A DNA stretch of 64,000 nt from a virus. Lineage: Duplodnaviria > Heunggongvirae > Uroviricota > Caudoviricetes. The DNA is taken from the IMG/VR virus record IMGVR_UViG_3300031994_005355. One strand, written 5' to 3'. Shown in pieces: positions 1 through 64,000 of this stretch (the first letter of the stretch is position 1; every line of letters starts with the position of its first letter). The position numbers were made by a program, and so were the translations under genes. Below the pieces are notes generated by a model that saw only the letters and a program-made list of their open reading frames with translations, had not been told where the DNA came from and ran no database searches.

Positions 1-321
1 ATGGAGGTCAGTAAATTGAAGGATAATAAAGTAAAACTTTACTACACTGTACAACCACGTAAAGTTTTAGATAATCTTCAGAAGACAGGAATTTATGAAT
101 TAACGGATCCTCATAATTACATGAATGTATTAGCAAATAAATTTAGGGAAGAAGCAAAGACGTCTCTTGGTTACTACCCTATATACTGCCGACCTTATGT
201 CGATGCATTACATTTATGGTTTGATTTGTTATGGTTATCACCACAGTATCCGGATGATATATTGTTCTTTAAATCTAATAATATTGAAAATATTGCATAT
301 AAAGAGATGAGAAGAATTTAG
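1..321 (+). CDS. hypothetical protein (5-prime partial, runs off window start)
   Basis: ORF track; open from position 1, TAG stop at 319-321. Confidence 0.4.
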   Translation: MEVSKLKDNKVKLYYTVQPRKVLDNLQKTGIYELTDPHNYMNVLANKFREEAKTSLGYYPIYCRPYVDALHLWFDLLWLSPQYPDDILFFKSNNIENIAYKEMRRI

Positions 322-360
322 AATGGTGGTACATCAATAGATGCTACAATTACAGATGAA

Positions 361-690
361 ATGTACGAATGTATCACACCAAACATAACGCGTAGTAGTA
401 TAATACATGTATTATCTATTATGGAAAAAGGTGCAGAAGATGCTGATCAAGCTTGTGTGAATATGGCAAACGCACTATTCTCTGGATTATTATATTTACA
501 TACATGTGATACATTTAATGAAAAGCCTATCATACCAAGAAAACTTAATTTATTAGAAGCAAATCAAGTGCATGGTTTCTTTGATAAAAAGACTCTTGAT
601 AATTTCATTGATTACAACTTTACGTTAAAAGAATATAAGCGTGCATTTTATCACTTTAAATGTATGCTATATGACATGTTTGGGGAGTGA
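361..690 (+). CDS. hypothetical protein
   Basis: ORF track; overlaps next gene start, weak support. Confidence 0.3.
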   Translation: MYECITPNITRSSIIHVLSIMEKGAEDADQACVNMANALFSGLLYLHTCDTFNEKPIIPRKLNLLEANQVHGFFDKKTLDNFIDYNFTLKEYKRAFYHFKCMLYDMFGE

Positions 691-733
691 CATCAATTAT
701 TTTAATTCAATTATTAAAAAAGGAGCGTTAAAT

Positions 734-1243
734 ATGAAACTTACACCTGCAGAACTTCAGAAACTCATTAAAGAGACAAACCTTGAACTTCAAGGTTTAA
801 TGCTTCAGGAAAAGTATGGAGTTTACTATACGGCATCTATATCTGAAGATGCTGAGAAACTTAAACCGGATTATGATTTGTTAACTAATCTCAATGAGCA
901 GCATGAAATGATGAAGAAGCTTACACACTATAAGCATGCACTTAACGAGTTTAATCAGAATACAGTAATTCCTGAGTTCAATCTTACAATTGATGAATTG
1001 CTTGTTCAAATGCCTATAATGAAAGAGCGAGTAAAGAGGCTCCGTGAATATAAAGACTCTATGGGACGACAGCGTGTAGAGAGTTCTTATTTACGTTCAT
1101 CAAATGAACCTGAATATAAGTATGCGAATTTTGACAGAGCAGTTGCAGAGGAACAGTATAAATTATACAATGACTTGCTAAAGAAGATGCAGCTTGCTAT
1201 AGATAATATTAATTCTACTCGCAAGATTAAAATAGAGGATTAA
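734..1243 (+). CDS. hypothetical protein
   Basis: Internal ATG at 734 (M32 of track ORF 641..1243) preceded by AAAAAGGAG RBS. Confidence 0.5.
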   Translation: MKLTPAELQKLIKETNLELQGLMLQEKYGVYYTASISEDAEKLKPDYDLLTNLNEQHEMMKKLTHYKHALNEFNQNTVIPEFNLTIDELLVQMPIMKERVKRLREYKDSMGRQRVESSYLRSSNEPEYKYANFDRAVAEEQYKLYNDLLKKMQLAIDNINSTRKIKIED

Positions 1244-1430
1244 ACGATTTAGAAGATTATAATATATGTATTAAAACTACTAATACAATTATTATATCAG
1301 ATGTAGGTAAGTCATTATGACAGATAGAGAACTAACAGAACAATATGTTAATTATAAATAATAAACGCCGGGTCCCACGGATATCCGCGGAGCTTCAGCT
1401 CCGCGGGAGTGGGAGGCATCAAAGGACAAA

Positions 1431-1838
1431 ATGAACAATTATCATTCACATAATCGACACAAATATCTTCTACAGTTTCATTTGATATTTGTAGTGAAAT
1501 ATCGTAAAGCATTACTAAATATTAAGAAGATTGACGAAGATATTAAACAATTATTATTTGACAGTTGTCAGAAATACAATGTAGAAATTAAGTACATGGA
1601 AACAGATAAAGATCACTGTCACATGATGATCTCTACAGATCCAACAATCAGATTGTCTGACTTAGTCAGGTCTATGAAGTCATTTTCAGCATTTCATATT
1701 TGGAAAAAGCACGAAGGTATCCTTAAGAACTTCTTTTGGAAAGAACGTACATTCTGGACAGATGGCTACTTCATATCCTCTATTGGAGAAGTATCAGAAG
1801 AGACATTAAAGCAATATATAGAAAATCAAGGAAAATAA
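1431..1838 (+). CDS. tnpA: IS200/IS605 Y1 (HuH) transposase TnpA
   Basis: 135 aa; HuH-like HSHNRH motif near N-term, conserved KYRK, C-terminal TDGYFISSIG catalytic-Tyr region typical of IS200/IS608 TnpA. Confidence 0.85.
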   Translation: MNNYHSHNRHKYLLQFHLIFVVKYRKALLNIKKIDEDIKQLLFDSCQKYNVEIKYMETDKDHCHMMISTDPTIRLSDLVRSMKSFSAFHIWKKHEGILKNFFWKERTFWTDGYFISSIGEVSEETLKQYIENQGK

Positions 1839-1861
1839 GAATAAGAAAGGAGGTAGTATAC

Positions 1862-3475
1862 ATGGCAGACAGATATGAATTTTTACAAATTGTTGATAAT
1901 GTTCTTTATTATAAAAACTTTGGTTATGATAGCAAATTAAATGTTCTACATTATTTACTTAATGCTATTACTCTACAACATGAGCTACTTCCTATCTTTC
2001 ACAAAGTTAGCTCTGAAGAAGGTTTTTATTCTATTTACTGTACATTAAATAGTAAATACTATAATGTATTTCTAAATGGACACAGACAAAAGCTATTAGT
2101 CTCTAATGGTAAGAAGAGATTTCTAAATCAAATAATGGGTAACTGTAGATTACTCTACAATCGTATGGTAGCTAGAAACAATTACTGCATAGATCATAAA
2201 GAAGATACATTTGTGAAAAAATATGCTGAGTATACCAATCGTGGTTATAAGAATTATCATGATGGATATACATTACAATATGGTGAATATTTAACCTATG
2301 GTAGATATGATAAGAAGACTGAATCTTACTCACTATTAGTTTCTTATCCCAAAGAAGAAACTTTCTTTAATGGTTATTCCAGTATGTACTACAATTGCGT
2401 ATTACAACATTTTTTAGAAGCACGTAACCGTGCTTTTAAGGGACTTGGTAAGAGACCAACCTTTAAGAGTAAACATGGAAGTCAGAGTTGCCAGTTATCT
2501 TGTAACTGCTCAACTGATAGTTATGGATATAAAAACTTCAATTATTTCCAGCTCTTTAGTGTAGGGTACAATATGCATGATTATTCAGGCAGTAACAGAA
2601 CTAAGGTAGCTAAACTTTTTAGAGTAAATGAGGAGAATAATTGGAGAAAACCTAGATGTCAACACAGATTAGGTCTAAATCTAAACAAATCATGTACTAC
2701 TATTCAATCAAGAGATAAGTCTTATGAAATCAACACACTGACATTTACTATGTCTAAAAATCGTAAACCTGTATCTGCATATCTTAAGGATGATAACTTT
2801 GGAGCTAAGACAGTAACAATAACACGGGAGCCAAATGGTAAGTATTATGTATCTTTTCCAGTATGGGATTGTGTCGAAGTTCCTGAACCTAATGATAATG
2901 TAGTAGCATTTGACTTTGGAGTTAAAACTTTTCTTACATATTCAGATGGCTCTACAGAGGAAATGCCCAAATTCTTCGATGTCTACAAGAAACATCTTGA
3001 CAGAGTAAACACTGCTCTCCAAGGTACAACTAAGAACTCTAAGAAACACAAGAAGCTTCAATGTAAATTGGCTAATATTCATGCAAAGATCAAAAATTCC
3101 AGACGCAATTTCCATCATCAACTGACTCACAAAATGGTAAGTGAAAACCAAGTTATCATTAGTGAGGATCTTGATATTAAGGAAATGCTTCAGAATAAAT
3201 CTTTGCCTGCAGAGTTCCATCGTCATGTCGCTGACGCTTCTTGGTACGAGTTCACAAGACAATTAGAGTACAAATCTAAACGCTATGGAAGAACTTACAT
3301 CAAAGTTCCAAGACACTTTGCCTCATCTCAAATTTGCTCTAAATGTGGTAAGATCCATACTGAGATGAAAGATCTTTCCAATCGTCAAATGATTTGTAGT
3401 TGTGGAAACAACATCGATCGAGATCACAATGCTGCAATCAATATTGAGCAATTAGGTCTCTTAATGATATCGTAA
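1862..3475 (+). CDS. tnpB: TnpB (OrfB) RuvC-like RNA-guided nuclease, 537 aa
   Basis: ATG 1862 (M43 of track ORF) after GGAGGT RBS; RuvC-I VVAFDFGVKTF, RuvC-II IISEDLDIKEM, zinc finger CSKCGK...CSCGN, RuvC-III DRDHNAAINI. Confidence 0.85.
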   Translation: MADRYEFLQIVDNVLYYKNFGYDSKLNVLHYLLNAITLQHELLPIFHKVSSEEGFYSIYCTLNSKYYNVFLNGHRQKLLVSNGKKRFLNQIMGNCRLLYNRMVARNNYCIDHKEDTFVKKYAEYTNRGYKNYHDGYTLQYGEYLTYGRYDKKTESYSLLVSYPKEETFFNGYSSMYYNCVLQHFLEARNRAFKGLGKRPTFKSKHGSQSCQLSCNCSTDSYGYKNFNYFQLFSVGYNMHDYSGSNRTKVAKLFRVNEENNWRKPRCQHRLGLNLNKSCTTIQSRDKSYEINTLTFTMSKNRKPVSAYLKDDNFGAKTVTITREPNGKYYVSFPVWDCVEVPEPNDNVVAFDFGVKTFLTYSDGSTEEMPKFFDVYKKHLDRVNTALQGTTKNSKKHKKLQCKLANIHAKIKNSRRNFHHQLTHKMVSENQVIISEDLDIKEMLQNKSLPAEFHRHVADASWYEFTRQLEYKSKRYGRTYIKVPRHFASSQICSKCGKIHTEMKDLSNRQMICSCGNNIDRDHNAAINIEQLGLLMIS

Positions 3476-3672
3476 CAAACTAACAAAGTCAGTTACGGTA
3501 CGACATACCGAAACTATAAACCCGCCCCGCTAAAAGTCAAGTGACAGGGGTAACACGGACTTAACGTCCCTCAGCGATAAAATTGGATTAACGACCCAAG
3601 ACTAAATCTCTCTCCTTCCCAACCAGGAATCAGCGGAGCTTTAGCTCCGCTGTATGTCAAAAATATTAAATA
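3476..3672 (+). ncRNA. putative omega RNA (reRNA) scaffold of TnpB copy 1
   Basis: ~190 nt noncoding between tnpB stop and IS right end containing RE hairpin; positional analogy to known TnpB omega RNAs; not folded. Confidence 0.4.
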
Positions 3673-3813
3673 ATTCAGCACGTTTAACACCAGTTGGTCA
3701 AATTAAGTTTGACATACTAACAAGCCTGCATAAAGACACATCAGATTACTTCACAAGTCAGTAAGTATTGAGTAACTAGCAGAATTTATGCAACTCGAAA
3801 GTGAGGAATAAAC

Positions 3814-4797
3814 ATGACAGTAGATCAACAAATAAAAAATGACTTAGCAGCTTATTTTATAAGCAACAGTGTTACAGATGCTACAAAAGGAGTTGAAAAC
3901 CTAAGGTCTCTTCTAACACCTGCGATAATGCAAAATAATAATATTACAGATGCTACACCAGTTAATGTGCAAGCTTGGATAGCTCTTCAGATATTTAGTA
4001 ATAGTCCTATGCGTTACCATTCATCTGCGATACTTGGAACATTCATCTATGACTCGAGAATGTATAGTGTACAAGAACAAGAAACAAATACTTTAGTGAC
4101 CTATTATAGACTACACTATAATTCGGATTGTGGATTGAAACCTGTACTTCCTGAAGGATGTAGTTCTTGCGTAGAAATGTTTGCATTTTGTAAATTACCT
4201 GATAACTTCTCTTTAGATGATAGTTTCTATAAAGCAAACATTATGCATGCACATAATATGTTTTGTGGATGTACATTACCTTCTGGGTTTGTATTTCCAA
4301 TGTACAAAACAAAAGAAGAGTTACTAAACTATGTAAAAGAACTGCAGAGCAAGCCATACGGTCATACAGTCAAGGCTGAAAAGAAAGGAATTGTTATAGC
4401 AAGAGAAGCAAAAGAAAATGAAGAATTAGATGTTTACACCAAAAATGGAAATTTTGAAGGACACGAAACTGCTCAAAAAGGTGATATGATACTCACACGT
4501 GCGAATGATGATGGAACTCCATATGTAGATGATTATAGTCATATTAACAGTTGGAAAGTCTCAAGAGAAACGTTTGAGAAAAAGTACGACACAGCAAATC
4601 CTATAAAAGAAGGTGTCTACAAACCTGCTAGTGGAGTACAATTATTCATCCAAATAAATGATGATATTTCTTTTGATGCTCCCTGGGGTGAAAGACAGAA
4701 TATTCGCACACATGGTTATCTCAATATTACAGATCTTAATGATTTGTATGGTATTGCAGAAGAAGAATTCAAAGAAACATACAAGTATATAGAATAA
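3814..4797 (+). CDS. hypothetical protein, member 1 of shared-N-terminal-module family (IKxDLAxYF...AWxALQ...P.RY)
   Basis: 327 aa; N-terminal ~65 aa alignable to 22275..23798 and to aa ~90-160 of 45223..47241. Confidence 0.55.
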   Translation: MTVDQQIKNDLAAYFISNSVTDATKGVENLRSLLTPAIMQNNNITDATPVNVQAWIALQIFSNSPMRYHSSAILGTFIYDSRMYSVQEQETNTLVTYYRLHYNSDCGLKPVLPEGCSSCVEMFAFCKLPDNFSLDDSFYKANIMHAHNMFCGCTLPSGFVFPMYKTKEELLNYVKELQSKPYGHTVKAEKKGIVIAREAKENEELDVYTKNGNFEGHETAQKGDMILTRANDDGTPYVDDYSHINSWKVSRETFEKKYDTANPIKEGVYKPASGVQLFIQINDDISFDAPWGERQNIRTHGYLNITDLNDLYGIAEEEFKETYKYIE

Positions 4798-4885
4798 AAT
4801 AAACTTTCCAGATTAGTAGACCTTTAAACAGCAAGTCTTTGGTGACTCCAAAAGTTAAAGTTTAAGGTTTGGGATTGTCGTTGAA

Positions 4886-4914
4886 TTGTTTGGTTATAGG
4901 TTCACGTTACTGTA
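4886..4914 (+). promoter_or_regulatory. sigma-70-like promoter (ttggtt -35, 17-bp spacer, TGtataat extended -10)
   Basis: Read directly in 4880-4915; followed by near-palindrome aatgttacgttacatt (possible operator). Confidence 0.4.
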
Positions 4915-4989
4915 TAATGTAAATGTTACGTTACATTTTAGGATCCTGAAAATCCGTACACATAGTGTTTACTAATCGAAAACCCACAA

Positions 4990-5016
4990 GGCGGGCTGGG
5001 TCGGTTGACGTCCGCC
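4990..5016 (+). promoter_or_regulatory. conserved hairpin motif copy 1 (7-bp stem, 13-nt loop TGGGTCGGTTGAC) in 5-prime leader
   Basis: ggcgggc/gcgtccgcc stem; loop 12/13 identical to copy at ~48600 with fully different stem sequence (covariation). Confidence 0.45.
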
Positions 5017-5027
5017 ATCAAAAGAAA

Positions 5028-5525
5028 ATGATAACATTAATTATATCTAATGCTTTATCACTAATAGGTGAAATTTCAAATACTATACTTCCTTTCCTTT
5101 CAACAAAGAAAAGAATGTTGTTATTACAAGCAATTACTCAAATAGTATTTGTAGTTGCCTATGCAGTGAATGGAAGTTATGTTTTGGTTGCACTTTGTCT
5201 AATTGTAGGACTACGTAATTTATATAATGCTTACTTGAAGTCAAATCTTATAGTCAATATATTATTTCTAATCATTGGTACATTAATTAGTGTTGTAGTA
5301 AATACAAACGGCTGGTTAGGTGTACTTCCGATTATTTGTTATGTTGACTATACTGTTTCGATTATGATAACAGAAAATCCTCAAATATTACGTTGGGTAT
5401 TATTAATGAACACAATACTTTATATAATATTTGATTTTGGTATAATGATGTATGTTTGTTTTGCATTTGATGTATTTCACATAGTAACTAATAGTATTGC
5501 TATTTGGAAATACAGAAAGGAGTAA
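5028..5525 (+). CDS. integral membrane protein (multi-TM)
   Basis: ATG 5028 (M22 of track ORF 4965); hydrophobic helices throughout; upstream part of track ORF is the structured leader. Confidence 0.5.
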   Translation: MITLIISNALSLIGEISNTILPFLSTKKRMLLLQAITQIVFVVAYAVNGSYVLVALCLIVGLRNLYNAYLKSNLIVNILFLIIGTLISVVVNTNGWLGVLPIICYVDYTVSIMITENPQILRWVLLMNTILYIIFDFGIMMYVCFAFDVFHIVTNSIAIWKYRKE

Positions 5526-5637
5526 TAATGCACATACAACACACATTAACAAAAGAAGAAATAAAAATGTTTTGCTGGCTTATTGGTATGTTACTTGGTG
5601 CTATCATTGCAATACCACTAAAACTGTTAGGAGTAAT

Positions 5638-6498
5638 ATGAAACTATTTGCAAAATGTATATGTAACGCAGATCAATATAATGATCGCATATCAAAACCA
5701 CATGATGGTATTGAACTTCAATTACTTAATACTGATACATATAAAACAATTGAGCAATTTCTAACAGAGGAAGTGGATGTAGTGCACTCACCTCTCGCTT
5801 TAGGATTAACGCATAACAAAACACGTGGACTTCATCCAGACTATCCTGTGGACTTTCCTAATACTTGGAAAACACATGATTATTTCATTAATATTGTACA
5901 CTCAATTGTAACAAAACAACAGCGTACAATAAAGTATGTAATGCATATCGAACAGTCATATGATATTCTAAACTGGGATGGAACAATCTTTGACCTTGTT
6001 CACTACCTCAGACAGATAGCAGACCAGAACCCTAATATAATATTCTGTCTTGAGAATACGACGTATAGTTTTACAGAGCCTGTTACACATCAGTTGATTG
6101 CTCAGGATGTGAATAGATCTAATGTAGGCACCTGTCTTGATATTTGTCATGCACAGGAAGTTGTTTATGCAGTATCAGCGATTAAAGGTACAGATGAACA
6201 TGTGAGTGGTTTTCCTGATGTGTGTTCACTTGAAAACTTCTTTGCTATGAATAGACATCATTGTAAGTTAATTCATCTCAATCAAGCAGTTGATGTCGGG
6301 ACAGGATACGGACGTGGTAAAGGTCATGGTTATCCATTTGATGGAAGTAAGAAAGATACTGCACTTCTTAAAATGATATTAGGATTTTATGATACCTATG
6401 AGTATAAATGTCCTATGACAATAGAAGTGCGTGAAGATGATCACACAGATGCAAAGAATTATTTGATGACGTATAATGTAGTACAGAAAGTGTTATAA
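5638..6498 (+). CDS. xylose-isomerase-like TIM-barrel / AP endonuclease family 2 (Endo IV-like) protein
   Basis: ATG 5638 with GGAG RBS; CLENTTYSF and GTCLDICHAQE resemble LENT... and GVCxDTCHAF blocks of endonuclease IV family. Confidence 0.45.
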   Translation: MKLFAKCICNADQYNDRISKPHDGIELQLLNTDTYKTIEQFLTEEVDVVHSPLALGLTHNKTRGLHPDYPVDFPNTWKTHDYFINIVHSIVTKQQRTIKYVMHIEQSYDILNWDGTIFDLVHYLRQIADQNPNIIFCLENTTYSFTEPVTHQLIAQDVNRSNVGTCLDICHAQEVVYAVSAIKGTDEHVSGFPDVCSLENFFAMNRHHCKLIHLNQAVDVGTGYGRGKGHGYPFDGSKKDTALLKMILGFYDTYEYKCPMTIEVREDDHTDAKNYLMTYNVVQKVL

Positions 6499-6518
6499 CA
6501 ATAATTGGAGGACAAACA

Positions 6519-7121
6519 ATGAGTCACAATAAGAGAACTTACGTTTTACACACAATCTATTACAAAAGAATACTTGGTGGTTATGAAGTGACAGGTACAT
6601 ATACTACAAAGTTCACACGTCATGAACTTGCAGTAGAATTAAATAGCTGTTCTACAATACTTGAGTCATATGATAAACTTGATGATTGTGATGTTATTGT
6701 TGATAACATTCATATACGTAGATTTAGTTCACGATACGGAAATGAACATCGTTCAACCTATGTAACTCGTGGGAACAAACGCTACACTAAGAATGAAATC
6801 ATCAAACTCAAATCTGAGACTGAGCAGATAAAACATTACCATAGTAGATGGAATAATACTTATCATCATCCTAAGACATTCCGTGACTTACCGATACCAC
6901 ATGTTCATCATTGTAGTTCAGGAAATTGGTATCGTCATCCTAAACTCGGTCGTCAGCGTAAGCAGAATAATGCAGGTCGTTATGACGAATACTATACATT
7001 CAATAATACTAAGTACGCTTGGAAAGCTCTTCCTACTTGGGACGATAGACCACGTCCTTATGGTAAGAGTTGGAAAGACTGTACAAAACGTAAACATCAG
7101 TATAAGGAGAATGCTGCATGA
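6519..7121 (+). CDS. hypothetical basic protein
   Basis: ORF track; RBS GGAGGA upstream; His/Arg/Lys-rich. Confidence 0.45.
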   Translation: MSHNKRTYVLHTIYYKRILGGYEVTGTYTTKFTRHELAVELNSCSTILESYDKLDDCDVIVDNIHIRRFSSRYGNEHRSTYVTRGNKRYTKNEIIKLKSETEQIKHYHSRWNNTYHHPKTFRDLPIPHVHHCSSGNWYRHPKLGRQRKQNNAGRYDEYYTFNNTKYAWKALPTWDDRPRPYGKSWKDCTKRKHQYKENAA

Positions 7122-7226
7122 GAATACTAATCCTACATATGTTTAACACACTATTTTTCACTCAATAACTGTATATATCTTTAGAAGATATAAAACAATT
7201 TTATAACCATGAAAGGAGCTGATTCT

Positions 7227-7850
7227 ATGGGTAATACATTCTATTACTGTCACATTTGTGGCAACATTCTGGAAAGAGAAGATGTTTATCGTTTGGTAAT
7301 CAGAGATCATGAGAATAACAAAAGAAAGACTCTGTATCAGATTTGTGGTAAATGTCTTCACAATCTACAGCACAGACGTTTTAAGTTAGGTTTCTTCGCT
7401 AAGAAAGAACTTCATTTGTATAGGTTATTTGCTGAACCTATCACAGGTGGAAAGTCAACGCAGCTTTATGATCTGATGCCTGCACATCTTGAAACGGTAC
7501 AGAATCTCGAAATGAAGAAGGAAAAACTCGTACTTAAAACTAAAGACAACAAACGTATCTGGACAGTTTTCAATGTGCGAGATCTTATTGAGAAAAATGA
7601 TGTAGAAATGCTTAAACTTATGAGTCAGTTGTTTGAGTATCAGACAGATGATGAAAAGAAAGCACGTTGCACAAAGTGGCAGAACGCAGTTGGTTTCAAT
7701 CAGGCAGATGCAAGTTTTCTTACAGGTATGTCTGAAAAATATAATAAGCAGGGCAAAACAAAAGATGTCTTCACTGATAGACAGCTATATGCTATTCGTA
7801 AACGTATGTTGAAATATTCACAGCAGATTACGATAATTTTAAACTCTTGA
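7227..7850 (+). CDS. hypothetical protein with N-terminal CxxC...CxxC zinc-finger
   Basis: ATG 7227 after AAAGGAG; CHICGN...CGKC. Confidence 0.5.
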   Translation: MGNTFYYCHICGNILEREDVYRLVIRDHENNKRKTLYQICGKCLHNLQHRRFKLGFFAKKELHLYRLFAEPITGGKSTQLYDLMPAHLETVQNLEMKKEKLVLKTKDNKRIWTVFNVRDLIEKNDVEMLKLMSQLFEYQTDDEKKARCTKWQNAVGFNQADASFLTGMSEKYNKQGKTKDVFTDRQLYAIRKRMLKYSQQITIILNS

Positions 7851-7952
7851 AAATTATAAATCACATAAAACAAGAAACAGCCATGACACATGTTTCTCCT
7901 ATTGTTGTTTTAGCGAATCTGGTTGTGGGTTCTATGCCTTAAACCCTCACCT

Positions 7953-8036
7953 GCAGGTATGGCGTAATTGGTAGGCGCAAAGGACTTAAAATCCTTTGGA
8001 AGTAATTCCGTGCCGGTTCAAGTCCGGCTACCTGTA
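7953..8036 (+). tRNA. tRNA-Leu (anticodon TAA), type II with long variable arm
   Basis: Acceptor gcaggta/tacctgt, D-arm with GG, anticodon stem aagga/tcctt with loop cttaaaa, variable hairpin ggaa-gtaa-ttcc, T-arm gccgg-ttcaagt-ccggc. Confidence 0.75.
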
Positions 8037-8118
8037 TTGCTACATATTTTTACTATATTTATTATATAATAATAGTAAGAAATAAATTATTTTTATATCA
8101 CTGAAAGGAGCTGTTAGA

Positions 8119-8466
8119 ATGTTTGTAAAGATCAGAGTTATGGAAATTGGTAGTGAAAAAGAGTATGTTGAGATAGGCAAGTTCAAAACTATTTTCTATG
8201 ATGAAGATACTGACTGTGCTTTATTATCTCTCAAAGGTCTGAATGACATCTACATACCTTGTAGCAAATTACCGTGTGACTATGATACGTTCTGTGATAG
8301 GTTGTTTAATGGTATTCAGAATGGTGTCGAAGCAATAGAAATTATAGCACCTGCACTTGATGTTGATGATTCATTCTTTGATTCTATTGGTGACAATACT
8401 GACTTAGTTGAACTGTTCAGTGAAGCTGCTCCTGTTATTTCAGGAGATATACGAATATCGTTTTAA
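8119..8466 (+). CDS. hypothetical protein
   Basis: ORF track; RBS AAAGGAG. Confidence 0.45.
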   Translation: MFVKIRVMEIGSEKEYVEIGKFKTIFYDEDTDCALLSLKGLNDIYIPCSKLPCDYDTFCDRLFNGIQNGVEAIEIIAPALDVDDSFFDSIGDNTDLVELFSEAAPVISGDIRISF

Positions 8467-8536
8467 AAACGATAGAAGAACAAGTAATGAAGGTATTTCA
8501 TCTTTCCATACGTGGGGTACAGAAAGGTGAATAATT

Positions 8537-8788
8537 ATGTCAGAAATAGTATTACAGAATTCAGATGCAGTAGTGAAGCCTAAAAAGAAGGTTGACACTA
8601 AAATTATGTTACGTAATAAGAATGATTTAAAATTCTTAATTGATGTTCTCATAATGGCTATGTTTAATGTAATGCTTATTGTTTGGTACCCTGTAGTGGA
8701 AATACCTATTACTGTCGGGTTAATGGCAGTATCTGTAGTAATGCATTTACACATTAAAAAGTTTAAGTTTAATAATGATTTAGAATGA
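8537..8788 (+). CDS. small membrane protein
   Basis: ORF track; hydrophobic C-terminal half. Confidence 0.4.
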   Translation: MSEIVLQNSDAVVKPKKKVDTKIMLRNKNDLKFLIDVLIMAMFNVMLIVWYPVVEIPITVGLMAVSVVMHLHIKKFKFNNDLE

Positions 8789-9035
8789 TGGATTGGAGGT
8801 GATACCATTGGGAGATGGACTTGAGTTAAATTGCGAATGTGAACATCGTGTTGAAAAATATGATTGTGACGGCGATAAAGATTTCTATTGTCACAATAAT
8901 CATAATGACTGTATGTATAAGAAACATGTTATTGACGTCGATGGTGATTGTGTAACTCTTTGTAGAAAAGGAATGTGGTAAACATGTTAAAATGCTCTAA
9001 GTGAAAGAGCTCTTCTAAATGAAAGGAGAAAATTT

Positions 9036-9551
9036 ATGTATTATAAGTATCATTGTGGTAATGAAATATTAAGAGTATTTTCTTATGCAGCATCAAATCC
9101 ATTCAATAAGACAGTTGTAGTTGAAGTCGGTCCAAGAGATTATACACGCTCTATTCGTGAAGATGAAAAAGGTGAATTCTTCACATGGAACAAACAGAAG
9201 ATCTACGTTAATGATTGGATCCGAATGACTATGGCTGAACTGAGAGATAATCTACATAATGATGACTACTGGATGGTTAGTGATGACTTATGTATCGCCA
9301 TAGCTACTGATGGTCCGGAGAATGTGAGACTAGCAGTACCTAATAAACTTTTATACTTAGATGGAGACGATGTAAGTATCTGTCATATAGAAGAGGAATT
9401 TAATAGAAAGGTGCTTCAGAACTACAAGTTAAATCTTGTATTTGAAGATGAGTATGGGGATAGAAGAGTTAGGGATTTCTACACTTCTGATCTCTTCTCT
9501 ATGATACGTTCTGGTTTAATAACTATTGAGGACTCTGTGAAAAATACTTAA
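9036..9551 (+). CDS. hypothetical protein
   Basis: ORF track; AAAGGAG RBS. Confidence 0.5.
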   Translation: MYYKYHCGNEILRVFSYAASNPFNKTVVVEVGPRDYTRSIREDEKGEFFTWNKQKIYVNDWIRMTMAELRDNLHNDDYWMVSDDLCIAIATDGPENVRLAVPNKLLYLDGDDVSICHIEEEFNRKVLQNYKLNLVFEDEYGDRRVRDFYTSDLFSMIRSGLITIEDSVKNT

Positions 9552-9566
9552 AGGAGACTGACTAAA

Positions 9567-9896
9567 ATGAAAATTTGGTATTTATACTACAATGAAAAGA
9601 CTAAGCAAATAGATTATGCTGAGCATTCTGTGAAAGACTTTCGTAGCGATTGGGAAACACCAAGTAATGTTGATGAATTCAAGCATCAATGTAACACAGC
9701 AGTAGATCACGCAATTAAGGCTGCTGAATGTTACAATAGAGATTTACAGTCTTTTGAATTACAGATTCATAAGTGCAAGGACTGTGGTATCTATTTCTTC
9801 ACAAGCACCAATGAAGAACTGTGGTTCAAAGCAAACAACCTATCAGTCCCTAAGCGCTGCAATAAATGCAGAGCAAAGAGACGCAAGTCTGCATGA
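9567..9896 (+). CDS. zinc-ribbon protein with basic KRRKSA tail (paralog of 12435..12764)
   Basis: CKDCGIYFFT...PKRCxxCRxKRRKSA conserved between the two copies. Confidence 0.55.
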   Translation: MKIWYLYYNEKTKQIDYAEHSVKDFRSDWETPSNVDEFKHQCNTAVDHAIKAAECYNRDLQSFELQIHKCKDCGIYFFTSTNEELWFKANNLSVPKRCNKCRAKRRKSA

Positions 9897-9910
9897 AAGG
9901 AAGTGATGTA

Positions 9911-10123
9911 ATGGAAAAGAAATATGAAGTACGTGCATTTGGCGTTGAAGAAATAATAGCAGCAAATAGTGCAAAAGAAGCAGCTTGTATAATAGCGCGT
10001 AAACATGGATACACATCAGTAAATAGAAAATATACAAATATAGGTTATGGAATAGAAATAGATGTACAGAGATATGATGCAGCTAATCATAATAGAGTAT
10101 ATTTCTATTCTGTAAAAGATTGA
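9911..10123 (+). CDS. hypothetical protein
   Basis: ATG 9911 (M16 of track ORF) after GAAAGGAAG. Confidence 0.4.
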   Translation: MEKKYEVRAFGVEEIIAANSAKEAACIIARKHGYTSVNRKYTNIGYGIEIDVQRYDAANHNRVYFYSVKD

Positions 10124-10137
10124 AAGGAGTTGATAAA

Positions 10138-10425
10138 ATGGTATGGCATAGGATACATGAAGAATTGTATAATCCTAATCTCACTATAGCACAGAATATT
10201 GCTAATGGTTGTGATATACCACCAGAGGATAGCGTACCTGTTCTTGTGCTTGAGTGTGATAAGCCTAAACCTTTTGTAGGAAGATTGCATTATGATGAAG
10301 AAGTGAAAATGTTGAGGTGGTATGAATCATTACATGGTTACCCCTATTGTGACACAAAATTCACTTTATGGACACCTATAGATTTTCCTTCACAAGATGA
10401 ACAGGAAGCTCTATACAAAAATTAA
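10138..10425 (+). CDS. hypothetical protein; stop codon coincides with IS left end
   Basis: ATG 10138 after GAAAGGAG; TAA stop at 10423-10425 is the first 3 nt of the IS end TAAACGCC. Confidence 0.45.
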   Translation: MVWHRIHEELYNPNLTIAQNIANGCDIPPEDSVPVLVLECDKPKPFVGRLHYDEEVKMLRWYESLHGYPYCDTKFTLWTPIDFPSQDEQEALYKN

Positions 10426-10517
10426 ACGCCGGGTCCCGTGGATAGCAGCGGAGCTTTAGCTCCGCTGGAGCGGGAGGCATCAAATGATAAAATAAATCTT
10501 CAAGAAAGGAGGCAATT

Positions 10518-12044
10518 ATGAGAAAAACTTGTCTTGTAAAACAAGTTGTGCGTATACGACTTTATCCAAATAAAACTCAACAGATATGGCTTGACTGTAA
10601 TTTTCAAAATGCAATTGACTATCATAATTATCTCCTTGCAAATATTTATGAAGATGACGTGGAAATTGATGAAGAAACTGGTGAAGAAAAAGATGTTATT
10701 AGAATAAACTGGGATACTATAAATAGTAAATATGGATTGGCAACATTACAATCTAAATTCCATTATGCTCTTAGAAATGTTACAGAAGATAGAATACGTA
10801 CAGATCGAAATAATTTAAAGATTACACAGTATTATCGTGGACGTACTATTGAAAATATTTATGATCAAGTATGCAATGACGTTAAAAAGAACTTTTGTAC
10901 ATTTTATCGTGATGGTAAAGGGAAACCAAGATTTAAATCAAACCGTGGTAGAGTAACATTTAGGATGCCACAAAATAGCCGTGACTTACATTTAGTAAGA
11001 CGCAAAGATGAAATGAATCATGATAATGGTTTTGATTTCAAAATTAATAGAATTGAGAAGAAACACAGCTCTAAATTATCTCATAATTTAGGTTGGTTAC
11101 ATATACCATCTTGCGGTGCTGGTAATGATAATGCTGATGATTTTATAAAGTGCTTTGCACCATGTAACATAAGTAAGGAAGATATCAGTTCTATCACATT
11201 TATACGTGAAGCATCTGGAAAGTATTACGCCACTATTGTATTACGTATAGGAAGAGTCTATTTATTTAAAAAGCAAGCACTTGATGATATGTTATGTGAA
11301 AAACAAGTAGGTGTTGACATAAATCTTTCACCTAAAACAAGAGTAGTTACTAGTACTTTTCAGGGTGATGTTACTGAGTTCAAGTTCGAACAAAAAGAAG
11401 AGATAATACAAGCACCAACACCATATAAAGATTATTTCTCCAAACTACGTAAAGAGCAACGTTCACTCTCTCGCAAAGTAAAGTTTTCTAAGAATTGGTT
11501 TAAGCAAAAACAAAAGGTTGCTCACATTCATGAAAAGATTGCAAATATACGATTGAATTTCAATAGACAAACAGCAGCCTATCTAACCAAGAATTACCAA
11601 TCAATCGCAATCGAAGATTTGAGTATTACTCAAATGAAACGTGGTCAACCACGTTGGTTCCAGAAGCTCTACAATGATGCTAACCTATACCAGTTACGAC
11701 AGTGTATTCGCTGGTCTTGTCTTAAGACAGGAAGAGAACTAAACTACGTTTCACCAGAGCATACCTCAAAAACTTGTCATGATTGTTGGTACACTAATCA
11801 TGATTTGAAACTAGGACAGAGTTCCTGGGTATGCCCTAACTGTGGGGTAATCCATCATCGAGATAGGAATGCTGCTAGGAATATCTACAGCCTTGCATGG
11901 GCCTATGACGAGGTTGAAGGTGAATTATTAGAGAATCAAGTAACCTATGATCCATTCGAAGAGCGACAGCCAGTAAATAATCTCTATTTCCTAGAAAATC
12001 TTTCAAAACGTATTGGAGAAGAAGTAACAACAGTTTCAGCTTAA
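10518..12044 (+). CDS. tnpB: TnpB (OrfB) RuvC-like nuclease, 508 aa
   Basis: RuvC-I VGVDINLSP, RuvC-II IAIEDLSITQM, Zn finger CHDCW...CPNCG, RuvC-III HRDRNAARNI. Confidence 0.85.
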   Translation: MRKTCLVKQVVRIRLYPNKTQQIWLDCNFQNAIDYHNYLLANIYEDDVEIDEETGEEKDVIRINWDTINSKYGLATLQSKFHYALRNVTEDRIRTDRNNLKITQYYRGRTIENIYDQVCNDVKKNFCTFYRDGKGKPRFKSNRGRVTFRMPQNSRDLHLVRRKDEMNHDNGFDFKINRIEKKHSSKLSHNLGWLHIPSCGAGNDNADDFIKCFAPCNISKEDISSITFIREASGKYYATIVLRIGRVYLFKKQALDDMLCEKQVGVDINLSPKTRVVTSTFQGDVTEFKFEQKEEIIQAPTPYKDYFSKLRKEQRSLSRKVKFSKNWFKQKQKVAHIHEKIANIRLNFNRQTAAYLTKNYQSIAIEDLSITQMKRGQPRWFQKLYNDANLYQLRQCIRWSCLKTGRELNYVSPEHTSKTCHDCWYTNHDLKLGQSSWVCPNCGVIHHRDRNAARNIYSLAWAYDEVEGELLENQVTYDPFEERQPVNNLYFLENLSKRIGEEVTTVSA

Positions 12045-12237
12045 TATAGTAACTCATAAATAAAAGCAAATCGCTGATAACGTCAACTATCCGTTTGTTT
12101 CGTACAACACGTGCTGGCATTGAGAGTGCCCACGTAAACGCCTATTCTTAAGAGTAAGCTAACACTCAACGTGCTCTACTTACTCTACGGGGTAGGAATC
12201 TCACGAGCTTTAGCTCGTGAGTACATTTCAAGATTAA
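12045..12237 (+). ncRNA. putative omega RNA scaffold of TnpB copy 2
   Basis: ~190-nt noncoding tnpB-distal segment ending in RE hairpin; by analogy. Confidence 0.4.
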
Positions 12238-12434
12238 ACAGTCATGTGAGATAGTTTGCATTCATGATCATGCTATTAATGCAAATAGTAATAAATGTAG
12301 TTCATTCCAGTGGGGTATCGATGTTCGCCCATTAGAAGCACACTGATTAATATAAGTAATAGTATGAATTTTCTTGAGTAGCATAAAATGTAAGACAAAT
12401 GGAGTCCAATAGACAGATGAAAGGAGTATGAGTC

Positions 12435-12764
12435 ATGAAAGTTTGGTATCTGTACTTTAATGAAGAAGAACAGAAAGTTGCATATGCAGAGTCGTCAATA
12501 CCCAGTATCAATGCAGACTGGTCAATGCCTAGCAACATTGACGAATGTAAATATGCATGTAATACAAATCTTGAGACAACATTTAAAGCAGTAGAAGGTT
12601 ACAATGATGATCTACGGTCTAGTATGCTTACTTTACATAAGTGCAAAGACTGTGGAATCTACTTCTTCACAAATGTAGATGAAGAAGAGTGGTACAAAGG
12701 AAGAGGTATGTCAATACCTAAGCGTTGTGAAACCTGTCGTCGTAAGAGACGTAAGTCTGCATGA
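12435..12764 (+). CDS. zinc-ribbon protein with KRRKSA tail (paralog of 9567..9896)
   Basis: Same length (109 aa) and conserved C-terminal zinc ribbon. Confidence 0.55.
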   Translation: MKVWYLYFNEEEQKVAYAESSIPSINADWSMPSNIDECKYACNTNLETTFKAVEGYNDDLRSSMLTLHKCKDCGIYFFTNVDEEEWYKGRGMSIPKRCETCRRKRRKSA

Positions 12765-12777
12765 AAGGAGATGAAAA

Positions 12778-13218
12778 ATGATAAATTTGAGATTAGATGA
12801 AAACAATGTTGATGAACTTCTTGATTTTGTGAAGGAAAAATATCCATTAACAAAAGAAGTTGCTTACAATATCTGTGTAGGAACACAACCTGTTTATCCT
12901 TGTACACAGGTATATGGTGCATTTTGTAATGAAGATGGTAAAAGTGAACTTGTAGCAATAATGACTGCAACATATTGTATTGTATTTCCGCACAAAGATG
13001 GTACTCGAATGGTTCATCTCAGCGGAGCATATACAAAAGATAATTTCAGACATCGAGGATATGCATCTGCTCTACTAAAGGCTATTGAAAGAGATGCAAG
13101 AGAATATTTCCGTGCAGATTATATATGTTGTGACTCAAAAGCAAATCAGTTATTCGAGAAAAATGGATTTCAAGAAGCACCAGCTGATGAATCACGATTA
13201 TGGAAACGATTGTCTTAA
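12778..13218 (+). CDS. GNAT-family N-acetyltransferase
   Basis: RHRGYASALLKAIE acetyl-CoA-binding motif A (R/QxxGxG/A). Confidence 0.6.
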   Translation: MINLRLDENNVDELLDFVKEKYPLTKEVAYNICVGTQPVYPCTQVYGAFCNEDGKSELVAIMTATYCIVFPHKDGTRMVHLSGAYTKDNFRHRGYASALLKAIERDAREYFRADYICCDSKANQLFEKNGFQEAPADESRLWKRLS

Positions 13219-13238
13219 CTTAATAAAAACGAAAGTAG

Positions 13239-13571
13239 TTGAGTATGACAAATGAAGAAGCTTATAACTTTGGAAAAATGTGGATGGAGATAAATGACGA
13301 TTCCAAAAACTCAAAAACATATAAATTCTTTGAACTTGCAGTTAAAACTCTTGAAGAACAGAAAACTAGTAAAGTATTACATGAGTTGTATCAGGAAATA
13401 AAAGAACAGTATAGAGTTGTATTTAAACATGACAGTCCTGATGATTGGTGTGTGAAATGGAATGAGTGTGTTGATGTTTGTTTAAATATAATTGATAAGT
13501 ATATGAAAGACTTTGCAGAAGAAAACGAGCAGCCTTTAAAGTTGTGCAGAAAGGATAGTGAAACAGAATGA
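13239..13571 (+). CDS. hypothetical protein
   Basis: ORF track. Confidence 0.45.
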   Translation: MSMTNEEAYNFGKMWMEINDDSKNSKTYKFFELAVKTLEEQKTSKVLHELYQEIKEQYRVVFKHDSPDDWCVKWNECVDVCLNIIDKYMKDFAEENEQPLKLCRKDSETE

Positions 13572-13870
13572 AATATACAGCAATCATTGATACAGACAAA
13601 TTTTCAAATTTTAAGTTCTTTGAGGATGCAGATGGAAAATATTTAGTAGCAAGGGACGCAAATGCAGAACCAGCTGAATGGTTACCTTTACATTTTACAG
13701 AAACATCTAATAATATCATAACAAGTGTCTTAAACAAATTGAGAGAAAGAATGGAAGAACGGGATAAGGATAATGGTGGAGAACCATTAAATATGGCAGA
13801 TAAAGGTTATCATCTAGCTGTTGAACACTTGAGTAAAGAAATAGATACAATACTCAATGAATCTAATTGA
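13568..13870 (+). CDS. hypothetical protein
   Basis: ORF track; ATGA overlap with upstream gene. Confidence 0.45.
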   Translation: MKYTAIIDTDKFSNFKFFEDADGKYLVARDANAEPAEWLPLHFTETSNNIITSVLNKLRERMEERDKDNGGEPLNMADKGYHLAVEHLSKEIDTILNESN

Positions 13871-13884
13871 AAGGAGATAAATGA

Positions 13885-14070
13885 ATGGCATTCATAAAGA
13901 ACAAAACACCAAAGATTGGTGATTGGGTAATAACAACTAGAGAATTTTCAAACTGTGCAGGTACTATGGAAATTGATACTAGAGTAAAGATAATAGACAT
14001 AGGTGAACGTGGTTATGATATTGTTGATGAAGAAGGTAACAGAGTTCTTGAAATAGGTTGGATAATTTGA
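13885..14070 (+). CDS. hypothetical small protein
   Basis: ORF track; AAAGGAG RBS. Confidence 0.4.
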   Translation: MAFIKNKTPKIGDWVITTREFSNCAGTMEIDTRVKIIDIGERGYDIVDEEGNRVLEIGWII

Positions 14071-14277
14071 ATGAAAGGAGATATCTAAATGTTCCATATT
14101 CAGATGATAAAGGATAACATGTATATAGATATGCCTAAGGATACAAAATTGGATTTGTTCGAGGCTTGTCATAGAGCAGAAATCTACAAGAAGAAAAATC
14201 CTTCAGCAATGTTTCGTGTTATCAATTCAGACAACCTTGATATCGAAATGGAAATCTAATTGAAAGGAGCTGATTAA

Positions 14278-14685
14278 ATGTCACAAATACATGTTAAGCT
14301 CGTGTCATACTCTGCATTAGATAATAGAATATGTGTGGAATCCAGTAAAGTTCTTGAACGTCAGAATATTGAAAAATATATTCTTGATGATAACAGCATC
14401 TATCATCTACAAGCACATGCTGGTGGTAATCACTATGGATATGGTGTTGTATTAAATGATACATGTATAATACTTACTCCATATGCATTTCCGCTTAGTA
14501 GACTAAGTTATTTCGACCTAAAAGAAATTTTAAAAGACTTAGTAGTAACTTGTGAAAAAGTATTAAGTACGGATATGGAGTCACTTGTGGACACAGTATC
14601 GATGCTTGGTCCTGGATCAAAAGAGTTAGAGTATCATGTAGCCTATACTAAAAATTCATTATATAATCAATGGGCAAAGTTATGA
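14278..14685 (+). CDS. hypothetical protein
   Basis: ORF track; AAAGGAG RBS. Confidence 0.45.
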   Translation: MSQIHVKLVSYSALDNRICVESSKVLERQNIEKYILDDNSIYHLQAHAGGNHYGYGVVLNDTCIILTPYAFPLSRLSYFDLKEILKDLVVTCEKVLSTDMESLVDTVSMLGPGSKELEYHVAYTKNSLYNQWAKL

Positions 14686-14717
14686 TGTAGTAATTCTTAA
14701 ACAGTTAAGGAGATATT

Positions 14718-15182
14718 ATGCAACATTATATTCACTATGGATCTGATGTATATGAGCCAGATATCATGGTTGCAAAACTTAATACTGAGATTAATAAATT
14801 GAATGTACGTGGTAAAGACTATCTTTCTATGTATAGAAAACCAGGAGGTTTATGGGCTTCTCCAATAGATGCTTCTTATGGTTGGAAATCTTTTTGTGAA
14901 GATGCTGACCTAGATAAAACAGATTTTGCTAGCTACTTCAAGTTCAGATTAAGTAAGAAAGCAAGAATATTGCATATACACTGTCTTAATGATATCCGTA
15001 AATATTTAACGGAAGGTAACATTGAAGGTGATAAAGCACTTAACTTTAAAAAGATTTATCGTAAATTTGATGGCATGGAAGTACATATGTCAGAGCATTT
15101 TGGTGAATTAAGAGATCAGTTTTACACTTGGGATTGTGACTCAATATGTATTTGGAATCCTAATATTATACAAATAATATAA
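14718..15182 (+). CDS. hypothetical protein
   Basis: ORF track; AAGGAG RBS. Confidence 0.45.
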   Translation: MQHYIHYGSDVYEPDIMVAKLNTEINKLNVRGKDYLSMYRKPGGLWASPIDASYGWKSFCEDADLDKTDFASYFKFRLSKKARILHIHCLNDIRKYLTEGNIEGDKALNFKKIYRKFDGMEVHMSEHFGELRDQFYTWDCDSICIWNPNIIQII

Positions 15183-15199
15183 TGAAAGGAGTTCATTAA

Positions 15200-15529
15200 A
15201 TGTCAGAAACAACAGTAAGATGCATTTATTGTGGAGCTGAGATAGATGAAGAACATTCTAACAATCCTTGGGACAATGGATTGCATCCTGATTATGACAA
15301 ATACACAGATGATAATCCCAAATATTGTTGTGGTAAATGTAATGTAGTTACAAGTATAAACCGTGCCTTGGCTGATATGATACATGCTGAAGAACCAACA
15401 CGAATTATACGTGTATTAAGACGAGAGGCAGACTGGATAGAAGAAAATATTAACGAGTTAACAGAATATTACAGAAAACGAAAAGATGATTGTGACAGAG
15501 CTAAACTTAATAAAATTGAAAGGAAGTGA
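15200..15529 (+). CDS. hypothetical zinc-ribbon protein
   Basis: CIYCGA...CCGKCN. Confidence 0.45.
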   Translation: MSETTVRCIYCGAEIDEEHSNNPWDNGLHPDYDKYTDDNPKYCCGKCNVVTSINRALADMIHAEEPTRIIRVLRREADWIEENINELTEYYRKRKDDCDRAKLNKIERK

Positions 15530-15534
15530 TAAAT

Positions 15535-16056
15535 ATGTTTGATATACGTTGTTTTGATATGAGCAAACTTGCAGCAAAAGTACAGTCACATATTGATGTT
15601 TTCTATGTAACACCTTCTAATGTTGTAGTAGGTGTGACTACCGGGCACACTATGCCGTATAGAGTAAATGAGGTTGATAAGCTTGACACAATAAGTCAGC
15701 CATATGATAATATTATCTTCATTAACATTCAGCCAGATAAAATATGTGTATTCAGTGATATGTACAGTAGTGACATGAAAGAGATAGCTGAATTTCTTGA
15801 GAGAGAACTGTGCATTTTCCGTACCAAGAGCTATTCACAGGACAAAGCATGTAATGTGGTAAAAGCCACAGTAGAGAATTTCTCGGCAAGAACACTCACT
15901 GAGCTTGCAGAAGCACTTACTAAAAAGCCCAATCTTGATATGCGTGATGGTTATTATGGAACTCTAGGTGAGAGAGCTTTCTTCCGTCTTGTTGAACTTG
16001 GACGTGTCAATATAGATGATGCTTTTGAAGATGTATTTGATGTAAAAGAAGACTGA
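15535..16056 (+). CDS. hypothetical protein (paralog of 17741..18235; shared C-terminal DGYYxTxGERAFFxLVE)
   Basis: ATG 15535 after GAAAGGAAG; C-terminal conservation with 17741 ORF. Confidence 0.5.
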   Translation: MFDIRCFDMSKLAAKVQSHIDVFYVTPSNVVVGVTTGHTMPYRVNEVDKLDTISQPYDNIIFINIQPDKICVFSDMYSSDMKEIAEFLERELCIFRTKSYSQDKACNVVKATVENFSARTLTELAEALTKKPNLDMRDGYYGTLGERAFFRLVELGRVNIDDAFEDVFDVKED

Positions 16057-16108
16057 CACAATTACTATATTAGTATTTGAATGATCATAATTGAAAGGAC
16101 GTGATGAT

Positions 16109-16813
16109 ATGTTAAAGACAAAATTCAGACTTACAGAGTGTGTATGGTATTATGGCACAGAATATCAGGAGATTGCAAAAACTGCAATCACTGAAGATGG
16201 TAAACGTCACAAGATACAGATAATGGATGATGGTACAGAATATTTCACAATAGACAATCCCTATTCAGAGGAAGAACGCTATGATGGTTTCTATGGTCGT
16301 ATAAAAGATGCAGTAAATGCAGTAAAGGAACACTATGCTGATTGCATCAAGGGAAACCCAGTACCATTAAGTATATTTCAGTCTGGGATATTTCCAATAG
16401 TACTTCTTGATCGTGATAAAGGCGAAGAGTTCTGGAAGAAGTCTATGGAAGGCTGGAAGAATGCCAAGTTCGGATATCAGATCAAATGTGGTGGAAAGAA
16501 CTCATTCTCTGGCTATCAACCTATAGACAAAGATGGTAACTTTAATATTAAAAATACCGAGTATTTTGAAACAAAAGATGCAGCTGAAGAAAAGATAAAC
16601 AAATTCATCGAAAAAAGCAAAAACGCTTATGAAAAATATAATGAAGCTAAAACTGAAGGTGAAAAGGATAAGATATGTGAATCACTATTCCCATGCTCTA
16701 TTGCATTCCATTTTTTAATAGAAATGCTTGATAATCCAGAAATAACAGACTTTCAGAAATTTCCAAACTTTGGATATGAAATCCAACAGTCACTACTACC
16801 AGCTGAAGCATGA
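16109..16813 (+). CDS. hypothetical protein
   Basis: ATG 16109 (M7 of track ORF which starts at TTG) after GAAAGGA. Confidence 0.5.
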   Translation: MLKTKFRLTECVWYYGTEYQEIAKTAITEDGKRHKIQIMDDGTEYFTIDNPYSEEERYDGFYGRIKDAVNAVKEHYADCIKGNPVPLSIFQSGIFPIVLLDRDKGEEFWKKSMEGWKNAKFGYQIKCGGKNSFSGYQPIDKDGNFNIKNTEYFETKDAAEEKINKFIEKSKNAYEKYNEAKTEGEKDKICESLFPCSIAFHFLIEMLDNPEITDFQKFPNFGYEIQQSLLPAEA

Positions 16814-16855
16814 TATGATAGGAACAAACTGACTATAAATAGAAAGGAATGTCTA

Positions 16856-17542
16856 ATGCGTATTATAGATAAGAACTATGACTTCTATGATTACCTATCT
16901 GACAATTCAGATACAATCGTATTTGACAGACGTGGTTCCTATATACTTAAAAGAGACACTGTCAAAAACGCATTGTATAACTTTGAGCGCTTCAAGAACA
17001 ACACTGAATACAGTTTCATACTGATACAAGCTGGAAACACCTTTTGGCTTATGTTAGTCACTCTCATGCTTACAATAGGTGGTCAGTGGCGTTACTGGCA
17101 TATTGATGATTGGTCTCCAGAATTACTGATTAAGTGGAAGAACTACAATAAGCCAAGCACGACTCTGAATGTCTCAGTTATCGAGCTTCACTATTTATAC
17201 AAGCTCTATGATAGAAAGACACATACTATAGTTCGTGACAATATAGTGAATAACGTCAATGATATAGTTGAAGCCATCAACAATAATGACTACAAAGTAA
17301 TAGCTGACTTGAATAAGAATCTTAACTATTATGGTCAGAAAAATAAGAATGCTATTCTAATACTGAGAGAATCCGGACTGTCAACTTCAATCGATCCTCA
17401 GGATATGTTCCTTGCTATTGAAGAACACCTTTCTCAAGAGATTACCAAAAATGAAAGGAGAGACCCGATAGGTATGACAAATGATATGAAGGTCACTAGT
17501 CATGGATTTGACACTGTTTATTCATTCAGGAATAAAAAGTAA
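16856..17542 (+). CDS. hypothetical protein
   Basis: ORF track. Confidence 0.5.
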   Translation: MRIIDKNYDFYDYLSDNSDTIVFDRRGSYILKRDTVKNALYNFERFKNNTEYSFILIQAGNTFWLMLVTLMLTIGGQWRYWHIDDWSPELLIKWKNYNKPSTTLNVSVIELHYLYKLYDRKTHTIVRDNIVNNVNDIVEAINNNDYKVIADLNKNLNYYGQKNKNAILILRESGLSTSIDPQDMFLAIEEHLSQEITKNERRDPIGMTNDMKVTSHGFDTVYSFRNKK

Positions 17543-17740
17543 TTTACAGTAATAAGGAGAAAAACAATATGGAAGATCCAAGAGGCTGGTTATGGGTTAT
17601 GCTTGGTTGGATTATAATTGGATTCGGTCCTTTTATTGTTGGTGGTATAATTTGCATAGTAATATTAATATTAGAGTTCAAGAATAAAAGGAAGAGAGAC
17701 AATTCTAAACGAAATACACAATGATAAGGAGGTAATACTA

Positions 17741-18235
17741 ATGTCACTGTTTAAAATTCTCGATGAGTATCAGATGGCAACACTACTTGGCCGCACAATA
17801 GCAGTTAGAATATTTGATGAAGCAAAGCTGATGCTTGTATATGTAACATCTAACGGATGTGTGAATGTAGTTCCATTTGATGAGTTATATGACTATGGTA
17901 CATGCAAAGGAGTAGTATGTATTGAATTGACACCAAGTGGTATAAAATTCTCAGGAACTGATGAATATTGCACTACAGAATTCAATCACTATGTAACTGT
18001 AGCACTACGTCCATATGCAAGAAGAATCTATCATCAGGACCTAGCTCTAGAAGCAGCTAAGAAAGCTGTGAAGAATGATACAGTCAGACTCTATAACGAT
18101 GCAAACTCTTTAACTACAAATGTAGGACTTACAGAGAGTGATGGTTATTATGATACTATCGGTGAAAGAGCATTCTTTGCACTCGTTGAACAGGGTGTAC
18201 TTGATGTTAATGTAGCTTACACACTAGGATACTAA
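17741..18235 (+). CDS. hypothetical protein (paralog of 15535..16056)
   Basis: Shared C-terminal block. Confidence 0.5.
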   Translation: MSLFKILDEYQMATLLGRTIAVRIFDEAKLMLVYVTSNGCVNVVPFDELYDYGTCKGVVCIELTPSGIKFSGTDEYCTTEFNHYVTVALRPYARRIYHQDLALEAAKKAVKNDTVRLYNDANSLTTNVGLTESDGYYDTIGERAFFALVEQGVLDVNVAYTLGY

Positions 18236-18442
18236 GTAGTTGATCAAATAGAGTTCAACATATACTCATTGGAAGGAGGTGATAAATCTATAATTTCAAA
18301 GAGATACGTAGTCTTATATGATTACAGCTATTTGTCACAATGAGATATCATCTAATAACTGCAGTGAATAAATCGTAATCAAGTAGATTTATGAGTGCAG
18401 TGAATGGTATTCACAATATTACCTTAAAGGAGGTATAAACTT

Positions 18443-19984
18443 ATGTTAATACAGTACGCAATGTTACCTGTAATCCTTATCATTCTTGGAGTTATAATCC
18501 TACTTACTATTTTAGCTTCTGGATATGTCAAGGCTCCACCTGACATGGCTTTTATCATTTCAGGTATGCATAAGAATCCACGTATTCTTATAGGACGAGC
18601 AGGAATAAAAATTCCGTTCTTTGAGAGAGTCGATCGTCTATATCTTGGACAGATGACAGTTGACATTAAAACTGAACAGCCGGTACCTACAAATGATTTT
18701 ATCAATGTAAATGTGGATGCTGTCGCTAAGATCAGAATTATCACGGATACAGAAGTTGAACTAAACGTGAATGGAAACGTAGTAAAGGAAAAAGGAATAC
18801 TCCTCGCATCGAAGAACTTCCTTAATATGTCACCTGATCGTATTGCAAACGAACTTATGGACTCCCTACAGGGTAACATGAGAGAAATCATCGGAACACT
18901 CGACCTACGTTCTATAAACACAGACAGAGATAGTTTCTCAGACCAGGTTATGGAGAAAGCTAGCAAGGACATGGCTAAGCTTGGTATCGAGATAATCTCA
19001 TGTAACATTCAGAACGTTACCGATGAGAATGGTCTAATCAAAGATCTCGGTGCAGACAATACCTCTAGGATTAAGAAGGATGCAGCCATAGCAAAAGCAA
19101 ACGCCGACAAGGAAGTTGAAGTAGCACAGGCTGAAGCAAGTAAAGAAGCTAATGATGCACGTGTCAGTGCTGAAGCTGAAATAGCTCAGAAGAACACAGA
19201 CCTTGAAATCAAGAAAGCTGAACTAAAGAAAATGTCTGAAACAAAGCGTGCAGAAGCAGAAGCAGCTTTTGAGATTCAGAATCAGATACAGCAGAAGTCT
19301 ATAAAGACAGAGACCGTTAATGCAGAGATCGCACAGGCGGAAAGAGAAGCAGAGCTGAAAGAGAGACAGGTTCTTGTGCGTCAGCAGGAGTTAGCTGCTA
19401 CTGTTGAAAGAGAAGCAGATGCTAAGAAGTATGCAGCTGAAAAAGAAGCAGAAGCAAAACTCATACAGACACAGAAAGAAGCAGAGGCAATCCTCTACAA
19501 GCAGATGAAAGAAGCTGAAGCAATCAAGGCACAGGGTGAAGCTGAAGCTGCAGCCATCAGTGCTAAGGGTAAGGCTGAAGCAGATGCAATAGCAGCAAAG
19601 GGTCTGGCGGAAGCTGAAGCAATGGATAAGAAAGCAGAAGCTTACAAGAAGTACAATGGAGCCGCTATGGTTGAGATGTTTATCAATATTATGCCACAGA
19701 TGGCTGCTGAGATCGCTAAGCCGCTGTCCACGATTGATAAGGTAAATATCTATGGAGGAAGTGGAGCTGACAATGGTGTGTCTTCTATGTCTGGGAACCT
19801 TCCACTTGTGATGCAGCAGGTGATGGATACTATGACTGAAGCTACAGGTGTTGACATGCGGGAGATCATCAAGGCAGGAACATATGATGCTAAGGTCAAC
19901 AAGAACGTGAATGTGAATGGTCTTGACAATCTGGTCAAAATTGAAGAGACAAAGGTTGAGAGTCCTGTGGAAGAAAAGAAATAA
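18443..19984 (+). CDS. flotillin-like SPFH/Band-7 protein (FloT/YuaG family) with EA-repeat coiled coil
   Basis: N-terminal TM, PPDMAFIISG, SPFH core, long EA/AEAEA repeat region, C-terminal GAAMVEMFINIMPQMAAEIAKPLSTIDKVNIYGGSG closely matching B. subtilis FloT C-terminus. Confidence 0.85.
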   Translation: MLIQYAMLPVILIILGVIILLTILASGYVKAPPDMAFIISGMHKNPRILIGRAGIKIPFFERVDRLYLGQMTVDIKTEQPVPTNDFINVNVDAVAKIRIITDTEVELNVNGNVVKEKGILLASKNFLNMSPDRIANELMDSLQGNMREIIGTLDLRSINTDRDSFSDQVMEKASKDMAKLGIEIISCNIQNVTDENGLIKDLGADNTSRIKKDAAIAKANADKEVEVAQAEASKEANDARVSAEAEIAQKNTDLEIKKAELKKMSETKRAEAEAAFEIQNQIQQKSIKTETVNAEIAQAEREAELKERQVLVRQQELAATVEREADAKKYAAEKEAEAKLIQTQKEAEAILYKQMKEAEAIKAQGEAEAAAISAKGKAEADAIAAKGLAEAEAMDKKAEAYKKYNGAAMVEMFINIMPQMAAEIAKPLSTIDKVNIYGGSGADNGVSSMSGNLPLVMQQVMDTMTEATGVDMREIIKAGTYDAKVNKNVNVNGLDNLVKIEETKVESPVEEKK

Positions 19985-20060
19985 AGTAAGCCAGGTAGAG
20001 TAGGCTTCCTAGCCTACTCTATACTACAAACTATATATTAGTTAAGAAAGGATACTCCCT

Positions 20061-21107
20061 ATGATTAACTACAAACCAGTAAAACTGTCTGAACACAAAA
20101 ATATACTAGATATGGTACTAAAGATGGATGTACCATTTTTGAAGGAGGTGTATGCTAAGTATCAGGATAGAGTCTTATATGAGTTCTATCGTGCATCAGA
20201 GTTTGATGATGATAACTTATTCAAGGACGACTATAAAAAGTATGCAGAAGACTATGATCTTGCTATGCGTACATACGCTTGGTCTAAAGAAAATCCTAAG
20301 TTGTTCTTGACACGATCTCCAGATCCTCTGCGTATAGGAACAGATAACATCTGCGCCTACTTTATGGTACAGGACTGGTTAAAGTGGAAGAGAATGTATC
20401 GTATTTCTACGGACTTGTCAGAAGTGTTAGTAGATTCTGATATTGATAAAGTGGATTCTGAATATTTCACAAATCTTCCATTTGATCCTTGTTACATAGA
20501 GTTCGAAGGAATCAATGACCCTGCTGGTGTATTTGTAAGCATCTGTCACAATGAAGCTGTCAAGGAGCCTACAGGAATAACAATAAACATTTGTGCTGTT
20601 AGAACTGGTTACACATGGTTTAACTCTATGTTATATATCGATATTCCATTTAAAGGTTCAAAGTCACTGTGGGAAATCGTAAATGAATCTATGGTGAAAG
20701 ATTGCTCAGATGATACTAAGACATGGTTATTCTTGATACTACAATCTCTAGTATATCTACAGTCAGCTAAGCCTGATGTAGAAGAGGGTAAAGAAGTAGA
20801 GTCTACTGTGTTTCAGTATTCAACAAAGCAGCACAAAGCAGTAAGAACAACAGATAAGGTCAGAAGCTGGGATGTTGGATTCCGTTTCAATGTCTATGAC
20901 AAGAATGGTAAGCCTGCAAGTAAAGCTGATACTGACTCAACAACTATGCATGCAAAGAAGCGTCCTCATGTTCGTAAACGCCATTGGCACAAGTACTGGT
21001 GTGGACCTAAAGGCAGTCAGCATCTTGAACTCAGACTCATTGAGATGACATACGTAAACTGCAACAATTCAGAGTCTATTCCAGTCCTAAGTAGTAAAGT
21101 GGTTTGA
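20061..21107 (+). CDS. hypothetical protein
   Basis: ORF track; 3-prime end lies in 50-bp direct repeat. Confidence 0.5.
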   Translation: MINYKPVKLSEHKNILDMVLKMDVPFLKEVYAKYQDRVLYEFYRASEFDDDNLFKDDYKKYAEDYDLAMRTYAWSKENPKLFLTRSPDPLRIGTDNICAYFMVQDWLKWKRMYRISTDLSEVLVDSDIDKVDSEYFTNLPFDPCYIEFEGINDPAGVFVSICHNEAVKEPTGITINICAVRTGYTWFNSMLYIDIPFKGSKSLWEIVNESMVKDCSDDTKTWLFLILQSLVYLQSAKPDVEEGKEVESTVFQYSTKQHKAVRTTDKVRSWDVGFRFNVYDKNGKPASKADTDSTTMHAKKRPHVRKRHWHKYWCGPKGSQHLELRLIEMTYVNCNNSESIPVLSSKVV

Positions 21108-21130
21108 TATGAAAGGAGGTACATTGTGTT
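21082..21130 (+). repeat. ~50-bp direct repeat copy 1 (gene 3-prime end + RBS + start)
   Basis: ttccagtcctaagtagtaaagtggtttgatatgaaaggaggtacattgtg vs copy at 21621. Confidence 0.5.
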
Positions 21131-21349
21131 GCTATCAGACTTAGATATAAACAGATATTCATCAATGGTTACAAATGCTGTATGTGAAGCACATGGTGTA
21201 TCTCCTACAGATAAGATACAACGTGCAATCTTAGCTTGGAATATATTGAATCCAAAGGATCCAGTATTGAATAATTCTCCTAACTATACGAACTAATATC
21301 AACATTCGATGAATGTAAAGTGGCTAGAGCAGGAAGTGAGGAATGAGAC

Positions 21350-21637
21350 ATGAAAGCTACAACAGTATCTTTATTATGTTTGGTTGTTTTAGTAACTGGT
21401 TTGGTTTTTCTTTTAACAGGATGCAATACCAGTAAATCTTCAAATAAGGGAGATGAAAGGTTTATAGAAGTAAACGGAGCATCAGGTACTATCGTGGGTA
21501 ATGAATACAGAATTGTTTACGACAGGACAACAAAAGTTATGTACTACATGTCAGATAGCCTTTATAATAAAGGCAGTCTGTGTCCATTATACAATGAAGA
21601 TGGTTCAATAATGATATATTCCAGTCCTAAGCAGTAA
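21350..21637 (+). CDS. lipoprotein
   Basis: Signal peptide with LLTGC lipobox. Confidence 0.55.
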   Translation: MKATTVSLLCLVVLVTGLVFLLTGCNTSKSSNKGDERFIEVNGASGTIVGNEYRIVYDRTTKVMYYMSDSLYNKGSLCPLYNEDGSIMIYSSPKQ

Positions 21638-21668
21638 AGTGGTTTGATATAAAAGGAGATACATTATG
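21621..21668 (+). repeat. ~50-bp direct repeat copy 2
   Basis: ttccagtcctaagcagtaaagtggtttgatataaaaggagatacattatg; read in different frame than copy 1. Confidence 0.5.
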
Positions 21669-21995
21669 TTACTCATATACTTATTCATTGGCGGTCTTAT
21701 TTATATTTTTGTTAAAAGTGCAATTATAGCATATACAGACTGGCGAGAAAAGGGATTTTTACCTACATTATTTTTAAGCATTCTCTGTGCAATTCTTGCA
21801 ATAGTAAATGTTTATATTTTATACGATGTTTATACATCAGCAGTAAACCATGATAAAGAAGTACAGACAAAAATAGAATCTGGAGATTATCAGATTTATT
21901 ATAATGGTATCTTAGTAAGTGCCAATGATATAGAAAACATCAATAATTATGATGTTGAGATATTTGAAGATTCACACAAGATAGTTTTAAAATGA
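21666..21995 (+). CDS. membrane protein (paralog of 31826..32161; shared C-terminal YQIYYxxxLxSANDIxxIxxYxxExFxDSHKIVL)
   Basis: N-terminal TM helices and conserved C-terminal block. Confidence 0.5.
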   Translation: MLLIYLFIGGLIYIFVKSAIIAYTDWREKGFLPTLFLSILCAILAIVNVYILYDVYTSAVNHDKEVQTKIESGDYQIYYNGILVSANDIENINNYDVEIFEDSHKIVLK

Positions 21996-22043
21996 GAGGA
22001 TATTTCACTAATTGTACAAGGTATAGAAGGATGGTGAAATTAT

Positions 22044-22238
22044 ATGGATAATTCTGTAAATATAAATGAACGTTCACTGATAGAATATTATAATGCAAAT
22101 AATATAGATTATGATTCTCAGATAGAAATTGATGCTAGTCTAGTCACTGACACTACTTGCGAAATTTATGGTGTAGATAAAACAAATAAAACGCAACGTG
22201 CATTACTAACACTTAGACTACTTGGAAAGATATGTTAG
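22044..22238 (+). CDS. hypothetical small protein
   Basis: ORF track. Confidence 0.35.
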   Translation: MDNSVNINERSLIEYYNANNIDYDSQIEIDASLVTDTTCEIYGVDKTNKTQRALLTLRLLGKIC

Positions 22239-22274
22239 TAAACGTGACAACTTGGTAAAGAAAGGAGATGTTGT

Positions 22275-23798
22275 ATGAAAGCATCTGAAAGAATCAAATC
22301 AGATTTAGCTACATACTTTTCAAAGAATGGTATTACAGATGCTGAAAAGAGTATTGTTAAATTAAAAGGACTTCTTCATCAAAGTGTATTAGAGGCTGAA
22401 GGATTGACGCAAGAGAGTGAGTTAGTTAAAGCATGGACAGCTCTACAGTTACAAGAAGGTTTACCTTTTAGGTATGATGTTAAAACCAATAGTATTTATA
22501 ATATTGACACTGTTGTGGAGTTTAAAACTAAACGTTTTTTATACAATATTATAACTACAAGTGTTTTAAATAAAACAGGATGCTTTGCAATAACTGGTTC
22601 GAGAAGAGTGGGTAAAACAATTCTCTTAAAGCAGCTGTATAATGATAATATGTCTTCATCAGAATTCTTAGACTGTTCGGTACGATATCCTATGAACTTC
22701 AATGAATATTATAATACTATTATACAAGCGGGTAAAAAGTATGTATTTATAGATGAAGTTTGTAAGCTTACTGACAATCATTGTGAATTTGTAAGTGCTA
22801 CTAAAGCTGCAGCATCTAAGCTATGCATTATCATAACAGGAAGTACAAGTTTCGTAATTGAAGACATGTGTGAGGATATTGGAAGGGGTGAAATTTACAC
22901 ATTACCGCCATTTATGTATATAGAGACTTTGAGTTGGCAAAAAGATGCCACATTAAATGATGTTATGCAGTATGTATCTAATGAATCATTCATAACATAT
23001 TTGAAAAGTCAGTTCATGTCAAATATGGAATTGATAGATTATATGCGTGGTGTTGTACACGATACCATAGCATCATATAGAAATCATTCGACTCTGGAGG
23101 GAGAGATTTCGTTATCAACTAAAGAGTTAGATAAGTGTTTAATTTACATATCAGTGTGTCAATTATTATACCGTAGGAGTACTGATAATCAGTTTATAGA
23201 TATGCCAAATATAGGTCCTGTAGTAAAAGAGTGTCTTAGAAGTAAAGACATTTTTAGTGTAACAGAGCGTCTTGGTTTGAAGAATAATACAATAGAAACT
23301 GTACTTGACATTTTATGTAGTTGTAATCTTGCTAAGAAAATAAGAGTATTAAAGGATACACATAATACAAGTATTGATGCATTTTTATTTGAGTATCCAT
23401 GGTACGTTAGCTATTGTTTAAGCCCGAGTATACAGGACAGTGAAATTTTATTAGATTTATGGGTTGAATATTATATTCTTATGAAAGCATACTATGTATA
23501 CTCTGATATTGCAAAGTTTAGAACTGGAGCTCAAGAAGAGATTGATGTGTTATACAGAATTAACGGATGGTTAGGATTAGAAATAAAAAATAGACCTGAT
23601 ACAAACTTAACAAGAAAATATAAAGCAAAGCTACAAGAATTATCTAATACATATAGTATTTCAGATATATTTATTTCAAATAAGTCATGTAATGCTAAAA
23701 TAGCAGCAAGTCTGGAACTAGAATACATTAGGTTGCTTAATGAAGGATTAACATATTCAACATTTAATATTCAGGATCTTTTAAATAAATACTTTTGA
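22275..23798 (+). CDS. AAA+ P-loop ATPase (COG1373/DUF4143-like) with shared N-terminal family module
   Basis: Walker A GSRRVGKT, Walker B VFIDEV; N-terminal IKSDLATYF...VKAWTALQ...PFRY homologous to 3814 and 45223 ORFs. Confidence 0.6.
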   Translation: MKASERIKSDLATYFSKNGITDAEKSIVKLKGLLHQSVLEAEGLTQESELVKAWTALQLQEGLPFRYDVKTNSIYNIDTVVEFKTKRFLYNIITTSVLNKTGCFAITGSRRVGKTILLKQLYNDNMSSSEFLDCSVRYPMNFNEYYNTIIQAGKKYVFIDEVCKLTDNHCEFVSATKAAASKLCIIITGSTSFVIEDMCEDIGRGEIYTLPPFMYIETLSWQKDATLNDVMQYVSNESFITYLKSQFMSNMELIDYMRGVVHDTIASYRNHSTLEGEISLSTKELDKCLIYISVCQLLYRRSTDNQFIDMPNIGPVVKECLRSKDIFSVTERLGLKNNTIETVLDILCSCNLAKKIRVLKDTHNTSIDAFLFEYPWYVSYCLSPSIQDSEILLDLWVEYYILMKAYYVYSDIAKFRTGAQEEIDVLYRINGWLGLEIKNRPDTNLTRKYKAKLQELSNTYSISDIFISNKSCNAKIAASLELEYIRLLNEGLTYSTFNIQDLLNKYF

Positions 23799-23830
23799 GT
23801 AGGTGTGATGCCTGCATAAGGAGGTGTTGT

Positions 23831-24250
23831 ATGATAAAAGTTGAACGTTACTCAATTTCTGGGTTCAAGACTCAGAAGCAAATACATCATCTCCAAAATT
23901 TTGTATATCCTCATATGTATGAATGGAAGGAGTTTTATAAAGAGTATCCAGTACTTTACAGGCACTTGCTACTGGAACGCCATAAAAAGCTTCTTCCATT
24001 CTATAAAGAAAATTTTGAGGACTTTACAGAAGGATTGTGGGTATTCATTGCAGGACACAAAAACAGACAATCACTTAATCATCTGAAGCATAAAGTTCCA
24101 TGTTGGACTGCAGAACTCCCGGATGATACGATTGTCTATGACGTGAACTGGGAAGAGCAGTTAAGTCTGAGTGATCCAATCAATGAATGCTTTGGTTGTT
24201 ATGTTCCAAAACGTTCACTAAAACAAATACAAAACATTGAAAGGAAGTGA
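23831..24250 (+). CDS. hypothetical protein
   Basis: ATG 23831 (M13 of track ORF) after AAGGAGGTG. Confidence 0.5.
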   Translation: MIKVERYSISGFKTQKQIHHLQNFVYPHMYEWKEFYKEYPVLYRHLLLERHKKLLPFYKENFEDFTEGLWVFIAGHKNRQSLNHLKHKVPCWTAELPDDTIVYDVNWEEQLSLSDPINECFGCYVPKRSLKQIQNIERK

Positions 24251-24254
24251 GTTA

Positions 24255-24428
24255 ATGAGTGCATCGAATCCAAAGTGTCATGAGAAAGGTTGTCAATGTG
24301 CAACCTGTACAGTAAAGTGCAACATATGTTGCGTACTCAGTAAATGCACGAATGATGAGTGCAGTTCCTCTACAGGTAAAAGAAACTGTCCAGATTATCG
24401 ATATACAAACAATAGAGGAGAACACTAA
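24255..24428 (+). CDS. cysteine-rich small protein (10 Cys in 57 aa)
   Basis: ATG 24255 after GAAAGGAAG; CHEKGCQCATCTVKCNICCVLSKCTNDEC. Confidence 0.4.
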   Translation: MSASNPKCHEKGCQCATCTVKCNICCVLSKCTNDECSSSTGKRNCPDYRYTNNRGEH

Positions 24429-24453
24429 AACATTGAAAGAAGGTGATAACTTT

Positions 24454-24912
24454 ATGAAGATTATTGATTTTGAGAAACATGGTAATGTATTACGGTTTAT
24501 TCTTGGTGACGACACTGATACTTACTATCATGGTGATGATTGGAATAAAGCTCCTTATGAACATAATGCTGGAAGAGTGTATAAACACTATTTCAGATGT
24601 TTTACAGAAATAGCATTACCGTTACGTTATCATATTGCTGAACCTGCAGATGACTGGCATTATAAAGGTAATTCTCCATATTGTAAGAATGACTTCAAAG
24701 AAAGAAAAGTACCTTGCTTAATTGTAAGTAATTTAACAGGTGTTGAGTATTTTGATCTGGTAAATAAAAACTATGCTGAAGAATATCCAGATGCAGATGT
24801 TTTTGGTATTTATTTTGGTGAAGATTATGAAGTCGTTAAGAATAAATTACTTAAGACTTTCGGTGGGTATGAACTCACTTACGAGGGCAATCCTGAGTGG
24901 ATGGATGCTTAA
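24454..24912 (+). CDS. hypothetical protein
   Basis: ATG 24454 (M35 of track ORF) after GAAAGAAGG. Confidence 0.5.
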   Translation: MKIIDFEKHGNVLRFILGDDTDTYYHGDDWNKAPYEHNAGRVYKHYFRCFTEIALPLRYHIAEPADDWHYKGNSPYCKNDFKERKVPCLIVSNLTGVEYFDLVNKNYAEEYPDADVFGIYFGEDYEVVKNKLLKTFGGYELTYEGNPEWMDA

Positions 24913-24923
24913 TGAGGTGATGT

Positions 24924-25361
24924 ATGTATTTATCAAAAGTAGAAACTGATGTTGACGAATTCATTGAAAAGTTCATGACTGGAACTCCAGAACAGCAGGA
25001 GTTCCTACGCTCAAAGTTTCGTGGTGGTTACTGCTACTATTTTGCTCATATGTTACAAACGGCTTTCGAGAGAGGTCTTGTATGTTGGACTTCACCCTTT
25101 GGTCATTTTGTGTGGGTAGATACAGATGTACAATTCAACAAATTTAGTCCGAGATTATACGAACACTATAAGGCATATGATATAGAAGGACGATATAACT
25201 TCTGGGACAATGAAGTAAAATATTTGATACCAGAACAATTTCTTGGCAATCATATTTATGACTTCTTCCATTCGTCTTTAGAAAAGAATGTTAAGCCAGC
25301 AACTGAACGTGACATACTTAATATTATAGATACATATAAAATACTAGTAGGTGTAAAATGA
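24924..25361 (+). CDS. hypothetical protein (paralog of 34663..35259)
   Basis: Shared block GGYCYYFAHMLQTAFERGLVCWTSPFGHFVWVD vs YSWHYAHILQDTFQRGSVCLAYPKNHWVWMD. Confidence 0.5.
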   Translation: MYLSKVETDVDEFIEKFMTGTPEQQEFLRSKFRGGYCYYFAHMLQTAFERGLVCWTSPFGHFVWVDTDVQFNKFSPRLYEHYKAYDIEGRYNFWDNEVKYLIPEQFLGNHIYDFFHSSLEKNVKPATERDILNIIDTYKILVGVK

Positions 25362-25362
25362 T

Positions 25363-25620
25363 ATGAAGAAACCAACTAAAGAACGACGCCAAAACGACTA
25401 CATACGAATGAAAAGAGAATATGAGAAACTTCACAATATTAAGCCTTATGAGTTAGGTGATACAGAGTTCATAATTAAGGCTTCTCATAATGAATACAAA
25501 GAAATAGGTGAATCACTTGGTATAACTTATATTGATTGTCAAGTACCTAACGGTTCATTCTCAATACGTGCAGATATGTCACATATTCTGAAAGGTAAAC
25601 AGTATCTATTTCATGATTGA
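25363..25620 (+). CDS. hypothetical protein
   Basis: ORF track. Confidence 0.4.
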   Translation: MKKPTKERRQNDYIRMKREYEKLHNIKPYELGDTEFIIKASHNEYKEIGESLGITYIDCQVPNGSFSIRADMSHILKGKQYLFHD

Positions 25621-25640
25621 AAGGAAATTGGAGAAAAGCA

Positions 25641-25886
25641 ATGAAAGAGGCTACAATAAAAACTTATGTTACTTATGATGCAGAAGAAGATAAGCTTGAG
25701 GTACTGATTAAAGATAGAACAAAGACATTTGAGATACTTCTATCAAACAAAAATGGCATAACACCAGAAGTTATGAGACTTCAGATAGGAAACTGGATAA
25801 TGAACGAGGTAGAGGAAATAGTAGAAGAAGCGAAAAAGGAACTTCAAGTACTAAATGGTGAAAATACTGATGTTGAAAGGAAGTGA
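25641..25886 (+). CDS. hypothetical protein
   Basis: ATG at M9 of track ORF (track start is TTG) after GGAG. Confidence 0.4.
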   Translation: MKEATIKTYVTYDAEEDKLEVLIKDRTKTFEILLSNKNGITPEVMRLQIGNWIMNEVEEIVEEAKKELQVLNGENTDVERK

Positions 25887-26086
25887 AAGAATTGAGCATT
25901 AACTTTAGTGATAAAATAGAAAGTTATGCTGACACTCGTGCTACTTGTCCGTATGTAGAAAATAAACTTATTGATGATGGTTTTGGTGGACAGACTCTTG
26001 AAACATTTTGCTCTAAGGATGACTGTGAAAATCAGGATGAAATCTATGCTGAAAATGATGGATACAGAAAGGTTTGTAGAGTATGA
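25883..26086 (+). CDS. hypothetical protein (GTG start)
   Basis: ORF track; AAGGAAG RBS. Confidence 0.35.
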   Translation: MKELSINFSDKIESYADTRATCPYVENKLIDDGFGGQTLETFCSKDDCENQDEIYAENDGYRKVCRV

Positions 26087-26331
26087 ATAGAGATGAATTC
26101 TTAAGCAAACTTGATGAAGTAAGTGATACACTTGACTTTGAATATGTTGATGATGTACTATTAAGGTCGCTATCTCCTAAGGGTGAAAAATTCAAAGGGT
26201 TTATGAACCTTGTTATTGCAATAGAGGAATTTGTGGAATGTCAACAAGAAGTGACAAAGTATTTGAGGAATAAAGGAAGTCATATTGCTCTACTTGAAGA
26301 AACTGCTGATGCCTTAATAAGTATAAATTAA
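26083..26331 (+). CDS. hypothetical protein
   Basis: ORF track. Confidence 0.4.
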   Translation: MNRDEFLSKLDEVSDTLDFEYVDDVLLRSLSPKGEKFKGFMNLVIAIEEFVECQQEVTKYLRNKGSHIALLEETADALISIN

Positions 26332-26591
26332 TAGGCAATCGGATAGACTTGCCGTAAAGTGAATGATCTTGATAATTGATAAAGGAGATTGTACACATAA
26401 GTAAAGGAGACAAACTATTATGAAAGAAATAACTGCTACAATGAAATTCACTGTTGATGACGATAATGCAGAAGACTTAAAGAAAGCATTATCACATCAT
26501 TCAGAGTGGTTAATAGACTTTGAAAGTTGGAAAGGCATACACGATTATTCGACAATACAGATCGAAGAACATGACATAGAGGAGAATTAAA

Positions 26592-26984
26592 ATGAGCAGT
26601 ATTGGTATAGCATTAAGCTATGATATGAAAGCGCAGATAGCTAGAGACTTAGCATTAGAAGCACCAACAATAGATGAACAAACAGCATTGGTAGATTCTC
26701 TACCATTAACTGTATTACAAAATTATATTAGTGTAAATATATCTAAAACACACTCTTTATTTGTAGTACAAGGGCATAATATATTAATATCAAATGCAAC
26801 TATTGATATGTTTAAAAAATATGTTGGATATGATTTGGGACAAGAAAATGTAGAACAAGCTACTTATATAGGATATGGCGATACAGACTTGACTGAATGT
26901 ACATTAACAGATACAGAATTATCAAGACGTGCTGAATATTCTTTAAATGTAGAAATAGAAGGTAGACGTAATGAGCTCTTTTAA
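26592..26984 (+). CDS. hypothetical protein (tandem paralog of 27524..27913)
   Basis: MSSIGIALSYDMKAQIARDLALEAPTIDEQTALVD vs MSSISAALSYDIKAQIARDLSLNAPTIDDQTALVD; both end EGRRN(E/G)LF. Confidence 0.5.
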   Translation: MSSIGIALSYDMKAQIARDLALEAPTIDEQTALVDSLPLTVLQNYISVNISKTHSLFVVQGHNILISNATIDMFKKYVGYDLGQENVEQATYIGYGDTDLTECTLTDTELSRRAEYSLNVEIEGRRNELF

Positions 26985-27531
26985 TATTTTAAACTTAAAA
27001 GTAGAGACAACTGCTAAATTAGATATAAATATAAAAGAGTTAAATAAACTATTAGAACAATTTCAAACTACAGATAATTTTATACTAACTGTCAATTTCA
27101 CAAATGATAAGTTTCTTAGTTTATTTTATAACTATAAATATAAACAACTTGCCATGCTATTATTAAACACTAAGGGTAACACATTAGTTGATAATATAGT
27201 TTTAACAGACAAAGAATATAAATTATTTAAAATATCATTACGCATATTACTTTCACGATTAAAACTGAAACAATATGACTATTCAGACACAAGAGGTATA
27301 GTAAAACTCTGGTTAACAAAATTAGGTGAAATCAAAACTAAGCATAAATTAGAGTTGTTATTATTTTATAAAAATAATAACATGAACTTTGATGAACAGT
27401 CACAATTAGATGCTAAAAACATTTCAAAAGGTGTCTGTAAAGAGCATAAAATAAGTAGTACCGATATAATGGAACGTGCTTACTTATATAGAACAATACA
27501 AGGAGATATAAAGGAGGTGTATTATGAGTAG
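26971..27531 (+). CDS. hypothetical protein (between tandem paralogs)
   Basis: ORF track. Confidence 0.45.
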   Translation: MSSFNILNLKVETTAKLDINIKELNKLLEQFQTTDNFILTVNFTNDKFLSLFYNYKYKQLAMLLLNTKGNTLVDNIVLTDKEYKLFKISLRILLSRLKLKQYDYSDTRGIVKLWLTKLGEIKTKHKLELLLFYKNNNMNFDEQSQLDAKNISKGVCKEHKISSTDIMERAYLYRTIQGDIKEVYYE

Positions 27532-27913
27532 TATTAGTGCAGCATTAAGTTATGACATTAAAGCCCAAATAGCTCGTGATTTATCTTTAAATGCACCAAC
27601 TATCGATGATCAAACTGCTTTAGTCGATGCCTTACCTGTTAATATTATAGAGCGTTACTTTTTAGTAAATATATTCAAGTCACATATATTATATGATGTA
27701 CATGGACATAAAATCATTATTCCTAAGAGGCTACTTAATACTGTTAAGGAATTATTTGGTACCCCGTATGATTATGATGATATTGAACATTTTACATATA
27801 TTGCTGCTGATGCTGACTTTGAGAATTGTGAATTCGATGATGACGATTTATCATACAGAGTAGAAGCAGTAATAAATAAGAATATAGAAGGCAGACGTAA
27901 TGGTCTATTTTAA
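27524..27913 (+). CDS. hypothetical protein (tandem paralog of 26592..26984)
   Basis: See 26592 entry. Confidence 0.5.
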   Translation: MSSISAALSYDIKAQIARDLSLNAPTIDDQTALVDALPVNIIERYFLVNIFKSHILYDVHGHKIIIPKRLLNTVKELFGTPYDYDDIEHFTYIAADADFENCEFDDDDLSYRVEAVINKNIEGRRNGLF

Positions 27914-28303
27914 TATTTTAAATTTAAATAAAGGAGGATTAAAATGAGTAATCTTAAAATCAATCTTAGTGAAAAAGAGATCAATTATATTGACAAAGGT
28001 ATAGGTACTTTGACTAAGCAGCATACTGAGTCTGGAAGAAACTATCAGGTAAAGATAAGCTCATTCAAACCACCGATTGTGAATGAAGCTTTTATGGCAA
28101 TCAATATAAGAGAACTGAACTAGGAGAAACATTATGGATTATATTATTATAAAGTGTAGTAAAGAAGATCTTGATAAACTTACTGCGGCTAAGATATCTT
28201 GGTATCCACATGCTTTGACAAAAGATGATGTGCATGTAAAAACTGAAAGTGATTACTTCAAAGCACTAGATCTGCTAGAAAGGAAATAAAAGGAGGACTA
28301 ACT

Positions 28304-28636
28304 ATGAATAACAAACTAGATGCAACACTACAGACTTATAATGACAAAACTGTTCCTGCAACATGGGTTATGGATAATGCTGTTGATTTTCATGTTGGCT
28401 TTGTGCATGGGATTCGTAAGGCTATTGAGGAACTTCGCTCCCAGAAGAAGTATTGGTATGAAGTAACACAGTCAGCTGAGGATGAATCACATGGTTGGAT
28501 ACAGCTGACAGAAGACGAAGCAGCACTAATCAGCAAAGTAACTGATTCTGATAATTGGACAAATACAGAAATGGGATCATGGACTGGATGGTTCGGTATT
28601 GATCTTGAAAGTAAATGCGAAACAAAACCAGAGTGA
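28304..28636 (+). CDS. hypothetical protein
   Basis: ORF track; AAGGAGGA RBS. Confidence 0.45.
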   Translation: MNNKLDATLQTYNDKTVPATWVMDNAVDFHVGFVHGIRKAIEELRSQKKYWYEVTQSAEDESHGWIQLTEDEAALISKVTDSDNWTNTEMGSWTGWFGIDLESKCETKPE

Positions 28637-28650
28637 AAGGAGTTGTTTGT

Positions 28651-28833
28651 ATGAACATATCAATGTTAGTTGGTGTAATATTATTTGGACTCGCAGGAAC
28701 AGTTTGTGGAACAGTAGCAATAGGAATGTTTAATGAAAAAGAATATGCCTTAGGTATTGCTATAATACCTATTACATTGACATGGTATTGGATGATAGCA
28801 TTAACATTCACAGGACATTTACAGTGGTGGTAA
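28651..28833 (+). CDS. small membrane protein
   Basis: ATG at M13 of track ORF after GAAAGGAG; two hydrophobic helices. Confidence 0.4.
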   Translation: MNISMLVGVILFGLAGTVCGTVAIGMFNEKEYALGIAIIPITLTWYWMIALTFTGHLQWW

Positions 28834-29049
28834 GAAAGGAGCAATATAATTATGTTTCGTTTTGAATGTCAGGAAGACAGAGGTGGTTTTGGCTTTACAG
28901 GTAAGGCAGGTGACATACTTGCTGAAGTGCGTATGGAGTATGGATTTACACTACTCGCAAAAGTAAAGGCTTGGATTGCAGGTAATTCAAAAACTTTCCA
29001 GACTAAGAGTTTCACTATCTACAGATTATGATTGAAAGGAAGTGATGAA

Positions 29050-29631
29050 ATGTTAGCAGTAATGCATCTCTATAAAGTAGTTCCTAATTTAACTGTTGTA
29101 CCTGCTAAATACTTTTATCTATCAAAAGAAGATCAGTATGACATTGATGTACAATTTAATAAAGGGGATGATGAGACTCAGAGTTTACTGGATAAAATGT
29201 ATTATAATAATCAGTATTCTGACAATAAGCAGCATACAGAAATTTACCTATGGAACCGTATAGGTAAGTATTGTGGTTGCAGAAAATGTAGAAGTCATAG
29301 AGAACTGAAATACTTCAATCAGATGCGGAAAAGATTTTCAAATGCTGTACGGAAATTACAAATGACACCAGGATTTTCTGTTGATATAATTCCTGTAGAT
29401 GAAATTAAATATGCAGAAGGTAAATTTGGACATAAAGATTTTTATCGTAAATCTAACCCACAGTTTTATGCAACAACTCTACAAGATATGTTAGAATTAC
29501 TTAATAGACACATAATACCTAGTGAAAATGTATCGACTAGTGATGTACTTAAAATAAGAGAAGAGTTTAAACAGGCTTGGATCGATAATTATGATGTAGA
29601 GTCTGGACTCATATTCTTACTAACATATTGA
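29050..29631 (+). CDS. hypothetical protein
   Basis: ATG 29050 (M7 of track ORF) after GAAAGGAAG. Confidence 0.5.
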   Translation: MLAVMHLYKVVPNLTVVPAKYFYLSKEDQYDIDVQFNKGDDETQSLLDKMYYNNQYSDNKQHTEIYLWNRIGKYCGCRKCRSHRELKYFNQMRKRFSNAVRKLQMTPGFSVDIIPVDEIKYAEGKFGHKDFYRKSNPQFYATTLQDMLELLNRHIIPSENVSTSDVLKIREEFKQAWIDNYDVESGLIFLLTY

Positions 29632-29644
29632 ATGAATAGTATTA

Positions 29645-29782
29645 GCTGTGGTGGCGGAAAAGGTAGACGCTTATTCTAATAAGGAAAGTTACGACACATT
29701 GCCTCTTTTATTAGGGGCCTGAAGTATGACCGTTGGAATACTTTTCATGCGAGGTGACAGAAATACAAATCCTCGTCCACAG
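29645..29782 (+). ncRNA. non-canonical tRNA-like RNA X1
   Basis: Canonical tRNA 5-prime half (acceptor gctgtgg, U8, D-arm gcg-gaaaaGGtaga-cgc with A14/G18G19/A21), ~80-nt variable insert, conserved 3-prime module atgcgaggtgacagaaatacaaatcctcgtc (6-bp stem, 16-nt loop) then acceptor complement ccacagt; paralog of X2. Confidence 0.4.
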
Positions 29783-29801
29783 TGATTTTGAAAGGTAAGT
29801 A

Positions 29802-30395
29802 ATGAAGCATATAATAAAATGTATAGTAACATTACTGTTACTTGTAATAGTAAATACGACCAGTTGCTTTGCAGCAACTAAATATAGAGTTTCTTTTCCT
29901 AAAGACTACAATGTTCTTCTAGTAGGGGACTCTCGGACTGTCGGAACAATGAAGACAGTTGATGTTGATAACATAGCCTACGTATGTGAGGTAGGTCAAG
30001 GTTATAAATGGCTGAACAATAAAGCTCAATATGATATTATTCAAAAAACAAAACCAGGTACAAAAGTTGTTTTTAACCTTGGTGTTAATGATGTGAGTAA
30101 TAAAGAATGGTACAAGCACATGTATAATTACTTAGCAAGGACACTACAAGATAGAGGTTGTCTAGTGTATTTCGAAACTGTTAATCCAGTATCGGAGAAA
30201 TGCAATCACCCATCAAATAAGGACATTGATGAATTCAATAGTTACATGTTCAAGTATCTTGAAGGTGTATCATTTATCAACACAAATGACTACTTGAAGA
30301 ATAACGGTTATGAAACAGTTGACGGTCTACACTACACCGAGGATACAACACAAAAGACATTTGACTATGTCAGTGAAGTGCTTGCACTCGAGTAA
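29802..30395 (+). CDS. secreted SGNH/GDSL-family hydrolase (esterase/lipase-like)
   Basis: Signal peptide; block I LLVGDSRTVG (GDS), block III LGVNDV, block V DGLHYT. Confidence 0.65.
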   Translation: MKHIIKCIVTLLLLVIVNTTSCFAATKYRVSFPKDYNVLLVGDSRTVGTMKTVDVDNIAYVCEVGQGYKWLNNKAQYDIIQKTKPGTKVVFNLGVNDVSNKEWYKHMYNYLARTLQDRGCLVYFETVNPVSEKCNHPSNKDIDEFNSYMFKYLEGVSFINTNDYLKNNGYETVDGLHYTEDTTQKTFDYVSEVLALE

Positions 30396-30415
30396 CTGTA
30401 GAGATAAGTGGAGGT

Positions 30416-30640
30416 GTGCCTATGGATAAGAAAGAACTGTATAAAGAGAACCTTCTACGTGAATATCGTAGTATGTTCAGAGCTCTTTGCCGTATGACAT
30501 CTTACTATGAGAAACTCACTACAGACGGTTTTGTATTAAATGATGAAGATAAAACGTTTATAAATACAGTTATAGATAAAACTGAAAATCATTTCATTAA
30601 ACGAATAAATAATTGGGTATCTAAAGGAAGGCTAAAATAA
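30416..30640 (+). CDS. small protein translationally coupled to downstream nucleotidyltransferase
   Basis: 74 aa; stop TAA overlaps next ATG (TAATG). Confidence 0.4.
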   Translation: MPMDKKELYKENLLREYRSMFRALCRMTSYYEKLTTDGFVLNDEDKTFINTVIDKTENHFIKRINNWVSKGRLK

Positions 30641-31134
30641 TGACATATAGAGGTGAAATTGTAGGTGCACTTAATAGAGTTAATAATCTACTAAAAGGTC
30701 ATAATTTATATGCTGATTTAACTATAGTTGGTGGTTCAGCATTAATATTGAATGGTATAAACTCTATAGAAACTATTGATATTGATACTTGTAATACGTT
30801 AAGTAGAGAAGTTAAAGAAATATTTGAAGATTGTTCAGTAGATATAAATGATGATGCAAGAGAATATGAAAGTAATTATGAAGGTTTAGATTTTATAGAA
30901 CCAGACTGGTTACAGTTCAGTAATATCACGACACGTTATTTAGACATTGGCGGTGTTGTAGTAACAAAAATGAAAGATACAAATCCGGATAAATTGAACA
31001 ATCTAGCTTATGTTTTGAACGAAGAATTGGGTGTAGATTTAACTGTTGATTCTATCAGCAAATGGTTTGAAGATCAAAATGTAGATTATGATACTACTGA
31101 TATAGAAAACTTTTTGACTGAAATTGATTACTAA
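30640..31134 (+). CDS. nucleotidyltransferase-fold (Pol-beta-like/MNT-like) protein
   Basis: IVGGSALILNGINSIETIDID matches hG[GS]x9-13DxD NTase motif. Confidence 0.5.
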   Translation: MTYRGEIVGALNRVNNLLKGHNLYADLTIVGGSALILNGINSIETIDIDTCNTLSREVKEIFEDCSVDINDDAREYESNYEGLDFIEPDWLQFSNITTRYLDIGGVVVTKMKDTNPDKLNNLAYVLNEELGVDLTVDSISKWFEDQNVDYDTTDIENFLTEIDY

Positions 31135-31348
31135 AAATCAAATATGTGGGTAGAAACTTATAATGGGAGGATGTTATGAGCACAAAATATGATGAAATAA
31201 GAGTATGCAAGTGTGCAGTATGTGGTAAAGACTACGAAGTTAAGATAGTCGACAACAATAAAATATGTGATACACTTCTAAAACAGATCACTCTAAATAT
31301 GTGTGATAAGTGCTTCACAGATTATCTACTTAAGGTGGAGGACGCTAA

Positions 31349-31693
31349 ATGATTACAGTACTTTCAGTCTTCTGGTACTACAAGGATAAATTCTACGGGG
31401 TAGAAGCACCAATGCAATCAAAACATGCAATAGCATATGGTGACTACTTACAGTTAGACTATGATCATATAAATATTTGGGACAAAGCAAAACGTGATAT
31501 GGGAATACGAGATTCTTTCGTTGATTATATACATGTACCGAGAGGTCGTATTCTTTTTCACATACCCACACATCATTATATAGTTATTGGATCAAAAGCA
31601 ATAATAAATAATGAAAAAGTAAAAGACGCTTTATTACGTTGGTACAATCTGCCTGCTAATACAGAGTTTCGTGGTGATGAACACTATGGTTGA
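31349..31693 (+). CDS. hypothetical protein
   Basis: ORF track. Confidence 0.45.
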   Translation: MITVLSVFWYYKDKFYGVEAPMQSKHAIAYGDYLQLDYDHINIWDKAKRDMGIRDSFVDYIHVPRGRILFHIPTHHYIVIGSKAIINNEKVKDALLRWYNLPANTEFRGDEHYG

Positions 31694-31825
31694 AAGGAGC
31701 TATAAATGAAACAAACACAAAATGTAAAATATCCATGTAGAAACTGCATATATTTCAGTCAGTGTGGAGATAATCAACGCACAAAACCTTGTGCAGGAAG
31801 AAAAACTAAAACTGGGAGATAATTT

Positions 31826-32161
31826 ATGTTCACTCATAGTATATCCATAATAACAGTCATCTTACTAGTAGTTCTTGTGTGTATTACCTGCTCATTTATA
31901 AAAACTGGTATTCAGGATAGGGATATTTTTGCATTAGGAGCAGCTTCTATTTTCATAACTATAATCATATTAATTGCACGCTGGCATATCAATACAGACA
32001 GTGCATATGAAGAATATATAACTGATTTATCTAATAAAATACAATCAAATGAATATCAGATTTATTATGACAATGTTCTTATAAGTGCTAATGATATAAC
32101 TGATATTGAAAAGTATAAAGCCGAGGTATTTGATGATTCACATAAAATAGTTTTGCATTAG
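31826..32161 (+). CDS. membrane protein (paralog of 21666..21995)
   Basis: Shared C-terminal block. Confidence 0.5.
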   Translation: MFTHSISIITVILLVVLVCITCSFIKTGIQDRDIFALGAASIFITIIILIARWHINTDSAYEEYITDLSNKIQSNEYQIYYDNVLISANDITDIEKYKAEVFDDSHKIVLH

Positions 32162-32175
32162 AAAGAAGGTACACT

Positions 32176-32859
32176 ATGTATGATGAATTAGCACACATTG
32201 AACGTATTTATGGTTCAGTTGCTGAGTATAACCGTGTAAAAGAGGAAGAAGCTTATAGTAATTACGAACCTTCACAAACAGAACTTATAGAAGAAGAGAT
32301 ACAACATAAAGTCTATAATAAGAAAATTGAATTACTAAATGGAACACCAAGTGAATTAGCACAACAGATAAAAGAAAAAATAAAGAATAAACGTCCAAAA
32401 CAGGCAGGTGAATTCTGGTCAAGTGCAGATCACTACAATGCCTGCCAGTATGATAGAAAAGTGAAATTCCTAGTTTTAAAAGAACTATGTGACGTGTATG
32501 GAGCAACTTTCTCTAACGATAAGAATTATTTTGCAACTGCACCTGGGACTTTTGGATTTGCACTGGAGTACGAAAAAGATTCACGTATATTGACTTTATC
32601 TGTGAAGGATTTAGACTACGAAACTTTTAAGAAACTTTACAGAGATATACAACACATTTTCACTTGGGTTTCAGTATGTTATAGAGATGAGAGTAATAAT
32701 TCACACCTTGTATCTAATACAAGTTTAGGTGGTTTACGTATTGCAGATTTTAAATGGTGGGGATTAGAAACTGTAGAAAACTTAAATAAAGAACTTACTA
32801 ATTTAGGATTTAATGAAGAGAACTATATTGAGCAACTCAGAAAGGAACTACATGAATAA
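32176..32859 (+). CDS. hypothetical protein
   Basis: ORF track. Confidence 0.5.
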   Translation: MYDELAHIERIYGSVAEYNRVKEEEAYSNYEPSQTELIEEEIQHKVYNKKIELLNGTPSELAQQIKEKIKNKRPKQAGEFWSSADHYNACQYDRKVKFLVLKELCDVYGATFSNDKNYFATAPGTFGFALEYEKDSRILTLSVKDLDYETFKKLYRDIQHIFTWVSVCYRDESNNSHLVSNTSLGGLRIADFKWWGLETVENLNKELTNLGFNEENYIEQLRKELHE

Positions 32860-33265
32860 ACCTATTACAGTTCGTTGGAAAAGTGAATTATCTAATATAG
32901 GCGAACATATGATACCTAATAGTGGTTTATGGTACACACAGGACTTTGGAAATAAATGTATACATTACTATGATATTCACGGCAATTATAAACATGCTAA
33001 TCCATATAAACCTGAAGAAATACAACTGATGCCAAACTCTGGGATTGAGTTAGAAATGACTGCCGCAAAAGAAACAAGTAGTATAAAATTATTTCTAACT
33101 AACACTGGATGGGAAATTCATAGTATAGGATTAAAGTACAATCACATAATTCTTTACTACAAGCCTACTACAGATATAGAATTAGTATTAAGTTCTGATG
33201 AACAGTTAAATGACAAACAGGTTGACTGGAATTTAATGGTCTATGAAACTATTGAAAGAAGGTGA
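32852..33265 (+). CDS. hypothetical protein
   Basis: ATG at M14 of track ORF 32813; ATGA overlap with upstream stop. Confidence 0.45.
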   Translation: MNKPITVRWKSELSNIGEHMIPNSGLWYTQDFGNKCIHYYDIHGNYKHANPYKPEEIQLMPNSGIELEMTAAKETSSIKLFLTNTGWEIHSIGLKYNHIILYYKPTTDIELVLSSDEQLNDKQVDWNLMVYETIERR

Positions 33266-33306
33266 TGCAGTTTATCACAAGTAAGATTTGAGCATGTATA
33301 TGAAAT

Positions 33307-33427
33307 ACTTGGGTGACGGAATAGGTAGACGTTTTAAGGTCAAAAGTAAAGTTCCAGTGTTGAGAACGCACAATGAAACTAGGGCTGACTATGCGAGGTG
33401 ACAGAAATGCAAATCCTCGCCCCAAGT
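33307..33427 (+). ncRNA. non-canonical tRNA-like RNA X2 (immediately upstream of tmRNA)
   Basis: acceptor acttggg/cccaagt, D-arm acg-gaataGGtaga-cgt, variable ~60 nt, conserved module atgcgaggtgacagaaatgcaaatcctcgcc; acceptor stems of X1 and X2 differ but both pair (covariation). Confidence 0.4.
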
Positions 33428-33431
33428 ATAA

Positions 33432-33810
33432 GGGCCTGTACTGGTTTCGACGGGGATATAAAAGTACAACTTGCATCGGGTGGTCACCTATAACCAACTT
33501 AAATACAGACGCTAAGCCTGTAGCTATGGCTGCTTAATCTTAAGATTAAGTAGTTCCGACTTGTTCGGCTCTGTTAGAGATGTTGCACACTAACTCAACT
33601 CTACAGTGACTAAAGTAATTACGTGTGATGTCGGCAACTCAACAAGCGTGAGATACAGTCAATCCGATGAAACTGTGATATCGCTAACCCTATCGGTAAT
33701 GGTTTGTTGTATGCCTAGTAACAAGGGTAAATGTTACTGAAATATGAATAAGATGTAGATGGTTGTATGACTAGTATTTTCGGACAGGGGTTCGACTCCC
33801 CTCAGGTCCA
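33432..33810 (+). ncRNA. ssrA: tmRNA (ssrA)
   Basis: 5-prime GGGCCUGUACUGGUUUCGACGGGG matches tmRNA 5-prime consensus; 3-prime T-arm aggggttcgactcccct and acceptor caggtcc pairing with 5-prime gggcctg; internal ACUUAAAUA followed by frame ...D A K P V A M A A TAA (tag-like); terminal CTA instead of CCA. Confidence 0.75.
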
Positions 33811-33826
33811 CTACAAGGAGGAAGCT

Positions 33827-34201
33827 ATGAATATTAAGAAAAATTATACATATTTATTTGTTAGATTTATGTCATCAGATGCACTACTGGCATTCCTAGA
33901 TAGAATGCCTAATAGCGTTCAAGGAAATATGCAATATGACGACATTACAGATTCATATGTCTTTGCAGTAAAAGGATACCTACGTGTAGGTAATGCTATA
34001 AACAGTAATGTTGTACGGTTTTATACAACAGCATGTGACTATGGTAATATAGTTATGATAGATGATTCTATTGGATATAATATAGGTTACATAAAACACA
34101 TGTTTAAAGTACCGCATAATAATCTGTTTGATGAAGTTAATCGCACAATATTACTGACTCAGAAAATGTTTGAAATGTTGAAACGACATTCTGAGAATTA
34201 A
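33827..34201 (+). CDS. hypothetical protein
   Basis: ATG 33827 (M21 of track ORF) after AAGGAGG that lies just 3-prime of tmRNA. Confidence 0.45.
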   Translation: MNIKKNYTYLFVRFMSSDALLAFLDRMPNSVQGNMQYDDITDSYVFAVKGYLRVGNAINSNVVRFYTTACDYGNIVMIDDSIGYNIGYIKHMFKVPHNNLFDEVNRTILLTQKMFEMLKRHSEN

Positions 34202-34338
34202 AAATACTACAAAATTTTTATAAGTCAGTCATATACATATGAAAGTGAAATAAATATTTGGGGTAGAAGTTGTAACAAAATAAAATAACAGAAAGGAGTA
34301 AGTAACTAAACAATTTGTAAATACTTTGAAAGGAAGTG

Positions 34339-34641
34339 ATGAAAATGAAAGCAATTTGCCCTTTTTGTAAGAAAGAATTTGAGTATGATTATGACAGCAC
34401 AATAATACAGGCAGCTGCTGAGCGTAATGAAAACAAAGGTGCTTGGATGAAGTTACCTGCATATGTTCGTGAAGTATTCATGACAGGTATGTGTTATGGA
34501 TGTCAGAGTATGACATTCCATGTAAGCACACCTGGATTTGATTTAGGGGAGCCTCTGGGTAATTGTCCATGTTGTGATACACCTTTCTATAAAGGTGAGA
34601 CTGTTTGTAGTTGTTGTCATGAAGATTTGCCGGAAGTCTAA
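34339..34641 (+). CDS. cysteine-rich zinc-binding protein
   Basis: CPFCKK...CYGCQ...CPCCDT...CSCCH. Confidence 0.45.
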   Translation: MKMKAICPFCKKEFEYDYDSTIIQAAAERNENKGAWMKLPAYVREVFMTGMCYGCQSMTFHVSTPGFDLGEPLGNCPCCDTPFYKGETVCSCCHEDLPEV

Positions 34642-34662
34642 TTAAGAAGGGAGAAATGTGTT

Positions 34663-35259
34663 ATGGAGTATGCAGAATTAGAGAAAGTTGTAGATGAGGA
34701 TATAAGGCAGAAGCGTAATTTGGTTCTGCCTTTTAAGTTGTTATATTACATCCTTGGAAATCCAAAGAGGTATGCCAACTATGTATCTGATGCTTATACC
34801 GAGCTTGATAAGTTGAAGATAGATACTGATGTGAATGAATTTGCATATCATATGAATTATCCAAAAGATGCTGGAGATGAAGTCGCAGAGTCTTTGTATA
34901 AAGTATTCTACCGTAACTATTCCTGGCATTATGCACATATATTACAGGATACATTTCAACGGGGTTCAGTGTGCTTAGCATATCCTAAAAACCATTGGGT
35001 CTGGATGGACGTGAATGGTGTATGCGTAGACGCACTTGGTACTTTTCATATGTCAACGAATCCTGTGTTAATGTTCATACCTGAACACTATTTAGGAAAC
35101 TTCACAGATGTGTGTAAAATGGTTAAGTCTTTTGATGAACCTAACTACTCAACTGAATATTTGTTGAGACTTGGTAAAACATTTACTCATGACATGGGCT
35201 ATGAGTATAATGAAGAAGACATAATCAAAGCCATTAACACACCTCTGGAGGTTGAATAA
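34663..35259 (+). CDS. hypothetical protein (paralog of 24924..25361)
   Basis: See 24924 entry. Confidence 0.5.
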   Translation: MEYAELEKVVDEDIRQKRNLVLPFKLLYYILGNPKRYANYVSDAYTELDKLKIDTDVNEFAYHMNYPKDAGDEVAESLYKVFYRNYSWHYAHILQDTFQRGSVCLAYPKNHWVWMDVNGVCVDALGTFHMSTNPVLMFIPEHYLGNFTDVCKMVKSFDEPNYSTEYLLRLGKTFTHDMGYEYNEEDIIKAINTPLEVE

Positions 35260-35465
35260 TGATTGAAGTTTACACTGTAAAAGTTAATATACAGAGGGGT
35301 GGTAATATCACCCCTCATGTACTGACTATGTCAGCAGACGCACGTGATGTAATTCCTTATAAAGTAAAAGAGTGGTTACGAGCTACGCAAATCTGTAGAG
35401 GTTATCATATTAAGGACTACAAGATTTTACACAAAGAACGTCCAAAAGAGGAAAGGTTACTATGA
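35259..35465 (+). CDS. hypothetical small protein
   Basis: ORF track; ATGA-type overlap. Confidence 0.35.
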   Translation: MIEVYTVKVNIQRGGNITPHVLTMSADARDVIPYKVKEWLRATQICRGYHIKDYKILHKERPKEERLL

Positions 35466-35944
35466 ATAATGATACTCTAACATTTGACGAACTTATTGAA
35501 GACAGTGTTTTTAATAAGTTAGTTAAAAATATAGGAAATGTGAAACTTGAAGATATAACTGCAATTCTGGATATATCTAATGAGATTATATTTGCAATTA
35601 TTGAAATGGACAATAATGTAAGTTATATCGCACATCATAAAGATAAGCAGTTCATATCACATATTCCAATGGATTACAAGACCTTTATGCTTACAGTATA
35701 TCAGGACTTTGGTTTTCCAACCGCGGAGGAATGGCTCAGCAATAATGTATATAAAATAATACCTTATCATATGTACAACGAGTCAATGATATTTGACGTA
35801 TGTAATATACTAGACAATGAAATAACTCCAATCAATGTTCGTATGCTAAACGCATTACGGATATTAGAAATCTATAAGTTATTCGATAAAACAAGTCCTC
35901 ACATATCATATGTAAAACGATTGTGTACTGAAATGGAGGTATGA
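35462..35944 (+). CDS. hypothetical protein
   Basis: ORF track. Confidence 0.45.
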   Translation: MNNDTLTFDELIEDSVFNKLVKNIGNVKLEDITAILDISNEIIFAIIEMDNNVSYIAHHKDKQFISHIPMDYKTFMLTVYQDFGFPTAEEWLSNNVYKIIPYHMYNESMIFDVCNILDNEITPINVRMLNALRILEIYKLFDKTSPHISYVKRLCTEMEV

Positions 35945-36130
35945 ATGTTGATGAATGAAAAAGACTTAGAGAAAGTTACAGGTGGTGTACTAGGAAAGAA
36001 TAATAAGTCTGAGTTATTAAAGAAGCGTGACGACTTAAAGGAAAGACTCAAATATCAGAGTTACACCAAAGAGATACAGAAAGATCTTGAAGACCAGTTA
36101 AGAGAGGTTGAAGAGCAACTAAAAGGATAA
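35945..36130 (+). CDS. small coiled-coil protein
   Basis: ORF track; charged heptad-like sequence. Confidence 0.35.
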   Translation: MLMNEKDLEKVTGGVLGKNNKSELLKKRDDLKERLKYQSYTKEIQKDLEDQLREVEEQLKG

Positions 36131-36133
36131 CAT

Positions 36134-36649
36134 ATGTATAAATTTAAGTTACTTTTAATTGCTTTGCTTGCTTGCTTATTCTGCACTGCTTGTTCAAAAA
36201 CGTATGACTTAGATATAAGTGATACACAAACAATTAAAGTATCTGTCCCTAGTTCATATAAAGACTGTATAAAAGTTGATGAAATAAATTGTGGTCTGGA
36301 TTATACTCCTAATGTTGAGTATGCAGATACAACTTCATTGTACTTTCTAAAAGATGCAAATAGTATGATGAATACCCCAGAGTCATGGAAACTTGGTCAC
36401 TACAAAGAAATGTGTGGAATGCACGGAATAGCATTTATGGACAGTGAAGCAAGTCTAGAGTCTGCGGATTATGATGCTTTCAATTTTCAGGCTTATATTC
36501 CGGGATATGGTGGAAACATAATTTTATGGTATTTTGGAAAAGAAGCCGAAGTGAAAAAACTTGCAAGCAAAGTTAAGATAAAGGTTGAGAATCATGAGAG
36601 CAAAGTTAAAACTAATACTAATAAGTCTACTGACACTAATACTAATTAG
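36134..36649 (+). CDS. lipoprotein
   Basis: Signal peptide with lipobox (LFCTAC). Confidence 0.5.
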   Translation: MYKFKLLLIALLACLFCTACSKTYDLDISDTQTIKVSVPSSYKDCIKVDEINCGLDYTPNVEYADTTSLYFLKDANSMMNTPESWKLGHYKEMCGMHGIAFMDSEASLESADYDAFNFQAYIPGYGGNIILWYFGKEAEVKKLASKVKIKVENHESKVKTNTNKSTDTNTN

Positions 36650-37496
36650 TGCGTGTGGTTCAGATAATGAAGTTTACTCATATAGTGGACCTATTGTAAA
36701 TACTAAAGGTGGAATTAGTAGTACGCCTAATAATGTTATTGCAGATGAAACATTTGAATTAGATGCTATACCTGGAATAACATACATATGTGACAAGGAG
36801 AATTTACATCTATATTTAGATGTAGTAAGAATTTCCTCAGAACAAATATACTGCAACGGTGGTGCTTATCATTTTGATAAGTTTGTAAATTCAATGATGA
36901 TAAAGCACCTACTTACAAAAGGAGATGATGGTAATTATCATTCTTCAGATGGTAAATTTACTGTAAGATTTAGTACTAATCGATTATCTACGATTGATAA
37001 ACGTAATACGTCTTTAATGCCATTTGAAGGTATTTTCAAACCAATTGAAAATGTTGTTGATAAAAAGAAAAACACAGAAGATGATATAGTAGACAACACT
37101 GAAGAAGTTGTAGATGATACATTAGGAGAAGAAGAAGAAGTATCTGAAGATCAGACTGCGAATGTTGAGTTCACAGATAGAGAAGGATATACTTCAATAC
37201 GTAATGGAAGTGACTTCTTAAGCTTCACAAGCCAACCTACTAATGAACATCAGTATGTCAGAATATGTGGAAAGTTCATACAGAATATTGATAATAATGG
37301 TATGGAATTCCGAACACTAGATGGTAAAACATTTTATGTATTTGGTGGACAATATACTTCAGATGATAAATCTACAGTAATACTAGATCTTGAATTTAGA
37401 GGTATAAACCCTAAATATAATGGACATGTATTTGACACAGATTCAATTTGCTTCAACTTAGATAAAATGTATCATCAAGGAGACAGTAATGATTAA
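36594..37496 (+). CDS. lipoprotein
   Basis: ATG at M4 of track ORF; LISAC lipobox. Confidence 0.5.
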   Translation: MRAKLKLILISLLTLILISACGSDNEVYSYSGPIVNTKGGISSTPNNVIADETFELDAIPGITYICDKENLHLYLDVVRISSEQIYCNGGAYHFDKFVNSMMIKHLLTKGDDGNYHSSDGKFTVRFSTNRLSTIDKRNTSLMPFEGIFKPIENVVDKKKNTEDDIVDNTEEVVDDTLGEEEEVSEDQTANVEFTDREGYTSIRNGSDFLSFTSQPTNEHQYVRICGKFIQNIDNNGMEFRTLDGKTFYVFGGQYTSDDKSTVILDLEFRGINPKYNGHVFDTDSICFNLDKMYHQGDSND

Positions 37497-38931
37497 ACCG
37501 GATATCGATACTTTCTGTGATAAGTTTGGACTAACTAATATAAATAAAGATAGTCTAAACACAAAAGAATTTGTAGATAACTTGCCTATCATTTGTGAAG
37601 AGTATGCTAAATACTTGAAGACATTACCTACAATAAATGATATTGTGAAAACTATTTTCACTAATTCAAATGCCTGCCCTGACTCACGTATAAAAAATTA
37701 TGAGTTAGGCTTTTTAGCTGCTGCAGAGTATGCATTCGCAACATTGAACAACGTTGATACTACAAATATTATATCTTTTAAAGAAAGTCCTGAAATACTA
37801 TCAGGATTGACTTTAGCAACTAGAGAAAACTTTGTAGTAGATAAAGATCACACTCTTATCTTCATACATGGAGATGTTGAAATAACTTCAGCAATTCCAA
37901 TAAATATAACAGATAATGTAAAGAGTATCCTTATATACGGAAATGGTACTCTAACATTAAATTGTAAAGAAAATCAGCAGCCATGTATAGGAAGTCTTAC
38001 ACATACTGGTATGTCATTTGGACGTTGGTCACCTATACCTTGTAGTTTACAGACGATCTACATACGTGGCAATGTTACAGTCAAGTGTAATAGTCTGGAA
38101 GAGAACTTCTCTATTGGAGCATATGGTTATGAAGAATATCCGGAAATAGATTTAGGAAAACGTGCAAGCATAATATGTCCAGAGGCTACTGGACGTAGAA
38201 TGCCTAGATATCTTCCTGAACCTCCATCTGGGTCAACCAAAATAAGTGAAAGTGCTTCATACATTATAGTTGATGATATAAGTAAACTGGATGATGAAGA
38301 CTTAATTCCAGATGAAATAAAAAAGATACGAGATGACTTCCCTGAGAAGTATAGACATCTATTCAAATATAACACACCTTATAGGCGAGCATCAAAAGCA
38401 GCAAAACTATACGACATGTATGGAGATGATATTGATATAGAGCCCATACTGAGATGTAAAGATTCGGCTGTCGGAACTGCCGCTGCAATATTACACATTG
38501 ATGCAAAAGATGTGAAAAATATGAACGAAGCTCAGTTCGAGTTGCTCACAAGAAAATGTGATGTACTAAAAAATTACATAGTAGATAATATATATTCAGA
38601 AGATGAAATAATAGTAAAACTGTTTTATACAGTAATACTTTTCATCATAACGAATTGTTATCTTACACCCTATGTAATAAGATTCTGTTATGAAATGATA
38701 CCTGCTTACTGTTTCTGTTTTAACTCAAGTGATTCAATCACTAAAAATGTAACCAAGTATCTAGAAGCAACTTCTGCTGAAACAACGCCATATTCGTTCT
38801 CTCATTTATTTGTAGATGAACGCAAGTTCTTTAAGGATAAGAACTTACCTACAAACTCTACTTTTACACAACCTTATAATGATCTTGATGTTCAAGAATT
38901 ATATGAGAAGGCTCTTGAACTAATAAGATAA
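37489..38931 (+). CDS. hypothetical protein (480 aa)
   Basis: ORF track. Confidence 0.5.
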   Translation: MIKPDIDTFCDKFGLTNINKDSLNTKEFVDNLPIICEEYAKYLKTLPTINDIVKTIFTNSNACPDSRIKNYELGFLAAAEYAFATLNNVDTTNIISFKESPEILSGLTLATRENFVVDKDHTLIFIHGDVEITSAIPINITDNVKSILIYGNGTLTLNCKENQQPCIGSLTHTGMSFGRWSPIPCSLQTIYIRGNVTVKCNSLEENFSIGAYGYEEYPEIDLGKRASIICPEATGRRMPRYLPEPPSGSTKISESASYIIVDDISKLDDEDLIPDEIKKIRDDFPEKYRHLFKYNTPYRRASKAAKLYDMYGDDIDIEPILRCKDSAVGTAAAILHIDAKDVKNMNEAQFELLTRKCDVLKNYIVDNIYSEDEIIVKLFYTVILFIITNCYLTPYVIRFCYEMIPAYCFCFNSSDSITKNVTKYLEATSAETTPYSFSHLFVDERKFFKDKNLPTNSTFTQPYNDLDVQELYEKALELIR

Positions 38932-38974
38932 ACAACTAATTCATTTTCACTCTACATAATTAGGAGGTATTAAA

Positions 38975-39799
38975 ATGAAACACAAACTACTTGTTACACT
39001 TCTGATTGCCGCTATGGTGATCACATTTGCTGGAACTCAGATTTCAGCAGAACCTGATGACACTATAGTCATCACACCACCTGAAATAGTGGCACCACCT
39101 GAACCTGTTATTGGTCAGACTAATGTGATGTACAGTACAATCAATGGTGCATTTGCAATTGATGCAAAATTGATACAGTCATTTATGGCTGCTGGAATTG
39201 ATCCTAATTACTCAGTATCACTTGCAGCATTGTACACAAAATTATCACAGGATCCTACCTATACAGAAGATTTAAAGATTGGCTTCCTGGCTCAAGTATT
39301 AGCAGAGGCCCCAGCTGGAATGTATGAGTTACCTGGAACTCCTGGAACATTGTCATACACGCATTGGCATACTTCCACTATAAATGATAGTCAGCGTATA
39401 TTAGCGGGCACTACTATAACTAAGCCTGAAGATATAAGCATGGGTTTGACAATACCAAGCGATGCTCTTATCGGCTGTGGCATGATGCAATGGACTGCTA
39501 CGCGTCGTACGGTATTGTTAAACTACATGACAATGATTGGCATGAATGAGATGCCTTACATATCAATTTATGATGCAGCAATAGCCGAAGCTAACTACTG
39601 TTGGTTAGAGATGCAGAACCCTTACTATAATCGTATAATAGGTTGGAGTCAAGGTAAAGATGTGTATGGTATAACAAAACTCGTATGCCGTGTTTATATC
39701 GGACAATCAAGTGAGTCAGAACAGGAATATAGATGCGCGTTCATTCCTGTTATACAGGATGCTTTAACTTTATATAATTCTACATTGCTTCAGGGTTGA
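38975..39799 (+). CDS. secreted protein, possibly lytic-transglycosylase-like
   Basis: Signal peptide; weak SLT-like GMMQ / IIGWSQG blocks, speculative. Confidence 0.4.
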   Translation: MKHKLLVTLLIAAMVITFAGTQISAEPDDTIVITPPEIVAPPEPVIGQTNVMYSTINGAFAIDAKLIQSFMAAGIDPNYSVSLAALYTKLSQDPTYTEDLKIGFLAQVLAEAPAGMYELPGTPGTLSYTHWHTSTINDSQRILAGTTITKPEDISMGLTIPSDALIGCGMMQWTATRRTVLLNYMTMIGMNEMPYISIYDAAIAEANYCWLEMQNPYYNRIIGWSQGKDVYGITKLVCRVYIGQSSESEQEYRCAFIPVIQDALTLYNSTLLQG

Positions 39800-39812
39800 G
39801 GAGGACACTATA

Positions 39813-40139
39813 ATGAATAGAATAAAATTTTTACTTTGCACAACTTCATGTGCTTTAATGATAACTAATAATGCCATGGCTGCATCAAAAGATGCTCTTA
39901 TATACAAGCACGCAACTTATAAAGGAGTGTCAGCAGATGAAGTCATTGAACTTATAAAAGCAGATAGCCCTAAAGGAATTGTCACTGTTAGTGATAAGGC
40001 ATTGATCACTGATATGGTTAGTAATATTCCGGAAGAAGACTCACAGGATACTGTGCAGGTTATGCATATTCCTGGAGCAACTTATTGGGTTGTCTACAAT
40101 CCTACTTTGAATGTTGCTTATGCATTCAAGACTAACTAA
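39813..40139 (+). CDS. small secreted protein
   Basis: Signal peptide ending AMAAS. Confidence 0.45.
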   Translation: MNRIKFLLCTTSCALMITNNAMAASKDALIYKHATYKGVSADEVIELIKADSPKGIVTVSDKALITDMVSNIPEEDSQDTVQVMHIPGATYWVVYNPTLNVAYAFKTN

Positions 40140-40169
40140 TCACACTTAATCTCGAAAGGAGAACTAAAA

Positions 40170-40853
40170 ATGAAATTTGAATCTATGCGTGTAAAACTTA
40201 CTTTTATTGACGAACTACTTGGAAGTGCTTCATCAGATCCGGAAGTACATAAGACCTTCATCGCATCAAAAGCACCTGATGCACCTAGCAAGGAAGAAGA
40301 GATTGCTGCACTTGGTGTAGACGAAGTAACACAGAAAGGTATGACAGTGTTCTCACGTGATGAAGAAGGTAACCCTATTCTTTGGGGATATCAGATTCGT
40401 GGTTTCTTTAAGGCTGCTTGTGCTGCTTGTGCAAAGATGAATGACTCTATCTCAGTAAATATTAAAGCCTACAAGAAGATGGTTGATCGTGAGATCTTCG
40501 TTGTACCTCATAAAGAAGATATGGCTGGACGTAAACTTAAGATAAACATATCTGGTGAAATGGGTAACTGCCAGCGTCCCTTGAGAGCACAGACAATGCA
40601 GGGTGAACGTATAGCACTTGCTGATTCAGAGACTATTCCTGCTGGTTCCACCATAGAGTTCGATATTGTTTCTATCGAGTCAGGACTTCATGACCTTGTC
40701 AAGGAGTGGCTTGACTATGGTGCGTTTAATGGTCTCGGTCAGTGGCGTAATTCAGGCAAAGGGGCATTCACCTATGAGATACTTGATGATCAGATGACTA
40801 CTAAGTCTCTCAAGAAAAAGAAGACTAAGAAAGAAGAAAGCACAGAAGAATAA
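40170..40853 (+). CDS. hypothetical protein with Lys-rich tail
   Basis: ORF track; AAGGAGAA RBS. Confidence 0.5.
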   Translation: MKFESMRVKLTFIDELLGSASSDPEVHKTFIASKAPDAPSKEEEIAALGVDEVTQKGMTVFSRDEEGNPILWGYQIRGFFKAACAACAKMNDSISVNIKAYKKMVDREIFVVPHKEDMAGRKLKINISGEMGNCQRPLRAQTMQGERIALADSETIPAGSTIEFDIVSIESGLHDLVKEWLDYGAFNGLGQWRNSGKGAFTYEILDDQMTTKSLKKKKTKKEESTEE

Positions 40854-40859
40854 AACTTC

Positions 40860-41500
40860 TGTACATCGACCGTAAGGTTCAAAGTAAAGGTAGAGTGTGG
40901 TGAGACGCCGTTACGCAGAGGTATGGTTGGGAAGAGAAAAGCTAAGGTATAGTAGAGTTTAGTAAAGCTCAGTCTAGTAATGGTACAGCTCGGTGAGGTG
41001 TAGTTTAGCGATGGCATCGCGAGGTGTGGTCCTGTATGGTAATGGCATTGTATGGTATTGTGATGTAGGGTAAAGTAATGGCATGGTGATGTATTGTTCC
41101 GCTATGGTATTGTGCAGTCCGGTTATGTCATGTAGTGGCAAGGTGCGGTCTTGTATGGTAATGGTGCCGTTCAGTACTGTCCAGTCAGGTTACGTCTAGG
41201 TATAGTGTAGCTGAGTCTCGTGATAGTATAGTGTGGTATCGTGATGGCATAGTCATGTCCAGAGTCGTTACGTAACGGAAAGGTATTGTAAGCAAAGTGA
41301 CGTCATGGTAACGTAGCGCCAGGTCCGGTTATGCCCTGCTTTGGTATGGTTGAGAAAAGAAAAGCTAAGCCGAGGCAAAGTAAAGCAACACACAGCAGTG
41401 GTATTGTGACGCAGTGTTTTGCAGAGGTAATGCCTAGTATCGCTAGGTAATGAAACAATGTGGGAAAGTAGTATGCCATGCTTTCCCACATACAAAAAGA
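40860..41500. repeat. C-poor GT/A-rich noncoding island with >20 irregularly spaced ATGG(T/C)A / TGGTA short repeats and longer degenerate repeats
   Basis: No plus-strand ORF (dense TAG/TAA/TGA); repeated ggtatggttgRgaaRagaaaagctaag (40920, 41342) and tcYtgtatggtaatggYRYYg (41028, 41150); ends with 11-bp perfect hairpin atgtgggaaag...ctttcccacat (41458-41492). Confidence 0.5.
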
Positions 41501-41518
41501 AATGGGAGATTGTAGTAA

Positions 41519-41851
41519 ATGAGTCAAGAACAATTAGTACCCATACCTGTAGCACGTAAGGAGTGCTTGTATGGGAGCTCTCCTAGTTTGGAGAATGTAC
41601 TTGAACTATATGACTTCTTTCGTCATCAAGTTTTAATTACTGCTAAAAAGATAGCAAAGAAGTCTGAAGAGATAAAAGGAGATATTCCTAACTCTCAAAA
41701 ACAGACATTGAATATGCAGTTAAAGTTTCTAAAATTCTATGTCAAAAAGAAGGCTAAGATCATGCATCAGTGTCATAGAAGTGTGAATGATATCTATCTA
41801 TCTGAAAGTGATAAGCCATTCAAATTGTTTCAAGATTTAACTACTTCATGA
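41519..41851 (+). CDS. hypothetical protein
   Basis: ORF track. Confidence 0.45.
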   Translation: MSQEQLVPIPVARKECLYGSSPSLENVLELYDFFRHQVLITAKKIAKKSEEIKGDIPNSQKQTLNMQLKFLKFYVKKKAKIMHQCHRSVNDIYLSESDKPFKLFQDLTTS

Positions 41852-41858
41852 TAACTCC

Positions 41859-41876
41859 TAGTTCACAAGAACTAGT
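41859..41876 (+). terminator. intrinsic terminator-like hairpin (ctagttc-acaa-gaactag + T-rich)
   Basis: Read directly. Confidence 0.4.
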
Positions 41877-41963
41877 TGTTATAGTAACCAAACCACGTAT
41901 TGCAACCCTACGGTAATGTACAATATAGTATGTTACCCTAGTGTTGTAAGAAAGGAGAAACAA

Positions 41964-43199
41964 ATGAATTTATCAGAACTATTAAACAATCCACAGTTTG
42001 CAGACCTTCCGGAAGAGAAAGAGGAAAAGAAAGCAAACCACCGTCACACAGACATGAAGCGTCCTGAAGAGGAAGTCAATCTTCTATCTCTTGCTTTAGA
42101 GGACACGGAATATCGTCGTCACACTGCTGACCCTACACCTGACCTCATAGAAGTTAAAAATGGACTTACTCCTGACGAGCTTCCTAAAGCTACTGAGGAC
42201 GCATATCTAGTTTGGTGTGAATGGTCAAGGCAGACATGGTTCTGTCCCACGAAGAAGTGCCTCAATCAAAACTTTATCTATCGAGAAGATCTTCTCATTG
42301 AAAAGACTGACACACAGGAAGCTCTGGAAAACTTCTATCATGATCATGGTGGGATACACAATCCTGGTATCATTTCTACCCGCAAGTGTTACATCCTTGA
42401 CGATCCTGCAAACGAGAGCTACGAGGTCTACTATGATTCAGCGATGCCAAGCCTTAAGTATGGAAAAGCAACACCGAACGGCATGTTTGTTCATTGCTAC
42501 GACAACCGATTCCACAGAGACATGGCAATCCTTGAACTTGATGACCTCTACAGTAACCAGTCATCAAAGAAAGCTGGACGCCTTGTTAGTAGACCATATG
42601 GAGCTGATGAAGCAATCATAGTTTCAGATGGTGCATGGATGAAAGACTCATGCTCAGCTTCTTTTGTCTACCTTGACAATACTCTTGTCATTGATCACAC
42701 AGTTGGCTTCTGTCCTAGTGAACCTGATCAGGCAGTCCTCATCGCTGAGATCACAGGTGCGACTGAAGCTCTCAAGATGTGTGCACAGAACAATAAAACC
42801 AACATCAAATACTACTATGACAACACATCTATACTGAATGTTTTCAAGAATCACAAGACAGAGTATATTCGTGAAATCAAGGAGTACAAAGACTTGCTTG
42901 CAGATATGGACAAGCAGGGTTATAAGATCGAGTTCATCGAGCTTCATCCTAAGACAGGTGAAGAACGTAATAAAGATAACAAAGCTTTAATGTTCTTCCA
43001 TAACAAGTGTGATCAGAACTGTCGCAACATGGCTGACATTTTCACAAAAGACTACCGTGTTTTCGCTACAGACTCTAAGCGTGATGGCTCCACATATGAA
43101 GATGTGAAGAACTCTATGCCTAAGCCGAAAAACAAGAATGTTGGTAACTTCAAAGCTGGAGCACACGGTGGTAACAATAAGTATGGACGAAGATTCTAA
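41964..43199 (+). CDS. RNase H (type 1) domain protein with ~200-aa N-terminal domain of unknown function
   Basis: ATG 41964 after AAAGGAG; IIVSDGAW (D), LIAEITGATEALK (E), YYYDNTSI (D), HNKCDQNCRNMAD (H..D) order as in RNase HI. Confidence 0.65.
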   Translation: MNLSELLNNPQFADLPEEKEEKKANHRHTDMKRPEEEVNLLSLALEDTEYRRHTADPTPDLIEVKNGLTPDELPKATEDAYLVWCEWSRQTWFCPTKKCLNQNFIYREDLLIEKTDTQEALENFYHDHGGIHNPGIISTRKCYILDDPANESYEVYYDSAMPSLKYGKATPNGMFVHCYDNRFHRDMAILELDDLYSNQSSKKAGRLVSRPYGADEAIIVSDGAWMKDSCSASFVYLDNTLVIDHTVGFCPSEPDQAVLIAEITGATEALKMCAQNNKTNIKYYYDNTSILNVFKNHKTEYIREIKEYKDLLADMDKQGYKIEFIELHPKTGEERNKDNKALMFFHNKCDQNCRNMADIFTKDYRVFATDSKRDGSTYEDVKNSMPKPKNKNVGNFKAGAHGGNNKYGRRF

Positions 43200-43226
43200 C
43201 TAACACAAAAGTAAAGGAACATAAAT

Positions 43227-43586
43227 ATGAATAATAAAGTAGTAGAAGAAGGAACAGCATGGTTTGATATAGCAATGCATAACAATTTAATGAGACTTGC
43301 TATTAAAAGAGTGATTGTAAGTAATCACCATACAATAGTATTATGGAATGATAATACAAAAACAATAGTTACTTGTCGTGAAGATGATGAAGATAACTAC
43401 TCAATTGAGACAGCAGTCATGGCAGCATTTCTTAAGAAGATTTTGGGAGCACATGCTTTTCATAAGAAACTTGAGAATGGCTTAAATCGTGTAGTAGTAC
43501 AGGATCAGTTTATTAAAGTAAAGAAACCTGTGACAAGAGATTCTAAAGGTAAGTTTGTAAAGAAAAAGACTACCAAAACAAACTAA
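43227..43586 (+). CDS. hypothetical protein
   Basis: ORF track; AAAGGAAC RBS. Confidence 0.45.
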   Translation: MNNKVVEEGTAWFDIAMHNNLMRLAIKRVIVSNHHTIVLWNDNTKTIVTCREDDEDNYSIETAVMAAFLKKILGAHAFHKKLENGLNRVVVQDQFIKVKKPVTRDSKGKFVKKKTTKTN

Positions 43587-43597
43587 TATTTTACGGA

Positions 43598-43624
43598 TCG
43601 GAGTAGTGTCAAAAGCTACTCCGG
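43598..43624 (+). terminator. terminator-like hairpin cggagtag-tgtcaaaag-ctactccg
   Basis: 8-bp perfect stem after gene stop, short U tract. Confidence 0.4.
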
Positions 43625-43645
43625 TCTTAATATGAAACATAAATA

Positions 43646-43717
43646 ATGCCCCGTAGTCAAGAGGTAAGGCATCGGACTTTGACTCCGTCATTCGCGGGTT
43701 CGAATCCCGCCGGGGTA
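43646..43717 (+). tRNA. tRNA-Gln (anticodon TTG)
   Basis: Acceptor tgccccg/cggggta, anticodon loop ctttgac, T-arm gcggg-ttcgaat-cccgc; resembles bacterial tRNA-Gln. Confidence 0.8.
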
Positions 43718-43737
43718 GTTTATTAAAGGATTAAATC

Positions 43738-45198
43738 ATGACTACATTAAATATTGAGGAACTGCTTTATTCAAATAGTATATGGGAATCAGTACTGGGT
43801 GAAATGTGGGTACGTAAAGTAGAACCTGAAACGGTTGCAAGAATTACTATGTTAGATTATCGCTACGATATTTGTAATAAACTTATTACAGGTAGTTATA
43901 AATTTAATCCACCTAAATTAGTACATATACCGAAAGATGATGGAACACTGCGTGATCTTCTTATTTTAGAGGACCAAGATAGGATAGTCATGCAGGTTCT
44001 ATATAAAATATATTATAGTTTATACAAAAGCAATATTCATTCATCATGTATGAGTTATCAGACTGGAGTATCTGTAAAAGATATTGCTGTACAAATACGT
44101 AACGGACTTAAATCAGAGTTACAGCGTTATAAACTTGATATATCAAAATATTTCGACTCTGTGCCTCAAGATGTAATAAACAGAGAATTGAATAATATGG
44201 ATCCTACATCTGGACCAACAGTATCTCTTTATAATTTCTATAATGATAACCGTATCATTGTGCATGGTAAAGAAGTTGAGCATTTCAAATCATTATGTCA
44301 AGGTTGTTCATTTAGTGCATTACTAGCAAATGTTATACTCTATGATATTGATGAATATTTATCAGCGCACGCTGATATGTATATCCGTTATTCTGACGAT
44401 ATGTACATTCAAGATGCTAATGTTAATGCATTAATTGTTAAAGCAAAAGAGATGCTTGCTCATAAAGGTCTCATACTAAAAGACTCTAAGGTTCAGCAAC
44501 TTGCAACCTCATTTGATTTTGTTGGTGTACATATTTCACCTACTAGACTATCCATAGGTAAAAAAGGATTAAGAAATATATGCAATAATATCAAACAAAA
44601 GTTGAAGAATAAAACTAGTCTTGAAAGAGCAATACGTGCAGTGCAGAGTTATTTATTATCTTCTGATACTAATGGTTATTCAGCACTAAGTTATTGGTTT
44701 AATATTTGTACAAATGTGGATGACATTATAAAGTTGGACAGAATGATTAAAGATGAAATAAGATATCACTTCACCAACAAACATAATATTGTACATAATA
44801 TACATCAGTTACCTAATCAAGCTTTCAAAGAAAGTGGTTGGGTGTCACTTGAATATTTATACAGATTGTACAAACACGATAAGAATGCATATAAAGCATA
44901 TAGTGCTTACATTCTGCATAAGTATATGCTTACACCTAGTAAGATACGTTCGTATATGACAATTGATAAGATATCTAGTGATTTACTCAAATTTTGGGAA
45001 ACAGCAAAATATGCTAAGCATAGTCCATTTATAACGTATGAAAAACCACTAGATGTTGATTTCAATATCTCATCGTATGAAAGTAATACTGCACGAGAAT
45101 ATATGTGTAACATCATTAAAAATGCAACAATTGATTTTGGTGAGGATAAGTTCATAAAAGTAACTGATGAGTTATTTTTATTTAAAGATTGGTTTTGA
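43738..45198 (+). CDS. reverse transcriptase (group II intron/retron/Abi-UG lineage) with thumb-like C-terminal extension
   Basis: RT1-2 LVHIPKDDGTLRDLLILEDQDRIVMQVL, RT3 YKLDISKYFDSV, RT4 QGCSFSALLANVIL, RT5 YIRYSDDMYI, RT6 GLILKDSKV, RT7 FDFVGVHI; ~190 aa after RT7. Confidence 0.85.
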   Translation: MTTLNIEELLYSNSIWESVLGEMWVRKVEPETVARITMLDYRYDICNKLITGSYKFNPPKLVHIPKDDGTLRDLLILEDQDRIVMQVLYKIYYSLYKSNIHSSCMSYQTGVSVKDIAVQIRNGLKSELQRYKLDISKYFDSVPQDVINRELNNMDPTSGPTVSLYNFYNDNRIIVHGKEVEHFKSLCQGCSFSALLANVILYDIDEYLSAHADMYIRYSDDMYIQDANVNALIVKAKEMLAHKGLILKDSKVQQLATSFDFVGVHISPTRLSIGKKGLRNICNNIKQKLKNKTSLERAIRAVQSYLLSSDTNGYSALSYWFNICTNVDDIIKLDRMIKDEIRYHFTNKHNIVHNIHQLPNQAFKESGWVSLEYLYRLYKHDKNAYKAYSAYILHKYMLTPSKIRSYMTIDKISSDLLKFWETAKYAKHSPFITYEKPLDVDFNISSYESNTAREYMCNIIKNATIDFGEDKFIKVTDELFLFKDWF

Positions 45199-45222
45199 TA
45201 ACATAAGTGAAAGGTAAAATAA

Positions 45223-47241
45223 ATGAAAGAACTAGAGTTCGCTACAATAAGATATGCTCGTAATATTTTGCATAAGTACTATCTCACAATAGGTGACCTT
45301 GAAGGTTATTGTCGTACATCATGTACCTATGATACAACTGTTTTAGATTTATATAAGGAAAAGTATGATAAGATTTTAAAAGTAATTCCTAAGGCTTTAC
45401 CTGTAACAGAAGATTCATATACTTTTGAAAAAGAACAAAATATAGTAGAAGCAAGTAGAGCTCAATTTTTAAAAGTAATAAAAAAGGATGTAGCTCAGTA
45501 TGCATTAGATAATGGATATACTGATGTACCAAAAATGGTTAATGACTTAGCTTCAACAATAACTGATGGTGTGTTAAAATCTAAATATAAAGATATGTTA
45601 CCAGACCTTAGTGAATTAGAATCACCACTTATTAAGGCTTGGCTTGCTATACAGATAACTAATAATTCTCCCTACATTTATGTTCCGGTACAAAATGATC
45701 ATGGAAGATTAGTATATGGTCATTTCAAGAATACAGCTTCTAATGGGATATTTGATGATCAGACATTTAAGGATGTAATAAATCCTCATATAACATGTAA
45801 TGCGCATTCAAATAAACCAAGAATTTCGACAAATATAAGAACCATGCGTTATAATCCTTATCTTGTACGTAGATGGTTACCTAATCAGTTTCTTGAAGAA
45901 TTTATGAACATAGAGAATAATAAAGTACTTGGATTTAATGAAAAGTTATTTGAATCGTATAAAGAACTTGGATTTGAGTGGCGTCATTGTAAATCCTATG
46001 ACAAGGATAAGTATTACGTTAAAAGTATGGAAATTAAAGACCACACAAAACCTATTTATTCAAAGTTGTGTATTATAGGTGAATTTATAGGAGCTATAAG
46101 AGATAATTCAAATCTACGTGTTATAAAGAAAATAGATTATAAAGCTTATTCTAAAATACTAGATTACATACATGCATGTGTCTTAGATAATCACCAGGCT
46201 GACACAACAGTGTTAGAAAAATTATTACCAGATGTCGATCTATTTAAATTTATTGCTTTAGATAAAACTCCAGCAATGAAAGAGAGTATAAAAAGTGCTT
46301 ATGAGGTTCTTGAATATTTAGCTATAGATAAATTTGTAGGCTCTTCACGTGATGAAAAAGTGATTAAGGAAGTACGGGATTTTATACAAAGTGTGACATC
46401 TGATACCGAACTTTTACAACGACAACCTAGCGTAGCATTGATAAATGAAAATGATATGTTATCATTCTTTGATCTTCTTTATATGAAGTATGGTAATGGC
46501 TGGGTACAGGTATGTTATCCTGATGTATCACCTGAAGCAAAAGCTAGAAGTATAAGTAGACAGTACGAACGGAGAGCTCGTACCAATTATTTACCTCAGT
46601 ATGTACGTGAGTTACGTAGTAGAAAGTCAAAGAGAGCCTGGTCAAGGTATTTAAGTGCCATTACTAATATAATACAGAATCCTAATTATGTAACTGATAC
46701 GATCGCAGACATTAATGAAATCATTAATAATGCATTATTGAATAATGTTAAATATGCAGTAGACGAAGTAAAAGCTGCAAGTGATGAGTATCCCTATCTA
46801 AAAGAATTATTAGAGAGGAAACAAAATGTATTTAAGTGGCGCATATTCAACGGATTTACATATTATGGTTCTGATGCATATTATCGTATACACAGAGATA
46901 TGGTATTTACAAAGCGTCGTATAAAAGCACAAACACCAAACTGGTACCACATATTCAATAAAAAAGAAGATTTAAAGGTTGCTGAGTATTATACGGAGTT
47001 AGATAATCTTAACACATTTGAAGACTTCTTTAGACGTGGTGCTGTCTATACTGTGATACATTACCGTGTGTCATACAAACACGAGTCCCTTGACACAGTT
47101 TGTCGTGAGGTCACTAAAGCATTTTCAAAAGGTATGAGTGTAGTGGAGATCGAACACGAATTCTTAAACAACGTTGAAGATTGCACGGCTTATTACAATT
47201 ATATGCAAGAAGCACATTTTAATACACTTATAAAGAGATAA
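45223..47241 (+). CDS. 672-aa RT-associated protein containing the shared family module
   Basis: 25-nt gap after RT; aa ~90-160 IKKDVAQYA...IKAWLAIQITNNSPYIY homologous to N-termini of 3814 and 22275 ORFs. Confidence 0.55.
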   Translation: MKELEFATIRYARNILHKYYLTIGDLEGYCRTSCTYDTTVLDLYKEKYDKILKVIPKALPVTEDSYTFEKEQNIVEASRAQFLKVIKKDVAQYALDNGYTDVPKMVNDLASTITDGVLKSKYKDMLPDLSELESPLIKAWLAIQITNNSPYIYVPVQNDHGRLVYGHFKNTASNGIFDDQTFKDVINPHITCNAHSNKPRISTNIRTMRYNPYLVRRWLPNQFLEEFMNIENNKVLGFNEKLFESYKELGFEWRHCKSYDKDKYYVKSMEIKDHTKPIYSKLCIIGEFIGAIRDNSNLRVIKKIDYKAYSKILDYIHACVLDNHQADTTVLEKLLPDVDLFKFIALDKTPAMKESIKSAYEVLEYLAIDKFVGSSRDEKVIKEVRDFIQSVTSDTELLQRQPSVALINENDMLSFFDLLYMKYGNGWVQVCYPDVSPEAKARSISRQYERRARTNYLPQYVRELRSRKSKRAWSRYLSAITNIIQNPNYVTDTIADINEIINNALLNNVKYAVDEVKAASDEYPYLKELLERKQNVFKWRIFNGFTYYGSDAYYRIHRDMVFTKRRIKAQTPNWYHIFNKKEDLKVAEYYTELDNLNTFEDFFRRGAVYTVIHYRVSYKHESLDTVCREVTKAFSKGMSVVEIEHEFLNNVEDCTAYYNYMQEAHFNTLIKR

Positions 47242-47368
47242 ATAACTAAAGCTTTGTCCTAGGCTACACTAACTATGTTTCTTAATCCACAATACAAATC
47301 ACTACGTGATTCGTATTGATCTTAATCGTATTGTAGAAATAGGACAGTTAGAAACCAGGTTAGTGTAT

Positions 47369-47450
47369 GCACCGCTGATGGAATTGGCAGACATGCAAGA
47401 TTTAGGTTCTTGTGCCGGAAGGCGTGTGGGTTCAAGTCCCACGTGGTGCA
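47369..47450 (+). tRNA. tRNA-Leu (anticodon TAG), type II
   Basis: Acceptor gcaccgc/gtggtgc, anticodon stem caaga/tcttg loop tttaggt, variable hairpin gcc-ggaa-ggc, T-arm gtggg-ttcaagt-cccac. Confidence 0.75.
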
Positions 47451-47534
47451 TCGACATTGGTGTGTACACCTCCAGTATAATCCTGTTAACTAATCTTGCA
47501 TCACAAGTACACACCAATGTCATAAAGGAGCATT

Positions 47535-48182
47535 ATGGATATAATGACAATAATATCTTTTCTTACTGCACTGGGTAATACTATGACACACCCTGAGACA
47601 ATAGTAATATGTGGTGGTACTTCTATCGCATTGGAACATGGATTTAGACAATCGACTGAAGATATTGACTGCATAGAGTGCAGTGCTTATACAGCAAAGA
47701 TAGCACATATAATAGCACGACATTACACTTTGCATATAGCATTAAGTAGTCATGTTTGTGTAACTGACTCGTACAGTCCAAAGTTATTGTATTATGCAAC
47801 TACTTATGGTAAGTTTGGAAATCTTACTGTAAAAACAATATGTGGTGTACCATTACTTTGTATGAAGTTAAAGTCATATCGTCAAAATAGTAAAGATAGG
47901 ATTGACTGTGAATTTCTACTCAAAGAAGCAATTACTTATGGAAAGACGTACGACGATGTTCTTACTACGTTCAAAGACATTTATGGTAATGAAGCACTAA
48001 TGCCTATAGCTGCTGAGACAGCTTTACGTAGAGCATTCAACATACAAAATGTTGAAGAGATACAGGATAAACTTTCTAAGTTTTCAAAACTTATCAATGA
48101 TGGTCTTCTTAGTATAAATGACATTCCGGTAGAATATCGTAATCAAATTCTTGAATATACTTTGGAGAAGGCTGATGACTAA
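47535..48182 (+). CDS. nucleotidyltransferase-fold protein
   Basis: ICGGTSIALEHGFRQSTEDIDCIE matches GGxS...DxD NTase motif. Confidence 0.5.
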   Translation: MDIMTIISFLTALGNTMTHPETIVICGGTSIALEHGFRQSTEDIDCIECSAYTAKIAHIIARHYTLHIALSSHVCVTDSYSPKLLYYATTYGKFGNLTVKTICGVPLLCMKLKSYRQNSKDRIDCEFLLKEAITYGKTYDDVLTTFKDIYGNEALMPIAAETALRRAFNIQNVEEIQDKLSKFSKLINDGLLSINDIPVEYRNQILEYTLEKADD

Positions 48183-48588
48183 AAAAGTTTTAATAAAAGA
48201 TGTTTATGATAAGCTACGTAAAGCATATGACGACTTGCAAGATGTAATTGAATTAGAGCTAAAAGACAGTGAAGACATTGTATCGTACTTAAAACGTGAA
48301 GAAGAGATTTATGAGACAATAATTACCTATCAAAGTATTATAGATAACTTTGATATCAACACTACTGTTGAGGAATATGAATATACTGTATCCACTTTAA
48401 AGAATGCACTAGAATGGAAACGTGATCAACTAAGGCGTTTACACAAATTCAAACAAGCCTATCATGATGACACAAACATACTTAACAGATATAATGAAGT
48501 ACGTGATGATGTGATAAAAATGGAAAATGCATTACAGCGCATATATAACTCAAATTATGTATCAATAAACACTACCACTGAAATATGA
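48175..48588 (+). CDS. helical partner protein, possible HEPN-like (RDQLRRLH = Rx6H)
   Basis: ATG overlaps upstream stop (ATGACTAA); weak HEPN-motif guess. Confidence 0.35.
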   Translation: MTKKVLIKDVYDKLRKAYDDLQDVIELELKDSEDIVSYLKREEEIYETIITYQSIIDNFDINTTVEEYEYTVSTLKNALEWKRDQLRRLHKFKQAYHDDTNILNRYNEVRDDVIKMENALQRIYNSNYVSINTTTEI

Positions 48589-48599
48589 AAAACCAACAT

Positions 48600-48624
48600 G
48601 GAAGCTGGGTCGGTTGATGCTTCC
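48600..48624 (+). promoter_or_regulatory. conserved hairpin motif copy 2 (6-bp stem ggaagc/gcttcc, loop TGGGTCGGTTGAT)
   Basis: See copy 1 at 4990; followed at ~48643-48690 by second hairpin ggggagacat...atgtctcccc. Confidence 0.45.
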
Positions 48625-48713
48625 GAAGCTCAAACTAATTCTGTAACCGGGGAGACATAATGTGATTACCCCGTCACTATAATGTCTCCCCACCTCCTTC
48701 AAAGGGTAGTAAA

Positions 48714-49325
48714 ATGGTAAATAATGAAGCAATAATTTATTCATACTTAAATCATAAGTTGATGGTAGATACTAAGATTAAAGAACTAAAAAATAATAAT
48801 ACTTTAATCCTTGATATAGATGAGGATAAAACTATTTTAAGTAAAAAAGATTTGTATGAATTAGTCGTAATGTTAAATGATAGAAAAATGACATTACCTA
48901 ATATAATCATCGAAACTAAAGATGATACTTATGTATGCAATGTACCTGAATTTATGTTCACAGACTTACGTCGTAAAGAGCCACGATATGCACTAGAAGC
49001 AGAAGTGATAGTGCACCCTAATGATAGTACAGATATTTTCAGTGGTACTGTATTCGACGTTTCTGATACAGGTATAGGTATAATACTAAAAAATACAAAT
49101 GCTTTTAATTACGTTAATAAACAATCATTTATAAGTATCTGGGATGACGAAAAGATGGTTTGTGTTGAAGGTATATGTAAATATTCACAAGAAAATACAA
49201 GCACTCAGATGCGTATAGGATTCCAAGTAATAAAAATTTCAGAAGAATTCTTGGACTTAGTTACTAAAGCTAAAGTGAATAATGTTCATCAACAAGATGA
49301 TGAACATCTTGTAGCACTATTTTAG
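48714..49325 (+). CDS. PilZ-domain protein (putative c-di-GMP receptor)
   Basis: RRKEPR (RxxxR) followed ~24 aa later by DVSDTGIGI (DxSxxG). Confidence 0.55.
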   Translation: MVNNEAIIYSYLNHKLMVDTKIKELKNNNTLILDIDEDKTILSKKDLYELVVMLNDRKMTLPNIIIETKDDTYVCNVPEFMFTDLRRKEPRYALEAEVIVHPNDSTDIFSGTVFDVSDTGIGIILKNTNAFNYVNKQSFISIWDDEKMVCVEGICKYSQENTSTQMRIGFQVIKISEEFLDLVTKAKVNNVHQQDDEHLVALF

Positions 49326-49415
49326 GTGAGTAATAAAATATAAGTCTTCACAACTTATAAGTTACTCTAGGAATTTTCAAGATGTAGCATATAAAATTGT
49401 GAAGATTGAAAGGAG

Positions 49416-49910
49416 ATGATGTATAATGAGGTCACACGGTACTACGAAATGTTAGCTAATTCAGCTATAATAAATCACAATACTAAACGTAATTATTTGA
49501 AACATAATAGCATTTGTAAATTTTGTGGGGCTAAAGCTACAACTATAGATCATATAATACCGTGTCAGGTATTTGAAATGACAATGGAGTTTGAAGAGGA
49601 TTTCAGAAGTGCCATACGTGACAAGTCTAATTGGCAACCTGCATGTAAAGCATGTAATAAACGTAAACGAGCTGCATTTACAATAAAAGATATCCCTACA
49701 TATTTATATAATAAATATAAAGATTGTATTGATAAGTATATTGCATTACGTAAACAAGTATTAGAAATTCAAAATTATAAATGTGCAGGTTGTGGTAAAG
49801 AAGTAACAGAAGATACTACAGTATTAAGATATAAACGTAACTATAATGGAGAACGTGATAACATTCATGGAATGATTGTCACATGTATAGAGCATGAGAC
49901 TAGAAACTAA
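49416..49910 (+). CDS. HNH endonuclease
   Basis: CKFCGAKATTIDHIIP...NWQPACKACNKRK. Confidence 0.65.
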   Translation: MMYNEVTRYYEMLANSAIINHNTKRNYLKHNSICKFCGAKATTIDHIIPCQVFEMTMEFEEDFRSAIRDKSNWQPACKACNKRKRAAFTIKDIPTYLYNKYKDCIDKYIALRKQVLEIQNYKCAGCGKEVTEDTTVLRYKRNYNGERDNIHGMIVTCIEHETRN

Positions 49911-50178
49911 TAAGAAATCTGATGTTTATACAAAAGTTTTAGAAACATCGAAAACGTATGGTGTTCTATTTATGCTTTATTGTTTTACAGCACCTTTAGT
50001 TGCTGTACCATGTGTTATCACCTTAAACTCTTTATGGAATTATTGTAATACACATGATATTAAACATGTAAACATATGTAGCAAATGGCTTCAATTTTGG
50101 TGTGTACTAGGAAGTGTATTCACAGCATGTGAAGCTCTATTATTAATGTTATGGATAATTACAATCACTACTTCATAG
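49894..50178 (+). CDS. small membrane protein
   Basis: ORF track; hydrophobic. Confidence 0.35.
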   Translation: MRLETNKKSDVYTKVLETSKTYGVLFMLYCFTAPLVAVPCVITLNSLWNYCNTHDIKHVNICSKWLQFWCVLGSVFTACEALLLMLWIITITTS

Positions 50179-50675
50179 TTGCCTTATGTGCCTCGATAGT
50201 AATACATACAGTAGCAATTCTTATGATTGTAAATCCAATCTCATTACCTGATCAAAAACTATCACATAAACCACAAGTAGTTGCTGATTCACAACCAATA
50301 TATGTGAAAGTTGCAGACCCAAAACCAGTATCATCTAATACAACATTATTAGATATGATAAGTGGTAATAACTTACGTACAGTTAGCAGTTCCCAAATAG
50401 AAATACCGGAAGGCTCTATTATCAAGTATGTCAGTGATAATAGTATTCCTACAGGTGAAATATATTTTGTTTGCAAACCACGTGAAACAGGTGTAATATA
50501 TGTATATGCACAACAACATTTATTTCCTGTATATTTTGATGGACTTACTAATTATGCTGGACCATATATTTTAGATAACACATCATTCTATTTTTATAAT
50601 GATAGAAATGATTTTCATATTACGGTGAAAACAGGTATAAAAGATGGACATAAGAATGACTATGTTACTTACTAG
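50151..50675 (+). CDS. membrane-anchored hypothetical protein
   Basis: ORF track; N-terminal TM. Confidence 0.4.
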   Translation: MDNYNHYFIVALCASIVIHTVAILMIVNPISLPDQKLSHKPQVVADSQPIYVKVADPKPVSSNTTLLDMISGNNLRTVSSSQIEIPEGSIIKYVSDNSIPTGEIYFVCKPRETGVIYVYAQQHLFPVYFDGLTNYAGPYILDNTSFYFYNDRNDFHITVKTGIKDGHKNDYVTY

Positions 50676-50812
50676 TGTACAGTTTCCAGATGGTTATACT
50701 AATACAAATAAAATAGCAAGTCACACAGATTTATTTATGTGGGTTATACTTGCTGCTATTGTGATTGGTTACCTAATAAATTCAATCTGGGAACCAAACG
50801 GGAGCACAAACA

Positions 50813-51331
50813 ATGATAATAAACAAAAGAAAGATAATAGTATCAATACTATGTCTACTAATGCTGATATCACTCCTAATGGTGCTATCAACAACGGTGA
50901 CAGCAGTAATGACACCAGAACTTCTAGGACAGAAAGTAACACTTCCAAAGGGGTGGACAACAACAATTGATACTAACGAATATGGAACATACCAACGTAT
51001 AACAGATAAAGAAGGTAACTTGAAATTAGCTTGTGCTGATACAGAAGCTTCTTCTATAAATAAGTTTCAAGATATAACAGCATCAATGTATAAACAGATG
51101 TGTGATGAATTTATAAATGATAATGATTATAAAGCATTCACATCCACTATAGATGAAGATGAAAAATGGTTCATGTATCAAGCATATATTGATATGAATG
51201 AAGGAGACAGACAAGTATTATCAGTTTATGCTAATAAAGATGATAATAAGTTATATGAGATTGTAGAAGTTAATCCAGACTTAGATACACAAAATCTAAA
51301 GCATAAAGTGATAAGTAAATTAACGCAATGA
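50813..51331 (+). CDS. secreted/membrane-anchored hypothetical protein
   Basis: ORF track; N-terminal signal/TM; GGGAG RBS; overlapping ORF 50644..50970 considered less likely. Confidence 0.4.
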   Translation: MIINKRKIIVSILCLLMLISLLMVLSTTVTAVMTPELLGQKVTLPKGWTTTIDTNEYGTYQRITDKEGNLKLACADTEASSINKFQDITASMYKQMCDEFINDNDYKAFTSTIDEDEKWFMYQAYIDMNEGDRQVLSVYANKDDNKLYEIVEVNPDLDTQNLKHKVISKLTQ

Positions 51332-51873
51332 GTTTACAAGAAATAGGTTGTCTGGTACTAACATTATTTGAGATATTTTTCTTTTACAGCATTTGGGATT
51401 TAGATACTTCGAAATACATATTTCAAGTGTGTAATACTGCACTTATTTGTGTAGCTATGTCCCTTGCTTTTGACAGTAATAATTTACTCATGTTAGTAAT
51501 ATCTTTAATACTTTTATTCTTCTTGCAATTTTTAGAGCATTACAATCCACCGCTCTATACAATTCCTGAACACATAAAAGTATGTGACATCGATAATGCA
51601 CCTATCTACGCAGACTACAACATAGTAGATTTCATGTACTTATTCGATGACTTCGACTCCCAACATAAGATATTTCTAAATACAAAAACAGTACATGGTG
51701 ATACTTTTATAATAACTATAAAGTTTGACCAATATGGTACTTGGAAACAATTAAAACTACATAATGAACAAACTAATAAAGTACAAAGTGTGATAACAAA
51801 TGTACAAGAGGAAAATCGGGAGTCATCCTCAAACTTATTTCAAGACTTCTTTGAAAGTCTATGTAACTATTAA
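51328..51873 (+). CDS. membrane protein
   Basis: ORF track; ATGA overlap. Confidence 0.4.
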   Translation: MSLQEIGCLVLTLFEIFFFYSIWDLDTSKYIFQVCNTALICVAMSLAFDSNNLLMLVISLILLFFLQFLEHYNPPLYTIPEHIKVCDIDNAPIYADYNIVDFMYLFDDFDSQHKIFLNTKTVHGDTFIITIKFDQYGTWKQLKLHNEQTNKVQSVITNVQEENRESSSNLFQDFFESLCNY

Positions 51874-51914
51874 CCAATTTCTAACTACATTTTATTTAAA
51901 GGAGAACGATTACT

Positions 51915-52394
51915 ATGTTAATGGTAAACATCCAGTTACTCACAGACCGTGATTATGCACGCGCTATTCCGGAAGAATATGTTATTAATGTAAAAGACGT
52001 ACAGATGACAAGAGTAGTTGTGCAGATTGCAAAGAAGCTGGCATCTGACACATCTAAGGTTTTCCACTTCAATACTGAGAAATTTGCGAAGACACATGAA
52101 GATGCAATTGAAGGTGAACTTTCTTATATGAAAGACCCGGATACTGGTCACATCGAATTAATTGCTTCTGCACCTATGTCTGAAATCACAACTGATATTC
52201 TCACTCCTATACTTGGACGTATGCGTCATCGTACAATCGTGATGGCGAGCAAGATGGAGTCTGAAAAGAATGCTAAGAAGCGTGCTACCAGGAATAAGAA
52301 TAAAGAGAATACAAATGAGTCTCTTGCAGAAACAAATGCTGCAGAAGAGATCGCAGAAGCCAACGCAGAGGAAAACACGGACGCAACTGAATAA
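51915..52394 (+). CDS. hypothetical protein with acidic tail
   Basis: ORF track; AAAGGAGAA RBS. Confidence 0.45.
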   Translation: MLMVNIQLLTDRDYARAIPEEYVINVKDVQMTRVVVQIAKKLASDTSKVFHFNTEKFAKTHEDAIEGELSYMKDPDTGHIELIASAPMSEITTDILTPILGRMRHRTIVMASKMESEKNAKKRATRNKNKENTNESLAETNAAEEIAEANAEENTDATE

Positions 52395-52428
52395 CTACTA
52401 TAAATATATCTCTAAAGGAGCCTAGGTT

Positions 52429-52830
52429 ATGTATTCAATAAACTTATCTTTATCAAAGAAACTAATGAACATTTTACCTGATAACTACATTGTAAATCTA
52501 AAACAGCTGAGTGAAAATATTGTACGTATACAGCTTGCTCATCAGAATACAAATGATAAGATGCGTATAGTACATTCGAATAGTAAGACATTCCGTGAAA
52601 AGCATCCATTTGCATATACAGCTGATGTCAGTCTTCCAATAACAGAAGACTCTGCTGACGATGAAGGAATATGCATTTCACATGCACAGAACTGGGGAGC
52701 AAAAACAGTTCTTAAAATAAATGCCGAACAGATATCAATCTCTGATTTCTTCTTCAAAGCAATTACTATTCTAGCTCAAGCTAACGGACTTGCAATAGAC
52801 ACTGAGCAAAAGGAGATACTGTACAAATGA
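52429..52830 (+). CDS. hypothetical protein
   Basis: ORF track; AAAGGAG RBS. Confidence 0.45.
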   Translation: MYSINLSLSKKLMNILPDNYIVNLKQLSENIVRIQLAHQNTNDKMRIVHSNSKTFREKHPFAYTADVSLPITEDSADDEGICISHAQNWGAKTVLKINAEQISISDFFFKAITILAQANGLAIDTEQKEILYK

Positions 52831-53291
52831 GAAGTCCAAATACAGAAGAAGCAAAGCATATCCGTAAACTAAGTCCTGGATTACGTAATCACGTAATTCC
52901 ATCTTTACAGATAGCAATAGTTGGAACACTATTATTGTTTGTACTTGTGTGGATATTATGTGCACTACTGAAGTACAACTTGGTCTACAGTTTAATGTTT
53001 TGGACACTATTTTTCATTATAGGTATTGTTGTGAATTTCTGTGCTTCAATGTCAGTTCTTCAGATACCTATATTAAGAGAATTACGACATGGTAAGTATA
53101 AGATAGAACAGTGTACAATTACAGAAATGTCTGAACAAGGTATAATACTTGAAGCTTCTGCAAAGAATAAGTTTGCAGTTACAAATCCATATTTCATAGG
53201 AATAAATCCTAATGATTTAAAAGTAAATGATACTAAAGTAATATATCTTGTGACGGACTCTGGCAAATCTGCTATTTTACCTACAGTTTAA
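52827..53291 (+). CDS. membrane protein
   Basis: ORF track; two TM helices. Confidence 0.45.
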   Translation: MRSPNTEEAKHIRKLSPGLRNHVIPSLQIAIVGTLLLFVLVWILCALLKYNLVYSLMFWTLFFIIGIVVNFCASMSVLQIPILRELRHGKYKIEQCTITEMSEQGIILEASAKNKFAVTNPYFIGINPNDLKVNDTKVIYLVTDSGKSAILPTV

Positions 53292-53298
53292 GTTTAAC

Positions 53299-53345
53299 GG
53301 ACTCGTATTTACACATCAAATGCGGGTCCGTTTTCCCGTAATAAA
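53299..53345 (+). terminator. terminator-like hairpin acggactcg...cgggtccgt + TTTT
   Basis: 9-bp stem, 17-nt loop, T tract. Confidence 0.4.
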
Positions 53346-53364
53346 ATAGTAGAAAGGAGTTTTT

Positions 53365-53700
53365 ATGAAAGGTGTAAGTATTACTTTTATAATTATATTT
53401 GCAATTGTAGTAATAGTTTTTTGGAAAACAGGTAGTTTTGGAAAAGCTGCCAAAGCTGGTATTGGTGGTTGGTGGAAAGGCTTAATAACAGGTTTAGTAT
53501 TTGGTATTTTAGGTTGTTTATTTGGTGGTAAGAATGGCGCCGCAATAGGTGCAATTATTGGAACTTTTCTAGGTCTCCTTATATCATTAAGGAAAGCAAA
53601 TAAGTTACCTAATACAAATCCTGATACTAAAGATATACAGATGCCACAGCAACCACAAACACCTCCACCACATGATCTAACACACTTAAATCTTAAGTAA
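53365..53700 (+). CDS. glycine-zipper small membrane protein (holin-like?)
   Basis: GxxxG-rich TM segments. Confidence 0.4.
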   Translation: MKGVSITFIIIFAIVVIVFWKTGSFGKAAKAGIGGWWKGLITGLVFGILGCLFGGKNGAAIGAIIGTFLGLLISLRKANKLPNTNPDTKDIQMPQQPQTPPPHDLTHLNLK

Positions 53701-54098
53701 TGGGATTATTTGAGAAAAAGAAACTTTATTCATACATAGATGTAGATGATTCTACACCTATACAAAAGTTAAAGGTTTTGGATCAGATACGTATTTTAAT
53801 TAAGCAATGGACAACTGATCCTGCAAACGAATTACGTAATGAAGATTATGCTACAAACGAATTACTTACAATGAAAGCAAACCTTCAAGATTATATCTAT
53901 AAAGCCACCGCTCCTATAAGAAGTGGTCAAAAGAAAAATGTCGTGGTAACTGTTGATGCAAAATTTAAACCTGTACTAAAGGAAGTGTTATGCTCATCTG
54001 AAATAGCTAATTACTACATAGTACAAGTTGCTGAACCAAAGATTGATTATGATGTACCATATGACATAATGGTTAAACTCATTGTACGTGAGACCTAG
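53700..54098 (+). CDS. hypothetical protein
   Basis: ORF track; TAG stop used. Confidence 0.45.
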   Translation: MGLFEKKKLYSYIDVDDSTPIQKLKVLDQIRILIKQWTTDPANELRNEDYATNELLTMKANLQDYIYKATAPIRSGQKKNVVVTVDAKFKPVLKEVLCSSEIANYYIVQVAEPKIDYDVPYDIMVKLIVRET

Positions 54099-54106
54099 GA
54101 GGGAAT

Positions 54107-57100
54107 ATGAAATTCAAACGTACTATATTAGGTATTCTCACTTTCTTAACATTTATGTCAGTATCAGCACCGATCCCAGTTCATGGTGCAGTTCTTGGTA
54201 GACAGAGTGAACCTAACGGACCAGGTGCAGAACTTGTTCTACCTAGTAGGACAACTACAGAACCTATCGAAATGACAGATAGTAATGGTGTTAAATATAA
54301 AGGTAACATGAAAATCGAGTTTCCTATGTACTACAGTACATTACCTGTAGTAACAGCACTTCACTCAGTAAATGCTGCTCTTGCAGAGGAAGCTGATGTT
54401 TATTATATACCTAGATTGGAAGACTTTCCTACCGACATGAAGGCTTTAGTTTCTAAAACTACATTAACAAATGGTGACACTGAAGCTTTTGCAGCTGTAT
54501 ATGATGGATGGTTTGATCAAGAAGTCGTCTATAATAACATTGTTGGTGGTGCCGGCAGAGATGAAGCTGTTACTGAAAAGGGTAAGAAGAAGGATGACGA
54601 GTCAGTCGCCAGATATCAAACCTCTAAGAAAGTATATTCAAAAAATGAAAATTCCCGTTTATTCCAGACACTTGGTTATGATTTAATTCTTTCTGAAGAG
54701 AATGCAATCATACAGAAGGAAAGCGGTTCATTAGTCGCAACTTATGTTCCTAAGTTTGCAAGATCATCAACGTTTGATAAACCTCTTACAACACAAACAG
54801 TTGTAATGGATTTATATAAGGCTCTTGGTGAGTATCAATATGATATCAAAATATTATTCTGTGAAGATACTACACTTAATTTAAAAACAGCACCTTTTAA
54901 TGGTATGATAAGCCAGCCTATAAATCGTGATGACTCTGGTGGTATAGACCCGAGATGGGGTAGAGCTTGGATTTGGTGTACTAGAACAAACCCTAAATTA
55001 TATTGGGATACCATACAAAAAGACCGTGTATTTGGTGGTACGAAAAATGTTAAAACAATGCACACTTATCCGGGTGAAGCACAATCTGTAACGTTTAATA
55101 AAACACAACAGTCAGACATGACACTAGGTGAGTTCTGTGCAGTAGCACGTGCTATGATGGAACTGTACGGTGAGCCTGTAATGACAGAAGTTGAACAGTT
55201 ACAGATGATACAGGTTTATGGTTTTTCTCTACCTACAAATCTAACACAGGAACAAAGTGATGCAGTTAGATATCTTGCAGCTAAAGGTATTATTGACCCT
55301 ACTAATGTTAACTTCAATAAGCGTGTACACTTTGATGATATAAGTGAATTACTTTTACGTATTGGAGATCCATCATCAAGACTTACTTTCAAAGAGTCTG
55401 GATATAATTATAATTCAATACTATTCAAGAATGGTTATGTGCCCGCAACTATTGAAGGTGTAGCAGATATTGAGGATACAGCAGAAGAAACTGATTTAAA
55501 TAACGATCCTTACTATGATTACTTTGTAGAGTCTATAGATGGATTTTCTAATTTCTTACTTATTGAAAATTCAGAAAAAGGCAAGCGTGGTGACGTAGTA
55601 TGTGACCGGATAGGTATTATAGATGATAATATAAACAATGAAACAACTATCTCTATAAATGGTATAGATTACCCTATCTTTGTAAATGAAGGTATTACAT
55701 CTGAAGGTTACTATCATTTCAAAATACTTAAAAGTAAATTTGATGATAGTATGAATAACTCGTCTAAGAAAATCACACAGTCCGAAATAATAGATGACCT
55801 GTATAATGAAGTAGTACAAGGTATAAAAAAGGATGTTGAAACAGGTACTGGTGCTGAAGATCCAGAAGATGGAGATGAAGATGATTCGGATGGCGGTGAA
55901 GATAGTAATACAGATGAAGAAGTTGAATCCAATTATCTGACATGTGATCGGTATTATACCACTAAAAGTAAAGTAACCCTTAAAGGTAGTGAAGGTTTTG
56001 CTACTGATATACAATGTGTAAAAGGACCCAGTACACCTACTTGTAAGATAGATGAAAAGAATGGTAAAATAACTATTACAAAAATGAAATCCACTGGTAT
56101 ATACACCTTTGATGTATTACGTGGTACTAAACATGAGACGTTAATTATTGAACGTACAAAACATAAAAATATAGATCCATCTACTGGTAAAGTATCTAGT
56201 TTATTTGCATACACTGCTGGTTCAACTGATGACCATAAGAAGAAAAATAAAATAAACAGTGTAGGTAATAATGTAATATTTAATAATGATAATAAAGACA
56301 TAGTATGTTATTTAGATAATGCTAGTGGCATACAACTTGAATCTGGTGATACTGAAAGTGTGAGTGTAGGTAGTGATAGTGTAACTTTTGCTAAGAATCA
56401 ACCTATAGTAAATGTTGTATTGGTTATGACTATGTCGGATGGTTCTAGTCGTCGTGTAACATTCAATGGGTTACCTACTAAGAAACCAAAGACACCTAAA
56501 AAATCATCACAAATAAAAATAGGATATTTACCTAGTGAATCTGGTCAAGTTGATAAAGAAGGTAAACCTATTTATAATGCCTATTCAGATGCTGTGCTAT
56601 GGCTAACACCTGCAACAGTTAGTGGTAATTCTAAAAAAGGTAAGACAGATAGTTCATCACAAGAAACTGTGGGTGGTCAAGATGTATCACTAAAGACAAT
56701 CGAAGCAGATCGTAAACATTCAAATTATTATACTATCGAAGCAGGTGGTGGTATTTACAAATTATTAGTAGGTACTGATCCAACAACTGCAGAACCTGTT
56801 TCAACTGCAGAAGTAAATGCTTCTGACGAGTCAATTAACTACTATGTAGCACGTTACAACTTAGATGGACAATACTTATCAGCATATAAATGGGATAATA
56901 AAAACTGTAAGGTTGTTAAAGGAACTCCTGAGTCAAAACCTTCACGTACTGACGTAATGAATAATTTACGTATAAGTGCACTATTAAAAGCAATACAATT
57001 ACTTGAAGAAACTAATGGCATATCGCGTGAAGAAGTAATAGATAAGTTATGTGAAGGTAAGGAAATGCCTGAGAAACAGCGTGCACAGTTTGATAAAATG

Positions 57101-59347
57101 GAAACAACCTACGCAGACACATATGATAAAAATAATGCTTTAGGTATGTGTATGGATGCAAACTATGCTGACGGTTCCAGGTATTATCTAAGTGAACGCA
57201 CAAATGCTTATGTAAAATCTTTAGAAAAGATTTTTGGTAGAACAGTTACTGTATATACTGGTGCTGAAGATGAAAGTTATTATGCAATGCTTGATGATAA
57301 CACGTCTGCAGTAATGTTTCAAATTCCAAGGACAACTTGGGATAAAGGTAAATTTGGTAGCTACAAATTTTGTACAGTACCTGTGAGTGAACCACTAAAT
57401 GAATTAAAGACAAATGGTAAAATAGGTGCCAGGACTGACAGATACACATTTAAGTCTGGAACTACAGAATTCGTAACTGAATTTGTTTTACAAGATATAA
57501 CAGATGCTGTTGTAACAATAGTAGTACCAGGAGTAGATAGTGTTGACGCTTTTAGGACTAATTTCAAATGTCCTTCAAGTACAAACGTACATGCACAAGC
57601 AGCTTATTATAAAATAGGTGGTGGCGGAAATAATGACGTCATGATAGATGCACAATACCTAACAAAATGTGGACTTGCAAAATCTGTAAAGAAACAGAAA
57701 GATGGCACTATACATATCGTCACACCAAGTGACATAAATGTATACCTACAACAAAGCGGTTCTACTGGTAGAGTGTTTGTTGGTGATACAGTATTCCTAC
57801 TACCTGAAACGGAACAAGCCTATATAACTGCTAATTCAACATTTATTAATACACGTGCATTAATGGGTTGGAGTAGTCAGAATGTAAGTTTAGTAGATAC
57901 AGGTGGTAAAATACAATTATTATTCAGAGGTAATAAAAAATACTATAAAAATAAAATAAAGAGTCTTGAAGTGCACAATATGGATTCATCCCATGTTGCA
58001 ATGAATTTTATAAAAGCAGCTAAAGATGATTATGGACTCTTACTTGCCTCAAGTAATCCACTTTCTAACTATTTAGTTGTTATAGATCAGACAGATAAAA
58101 CATACACAGGTACATGGAAAAGCAAAGATTATATTTTCTGGGTATTACCTAATGGTGGCACAGAGAAAGAGCCACTTGGAATTTATTCGGAAGGTGATGC
58201 ATCAGGACAGTTATCTAAACTAGGTTTAAAGACTCCAAGTTTAGATGAAGGTAAGTATAAATTGTGTTACCGTACATTAAATAAAGCAACAAGCCCAACT
58301 ACAAATAATGGTAATGTTGCTTGGATACAACAAGATGTAACTAATCTTGATGGAGTCAAATCTGCAAAGGTAATACAAGGATATGCATTTTATCCTCCTA
58401 AAGGAAGTACTTTAAAAGACATATATAAATATATGTACTCCGGCAATGCTGTGTGTCCTATTGTAGTACATAAAAAGAAATACTATAATATGTTACCTAA
58501 TGTCTTCTGTGTAGACTCTTCTGATAGTAGTTTTCTACCTTTTGGTCAAGCACCAGCATCAGTAACTAAAGCTGAGTCAGCATCATCCAATAAGGTAGCT
58601 ACATATAAATTTGATACTCACACTTGGCAAGCTCCTAGTGAGCATGATAATAGTAATACAATTGATATTGAAAAAGGACATCTCACTCCAGCACCTGTTG
58701 GAGCGTTTTCATATTTGCACGGACAACCTGATGTTCGTTATTCCAAGGTTGGAAGCAGCACGGGCAATTCAGTTTTCTGTGGAACTATGCAGGCTACCAA
58801 AGATGGTAATACTATTAAATTAGGTAACCTGGTCATCTCAAAGAAAGCTGGGACAACGAGAGTTCGTCACGGCATTACACGTGCTAATAAAAACACTATC
58901 TATTTAACACCACTTACTTCTTATAAACTAAACGGAAATGCAGGAGCAGCATCTTCCATTTTCGAAACGTTGGGTGCAGCAAATAATTTAGTAGACTGGG
59001 ATGCTTACACCTTTACGCGCTTAATAAGAAATGTAGATTCCATATCTTCAATATTCTTAATATTTATTCTTAATTTGCTTCCTAGGCTGGGTATGTTCGC
59101 ATATCTAATATTGCTATTGCTTACAACCCTCCGTGGTAATCGAATTGCAGAGATTTTCTGCGAGCGTGTTTTTGACCCTGTCAAAATTTTGACATTCAAT
59201 AAACAAACGTTTCAGACTATGGAACTTGGTCGTACAGCTATCCAGGCAACATTGGCACTTGCAATATTCCTGATGATAATGGACAACCATTTAATTAACT
59301 TTATAGTTTGGTGCTCGAAGTTCTGGATCGTTATGGGACAAAGGTAA
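54107..59347 (+). CDS. very large (1746 aa) signal-peptide protein with C-terminal TM helices
   Basis: N-terminal signal peptide ...SAPIPVHGA; acidic DGDEDDSDGGEDS linker; C-terminal hydrophobic helices. Confidence 0.6.
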   Translation: MKFKRTILGILTFLTFMSVSAPIPVHGAVLGRQSEPNGPGAELVLPSRTTTEPIEMTDSNGVKYKGNMKIEFPMYYSTLPVVTALHSVNAALAEEADVYYIPRLEDFPTDMKALVSKTTLTNGDTEAFAAVYDGWFDQEVVYNNIVGGAGRDEAVTEKGKKKDDESVARYQTSKKVYSKNENSRLFQTLGYDLILSEENAIIQKESGSLVATYVPKFARSSTFDKPLTTQTVVMDLYKALGEYQYDIKILFCEDTTLNLKTAPFNGMISQPINRDDSGGIDPRWGRAWIWCTRTNPKLYWDTIQKDRVFGGTKNVKTMHTYPGEAQSVTFNKTQQSDMTLGEFCAVARAMMELYGEPVMTEVEQLQMIQVYGFSLPTNLTQEQSDAVRYLAAKGIIDPTNVNFNKRVHFDDISELLLRIGDPSSRLTFKESGYNYNSILFKNGYVPATIEGVADIEDTAEETDLNNDPYYDYFVESIDGFSNFLLIENSEKGKRGDVVCDRIGIIDDNINNETTISINGIDYPIFVNEGITSEGYYHFKILKSKFDDSMNNSSKKITQSEIIDDLYNEVVQGIKKDVETGTGAEDPEDGDEDDSDGGEDSNTDEEVESNYLTCDRYYTTKSKVTLKGSEGFATDIQCVKGPSTPTCKIDEKNGKITITKMKSTGIYTFDVLRGTKHETLIIERTKHKNIDPSTGKVSSLFAYTAGSTDDHKKKNKINSVGNNVIFNNDNKDIVCYLDNASGIQLESGDTESVSVGSDSVTFAKNQPIVNVVLVMTMSDGSSRRVTFNGLPTKKPKTPKKSSQIKIGYLPSESGQVDKEGKPIYNAYSDAVLWLTPATVSGNSKKGKTDSSSQETVGGQDVSLKTIEADRKHSNYYTIEAGGGIYKLLVGTDPTTAEPVSTAEVNASDESINYYVARYNLDGQYLSAYKWDNKNCKVVKGTPESKPSRTDVMNNLRISALLKAIQLLEETNGISREEVIDKLCEGKEMPEKQRAQFDKMETTYADTYDKNNALGMCMDANYADGSRYYLSERTNAYVKSLEKIFGRTVTVYTGAEDESYYAMLDDNTSAVMFQIPRTTWDKGKFGSYKFCTVPVSEPLNELKTNGKIGARTDRYTFKSGTTEFVTEFVLQDITDAVVTIVVPGVDSVDAFRTNFKCPSSTNVHAQAAYYKIGGGGNNDVMIDAQYLTKCGLAKSVKKQKDGTIHIVTPSDINVYLQQSGSTGRVFVGDTVFLLPETEQAYITANSTFINTRALMGWSSQNVSLVDTGGKIQLLFRGNKKYYKNKIKSLEVHNMDSSHVAMNFIKAAKDDYGLLLASSNPLSNYLVVIDQTDKTYTGTWKSKDYIFWVLPNGGTEKEPLGIYSEGDASGQLSKLGLKTPSLDEGKYKLCYRTLNKATSPTTNNGNVAWIQQDVTNLDGVKSAKVIQGYAFYPPKGSTLKDIYKYMYSGNAVCPIVVHKKKYYNMLPNVFCVDSSDSSFLPFGQAPASVTKAESASSNKVATYKFDTHTWQAPSEHDNSNTIDIEKGHLTPAPVGAFSYLHGQPDVRYSKVGSSTGNSVFCGTMQATKDGNTIKLGNLVISKKAGTTRVRHGITRANKNTIYLTPLTSYKLNGNAGAASSIFETLGAANNLVDWDAYTFTRLIRNVDSISSIFLIFILNLLPRLGMFAYLILLLLTTLRGNRIAEIFCERVFDPVKILTFNKQTFQTMELGRTAIQATLALAIFLMIMDNHLINFIVWCSKFWIVMGQR

Positions 59348-59386
59348 CTTAAACTAACTGCAAAGATTCAATGGAGGTAATTCATA

Positions 59387-60991
59387 ATGAATTCAAAGAT
59401 TAAACGTTTTATAGTGCTAGCTTTCTTAGCAGCCACATTGACTGTGTATAATTGCTCAATAGTAGCCTGGGCTTCAGAAGGTCTTGGAGGTCTTGGAGAT
59501 ACATTGGAACAAACACAGGAAGAAGATTCTTTAGGTCTCTCTGATACTGGTCTTAAGACATCAGAGGGTGGTGATGGTGAGCTTAATGCAAACGATTATA
59601 TGCCTGGTGTAAACGGTGGTGACGCCGGTACAAACACGCCTGTAGAAGAGACTGATAACTCTGCCGTTGCAGTTAAGGATACAGGTAATGCTATCAACGA
59701 TATTCTCAATAATAAGAGATATTCTGGTGCAATGTCGAGTATCCAGAAGCTCACAAACTTTGTTGATCAATACTTTATAATTATAATCTCAATTGTAGCA
59801 TTCTTCATAATTTCTGCAGCACTACTTAAGAACGCCTGTGCAGGTGCATACTGTGCAAACTCTAAGTTCTGGGATAAGGTAGCACTTGCTCACCAGAAAT
59901 CAGATGCTTATTCACTCAGTACTCTTAAAGATTATTTTGGTCAACAGAAATTCATGCAGACCAGTCCTGCTGGAATTCGTGATTTCTTATTAGGTCTCGT
60001 TCCTAATATCAAAGCCTTCACAGATTTTGAAGATGCTGATATCGAACCTAAACAATACTTTATGCGTTCTATACCTCAGATGATAGCATGTGTTATTATC
60101 GGTATATTCATTTATAATGGTTATTATCGTGATACTGCTGCAGTTGTTGGTTCTTTCGGCGCTGAAACATTTGAGCGTATTATGACGAACGCTGACCCTG
60201 TCGCACTTGCTGACAAACTCTACAATACAACAGGACGTCCTAAGACAGCATTTGATGTTGATAAGACTAATGTTGGACAGTTTGGTAAAGAAATATCAAC
60301 TAAAGCATATTCAGCTCAGGTTACCAAGTTTAGTGACATAAATGGTGCAACTGTTAAGAGTGCTATTATGAATGATATAGTAGCAAATACTAACTCCATT
60401 ATAGAAGTAGCCCAAAAGGGTGCTGACAACTATCTCGCTACAACTAATAAAACTGCTGACGGTGCTAAGTATGGATTTAATGTTGATGTGCTTCTTGGTA
60501 CAAGTTCATTCGCTAAGGTGCAAGATGCTAATGCACAGAAGAGTGAAGGTAAGGCTGGTAATGTAACTTATCAGATTGCTAAGTACAGTGACCGTACAAT
60601 ACTTAATGCTAGCTGGGAGATGGATGATTCCAAGTGGAAAGAATGGTCCCAGAAGTATGCAACAGATAGTAATGGTGAACACACTGTTAATGTAAGTATT
60701 ACATTTACTAAGAAGAACCAGACTATTGAGAATAATGCTGATGGTATTGTAAAACTTACAATACCTAAGGACGCTTCAAAGCGTAATAAAGATGCATTCC
60801 AGAAGGCTTGTAATGATGCTAAAGTACAGTTTGTAAATACTGGTATAACATCTGATTATGGCAACAACTTACAAGGTACTGAAGTAACTTATATTGGTAC
60901 TGATAATAAGGATATTCAGAATAAAACTTTTGCTATACAAGTAACAGAAGGTGACAAGTATGCATTCTCTGATTTCAAACTTACAAAATAA
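59387..60991 (+). CDS. secreted/membrane protein (534 aa)
   Basis: Signal peptide ...IVAWA; internal TM helices. Confidence 0.55.
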   Translation: MNSKIKRFIVLAFLAATLTVYNCSIVAWASEGLGGLGDTLEQTQEEDSLGLSDTGLKTSEGGDGELNANDYMPGVNGGDAGTNTPVEETDNSAVAVKDTGNAINDILNNKRYSGAMSSIQKLTNFVDQYFIIIISIVAFFIISAALLKNACAGAYCANSKFWDKVALAHQKSDAYSLSTLKDYFGQQKFMQTSPAGIRDFLLGLVPNIKAFTDFEDADIEPKQYFMRSIPQMIACVIIGIFIYNGYYRDTAAVVGSFGAETFERIMTNADPVALADKLYNTTGRPKTAFDVDKTNVGQFGKEISTKAYSAQVTKFSDINGATVKSAIMNDIVANTNSIIEVAQKGADNYLATTNKTADGAKYGFNVDVLLGTSSFAKVQDANAQKSEGKAGNVTYQIAKYSDRTILNASWEMDDSKWKEWSQKYATDSNGEHTVNVSITFTKKNQTIENNADGIVKLTIPKDASKRNKDAFQKACNDAKVQFVNTGITSDYGNNLQGTEVTYIGTDNKDIQNKTFAIQVTEGDKYAFSDFKLTK

Positions 60992-61013
60992 GTATACGTT
61001 CTAAATAATATAC

Positions 61014-61038
61014 TGGGGCTAGGTTGAACCTAGCCCCT
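61014..61038 (+). terminator. intrinsic terminator (ggggctagg-ttgaa-cctagcccc + TTATC)
   Basis: 9-bp GC-rich stem immediately after stop. Confidence 0.5.
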
Positions 61039-61069
61039 TATCAAAGGAGGTGTTGTAATATGAAAACAT

Positions 61070-64000
61070 TCCTTAAATGGAGAAAGCTGATTAGCTTTCT
61101 GGTTCTTGCAATATATTGTGTGACATGGATGACACCTGTATATGCGGCACCAAACTCAACAGCAGACGATGCTGATAATACTACACAAATAGATTCCATA
61201 TTAATCCAAGAAACGGAAAATATAATAGGACGTTGTTCTGGATTTAATGGAACCTTTACACACATAAATTCCGTAAACAGTGAAAATACTGCTGTTATTT
61301 TTATAGGAGATCCTAGCATATCCAATGTATCAATTAGATATGACTACACTTCTTATGAAGGTTCTGGAATAACATACCTCATATGCGTACCTGACAGTAA
61401 TAATCAGGCACAATGGTTACAACCAAATTCTGATGATGCATTATTTGCATTTAAATATGTAGATAGCGATGGTGACTCACATATTGTGACGCCAGTATAT
61501 AATGACGACCATGTTTGGACTGGTGAGTACTCTATTGATGTTGAAGATGAATCCTCTTATACTGCTTTAGAGGATAGAATGTATAATCCATATGATTACT
61601 ATTACTGGAATACAGAAGGTGATTCAGAAGGTGAATTGGAAGCTAATAATGTAGTCGGTACTAAGTCATGGGTGGATGACTGGATATTTACCGGATCTTC
61701 TGGCTCTAATGTATCAGATGTAGAACTTAAGAATTTAGCAAGACAAACTGGAAATAAACTTATAAAGATATCTCATGAACGTTCTAGAAATGGTCATATA
61801 GAGCATGGTTCAACTGCTGAATATAAGTTAAAAAGTGGTGATGCAATTTCAGTAGAAGAAATTAAAATACCAAGTGAAGGTGCAGCAATTACATTAAGCA
61901 ATCACACAGTATTTTATTGGCCTAATTCTGGAAGTAATGCACATGCAAGTGATTATTCATTCTATTGTCCCTACACAGAATATTTAAATAATATGTTTGA
62001 TCCAAAAGCTGAGTTTTATAGTAGAAATCCTGCTGTAAGTATTTCATGGCAAAAGAATGATATGATGAAAGCAGGAGAAGTCTTAGAACAACATATTGAT
62101 ACAGGTGACACACCAGCTACTGATACAACTAACTTGAATGACGTAACAACTAAATATTTACATAGCATGGCTCAAGCTGCATTTGATAAAGATGGACAGG
62201 CTATTGGTAACGATGATAATGAACTAGGTCATGTTGTTAATGATATGAAATACTCTGATATGAAAAATGGTATCAATAGTGTTGATAGTTGGTCTGACTG
62301 GGAATCTTTCGGAAATAATAAAGGTATAAATAAAGGATTACTTAAGAGCGGAATACTTATGCAAGGTTCAATGTTTGATAATAGTGATTCTACCTTTATG
62401 AAAGACCTTGGTGGTGATGATAAGTATTTCGACTTCGTGAAACAAATGACAGCATCTTCACAAGATGATAAACCTCAAGTAGATCCAGGCGACCAGGATA
62501 CTATAGAAAAGATATGGAAAGATAATGCAGAAAACACTACATTAAGAGACTATGCTGCAACTATCTATCCTCGTATGTCATTTATGGTACAGTTTGTATC
62601 AGATGCTAAGTTTATTGATAACTATACTTATACTGCTGATATAAGATCATGGATAAATAATACTTCAAGAATTGATTGGGGCACTAAGACATATATGTCT
62701 CTTGATGGTACTCCTATTATGATTGATGATACATACTTTAATAATAAGTATGTAGACCTACATGATGATAATAATGGTGGTTATAAAGCTCTTGGTAGAC
62801 TTAATCGTGTAGTAGGTGAATTTGGTGCCTATGCAACTACATGGCGTGAATCAATAAAAAATAATGTAGGTGCTGATGAAATGGAAATACTACAAAATAT
62901 GAAGAAGTGTGTCGACACTTATTCAAAGTATTTCCCGGCAATCAAAACTGCATGGGAGTATGGTGATCCTTCTCTTTCTAAGTTATGTAATGGTGGTTCT
63001 GATGATATGGACGAAGAAGGTGGCGATGTTGATATAGATCACCCTCAGCCTTTAGAGACTTTCTTTACTATAAATACTTTAGGTGTGAATGTACCTGGAC
63101 TTAACGACCCATGGAAGTGGTTTAATGAAGAAGCCCAAGGTAACACACCTGTATTACTTTCTGACTATATGAAACAAGGTATTGCATATTCTGCTGGTTA
63201 TGTACCTATGATGACTAATGTCTACACTAGTGATGTAATACTGAAACAAGATGATACATTTAATCGTGAATTCCACTACAAGTATGGTTTCATGCGTAAA
63301 GCTATATACATAGATACTTCTGCTACAAGTGTGCAAACGTATTATAATACACATGGACGTAGTACAGCTGCTAAGCGTATCTGTACATTAAAGAAGTTAT
63401 TTGAGTGTGCTAAGAATGATCAAGAAGTTCTTCTCACAATAGATGATAACTTCTATAATATGGATCAGATTGAAGATGCTATTTCAAAACGTACAACAGA
63501 GCAACAAGCACGCATTGAGAATGCATATGGATATGCCTTAGCTGCACAGAATACACCACAAGGAGCAGTTAGCAGTTTTATAAGTGACCCAATAGGTACT
63601 GCTGCAGGTGCATTAGGAAAAGCAGCGAATGCTGTTGGAAATGCATTAACTGGTGGTGGCGATGCTACTGATGCAGGAGATGCTAGTAATCTTTCTGAAG
63701 TAAATGGTGAGCAGTATGGTACAGGATATGCATCATCTAGTTATACTGATGCAATAGATGCATTATATGCTGTAACTCATTTGGAAAACATACAAGCAAA
63801 TTTTGATTTACCTAAATTTATACGAGCATTATCAGACCTTAAAGGTTCCTCTCCTCAGTATTCAGAAGAAGTATTAAAAACCGGAGATTTTACTCAATAT
63901 AAAGCAGATGTACGTAACTCTGTAAACTATCCAGATACTGACCAATTAAAGGGTGGTAATTATGTTGATGCAAATTCACCTTTCTTTGACGAAAACAATC
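61070..64000 (+). CDS. large secreted protein, 3-prime partial (>976 aa, runs off window end)
   Basis: ATG 61070 after AAAGGAGGTG; signal peptide ...PVYAAP; frame open to end of window by manual translation. Confidence 0.5.

Follow-up and report, generated by a model that had tools for sequence, protein, structure and literature searches.

Three otherwise unrelated proteins, here called A, B, and C, encoded in the stretch of DNA analyzed (64,000 nucleotides, "the window" below) share a module of about 77 residues. By sequence comparison, this module defines a genuine domain family that is rare, has not been described before, and is distributed as an adaptor might be. Its most probable role, to which we would give a probability of roughly 0.4, is that of a non-enzymatic protein–protein docking or adaptor domain that resembles, by analogy, the effector-associated domains (EADs) of bacterial conflict systems.

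The shared module and its family

The module occupies amino acids 1–77 of both A (bp 3814–4044, plus strand; BLASTP and profile matches) and B (bp 22275–22505, plus strand; profile matches and an AF2 model), and in C it is internal, at amino acids 85–166 (bp 45475–45720, plus strand), with a six-residue insertion in the loop before helix 4. The first-pass annotation had described an alignable segment common to the three proteins, placed at the N-terminus of A and B and starting around residue 90 in C, and formal testing of significance bears out both the similarity and the positions. Pairwise BLASTP comparisons of the module give E = 1e-12 for A and B (38% identity over 68 amino acids), 9e-9 for A and C, and 8e-8 for B and C. 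An HMM made from the three window segments matches only A, B, and C in a six-frame translation of the window, and a non-circular test with an independent profile, built without any window sequence from seven relatives that lie on other contigs, finds the same three proteins there (E = 1.5e-28 for A, 2.2e-21 for B, and 6.4e-14 for C). The next-best window match to the independent profile (E = 0.089) is a non-significant trace in a 64 amino acid ORF upstream of B, and the profile searches of the window found no module in the genes that flank B.

When modeled alone from an 11-sequence alignment, the module gives a confident, compact AF2 model (pLDDT 83.8, pTM 0.73) with predicted helices at residues 3–17, 23–32, 36–42, and 49–61 followed by a β-hairpin at residues 65–76. 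The earlier claim of a module joined to unrelated C-terminal parts therefore holds as a genuine and statistically robust unit, and the model suggests that this unit folds separately. Residues D10, Y14, D22, L30, A53, W54, L57, and Q58 are invariant or nearly so, and K8, T21, K25, R66, and Y67 are mostly conserved. A tally of its charged residues makes the module neutral to acidic, which argues against DNA binding. Searches of Pfam, PHROG, NCBIfam, and PADLOC found no significant family, the module profile matched nothing below E = 0.25 among PDB sequences, and Foldseek comparisons of the model found no counterpart in the PDB (best E = 1.4) or among the BFVD viral structures (best E = 0.075); as far as these tools tell, the module is thus not an ordinary HTH, winged helix, or death-fold. 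That the similarity is due to chance, or that the module is a common generic domain such as an HTH, is hardly credible and is refuted as far as the tools used can test, since the only hints of it are sub-threshold (DUF2164, E = 0.013 in one member, and PDB entry 3erm, E = 0.25), whereas the pairwise E values run from 1e-12 to 8e-8 and those of the independent profile from 1e-14 to 1e-28, with no family or fold match.

At the DNA level, the module copies resemble one another only in short stretches (68–79%) within the coding module, and comparison of the copies found no common sequence upstream of the genes. This confinement of likeness to the coding module, with unrelated upstream regions, marks the copies as old protein-level paralogues and not a recent repeat or mobile cassette. 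The A, B, and C genes lie 18–23 kb apart in the window, and other members lie farther off. Nothing links the position of A directly after the first IS copy, pointed out in the first-pass annotation, to the module: only A adjoins a TnpB element, and the module copies give no sign of mobility at the DNA level.

The window has a GC content of 34%, and nearly all of its ORFs of at least 100 amino acids lie on the plus strand. Most of its proteins match no family. It carries tRNA genes and a bona fide tmRNA gene, two TnpB elements, an SPFH/flotillin gene, and an AcrVA2-like gene. Capsid, portal, and terminase genes were not seen near any member of the module family or elsewhere in the sequence examined, so that the DNA is probably, but not provably, from a huge phage.

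The family extends beyond the window. An exhaustive profile search, run against 1.84 billion representative proteins, found only 11 real clusters with the module, the other matches being partial, repetitive, or a 60 amino acid fragment; the exhaustive search was needed, as a word-index homologue search with the three-module alignment gave no relatives. Three of these clusters (P0001–P0003) are the window proteins A, B, and C. In P0004, P0005, P0009, and P0010 the module is followed by DUF285/BspA-type repeats, P0007 and P0011 have the same architecture as B (module, then an AAA_14 domain), and P0006 and P0008 are fragments. The fusion of module and AAA_14 domain was found in that search only in P0001, P0007, and P0011. 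Another protein, P0016, falls into one 90%-identity cluster with P0004 (at least 90% identical), and it and P0009 are encoded outside the window on the 293,727-bp contig k141_6138959 of ENA record ERZ27256871, to which A, B, and C belong. That genome therefore has at least five members, exactly one of which (B) is fused to an NTPase, and the three members described at first are correct for the window and a lower bound for the genome.

Searches of GenBank phages found no member of the module family and, for B, C, and a 1746 amino acid protein, no match in either DNA or protein; IMG/VR scans with B, the reverse transcriptase (RT) discussed below, and the module alignment found no relatives; and a scan of JGI metagenomes with module patterns found no member. 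When the JGI metagenomes were scanned with P0004, 35 generic DUF285 loci were found, none of which (0/35) has the module. Two loci from a scan of 185,579 GTDB species genomes (L050 and L051) match only in the eight-residue search pattern and its surroundings (17–18 bits) and were rejected as artefacts of selection by that pattern. On this sampling of sequences the module appears confined to huge phage-like elements of a narrow lineage.

Proteins that carry the module

The most common partner of the module is the DUF285/BspA-type repeat. Gene A (bp 3814–4797, plus strand) encodes a 327 amino acid protein made of the module, about two putative, degenerate repeats of this type, and a unique C-terminal part of about 160 amino acids. 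Residues 1–160 of A align with P0004, P0005, P0009, and P0010 (E = 1e-33 to 1e-39), and residues 122–161 give several matches to the repeat unit of P0010 and other DUF285 members; A alone has no Pfam match at E ≤ 0.1, PF03382 included. The C-terminus of A was at first called unknown, and this now applies only to its last ~160 amino acids, which have no assigned family (a weak PGDYG match has E = 0.047), since the part before them aligns with the repeat proteins. Pfam family PF03382 is present in P0005, P0010, P0016, and P0017. The same architecture occurs on other contigs in P0004, P0005, P0010, and P0017, the last of which is encoded on a related short contig (L049) that has two such genes in tandem (P0017 and its neighbor) beside a T2SSE-type ATPase gene. 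In P0009 the module lies at amino acids 26–91, after a 25 amino acid leader, and its gene directly follows those of three large Flg_new/DUF285/LRR_5 proteins and a sortase-like gene.

Gene B (bp 22275–23798, plus strand) encodes a 507 amino acid protein in which the module is followed by an AAA_14 P-loop NTPase domain and a C-terminal region that may be DUF4143-like. The recognition of B as a P-loop ATPase from its GSRRVGKT and VFIDEV motifs was correct: these are its Walker A (amino acids 108–115) and Walker B (amino acids 157–162) sequences (together bp 22596–22760, plus strand), and they lie inside a Pfam AAA_14 match at amino acids 104–218 that is well above the family cut-off (E = 2.8e-14; 53.7 bits against a cut-off of 27). 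Several models of the PADLOC candidate system PDC-S01 also match B (E = 5.5e-14). Its relatives of like architecture are P0007 (41% identical over 250 amino acids) and P0011 (25%). The match of the B C-terminus to DUF4143 (PF13635) is sub-threshold (E = 0.15; 12.2 bits against a cut-off of 28.1), and a D...ExK-like motif (EEIDV...LEIK) is present at amino acids 421–438, where DUF4143 would lie. The AF2 model of full-length B, made from four sequences, is too poor (pLDDT 42.6) to judge the C-terminal fold.

Gene C (bp 45223–47241, plus strand) encodes a 672 amino acid protein that consists of an 84 amino acid leader, the module, and an ORFan region of about 500 amino acids. Directly upstream lies the gene for a UG27-like RT (bp 43738–45198, plus strand; 486 amino acids), which matches Pfam RVT_1 and, among the PADLOC models, RT_UG27 (E = 3.5e-65, 218.6 bits; the next-best model scores 102 bits). 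As had been stated, C is encoded immediately after the RT; its start lies 24 nucleotides after the RT stop codon, and an AAAGG Shine-Dalgarno-like site is present in the intergenic sequence, so the two genes are likely co-transcribed. A scan for promoters and terminators around the two genes gave results no better than those for shuffled sequence. The 151-nucleotide gap upstream of the RT gene is mostly taken by a 72-nucleotide tRNA-Gln gene.

The further proposal that C is the partner of this RT does not hold up well. Outside the module C has no PDB or GenBank phage match, and it has no homologue in the large protein collection besides C itself. The three closest relatives of the RT (35–38% identical) have unrelated small downstream genes and no C-like neighbor. 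The RT neighbor that recurs instead is a 119 amino acid protein without the module (bp 43227–43586, plus strand), which is similar to the 118 amino acid product of the gene directly downstream of the RT homologue P0022 in a related locus, L010 (phmmer E = 5.9e-21). This lack of a conserved pairing suggests that C is a lineage-specific addition beside the RT and not an established RT partner. C and its neighbors do not resemble the genes that surround the UG27 RT in Bacteroides phage BS-TP1, and nhmmer found no match here to the non-coding region of that phage. When C was compared with this phage by tblastn, gp74 of BS-TP1 gave a weak match (E = 0.002, in a tiny database) that is limited to the loop insertion of C, without the module motifs, and is ascribed to chance. 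Diversification of the DGR type was also rejected, since the RT is UG27-like and the direct repeats of at least 60 nucleotides include no template/variable repeat pair.

A proposed docking domain and its alternatives

If the module is a docking domain, it would bring functionally unrelated proteins that one genome encodes together on a shared partner, the tethered set here being one AAA_14 NTPase, at least three DUF285/BspA-type repeat proteins, and one ORFan beside a UG27-like RT. In the simplest form the contact would be a homotypic one between modules; B might then act as a nucleotide-driven NTPase hub, as has been proposed for the EADs, and the DUF285 repeat proteins and C would be recruited as binding or output subunits. 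The homology of the modules and its rarity, the architectures, the paralogy within one genome, the predicted fold, and the lack of a significant match to known families and folds come directly from the analysis; what we infer is that the module binds at all, what it binds, that B is a hub, and that RT activity is in any way involved. Several features point in this direction: the fold is small and non-enzymatic, it sits at varied positions in the chain, it is equally conserved on an NTPase, on repeat proteins, and on an ORFan, and there are several paralogues per genome. In addition, the homology is confined to one unit of ~77 amino acids, both main architectures recur on other contigs, and there are many conserved polar and aromatic positions for so small a domain, namely K8, D10, Y14, D22, W54, Q58, R66, and Y67, with no match to a catalytic family. 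The placement of this compact predicted domain at the N-terminus of A and B, after 25 amino acids in P0009, and after 84 in C fits a folded interaction domain and not a terminal signal. The overall pattern fits the published EAD definition (PMC7159879).

Comparison of the module sequences with one another is consistent with such a role, though not in all respects. The copy closest to the B module, with 51% identity, is that of P0016, a DUF285 paralogue from the same genome and the most consensus-like copy overall, whereas those of the ATPase relatives P0007 and P0011 are only 40% and 32% identical to it, respectively. The modules thus do not group by architecture, which suggests that the same constraint acts on them in every context. 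Nor do same-genome modules in general resemble one another more closely than those of different contigs do, and co-evolution of cognate pairs is therefore not apparent. This absence of special similarity among same-genome copies weakens the case for an adaptor, as do the dispersed positions of the genes, the absence of a recognizable enzymatic effector, and the phage nature of the genome, which is no more than probable. Of the targeting, adaptor, or sensor roles offered by the first-pass annotation, adaptor or targeting stands as the best, and tentative, reading, and a sensor is one of the alternatives below.

It is rather unlikely that the module reflects lineage-specific domain shuffling with no shared present-day function. 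A DUF285 paralogue family, expanded in this phage lineage, would then have had the module as its original N-terminal cap; recombination would have carried copies of the module onto the ATPase and into C, and it would persist for the sake of structure or solubility. Most members are indeed DUF285 proteins (A, P0004/P0016, P0005, P0009, P0010, and P0017 with its tandem neighbor), their homology runs from the module into the repeats, the L049 pair is a tandem duplication, and the C copy, with its insertion, is the most divergent (25–38% identity). However, the ATPase fusion has been kept on at least three contigs with 25–41% identity over the ATPase region and with a module as well conserved as in the DUF285 proteins, which indicates that purifying selection has long acted on the module in proteins other than those with DUF285 repeats, and the 35 DUF285 loci that do not have it indicate that the module is not simply part of DUF285 proteins.

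A virion-incorporation or anchoring domain, which would dock its carriers onto or into the phage particle, is likewise fairly improbable. It could serve to package injected proteins in the capsid interior or to anchor surface or tail appendages; the DUF285 repeats would then serve as adhesins, whereas the ATPase and C would travel into the cell along with the DNA. Phage proteins that combine a common N-terminal segment for anchoring or targeting with C-termini that vary are well established, as with the T4 capsid-targeting sequences and the anchor domains of tail spikes. DUF285/BspA-type repeats are typical of binding and adhesion, and those that carry the module have no signal peptide; P0009 is encoded beside the three large repeat proteins and the sortase-like gene described above, and a genome of 293,727 bp is large enough to package many proteins. 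On the other side, the internal module of C and the one behind a leader in P0009 are unlike cleavable terminal tags, and the earlier suggestion of an N-terminal packaging tag fits these two proteins poorly. There are also no capsid, portal, or terminase genes in the sequence examined, an AAA_14 NTPase with a nuclease-like tail would be an unusual virion cargo, and the BFVD viral structures gave no match.

It is less likely still that the module is a cis-acting regulatory or sensor domain that binds a small ligand, a peptide, or nucleic acid and controls its own C-terminal part without any complex between members. N-terminal accessory domains on AAA+/STAND-type NTPases often serve as sensors or effectors, the module has a cluster of conserved polar and aromatic residues (D10, Y14, D22, W54, Q58, R66, and Y67), and the member genes lie scattered, share no upstream DNA, and seem to be expressed each on its own. 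Regulatory input is, however, hard to rationalize for passive DUF285 repeat proteins, which are the majority of the family; there is no similarity to known ligand-binding or DNA-binding folds, and the neutral-to-acidic charge argues against nucleic-acid binding.

Should the module prove to be a docking domain, it would be a handle on an AAA_14 ATPase of candidate-defense type, on cytoplasmic BspA-like repeat proteins, and on the neighbor of a UG27 RT; a common partner or shared complex would connect these three kinds of uncharacterized phage proteins, and the adaptor-coupling logic of bacterial conflict systems would extend to a virus. A bolder and decidedly speculative extension is that a huge phage encodes its own EAD- or death-domain-like coupling network, in which the AAA_14 hub, by means of a homotypic adaptor fold not described before, would gather LRR-like DUF285 binders and the RT-linked protein in a complex driven by nucleotides. 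Such a complex would parallel, in a virus, the NTPase assemblies of cellular immunity or apoptosis and be used for counter-defense or superinfection exclusion; we consider this unlikely. If the module is only a shuffled domain of one lineage, it is a new but minor family in a few uncultivated genomes.

Comparison with known systems

The repeat proteins of the family belong with the DUF285/BspA-type proteins, which have 26-residue repeats (PF03382), in that four of them carry PF03382 and A aligns with these through its own first repeat units. They differ from the generic proteins of this type, as found at 35 loci, in having the module, those with the module have no signal peptide, and A ends in a different C-terminal domain. 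B is like the AAA_14 (PF13173)/COG1373-type ATPases in exceeding the Pfam cut-off with both Walker motifs. It is unlike them in its added N-terminal module of ~77 amino acids, which has no significant Pfam match, and, as DUF4143 usually follows the ATPase domain in these proteins, in the sub-threshold status of its DUF4143 match (E = 0.15).

The anchor heads of phage proteins (the T4 capsid-targeting sequence and tail-spike anchors) and the LXG/WXG-type toxin heads share with the module proteins a conserved head joined to variable tails. The module, in contrast, is a predicted folded domain of 77 amino acids that can be internal, its proteins have no toxin tail or immunity gene, and it has no sequence or fold similarity to these heads. 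The analogy with polymorphic effector systems, drawn at first, does not carry far: searches matched neither A nor C to a family of toxins or enzymes, B is an NTPase and the other members are repeat proteins, the downstream genes are unrelated ORFans with no immunity-like pairing, and the most common partner of the module is the non-enzymatic DUF285/BspA-type repeat.

UG27 RTs are class 2 UG/Abi RTs of gut phages that occur with proteins of unknown function (clusters 337 and 346 (336)) and a putative ncRNA, and they are not enriched in defense islands (Mestre et al. 2022, NAR; PMC9226505). The RT next to C is like them in its match to RT_UG27 and its location in a phage-like genome. It is unlike them in having no sizeable non-coding gap or ncRNA region beside it, where phage BS-TP1 has a 1.35-kb gap, and in that C has no similarity to the genes that flank the RT in BS-TP1 or in the three closest relatives.

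The closest parallel is with the EADs (EAD1–10 and bDLD), small, mostly helical, non-enzymatic domains of bacterial NTP-dependent conflict systems, one copy of which is present on an NTPase core and further copies on other proteins of the same genome, with homotypic coupling to the core proposed (Kaur, Burroughs, Iyer, and Aravind 2020, eLife; PMC7159879). The second EAD copy is usually encoded next to the core or in one operon with it, additional copies can occur at other places in the genome, and the partner copies carry effector or signaling domains that are usually enzymatic, although repeat-forming proteins are also common partners and are listed as effectors (PMC7159879). The module copies are unlike EADs in being neither adjacent nor in one operon, and their partners are non-enzymatic DUF285 repeats and the ORFan region of C, with no enzymatic effector or signaling domain. 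The module has no significant Pfam match and no sequence link to a described EAD, the NTPase is of the AAA_14 type and not a vWA-MoxR, iSTAND, or GAP1 core, and the carrier is a huge phage-like element and not a multicellular bacterium; homotypic binding of the module is hypothetical. The module is like them, on the other hand, in being small, non-enzymatic, and mainly helical (by the AF2 model, four helices and a hairpin in 77 amino acids), and in its arrangement, with one copy at the terminus of an NTPase (B) and others on A, C, P0009, and P0016, all encoded on the same contig.

TnpB elements and their hairpins

Two TnpB genes of the IS605 family, each with a Cas12f1-like TNB domain, lie in the window (1736-3475 and 10518-12044), and a GC-rich hairpin element of 98 nt stands ahead of each of them, with left ends at 1338-1435 and 10399-10496. 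The two hairpins are 80% identical to each other, and a similar hairpin (cagcggagctttagctccgctg) is found between the first TnpB copy and gene A, a member of the module family with degenerate DUF285/BspA-type repeats.

Genes and repeats upstream of B

Directly upstream of B, the family member that joins the module to an AAA_14 P-loop NTPase, is a 64-aa ORF on the same (+) strand (22038-22235). Its product bears a faint, non-significant likeness to the module's helices 1-2 (SLIEYYNANNIDYDSQIEID; E 0.089) and could be the leftover of a partial duplication. A few genes upstream of B lie, in this order, genes for an SPFH/flotillin protein (18443-19984; Band_7 2.5e-20, Flot 2.1e-10) and for a 348-aa protein that is AcrVA2-like by record (20061-21107; PF26125, also phrog_6160, 2.8e-20). 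This part of the window also contains a 67-nt repeat, whose two copies (21077-21143 and 21617-21683) are 540 nt apart and 87% identical; the repeat covers the end of one gene, the Shine-Dalgarno site and the start of the next gene. Two more pairs of diverged paralogous small genes are present at 9768-9906/12636-12774 and 21870-21988/32036-32154.

Family members elsewhere

P0009 and P0016 are further members of the module family encoded outside the window on the same 293,727-bp contig. Within locus L006 (1908-11008), a sortase-like gene and three genes for large Flg_new/DUF285/LRR_5 proteins of 500, 991 and 902 aa come before the P0009 gene, which is followed by NERD, RNase_T and Toprim genes and one encoding a protein of >2,400 aa. 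The P0016 neighborhood (locus L009, contig positions 112,351-133,196) includes genes for proteins of bacterial signaling type: a Cache/MCP-signal chemoreceptor-like protein, a response-regulator receiver, a guanylate kinase, a PDZ protein and a pair of cold-shock proteins. On a related contig (L049, 591-3719), two tandem genes that combine the module with DUF285 follow a T2SSE-type ATPase gene; the called start of the second removes helix 1, and the whole module is present in the upstream open frame.

Surroundings of the reverse transcriptase and C

A tRNA-Gln(UUG) gene (43647-43718) ends 19 nt ahead of the start of the UG27-like reverse transcriptase (RT) gene, and a tRNA-Leu(UAG) gene (47368-47452) follows C, the module family gene next to the RT; the RT and C together thus have a tRNA gene on either side. 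Such adjacency is not kept in the related RT loci examined. Just downstream of C lie genes for a DUF6036/AbiEii-like nucleotidyltransferase (47535-48182) and a PilZ-domain protein (48714-49325). The gene two positions upstream of the RT (41916-43199) encodes a 427-aa product whose RNase H-like match is weak (phrog_531, E 0.0028).

The window also carries a bona fide tmRNA gene of this phage-like genome (33432-33813, + strand; Rfam RF00023, 110.8 bits; ARAGORN tag peptide AKPVAMAA*). A tmRNA with an identical tag peptide lies on a related 180-kb contig (L010, 9575-9956), about 1 kb downstream of an RT homolog. The sole RT neighbor in common with a related genome is a 119-aa protein (43227-43586), which matches L010 8600-8956 (E 6e-21); it is encoded upstream of the RT in the window and its counterpart downstream of the RT in L010. 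The genuine accessory protein of UG27 in this lineage may be this 119-aa protein.

Follow-up and report, generated by a model that had tools for sequence, protein, structure and literature searches.

Two elements, X1 and X2, of the window (the whole 64,000-nt stretch of caudoviricete phage DNA that was analysed) are, on balance, probably genes for stable tRNA-like RNAs that are processed, do not decode, and act in trans as mimics of tRNA. The structural identity of the family, taken alone, is highly probable, and the mimic or decoy mechanism, taken alone, is held tentatively, as possible rather than probable. The comparisons below establish the fold, the family, the missing anticodon arm, the genomic contexts, and, judged from sequence, the descent from a phage type-II tRNA with a D-arm taken from tRNA-Leu(UAA). 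What has been retained is the "top half" of a tRNA, i.e., a 7-bp acceptor, U8, a D-arm (A14/A15/G18G19), an AU dinucleotide and a T arm, while the T loop is altered from the UUC type to UGCAAAU or, in the subfamily of X1 and X2, to UG-ACAGAAAU(N)-CAAAU.

Table 1. Parts of X1 and X2 and two RNA genes of the same window, with positions in the window
Feature	Positions	Strand	Remarks
X1, whole element	29645-29784	+	intergenic gap, coding strand
X1 acceptor stem, 5′ strand GCTGTGG	29645..29651	+	pairs with 29777-29783
X1 U8-G9 and D-arm	29652..29670	+	stem GCG/CGC; loop GAAAAGGTAGA with A14, A15, G18G19
X1 D-arm sequence GCGGAAAAGGTAGACGC	29654-29670	+	directly 3′ of U8-G9
X1 linker or mini-hairpin TTATTCTAATAA	29671..29682	+	occupies the anticodon-arm position
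X1 variable-arm stem, 5′ strand GGAAAGT	29683..29689	+	pairs with 29740-29746
X1 variable-arm interior domain, 50 nt	29690..29739	+	inner stems; conserved UACGRC ... GACCGUUGGAAU
X1 variable-arm stem, 3′ strand ACTTTTC, then invariant AU ahead of the T stem	29740..29748	+	
X1 T arm	29749..29776	+	6-bp stem GCGAGG/CCTCGT (29749-29754 / 29771-29776); 16-nt loop TGACAGAAATACAAAT
X1 acceptor stem, 3′ strand CCACAGT, and discriminator G	29777..29784	+	acceptor ends at 29783, discriminator at 29784; CCA not encoded
X2, whole element	33307..33428	+	intergenic gap, coding strand; second family member; acceptor ACTTGGG/CCCAAGT; discriminator A at 33428
X2 D-arm	33316-33332	+	
X2 linker TTTAA, 5 nt	between D-arm and variable-arm stem	+	
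X2 variable-arm stem GGTCA/TGACT	33338-33342 / 33386-33390	+	
X2 T arm	33393-33420	+	loop TGACAGAAATGCAAAT
Phage tmRNA gene	33432..33813	+	ARAGORN; Rfam RF00023, 110.8 bits; neighbour of X2, outside the element
Genuine tRNA-Leu(UAA) of the same phage	7952..8037	+	likely ancestral type

The earlier note on this DNA had described the beginning of X1 as a canonical-type tRNA 5′ half, and the 7-bp acceptor, U8 and a D-arm nearly identical to that of tRNA-Leu(UAA) are indeed there, as is the proposed pairing of the two acceptor strands; the element was also correctly located, but its end had been set one base short (Table 1). The 6-bp stem with a 16-nt loop was recognized as well, although it does not replace the T arm as had been thought: a T arm is present, with a UG|CAAAU loop enlarged by 9 nt (TG-ACAGAAATA-CAAAT in X1, where the loop terminates in UACAAAU, and TG-ACAGAAATG-CAAAT in X2, where it terminates in UGCAAAU). 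What had been taken for a foreign insert of ~80 nt is instead a vestigial linker or mini-hairpin where the anticodon arm would lie, and after it an enlarged variable arm, and the ctaataa/ttattag hairpin suggested within it is lost in the closest relatives of X1 (loci L043, L143 and L145), in which a stem GGAAAGT/ACTTTTC covaries instead. The covarying variable-arm stem ends 2 nt (AU) ahead of the T stem in both X1 and X2. The 3′ module, whose recurrence in X2 had been reported for a length of 31 nt, occurs exactly twice in the window as a 27-nt sequence versus zero expected copies (100 shuffles). The only blocks common to X1 and X2 are the T-arm (29 nt, 96.6%) and the D-arm (20 nt, 90%); since their flanks and inserts are unrelated, a longer duplication, which would have undermined the earlier proposal, is not the explanation.

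The acceptor and T stems are retained in the minimum-energy folds of both X1 and X2, but the folding-energy z-scores are only −1.6 and −1.2, respectively, which is weak by itself, and the decision on the fold therefore rests on comparative evidence. A total of 195 distinct homologues were collected, with strong covariation of the acceptor, D and T stems. Among 36 homologues, 97.4% of the scaffold cells were paired, 13 of the 16 pairs were changed on both sides, and none of 500 shuffles attained the values observed. All seven acceptor pairs showed compensatory changes in this set and again in an independent set of 90, gathered via the D-arm alone and with no pairing demanded; in the latter, 96% of the acceptor was paired (vs. 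55% when strands from different sequences were put together), the 6-bp T stem was 93–99% paired, and its outermost pair alternated between G-C and C-G or A-U. Four of the six T-stem pairs covaried among the 36 homologues, and the D stem appeared as GCG/CGC, GTG/CAC, GAG/CTC or ACG/CGT. The acceptor covariation from which the earlier note had argued for a functional folded RNA rather than a pseudogene thus extends over ~200 homologues, which supports X1 and X2 being functional folded tRNA-like RNAs.

Invariant positions in alignment A1 were T8, G9, A14, A15, A17, G18 and A21, together with A103 and T104 (the AU ahead of the T stem), and the U before the T stem would fit a Levitt pair with the invariant A15. 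At position 16 of the D loop, X1 has A and most relatives have T. The acceptor and T stems stack to 13 bp (usually 12). Pair 3-70 was UA, CG, GC or AU and never GU, pair 1-72 was mainly A-U or U-A and in some members unpaired, and position 1 was mostly A or U, with G in only 41 of the 195 members. Conservation was lacking at the discriminator (A 87, T 65, G 27 and C 16), CCA was encoded in 1/195 members vs. 30/237 neighbouring tRNAs, and the trailers of the elements were T/A-rich.

No anticodon arm, that is, no 5-bp stem with a 7-nt loop at this place, was found in X1, X2 or any of the 195 relatives, and with this arm lost decoding is impossible for RNAs of the X1/X2 type. The segment replacing it measures 5–13 nt in most members and often reads TTA..TAA with a 3–6-nt loop. 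The variable-arm domain spans 4–131 nt and differs between classes (stem plus interior up to ~145 nt), and the stretch from D-arm to T-arm shrinks to 21 nt in the extreme case, or is missing altogether in a ~52-nt minimal form of Enterococcus phages that consists only of acceptor, D-loop remnant and T arm. A stem anchored at the variable-arm position averaged 6.0 bp family-wide vs. 4.0 bp in shuffles, and the interiors are conserved and covarying within classes, that of X1 with compensatory pairs in the RNAalifold consensus. As no universal motif was found inside these interiors, one target shared by all is not apparent. CUGAUGA..GAAAC strings in some variable-arm domains were considered as hammerheads and rejected, as they form simple hairpins and no Rfam hammerhead match was found there. 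The usual T loop of the family is the plain 7-nt UGCAAAU, into which the subfamily of X1 and X2 has 9 nt inserted after UG; TGCAAAT was counted 86 times and the 16-nt form 89 times among the 195 members, the rest being minor variants, with UGUAAAU occurring too. Insertions of ~50 nt are found at this T-loop position in other members, and the variable-arm domain of the X1 class was also found with 7- and 8-nt T loops (L226, L174). A 20-nt loop block is strongly conserved at the DNA level, and no covariation was seen by eye that would indicate base pairs between the 16-nt loop and either the D loop or the linker.

The family shares with phage tRNA-Leu(UAA) the 7-bp acceptor, U8, an identical D-arm (TGGCGGAATAGGTAGACGC; identical in most relatives), the position in tRNA arrays, and the base of the variable arm (GAT../..ATC), which is followed by a 2-nt spacer and the T stem; the identity of the D-arm and the match of the variable-arm base and spacer are, together with the model match given below, the basis on which descent is assigned. 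It differs from phage type-II tRNAs in having no anticodon arm, a variable arm of up to ~145 nt, a T stem of 6 instead of 5 bp, a UGCAAAU or 16-nt loop instead of UUCAAGU, and unconserved G1 and A73. Measured against canonical tRNAs, X1 and X2 have the 7-bp acceptor with U8 and the D-arm with A14 and G18G19, but lack an anticodon arm with U33, a 5-bp T stem with a 7-nt UUCRANY loop, and a score of at least 29 bits. Both carry the features defining the family, namely a covarying 7-bp acceptor, UG, a D-arm of the tRNA-Leu type, and a 6-bp T stem with a UG(insert)CAAAU loop. Model R1 scored X1 with 87 bits, X2 with 90.5 bits (E = 2e−19) and members from cultured phages with 35–64 bits; its sole further match in the window was the tRNA-Leu(UAA) gene (25.8 bits, E = 7.5e−4), whose normal T loop aligned with the 3′ part of the 16-nt loop.

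At least 126 records of cultured Bacillota phages matched the conserved D-arm or T-arm blocks, including Bacillus phi3T and phages of Listeria, Enterococcus, Lactobacillus and Leuconostoc, and annotation of the element was missing from nearly all of these GenBank records. Among the matches, the family was confined to phages of Bacillota (Gram-positive) and of rumen/gut bacteria, where its conservation spans rumen megaphage contigs as well as dairy phages of 28 kb, and large rumen phages carry multiple copies per genome as diverged paralogues. Judging by these matches, the family is large and apparently unannotated in hundreds of such phages. A scan of genome contigs with a 20-mer recovered true members at 3 of 17 loci, the rest being mostly one conserved protein-coding gene (reverse strand ...GGATTTGTATTTCTGTCACC...) which, from our own reading of its sequence, we take to resemble an aldo-keto reductase.

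ARAGORN called neither X1 nor X2, intron and relaxed modes included, and Rfam 15 gave no tRNA (RF00005) match to either, even at E ≤ 10. Across X1, X2 and 33 related loci, Rfam searches at the gathering threshold and at E ≤ 10 yielded chance matches only (SNORD60 on the wrong strand, DUF2815 with 14 bits, and a T-arm fragment of mascRNA-menRNA with 12 bits), so neither element has a real family match. The literature searched, sequence strings included, held no description of the family, although a structured-RNA survey of IMG/VR (PMC10690425) may contain members. The family thus appears to be undescribed so far, which bears out the earlier suggestion of a novel class as far as absence from Rfam 15 and the searched literature is concerned; the class extends well beyond this one phage, however, X1 and X2 being a subfamily of a very widespread family of Bacillota phages, cultured model phages included.

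Seventeen of 93 elements lay ≤ 10 nt from a tRNA, a tmRNA or a sibling element, on the same strand in every case. Members in tRNA arrays are separated by spacers of 3–6 nt; at L041, for instance, tRNA-Tyr is followed after 4 nt by the element and after another 3 nt by tRNA-Leu, and at L009 the element is flanked by two tRNA-Ser genes. Tandem copies also occur (four in ~1 kb at L043, three at L038). In small temperate phages, the element was located in every case in the leader between late activator and packaging genes (terminase); in temperate Bacillota phages the order is RinA/ArpU/sigma-like activator, a conserved promoter-like TATTAT..TCGAAAGA motif, element, HNH and terminase (including 20 loci). 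Element-bearing phages also encode an intact tRNA-Leu(UAA). In the window, the tmRNA gene begins 3 nt past the discriminator of X2, a gap as narrow as those between tRNA genes, which suggests co-transcription and common processing. Scans for sigma-70 promoters and terminators around X1 and X2 gave counts no better than chance. No conserved partner protein was found beside the element in a survey spanning ~10 kb around each match, the biggest neighbour cluster comprising 9 of ~130 loci (DUF3310, terminase, SPFH, holin and endolysin were the largest, each with ≤ 9 loci). The two ORFs of the window with a DUF6036 nucleotidyltransferase fold, one near X1 and the other near tRNA-Leu(UAG), were rejected as partners, as no relatives of them occur near other family members.

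Mimicry of tRNA by small RNAs is already known from tmRNA, YrlA, mascRNA and viral tRNA-like structures. The tRNA-like domain of tmRNA resembles the family in its acceptor and T arm, with a large insert in place of the anticodon arm and no anticodon; tmRNA is processed as a tRNA, and phage copies are known, one of them adjoining X2. It alone, however, lacks a D stem (that of the family covaries) and has G3:U70, a canonical T loop, pseudoknots and a tag ORF. Non-decoding tRNA-like folds recognized by RNase P, RNase Z or the CCA-adding enzyme are also found in mascRNA/MALAT1 elements and viral 3′ tRNA-like structures, but these are of eukaryotic or RNA-virus origin and unrelated in sequence, and mascRNA keeps a hairpin resembling an anticodon arm. 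The stable RNA species 1 and 2 of phage T4 (rnaC and rnaD), which lie in a phage tRNA cluster and whose lengths (~139 and ~119 nt) coincidentally match those of X1 and X2, include in rnaC a T arm and an acceptor-like closure; homology was rejected, as they have no D-arm, no sequence similarity and different folds, and R1 found nothing in the T4 tRNA region, which makes them analogues at most. YrlA-type Y RNAs, tRNA mimics bound by Ro60/Rsr, contain parts resembling D-arm, T-arm and acceptor with conserved tertiary nucleotides, are in some cases cut by RNase P and CCA-tailed, and occur in phages (PMC4201824). In YrlA the tRNA module is internal and the RNA ends in a Ro-binding stem, with the gene beside rsr and a GNCGAAN0-1G motif, whereas the family ends in an acceptor stem and has neither a conserved Ro60 neighbour nor an Rfam match; no TROVE-domain (Ro60) match was found among the ~55 ORFs of the window scanned against Pfam.

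In the mimic reading, the element would be co-transcribed with adjacent tRNA, tmRNA or late genes, its 5′ end would be released by RNase P, and its 3′ end would be formed via the CCA-less pathway (RNase Z). The excised RNA, which would never decode, may then imitate the acceptor and elbow of a tRNA in trans and occupy or divert a host or phage factor, candidates being a defence enzyme that targets tRNA or a factor that senses or processes it, with the variable-arm domain contributing class-specific binding. The roles put forward in the earlier note (decoy, processing signal, primer or anti-defence RNA) likewise stand as candidates. Escape from translation would accord with the T-loop triplets TGC and TGT, which also occur in the non-proteogenic tRNA-Gly genes of Staphylococcus aureus (PMC7826273). 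Prokaryotic Schlafen nucleases cleave tRNA between U54 and U55 and require the UUC motif (PMC13462974); enzymes reading the T loop therefore exist. Several features count against this reading: with position 1 rarely G and an unconserved discriminator, the element is atypical for substrates of RNase P and aminoacyl-tRNA synthetases, there is no conserved partner gene or universal variable-arm motif, and the stack measures 13 bp.

The fixed leader position in small temperate phages fits a role in cis equally well. The fold may recruit RNase P and RNase Z to cut a polycistronic or late-leader transcript, setting mRNA ends and stability, and leave an excised RNA that has no function, comparable to mitochondrial tRNA punctuation or MALAT1/mascRNA. 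The discriminator of X1 lies 17 nt upstream of the next start codon (29802) and no + strand terminator was found after X1, the site in temperate Bacillota phages is a long non-coding leader, a minimal form of acceptor and T arm exists, and the unconserved discriminator and non-encoded CCA agree with such a signal. We nevertheless regard it as rather unlikely, because many copies stand in arrays made up of tRNAs alone or next to one another, where there is no ORF that could be punctuated (L043, L038, L009, L041), and the near-invariant D- and T-loop sequences, class-specific variable-arm domains and loop expansions are left unexplained. The late-leader gap also houses ordinary tRNA genes, so the position may just be the site that phages use for highly expressed RNA genes.

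Quite improbable is an aminoacyl carrier for non-ribosomal chemistry, to which CCA would be added and which would be charged, most plausibly by LeuRS, and pass its amino acid to a Fem-type, L/F-transferase-like or lipid-modifying transferase, the ribosome being excluded. The D-arm and tertiary nucleotides are of the tRNA-Leu type, and the core nucleotides of the D and T loops are present in X1 and X2. Bacterial LeuRS requires neither anticodon nor variable arm, and the restriction of the family to Bacillota and rumen/gut phages would also suit a carrier. The T-loop triplets TGC and TGT of the family, in place of TTC, are the ones that mark the non-proteogenic tRNA-Gly of S. aureus, which is diverted from the ribosome to peptidoglycan synthesis in this member of the Bacillota (PMC7826273). 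That RNA is a complete tRNA with an anticodon and a defined aminoacylation identity, whereas the identity elements of the family are unconserved: A73, the main one for bacterial LeuRS, is present in just 45–51% of members, varies within one cargo class, and is found in X2 but replaced by G73 in X1. Furthermore, there is no G3:U70 for AlaRS, pair 1-72 is mostly A-U or U-A and at times open, an encoded CCA is rarer than in neighbouring tRNAs, and the neighbourhood holds no conserved transferase gene.

A decaying tRNA-Leu pseudogene, or a DNA-level repeat left by recombination or an att site, with no RNA function would agree with the unconserved first base pair and discriminator and with the loop block conserved as DNA; it is very improbable and effectively refuted by covariation, given that compensatory changes keep three helices over ~200 sequences from very different phages, that several diverged paralogues persist per genome and conservation reaches from rumen megaphages to 28-kb dairy phages, and that X1 and X2 stand between unrelated flanks. 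Hardly any credence is left for a decoding tRNA-Leu gene whose anticodon/variable region and T loop would hold one or two introns, a reading that is also effectively refuted: the 5′ half and acceptor are canonical, the T loop without its 9 nt becomes a 7-nt loop, and longer insertions occur at the same site elsewhere in the family, but no anticodon-stem halves or loop flank the insert in any member, some members have a minimal D-to-T stretch or none, a group I intron would need far more than the 21–145 nt of the inserts, no complete-cloverleaf exons, group I core, bulge-helix-bulge motif or Rfam intron match was found in X1 and X2, the intron mode of ARAGORN was negative, and the same phages hold an intact tRNA-Leu(UAA). 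Just as implausible is a tmRNA-related or trans-translation accessory RNA, despite the proximity of X2 to the tmRNA gene and the shared large insert at the anticodon-arm site, as the elements have a full D stem, no G3:U70, tag reading frame or pseudoknots, and no RF00023 match, and tmRNA adjoins the element in this window only (that of L090 is > 2 kb from its copies).

Returning to the RNAs as non-decoding mimics, a more specific and somewhat more doubtful possibility is that they form a modular "tRNA chassis" system in phages of Bacillota and rumen/gut bacteria, providing uncleavable and untranslatable bait for tRNA-directed immune enzymes or a tRNA-sensing regulator. The top half would lack UUC, or have its loop enlarged exactly at the U54|U55 region cut by T-loop nucleases, and candidate immune targets would be Schlafen-like T-loop nucleases and AbiEii/MenT-type 3′-end nucleotidyltransferases. 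The expansions in the variable arm, D loop and T loop would be swappable and serve as class-specific effector or aptamer domains. If true, this would be a new and widespread class of RNA-based counter-defence or host takeover, hidden in well-studied phages (phi3T and phages of Listeria, Enterococcus and dairy Leuconostoc/Lactobacillus). The missing annotation is a recurrent gap in phage genomes that one covariance model would fill, and since the elements are abundant and present in tractable models (B. subtilis phi3T, Listeria, Enterococcus and dairy phages), their function is directly testable. The family bears on the roles of phage tRNA-like genes beyond codon supply, including the countering of tRNA-targeting defences, and on the limits to which a tRNA scaffold can be remodelled, with one arm lost, three sites of expansion and the core kept.

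Both X1 and X2, two tRNA-like RNA elements of the window, are intergenic and share their strand with 84 of the 94 predicted ORFs. X1 starts with the 7-nt strand GCTGTGG, followed by U8-G9 and the D-arm GCGGAAAAGGTAGACGC, and about 80 nt separate this D-arm from a T stem (GCGAGG/CCTCGT) that encloses a 16-nt loop (TGACAGAAATACAAAT). The 3' strand CCACAGT is complementary to the first seven bases. This layout agrees with the one described in the earlier note, except that the acceptor strand extends to 29783, so that the end proposed there was one base short; the discriminator is G. The 27-nt T-arm module occurs in exactly two copies in the window vs. zero in 100 shuffles. X1 and X2 resemble each other in just two blocks, those of the T-arm (29 nt, 96.6%) and of the D-arm (20 nt, 90%), and are otherwise unrelated, flanks included, which rules out duplication of some longer fragment, coding or IS-derived, the explanation the earlier note had set against its own reading. 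ARAGORN made no call on either element, intron and relaxed modes included, and Rfam 15 gave no match to them at the gathering score or at E ≤ 10. Single-sequence folds, the thermodynamic check suggested there, retained the acceptor and T stems, but their z values (-1.6 for X1, -1.2 for X2) were non-significant alone.

The phage itself is very divergent: most of its ORFs had no Pfam or PHROG match, and no close relative was found in INPHARED. A complete tmRNA gene starts 3 nt past the X2 discriminator, and another tmRNA was present in locus L090, within an array of > 20 tRNAs. The window also encodes a phage-borne reverse transcriptase, best matching the defence-associated class UG27 and starting 20 nt past a tRNA-Gln, as well as two TnpB/Cas12f-like proteins and an SPFH/flotillin-like protein, to which Band_7 ORFs of five RNA-bearing loci (L045, L011, L016, L041, L145) are related. 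Two distantly related DUF6036 nucleotidyltransferase-fold ORFs were found as well, one ~850 nt downstream of X1 and the other, with a weak AbiEii-like N-terminal match (E = 2e-4), overlapping the end of a small ORF that adjoins tRNA-Leu(UAG); no relatives of these were found near other family members.

Coordinates of the elements and of accompanying features in the window and in the collected loci (L numbers)
Feature	Source	Position	Strand	Remarks
X1	window	29645-29784	+	read from sequence
X2	window	33307-33428	+	plan of X1, other acceptor-stem sequence
tmRNA	window	33432-33813	+	tag AKPVAMAA*, Rfam 110.8 bits
tRNA-Gln	window	43647-43718		
Reverse transcriptase ORF	window	43738-45198	+	PADLOC 218.6 bits
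TnpB/Cas12f-like ORF	window	1736-3475	+	OrfB_IS605 and TNB domains
TnpB/Cas12f-like ORF	window	10518-12044	+	OrfB_IS605 and TNB domains
SPFH/flotillin-like gene	window	18443-19984	+	
DUF6036 ORF	window	30640-31134	+	downstream of X1
DUF6036 ORF	window	47535-48182	+	AbiEii-like match
X1-class member	L043	598-737		
X1-class member	L143	1108-1247		
X1-class member	L145	1917-2054		
D-loop-insert member	L005	6145-6325		
D-loop-insert member	L080	5306-5470	-	
D-loop-insert member	L118	737-889		
Minimal form	L267	2484-2547		Enterococcus phiFL2A
Minimal form	L269	1996-2047		IME197
TATTAT...TCGAAAGA motif	L267	2100-2140		
TATTAT...TCGAAAGA motif	L182, L257, L147, L223, L187			
cow-rumen-3 RNA	L090	10474-10613	-	Rfam, 105.6 bits; in tRNA array
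Type II hammerhead	L166	13915-13980		Rfam; near family member
DUF3800-VIII RNA	L266 (phi3T)	3863-3928		Rfam; near family member

The 20-mer GGTGACAGAAATNCAAATCC matched 19 IMG/VR loci, and a slightly longer pattern 108 metagenome loci, mostly from rumen and gut according to sample and record names. Most matches of the 20-mer in reference genomes fell in an unrelated protein-coding gene, and 3 of 17 loci held true members (MAG contigs of Erysipelotrichaceae, Succinivibrio, and Lachnospiraceae). The DNA 20-mer GGTGACAGAAATACAAATCC also occurs reversed within a conserved protein-coding gene of many bacteria (L021-L027, L029, L032-L036), from which false positives arise when the search pattern has A at its variable position. 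Every true match of the pattern searches shared one architecture: a 7-bp acceptor stem of varied, self-complementary sequence, UG, the D-arm G[C/U/A]GG-AAWAG(N)GUAGA-C[G/A/U]C, a variable middle, AU, a 6-bp T stem with its loop, and the acceptor 3' strand, with an unconserved discriminator and no CCA.

In a MAFFT alignment of 36 members (576 scaffold cells), pairing reached 97.4%, and both sides had changed in 13 of 16 pairs (acceptor 7/7, D stem 2/3, T stem 4/6), values approached by none of 500 shuffles and by no slid register. The covariation bears out the proposal of the earlier note that these are functional folded RNAs rather than pseudogenes. R1, the covariance model built from this alignment, returned X1 (87 bits), X2 (90.5 bits), the genuine tRNA-Leu(UAA) (25.8 bits), and nothing else across the window. 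The T loop of the tRNA-Leu, itself normal, aligned with the 3' portion of the 16-nt loop. On the collected loci, R1 retrieved further copies that lacked the exact 20-mer, some with loops one base off (UGACAGUAAU.., ..GGAAU.., ..AGAGAU..) and many with loops of ordinary size (UGCAAAU, UGUAAAU, or UUCAAAU).

A scan anchored on the D-arm alone (TGGCGGAATAGGTAGACGCTTA) gave at least 120 IMG/VR loci, and among the matches listed the 7-nt loop UGCAAAU was dominant (78 of 111 extracted elements). In this set, where the first downstream TGCAAAT was taken and pairing was not required, the acceptor was 96% paired vs. 55% after re-pairing strands between sequences (maximum 60.5% in 500 permutations), and pairing at the six T-stem positions was 93-99%, each position showing several pair types. 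Pooling yielded 195 distinct members, 86 with UGCAAAU and 89 with the 16-nt type, figures that come from different search patterns and are not prevalences. Since UGCAAAU dominates among the relatives, the X1/X2 loop is a 9-nt expansion of it, UG-[ACAGAAAUN]-CAAAU; the 6-bp stem with a 16-nt loop that the earlier note took as replacing the T-arm therefore stands, but as a T arm with an expanded loop. Elements of L224 (beginning GGCAGAGTGGCGG...), L194, L222, and L161 carry a ~50-nt hairpin-containing insert (UGAC...CAAAU) at the same point, and a third group has a ~40-55-nt insert in the D loop (GGAAUAGAC[...]UAGUAGAC) and a plain UGCAAAU T loop.

Anchoring directly 5' of the invariant AU revealed a further stem in the middle segment, whose 3' strand ends ...YC-AU-[T stem] and whose 5' strand starts G(G/A)U, 5-13 nt past the D-arm in most members (mean 6.0 bp vs. 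4.0 bp in shuffled inserts). Geometrically it corresponds to the long variable arm found in type-II tRNAs, and the variable arm of the phages' own tRNA-Leu(UAA) likewise runs from GAU.. to ..AUC, with the T stem 2 nt further on. What lies between the D-arm and the variable-arm stem is a short remainder of the anticodon arm, often a mini-hairpin UUA-(3-6 nt)-UAA (UUAUUCUAAUAA in X1, UUUAA only in X2); a 5-bp stem with a 7-nt loop was found at this position in no member. The variable-arm interiors span 4 to 131 nt and, with no universal motif found among those of the members, fall into classes that recur in different phages. The RNAalifold consensus of the X1 class contains GGAAAGT/ACTTTTC and inner stems with compensatory changes, and the ctaataa/ttattag hairpin initially noted in X1 is absent from it. 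The X1-class domain, with the core UACGRC...GACCGUUGGAAU, is also present in members of L226 and L174 with 7- or 8-nt T loops.

BLAST of the conserved D-arm and T-arm blocks against INPHARED gave short-block matches in at least 126 cultured-phage records (Enterococcus 30, Listeria 27, Lactobacillus 24, Bacillus 18, including phi3T and SPbeta-like phages, Leuconostoc 13, and also Brochothrix, Weissella, Geobacillus, and Paenibacillus), almost all without an annotated feature beneath. Hosts of the records listed by genus were all Bacillota, and one further record was a Tenericutes phage. Complete elements were identified by R1 in seven cultured phages examined: Bacillus phages KLEB27-1 (64.1 bits) and phi3T (47.6), Leuconostoc phage Ln-9 (61.5), Paenibacillus phage Pd_22F (44.9), Listeria phage vB_LmoS_188 (44.8), Geobacillus phage PK3.5 (36.3), and Deep-sea thermophilic phage D6E (35.4). 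A minimal form of ~52 nt (acceptor, D-loop remnant GUGGAAUAUAGAC, and T arm, without variable or anticodon arm), carried by Enterococcus phiFL2A and IME197, sits in the ArpU-terminase gap beside a genuine tRNA.

In large phages the element lies within tRNA arrays, for instance flanked by two tRNA-Ser genes (L009) or in the order tRNA-Tyr, 4 nt, element, 3 nt, tRNA-Leu (L041), and multiple copies occur (four in tandem in L043, at least five in L005). A tRNA, tmRNA, or sibling was ≤ 10 nt away in 17 of 93 elements, always on the same strand. The L173 element is preceded, ~100 nt upstream, by a second tRNA-like mini element (gcggcgagtggttgaaagccgggttcgattcccggtcgccgca) made up solely of a 7-bp acceptor stem and a canonical T arm, with a linker of 11 nt. 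In temperate siphophages the element occupies a long non-coding gap between a late activator (RinA, ArpU, or sigma-like) and HNH and terminase genes; an HMM built from four such activators matched ≤ 2.5 kb upstream on the same strand for 20 members, and genuine tRNAs are also present in these gaps. A conserved promoter-like motif, TATTAT..(A)TCGAAAGA.., immediately follows ArpU/RinA genes in several Bacillota phages and stands 5' of the element in several gaps, possibly marking the late promoter and transcript start. The phi3T element is located between yonN and yonK, and no conserved partner protein gene was found near members among the collected loci.

The family thus keeps the top half of a tRNA, i.e., acceptor, D-arm, and T arm with the nucleotides of tertiary interactions (U8, A14, A15/U48, G18G19, and the CAAAU part of the T loop), lacks the anticodon arm, is placed like tRNA genes, and descends from a phage type-II tRNA. 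RNase P would excise the RNA from its transcript, and so would the RNase Z pathway, because CCA is encoded in 1 of 195 members (30 of 237 genuine tRNAs of the same loci) and the trailers are U/A-rich. Being unable to decode, the RNA would act through what remains, the acceptor and elbow surface, to which the variable arm may add class-specific features. TGC/TGT in place of TTC marks ribosome-diverted S. aureus tRNA-Gly genes (PMC7826273), and tRNA cleavage by prokaryotic Schlafen nucleases takes place between U54 and U55 and depends on UUC (PMC13462974); the T-loop change and expansions of the family are located at or beside this site. Based on both parallels and the retained surface, we favour a trans-acting tRNA mimic, which may serve as decoy, sponge, or handle for a factor recognising both elbow and acceptor. 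The main rival is that the element acts in cis on processing of the late leader. A non-ribosomal aminoacyl carrier ranks lower, as no more than 45-51% of members have A73, few have G1, and their genes do not encode CCA. Readings as an intron-containing tRNA, a pseudogene, or a tmRNA-related RNA are effectively excluded by ARAGORN in intron mode, the absent anticodon arm, and covariation.

Membership in the tRNA family or tmRNA, YrlA (PMC4201824), and the T4 rnaC/rnaD group was rejected, as defining features of these were looked for and found lacking. No description of the family was found in Rfam 15 or, by full text and sequence strings, in the literature searched; a large IMG/VR survey of candidate structured RNAs, which mentions unspecified tRNA-like candidates, may list members. 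The family, which would behave like a tRNA mimic, is noteworthy for its breadth, its tractable model phages, and its unusual remodelling of the tRNA scaffold.

What the first reader, a model, noticed from the sequence alone, without database searches (positions are those of the whole stretch)
33307..33810. Tandem arrangement: tRNA-like X2 directly upstream (4-nt spacer) of an element-encoded tmRNA
X2 (the same class as X1) ends at about 33427 and the tmRNA acceptor strand GGGCCUG begins at about 33432. The tmRNA has a good match to the 5-prime consensus (UUCGACGGGG), a canonical T-arm and an acceptor stem closed by G-U. It also has a tag-like reading frame preceded by ACUUAAAUA (as in the B. 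subtilis tmRNA) that would append ...DAKPVAMAA. The strong RBS for the next gene (AAGGAGG) starts only a few nt after the tmRNA 3-prime end, which terminates in CUA rather than CCA. An element-borne ssrA without smpB, processed from a tRNA-like/tmRNA tandem, is unusual. The tRNA-like leader may serve as an RNase P or RNase Z processing handle, or the pair may act together.
Basis: partly seen in the sequence, partly recalled or inferred. Interest (0 to 1): 0.6.

Follow-up and report, generated by a model that had tools for sequence, protein, structure and literature searches.

The report
Phage tmRNA beside overlooked tRNA-like RNA
A genuine transfer-messenger RNA gene in what is probably a huge phage sits 4 bases after "X2", and although that spacing is just the normal tight packing of phage tRNA-gene arrays, X2 belongs to a widespread, unannotated family of anticodon-less tRNA-like RNAs found almost only in phages.

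Summary
A full-length tmRNA lies at 33432-33813 (Rfam 110.8 bits; ARAGORN tag AKPVAMAA), preceded by tRNA-like X2 (33307-33427) after a 4-nt spacer, ending ACUA, with an RBS 5 nt after the discriminator base. Phage tmRNAs are already known. Unencoded CCA is the norm here (164 of 182 neighbouring tRNA genes). The 4-nt spacer is the array norm: X precedes ordinary tRNAs at 2-9 nt in 12 other loci. A close relative of this tmRNA (L212) has no X abutting it. So the tandem is most likely a co-transcribed small-RNA cluster cut apart by RNase P and RNase Z, not a dedicated pair. The real finding is X. It has a 7-bp acceptor, a tRNA-Leu-type D-arm, no anticodon loop, a hypervariable insert, a 6-bp T-like stem, and a 16-nt loop that reads as a T-loop plus 9 nt. 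I delimited 91 distinct copies with strong covariation. X is a subfamily of a much larger superfamily with a 7-nt UGCAAAU loop. That superfamily occurs in cultured Lactobacillus phages, where no feature is annotated under any match, and Rfam 15 does not match it. Its function is unknown.

The parts
33307..33427 (+). X2, an anticodon-less class-II tRNA-like RNA of 121 nt. Acceptor 5' strand 33307-13; UG; tRNA-Leu-type D-arm ACGGAAUAGGUAGACGU 33316-32; variable core closed by GGUCA/UGACU; AUG; 6-bp T-like stem 33393-98 with 33415-20; 16-nt loop UGACAGAAAUGCAAAU 33399-414; acceptor 3' strand 33421-27.
   Evidence: Sequence. Paralogue alignment with compensatory changes. Family covariation. Constrained fold. 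Not called a tRNA by ARAGORN or Rfam.
33428..33431 (+). 4-nt spacer AUAA. A33428 would be the discriminator base of X2, and RNase P would cut before G33432.
   Evidence: Sequence. Spacers of 2-9 nt between X and the next tRNA occur in 12 other loci. Cleavage is inferred.
33432..33813 (+). One-piece tmRNA (ssrA). The mature 3' end is probably A33810, with CCA added after transcription.
   Evidence: ARAGORN. Rfam RF00023, 110.8 bits, full length. G3:U70 and the T-arm read from the sequence. Relatives in L212, L232 and L205.
33511..33537 (+). Tag reading frame GCU AAG CCU GUA GCU AUG GCU GCU UAA, encoding AKPVAMAA followed by stop.
   Evidence: ARAGORN coding part 80-106 of the gene. The context AAC/GAC-GCU-AA is shared by the three other phage tmRNAs.
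33815..33829 (+). Shine-Dalgarno AAGGAGG (33815-21) and ATG (33827-29) of the next ORF (33827-34201, 124 aa, an orphan protein).
   Evidence: Sequence. ORF list. No homologue other than itself. No + strand terminator between the tmRNA and this ORF.
29645..29783 (+). X1, a paralogue of X2 of 139 nt. Acceptor GCUGUGG/CCACAGU; D-arm GCGGAAAAGGUAGACGC; loop UGACAGAAAUACAAAU. It is followed 18 nt later by the ATG of an SGNH/GDSL-like secreted hydrolase ORF (29802-30395).
   Evidence: Its core is homologous to that of L150:598-736.

Best explanation
The region is a short small-RNA gene cluster in what is probably a huge phage. X2 and a complete tmRNA are most likely transcribed together with the flanking genes and then cut apart by the host tRNA-maturation enzymes. 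RNase P would cut at the 5' ends of X2 and of the tmRNA (before G33432). RNase Z or exonucleases would cut after the discriminator bases (A33428 and A33810). The CCA-adding enzyme would then supply the missing CCA. The tmRNA carries the alanine identity pair G3:U70, so it should be charged by AlaRS and, together with the host's SmpB, rescue stalled ribosomes while appending AKPVAMAA.

X2 is not a leader made for the tmRNA. It is an independent gene of a widespread, essentially phage-specific family of tRNA-Leu-derived RNAs. These keep the tRNA top half and elbow: a 7-bp acceptor, U8, a D-arm with G18G19, A15/U48, and a T-like arm. They have lost the anticodon loop, have a 6-bp T stem (a 13-bp acceptor/T helix) and carry a hypervariable insert. 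Such genes are packed head-to-tail with tRNAs, so X2 abutting the tmRNA is a consequence of array packing.

Shown: identity and boundaries of the tmRNA; the X structure by covariation; the distribution of X, its array context and spacer statistics. Inferred: co-transcription, the processing enzymes, charging, and use of host SmpB. The function of X itself is unknown. My best guess is a stable tRNA-shaped frame that is processed like a tRNA and presents a variable RNA insert, or acts as a top-half mimic.
For: tmRNA: with G3:U70 and the T-arm read. All four phage tmRNAs found in X-bearing loci keep G3:U70, UUUCGAC, the T-arm and the GCU-AA resume context.

No + strand terminator between X2, the tmRNA and the next ORF; promoter-like sites are at chance level.

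CCA is unencoded in all three window tRNAs and in 164 of 182 tRNAs of related loci.

X family: 19 IMG/VR and at least 118 metagenome loci carry the loop motif, giving 91 distinct delimited copies. Covariation: 98.8% paired, 241 double-change cells against 53 in shuffles, and the unselected T stem 99.5% paired. The core-closing stem is perfect in 52 of 79 copies against 14 expected.

Array behaviour: 182 tRNAs in 576 kb of X loci. X is followed by a tRNA at 2-9 nt in 12 cases, and a tRNA is followed by X at -1 to 4 nt in 5 cases. 24 of 101 adjacent t(m)RNA pairs are 10 nt or less apart.

Only the window has X abutting a tmRNA. The nearest relative of this tmRNA (L212) has its X 1.25 kb upstream.

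No conserved protein neighbour.
Against: No transcript or end-mapping data exist, so co-transcription and cleavage sites are inferred. Three of the four tmRNAs in X-bearing loci do have an X upstream on the same strand (4, about 100 and 1250 nt away), so a loose association cannot be excluded with n=4. The 13-bp acceptor/T helix and the 16-nt loop might alter or block RNase P or RNase Z recognition. The pseudoknot region of the tmRNA aligns poorly, with posterior about 0.2-0.5, and PK1 looks degenerate, so full tmRNA activity is not proven. SmpB could be encoded in the roughly 230 kb of the genome outside the window. The host is unknown.
Confidence: 0.75

Rival explanations
1. One reading: X2 is a dedicated 5' processing handle or functional partner of the tmRNA, and the pair acts as a unit.
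For: The two are 4 nt apart with no terminator between them. In L232 an X lies about 100 nt upstream of a tmRNA, and in L212 one lies 1250 nt upstream on the same strand.
Against: Of 91 X copies, 90 have no abutting tmRNA. Twelve abut ordinary tRNAs at the same 2-9 nt spacing. X1 in the same window has no tmRNA. The closest relative of this tmRNA (L212) has AT-rich sequence, not X, immediately upstream. A tmRNA has its own complete tRNA-like domain for RNase P.
Confidence: 0.08
2. X elements are pure punctuation marks, comparable to plant-mitochondrial t-elements. They would be tRNA-shaped RNase P/Z cleavage signals that define the ends of neighbouring RNAs and mRNAs, with no function as free RNAs.
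For: Only the parts that RNase P and RNase Z recognise (acceptor/T helix and elbow) are conserved, while the rest is hypervariable. 28 of 91 copies are followed within 45 nt by an SD plus start codon, and 13 by a tRNA or tmRNA. In ordinary-sized phages, superfamily members sit at module junctions, for example before HNH and terminase genes. Precedent: PMC1920247.
Against: A simple signal needs neither a 20-150-nt insert closed by a conserved stem nor a strictly kept D-arm and special loop. Homologous cores keep their hairpins through base changes (X1 against L150). Unrelated phages of one host share an identical acceptor and T-arm, which suggests recognition beyond mere shape.
Confidence: 0.2
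3. X1 and X2 are decaying tRNA-Leu pseudogenes, or remnants of an attachment site, with no function.
For: The D-arm is nearly identical to that of bacterial tRNA-Leu, on my reading from memory of the E. coli sequence. No anticodon loop is present. tRNA finders do not call them.
Against: Compensatory changes occur in all three helices across 72 sequences. The same architecture occurs in hundreds of unrelated phage contigs and in cultured phages. Both acceptor strands covary, which an att remnant would not do.
Confidence: 0.03
4. The window is a bacterial chromosome and this is the host's own ssrA locus.
For: None beyond the presence of a complete tmRNA.
Against: All ORFs lie on one strand. About 100 ORFs are mostly without Pfam or PHROG matches. 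No housekeeping genes and no SmpB were found. The contig is 293,727 bp and is recovered almost identically from several samples. X elements are nearly absent from 185,579 species genomes, with 3 true copies on short MAG contigs.
Confidence: 0.02

Closest known systems
Phage-encoded tmRNAs (Bacillus phage G, Bxz1-type mycobacteriophages, huge phages)
   Same: A complete one-piece ssrA carried by a large phage next to tRNA genes. No smpB is seen nearby. The tag ends in AA.
   Different: The tag is short and unusual (AKPVAMAA, ending MAA rather than LAA). The pseudoknot region is divergent. The genome is an orphan lineage with no close relative in GenBank phages or IMG/VR.
tRNA genes in phage tRNA arrays (polycistronic, matured by RNase P and RNase Z)
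   Same: X is co-oriented with tRNAs and packed against them at 0-9 nt. It has a 7-bp acceptor, U8, a D-arm with GG and a T-like arm. CCA is not encoded.
   Different: X has no anticodon loop, a 6-bp rather than 5-bp T stem, a loop of UGCAAAU or 16 nt instead of UUCRAAU, an insert of 20-150 nt, and a non-conserved discriminator base.
tRNA-like processing elements: plant-mitochondrial t-elements (PMC1920247); mascRNA (the latter from my own knowledge)
   Same: tRNA-shaped, lacking a functional anticodon, and presumably cut by RNase P and RNase Z next to other transcripts.
   Different: A different kingdom and no sequence relation. X has a strongly conserved specific scaffold and a long variable insert.
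tRNA-like-domain-only mini-tmRNA of mycobacteriophage DS6A (PMC4131195, PMC11915505)
   Same: A small phage tRNA-like RNA without a coding function that could interfere with host machinery.
   Different: X lacks G3:U70 (the 3:70 pair is UA, CG, AU or GC) and has a tRNA-Leu-type D-arm, so it is not a tmRNA-derived domain.
Bacterial Y RNA YrlA (PMC4201824)
   Same: A tRNA-like domain joined to a non-tRNA module; also found in some phages.
   Different: No Rfam YrlA match. No Ro60/TROVE protein in the window. The architecture differs.
Non-proteinogenic tRNA-Gly of staphylococci (PMC4574755)
   Same: tRNAs with altered elbow nucleotides that bind EF-Tu weakly and serve outside the ribosome. The superfamily loop has G at position 55.
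   Different: Those tRNAs keep an anticodon arm and normal size. X keeps G18G19 and C56. Aminoacylation of X is untested, and the discriminator is A in only about 40-50% of copies.

Membership tests
tmRNA (Rfam RF00023, one-piece) | Covariance-model score above the curated threshold over the full length | tested here: met
   110.8 bits against 47, model positions 1-374, E=2e-42. ARAGORN also calls it.
tmRNA (Rfam RF00023, one-piece) | tRNA-like domain: 7-bp acceptor with G3:U70, canonical T-arm, discriminator A | tested here: met
   GGGCCUG/CAGGUCC with G33434:U33807; T-loop UUCGACU; A33810.
tmRNA (Rfam RF00023, one-piece) | Tag reading frame with a GCN resume codon, ending in a stop codon at helix 5 | tested here: met
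   GCU at 33511 through UAA at 33535-37, giving AKPVAMAA. The context is conserved in three other phage tmRNAs.
tmRNA (Rfam RF00023, one-piece) | Pseudoknots PK1-PK4 | tested here: inconclusive
   This region aligns with posterior about 0.2-0.5 and several non-canonical pairs. The four phage tmRNAs are too divergent there for covariation. PK1 looks reduced to a hairpin or a 2+4-bp knot when read by eye.
tmRNA (Rfam RF00023, one-piece) | Encoded 3' CCA | tested here: not met
   The end is ACUA. This is not a defining feature in CCA-less genomes: 164 of 182 neighbouring tRNA genes lack CCA.
tmRNA (Rfam RF00023, one-piece) | SmpB partner available | not testable with these tools
   No PF01668 match among 101 window ORFs.
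Canonical tRNA | Anticodon stem with a 7-nt loop | tested here: not met
   X1 and X2 have no such arm. Family-wide, the segment after the D-arm is 10-15 nt, and a mini-hairpin there is not significant (31 observed against 22 expected).
Canonical tRNA | 5-bp T stem with a 7-nt UUCRANY loop; called by tRNA finders | tested here: not met
   6-bp stem with a covarying sixth pair, plus a 16-nt loop. No ARAGORN or Rfam call.
Canonical tRNA | 7-bp acceptor, U8, D-arm with G18G19 | tested here: met
X family (defined here: 7/6 anticodon-less tRNA-Leu-like RNA with a 16-nt loop) | Acceptor 7 bp, then UG, then a tRNA-Leu-type D-arm, a closed variable core, YAUG, a 6-bp stem, the loop UGACAGAAAUNCAAAU, and the acceptor 3' strand | tested here: met
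   X1 and X2 fit every element. Their loop has A or G where 88 of 92 copies have U. That matches the superfamily's UGCAAAU or UACAAAU loop plus the 9-nt insert.
tRNA-like-domain-only mini-tmRNA (DS6A type) | G3:U70 alanine identity pair in a tmRNA-type tRNA-like domain | tested here: not met
   X2 has U3:A70 and X1 has U3:A70. In the family the pair is UA 43, CG 12, AU 10, GC 7.
YrlA / bacterial Y RNA | Rfam YrlA match and an adjacent Ro60 (TROVE) gene | tested here: not met
   No Rfam match down to E=10. No TROVE domain in the window.
t-element-like processing signal | Cleavage by RNase P at the 5' end and RNase Z at the 3' end, defining neighbouring transcript ends | not testable with these tools
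   Only the positional data are compatible.

The most novel reading that the evidence does not exclude
X and its larger UGCAAAU-loop superfamily are a previously undescribed, abundant, phage-specific class of RNA. It would be a tRNA-Leu-derived frame that is matured like a tRNA, is kept off the ribosome by its missing anticodon, 13-bp acceptor/T helix and altered T-loop, and presents a hypervariable insert. Its acceptor and T-arm appear tuned to the host. It could be a natural tRNA scaffold for small regulatory or decoy RNAs, or a carrier or mimic aimed at a host tRNA-binding enzyme or defence system.
Probability: 0.35. Interest if true: 0.8.

Novelty: new variant of a known kind. Interest (0 to 1): 0.55.

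Why it matters
The tandem itself is ordinary: a phage tmRNA packed against a neighbouring small-RNA gene. Following it exposed an RNA family that standard tools miss. It is structurally well supported, occurs in hundreds of phage contigs from many environments, sits inside phage tRNA arrays or ahead of packaging genes, and has no annotated feature under any match in long-studied cultured Lactobacillus phages (LP65, phiJL-1, ATCC 8014-B2, Lenus). Phage tRNA arrays are currently interpreted mainly as codon-supply or anti-defence devices. A conserved tRNA-shaped RNA that cannot decode shows that these arrays also hold non-decoding members. Because cultured phage-host pairs carry it, its expression, processing, charging and phenotype can be tested directly. 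For annotation, it explains otherwise empty gaps in tRNA arrays and warns against the gene call that starts at 33767 inside the tmRNA.

Tried and rejected
- Relaxed and intron-allowing ARAGORN runs did not call X1 or X2; they gave only scattered low-quality calls.
- Rfam at E up to 10 found nothing on X2 or on a typical X. A weak tmRNA_permuted hit (E=0.11) is driven by the tmRNA's own 5' part.
- The "cow-rumen-3" hit in L205 is unrelated by sequence.
- Close relatives of the window were sought in GenBank phages and IMG/VR by DNA and by flanking proteins. None was found.
- The loop alone (16 nt) as an IMG/VR probe gave only chance hits.
- I looked for a conserved protein partner of X and of the superfamily. 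There is none; the largest clusters cover 4 of 86 and 9 of 64 loci, and Pfam families are heterogeneous.
- I looked for a shared motif in the variable cores. There is none.
- An intron hypothesis for the core or the 9-nt insert has no supporting pairing. I judged this by eye only.
- Antisense matches of X2 within the window reach at most 13 nt, which is chance level.
- The sigma-70 promoter scan was at chance level.
- The mini-hairpin after the D-arm was not significant.
- The recalled G-U-G-C loop of staphylococcal cell-wall tRNA-Gly could not be confirmed in the paper I read, so it remains only a lead.
- The host could not be identified, so the tag could not be compared with the host's.

Full report
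**1. What is at the coordinates**

ARAGORN finds four genes in the window: tRNA-Leu(UAA), tRNA-Gln(UUG), tRNA-Leu(UAG), and a tmRNA at 33432-33811 with tag AKPVAMAA. Rfam's tmRNA model matches 33432-33813 end to end at 110.8 bits, against a gathering score of 47, with E=2e-42.

Reading the sequence:
- The acceptor GGGCCUG pairs with CAGGUCC and includes the alanine identity pair G3:U70.
- The T-arm is canonical (UUCGACU loop).
- The discriminator is A33810, followed by CUA rather than CCA.
- The tag frame is 33511-33537.
- AAGGAGG (33815-21) and an ATG (33827) follow at once.

X2 occupies 33307-33427 and is separated from the tmRNA by AUAA. Two need correction. The resume codon is GCU, which gives AKPVAMAA. 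The pseudoknot region is aligned with low confidence, so the pseudoknots are not verified.

**2. The genome**

- All ORFs lie on the + strand and GC is about 34%.
- Most proteins have no PHROG or Pfam match.
- The few matches include IS200/IS605 TnpA and TnpB, a reverse transcriptase, a flotillin-like protein, a phage tail lysozyme domain, HNH and GNAT.
- The window is 99.995-100% identical to a JGI metagenome contig and a Logan contig. The protein downstream of the tmRNA exists only on an ENA contig of 293,727 bp.
- No relative exists in GenBank phages or, by the flanking protein, in IMG/VR.

This is best read as an orphan huge phage, which is an inference. No SmpB domain occurs among the 101 window ORFs. 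The rest of the genome could not be read.

**3. Is a phage tmRNA, a CUA end or a 4-nt spacer unusual? No.**

Phage ssrA genes are documented in Bacillus phage G, eight Bxz1-type mycobacteriophages and, as a tRNA-like domain only, DS6A (PMC4131195). Huge phages are reported to carry tmRNAs and sometimes SmpB (PMC7162821).

None of the window's three tRNAs encodes CCA, and 164 of 182 tRNA genes in related loci do not either.

In those loci 24 of 101 adjacent t(m)RNA pairs are 10 nt or less apart. X is followed by a tRNA at 2-9 nt in 12 cases and preceded by one at -1 to 4 nt in five cases.

**4. What X is**

X1 (29645-29783) and X2 share several features:
- a 7-bp acceptor with two fully compensated pairs;
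- UG followed by a D-arm (GCGGAAAAGGUAGACGC in X1, ACGGAAUAGGUAGACGU in X2). This is almost that of bacterial tRNA-Leu, on my reading from memory of the E. coli sequence;
- a nearly identical 3' hairpin.

Several contigs hold 2-3 copies. I delimited 91 distinct copies of 103-273 nt.

The architecture is: acceptor (7 bp), UG, D-arm, 10-15 A/U-rich nt, a closing stem around a variable insert, (C/U)AU, a 6-bp stem, the loop UGACAGAAAUUCAAAU, and the acceptor 3' strand.

On 72 scaffold sequences:
- 98.8% of cells pair, against 27-45% with slid partners.
- 241 cells have changes on both sides, against 53 in shuffles.
- The T-like stem, which played no part in selection, is 99.5% paired, and four of its six pairs show double changes, including the sixth pair.

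The acceptor and D stems were used for delimitation, so they are partly biased.

The core-closing stem is perfect in 52 of 79 copies, against 14 expected. A mini-hairpin after the D-arm is not significant. There is no anticodon loop. The cores are hypervariable, with 79 cores falling into 72 unrelated clusters and no shared motif. The discriminator is not conserved (A 36, U 33, G 15, C 7). The 3:70 pair is never G:U in that set.

**5. X is a subfamily of something larger**

My sample was chosen by the loop, so its invariance is circular. It gave 113 distinct sites. Of these, 75 have a perfect 7-bp acceptor plus an adjacent perfect T stem, which by rough calculation would arise by chance in about 1% of sites.

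Of the 75, 54 have a 6-bp stem with the 7-nt loop UGCAAAU and lengths of 99-250 nt, and none has the 16-nt loop. A handful are ordinary tRNA-Leu genes.

The X2 loop reads U + GACAGAAAU + GCAAAU, which is that loop with a 9-nt insertion. X1 corresponds to UACAAAU plus the same insertion.

One core family occurs with either loop type: L294 with UGCAAAU, and L126, L161, L194 and L256 with the 16-nt loop. The insertion is therefore a variant feature, not the essence of the family.

In L150 an X is followed 4 nt later by a sibling with a canonical UUCAAAU loop and a 4-nt "anticodon" loop. That sibling just reaches the Rfam tRNA threshold at 29.9 bits.

**6. Known or not**

Rfam 15 gives no match to X or to superfamily members, at the gathering threshold or at E up to 10. 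It does call neighbouring tRNAs, a tmRNA, drum, skipping-rope, cow-rumen-3 and Pistol RNAs.

Four literature searches found no description. A catalogue of about 10,000 candidate viral structured RNAs mentions tRNA-like candidates, but I could not check it for this one (PMC10690425).

In GenBank, 27 phage records match a superfamily member. They are mostly Lactobacillus plantarum phages, including LP65, phiJL-1, ATCC 8014-B2, Lenus, Sha1, P1/P2 and Satyr. No feature is annotated under the match in any of the 26 annotated records. In Lenus the element fills the gap between two annotated tRNA-Arg genes. In H1-Guo it lies between a DUF1492 regulator gene and the terminase genes.

Unrelated L. plantarum phages share an identical T-arm and acceptor 3' end while their cores differ. 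This hints that the acceptor and T-arm sequence is tuned to the host.

In 185,579 species genomes, only 3 of 17 motif hits are true X copies, all on short MAG contigs. The family is therefore essentially phage-borne.

**7. Context and partners**

X loci are dense in tRNAs: 182 in 576 kb, plus four tmRNAs. No protein family accompanies X; the largest cluster covers 4 of 86 loci. The same holds for the superfamily, where HNH endonucleases are the commonest downstream neighbours at 6 of 99 ORFs, with terminase, portal, lysis and regulator genes scattered around. X is thus a free-standing RNA gene that presumably works with host machinery.

**8. The tandem**

Only the window has X abutting a tmRNA. 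L232 has an X about 100 nt upstream, and L212 has one 1.25 kb upstream. In L205 the X copies lie about 3 kb downstream of the tmRNA. The L212 tmRNA is the closest relative of the window's: its first 24 nt differ at one position and it has the same ...CAGGUCCACUA end. It has no X next to it. No terminator separates X2, the tmRNA and the next ORF.

The most economical reading is a co-transcribed cluster resolved by RNase P and RNase Z with CCA addition, as in any tRNA array. The tmRNA would then be charged by AlaRS and act with the host SmpB. These steps follow from established tRNA and tmRNA biology and are not shown here.

The tag's MAA end, also seen in L232 (AKNDYQMAA), differs from the common LAA. 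Whether that changes proteolytic targeting is unknown.

**9. Function of X**

The conservation pattern is an invariant tRNA top half and elbow, including A15/U48 and G18G19, with a hypervariable bottom. It fits two readings:
- a processing signal comparable to plant-mitochondrial t-elements (PMC1920247);
- a stable tRNA-shaped frame that presents a variable insert or mimics the tRNA top half.

I lean to the second reading for three reasons. The insert is kept and closed by a stem. Homologous cores conserve their hairpins. The acceptor and T-arm sequence appears host-specific. This remains a guess, at roughly 35-40% against about 20% for pure punctuation.

Aminoacylation is possible in principle, because LeuRS does not read the anticodon (my own knowledge). 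The variable discriminator argues against uniform leucylation.

**10. Verdict**

The interpretation of a special tRNA-like/tmRNA pair is not supported. The tmRNA is a new member of a known kind. X2 and X1 are members of a widespread tRNA-like RNA family that is absent from Rfam and has no annotated feature under any GenBank match, which merits experimental follow-up in cultured Lactobacillus phages.

Noticed in passing
window 43647-45198: A reverse transcriptase ORF (43738-45198; PF00078, phrog_1423) starts 19 nt after tRNA-Gln(UUG) (43647-43718). The RT type (retron, group II intron, DGR or defence-related) was not determined.
   Followed up: no
window 1431-3475 and 10518-12044: An IS200/IS605-type unit, with a TnpA Y1 transposase at 1431-1838 and a TnpB/Cas12f-like ORF at 1736-3475. 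A second, solitary TnpB-like ORF lies at 10518-12044. The associated omega-RNAs were not looked for.
   Followed up: no
window 30640-31134, and a second ORF I did not identify: Two window ORFs match the DUF6036 nucleotidyltransferase family. One is 30640-31134, about 850 nt downstream of X1. By eye the other may be 47535-48182, which lies 83 nt downstream of tRNA-Leu(UAG), but I did not confirm that. A link to tRNA 3'-end metabolism is conceivable but untested.
   Followed up: no
window 33767-34201: Public gene calls for this locus start the downstream ORF at 33767, inside the tmRNA (144 aa). The start at 33827, behind AAGGAGG, gives 124 aa and is much more plausible. ORF 33373-33537 (54 aa) is spurious: it runs from X2 into the tmRNA tag.
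   Followed up: partly
window 9567-9896 and 12435-12764; 26592-26984 and 27524-27913: Two pairs of clearly paralogous small ORFs, judged by reading the translations. The first pair flanks the second TnpB. They suggest local duplications in this genome.
   Followed up: no
L150:741-823: A sibling of X with the same acceptor 5' strand as X1 (GCUGUGG; its 3' strand ends C rather than U), a canonical UUCAAAU T-loop, a 6-bp T stem and only a 4-nt 'anticodon' loop. It scores 29.9 bits on the Rfam tRNA model, just above threshold, so such genes may be mis-annotated as tRNAs.
   Followed up: partly
L397 (phage Lenus MG252693.1) about 2610-2695: Right after the superfamily element, the remaining gap before the second tRNA-Arg holds another unannotated tRNA-like sequence (GCGGGA...CUGGUUCGACUCCAG...UCCCGC). 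Phage tRNA arrays seem to contain several kinds of uncalled tRNA-like genes.
   Followed up: no
L205:10474-10613(-), L158:1766-1829, L299:3449-3554, L365:2397-2491(-): Other structured RNAs sit in the same phage small-RNA arrays: cow-rumen-3, a Pistol ribozyme, drum and skipping-rope (Rfam gathering-level matches).
   Followed up: no
L123, L250, L223, L246 (X cores): Some X variable cores contain a nested canonical T-arm-like hairpin, for example CGGUUCGAUUCCG. This looks like a second tRNA-like module inserted inside the X frame.
   Followed up: no
L232:5118-5421 and window 33511-33537: Two phage tmRNA tags end in MAA (AKNDYQMAA and AKPVAMAA) instead of the usual LAA. L212 and L205 end in QAAA and LQAA. 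The effect on protease recognition is unknown.
   Followed up: no
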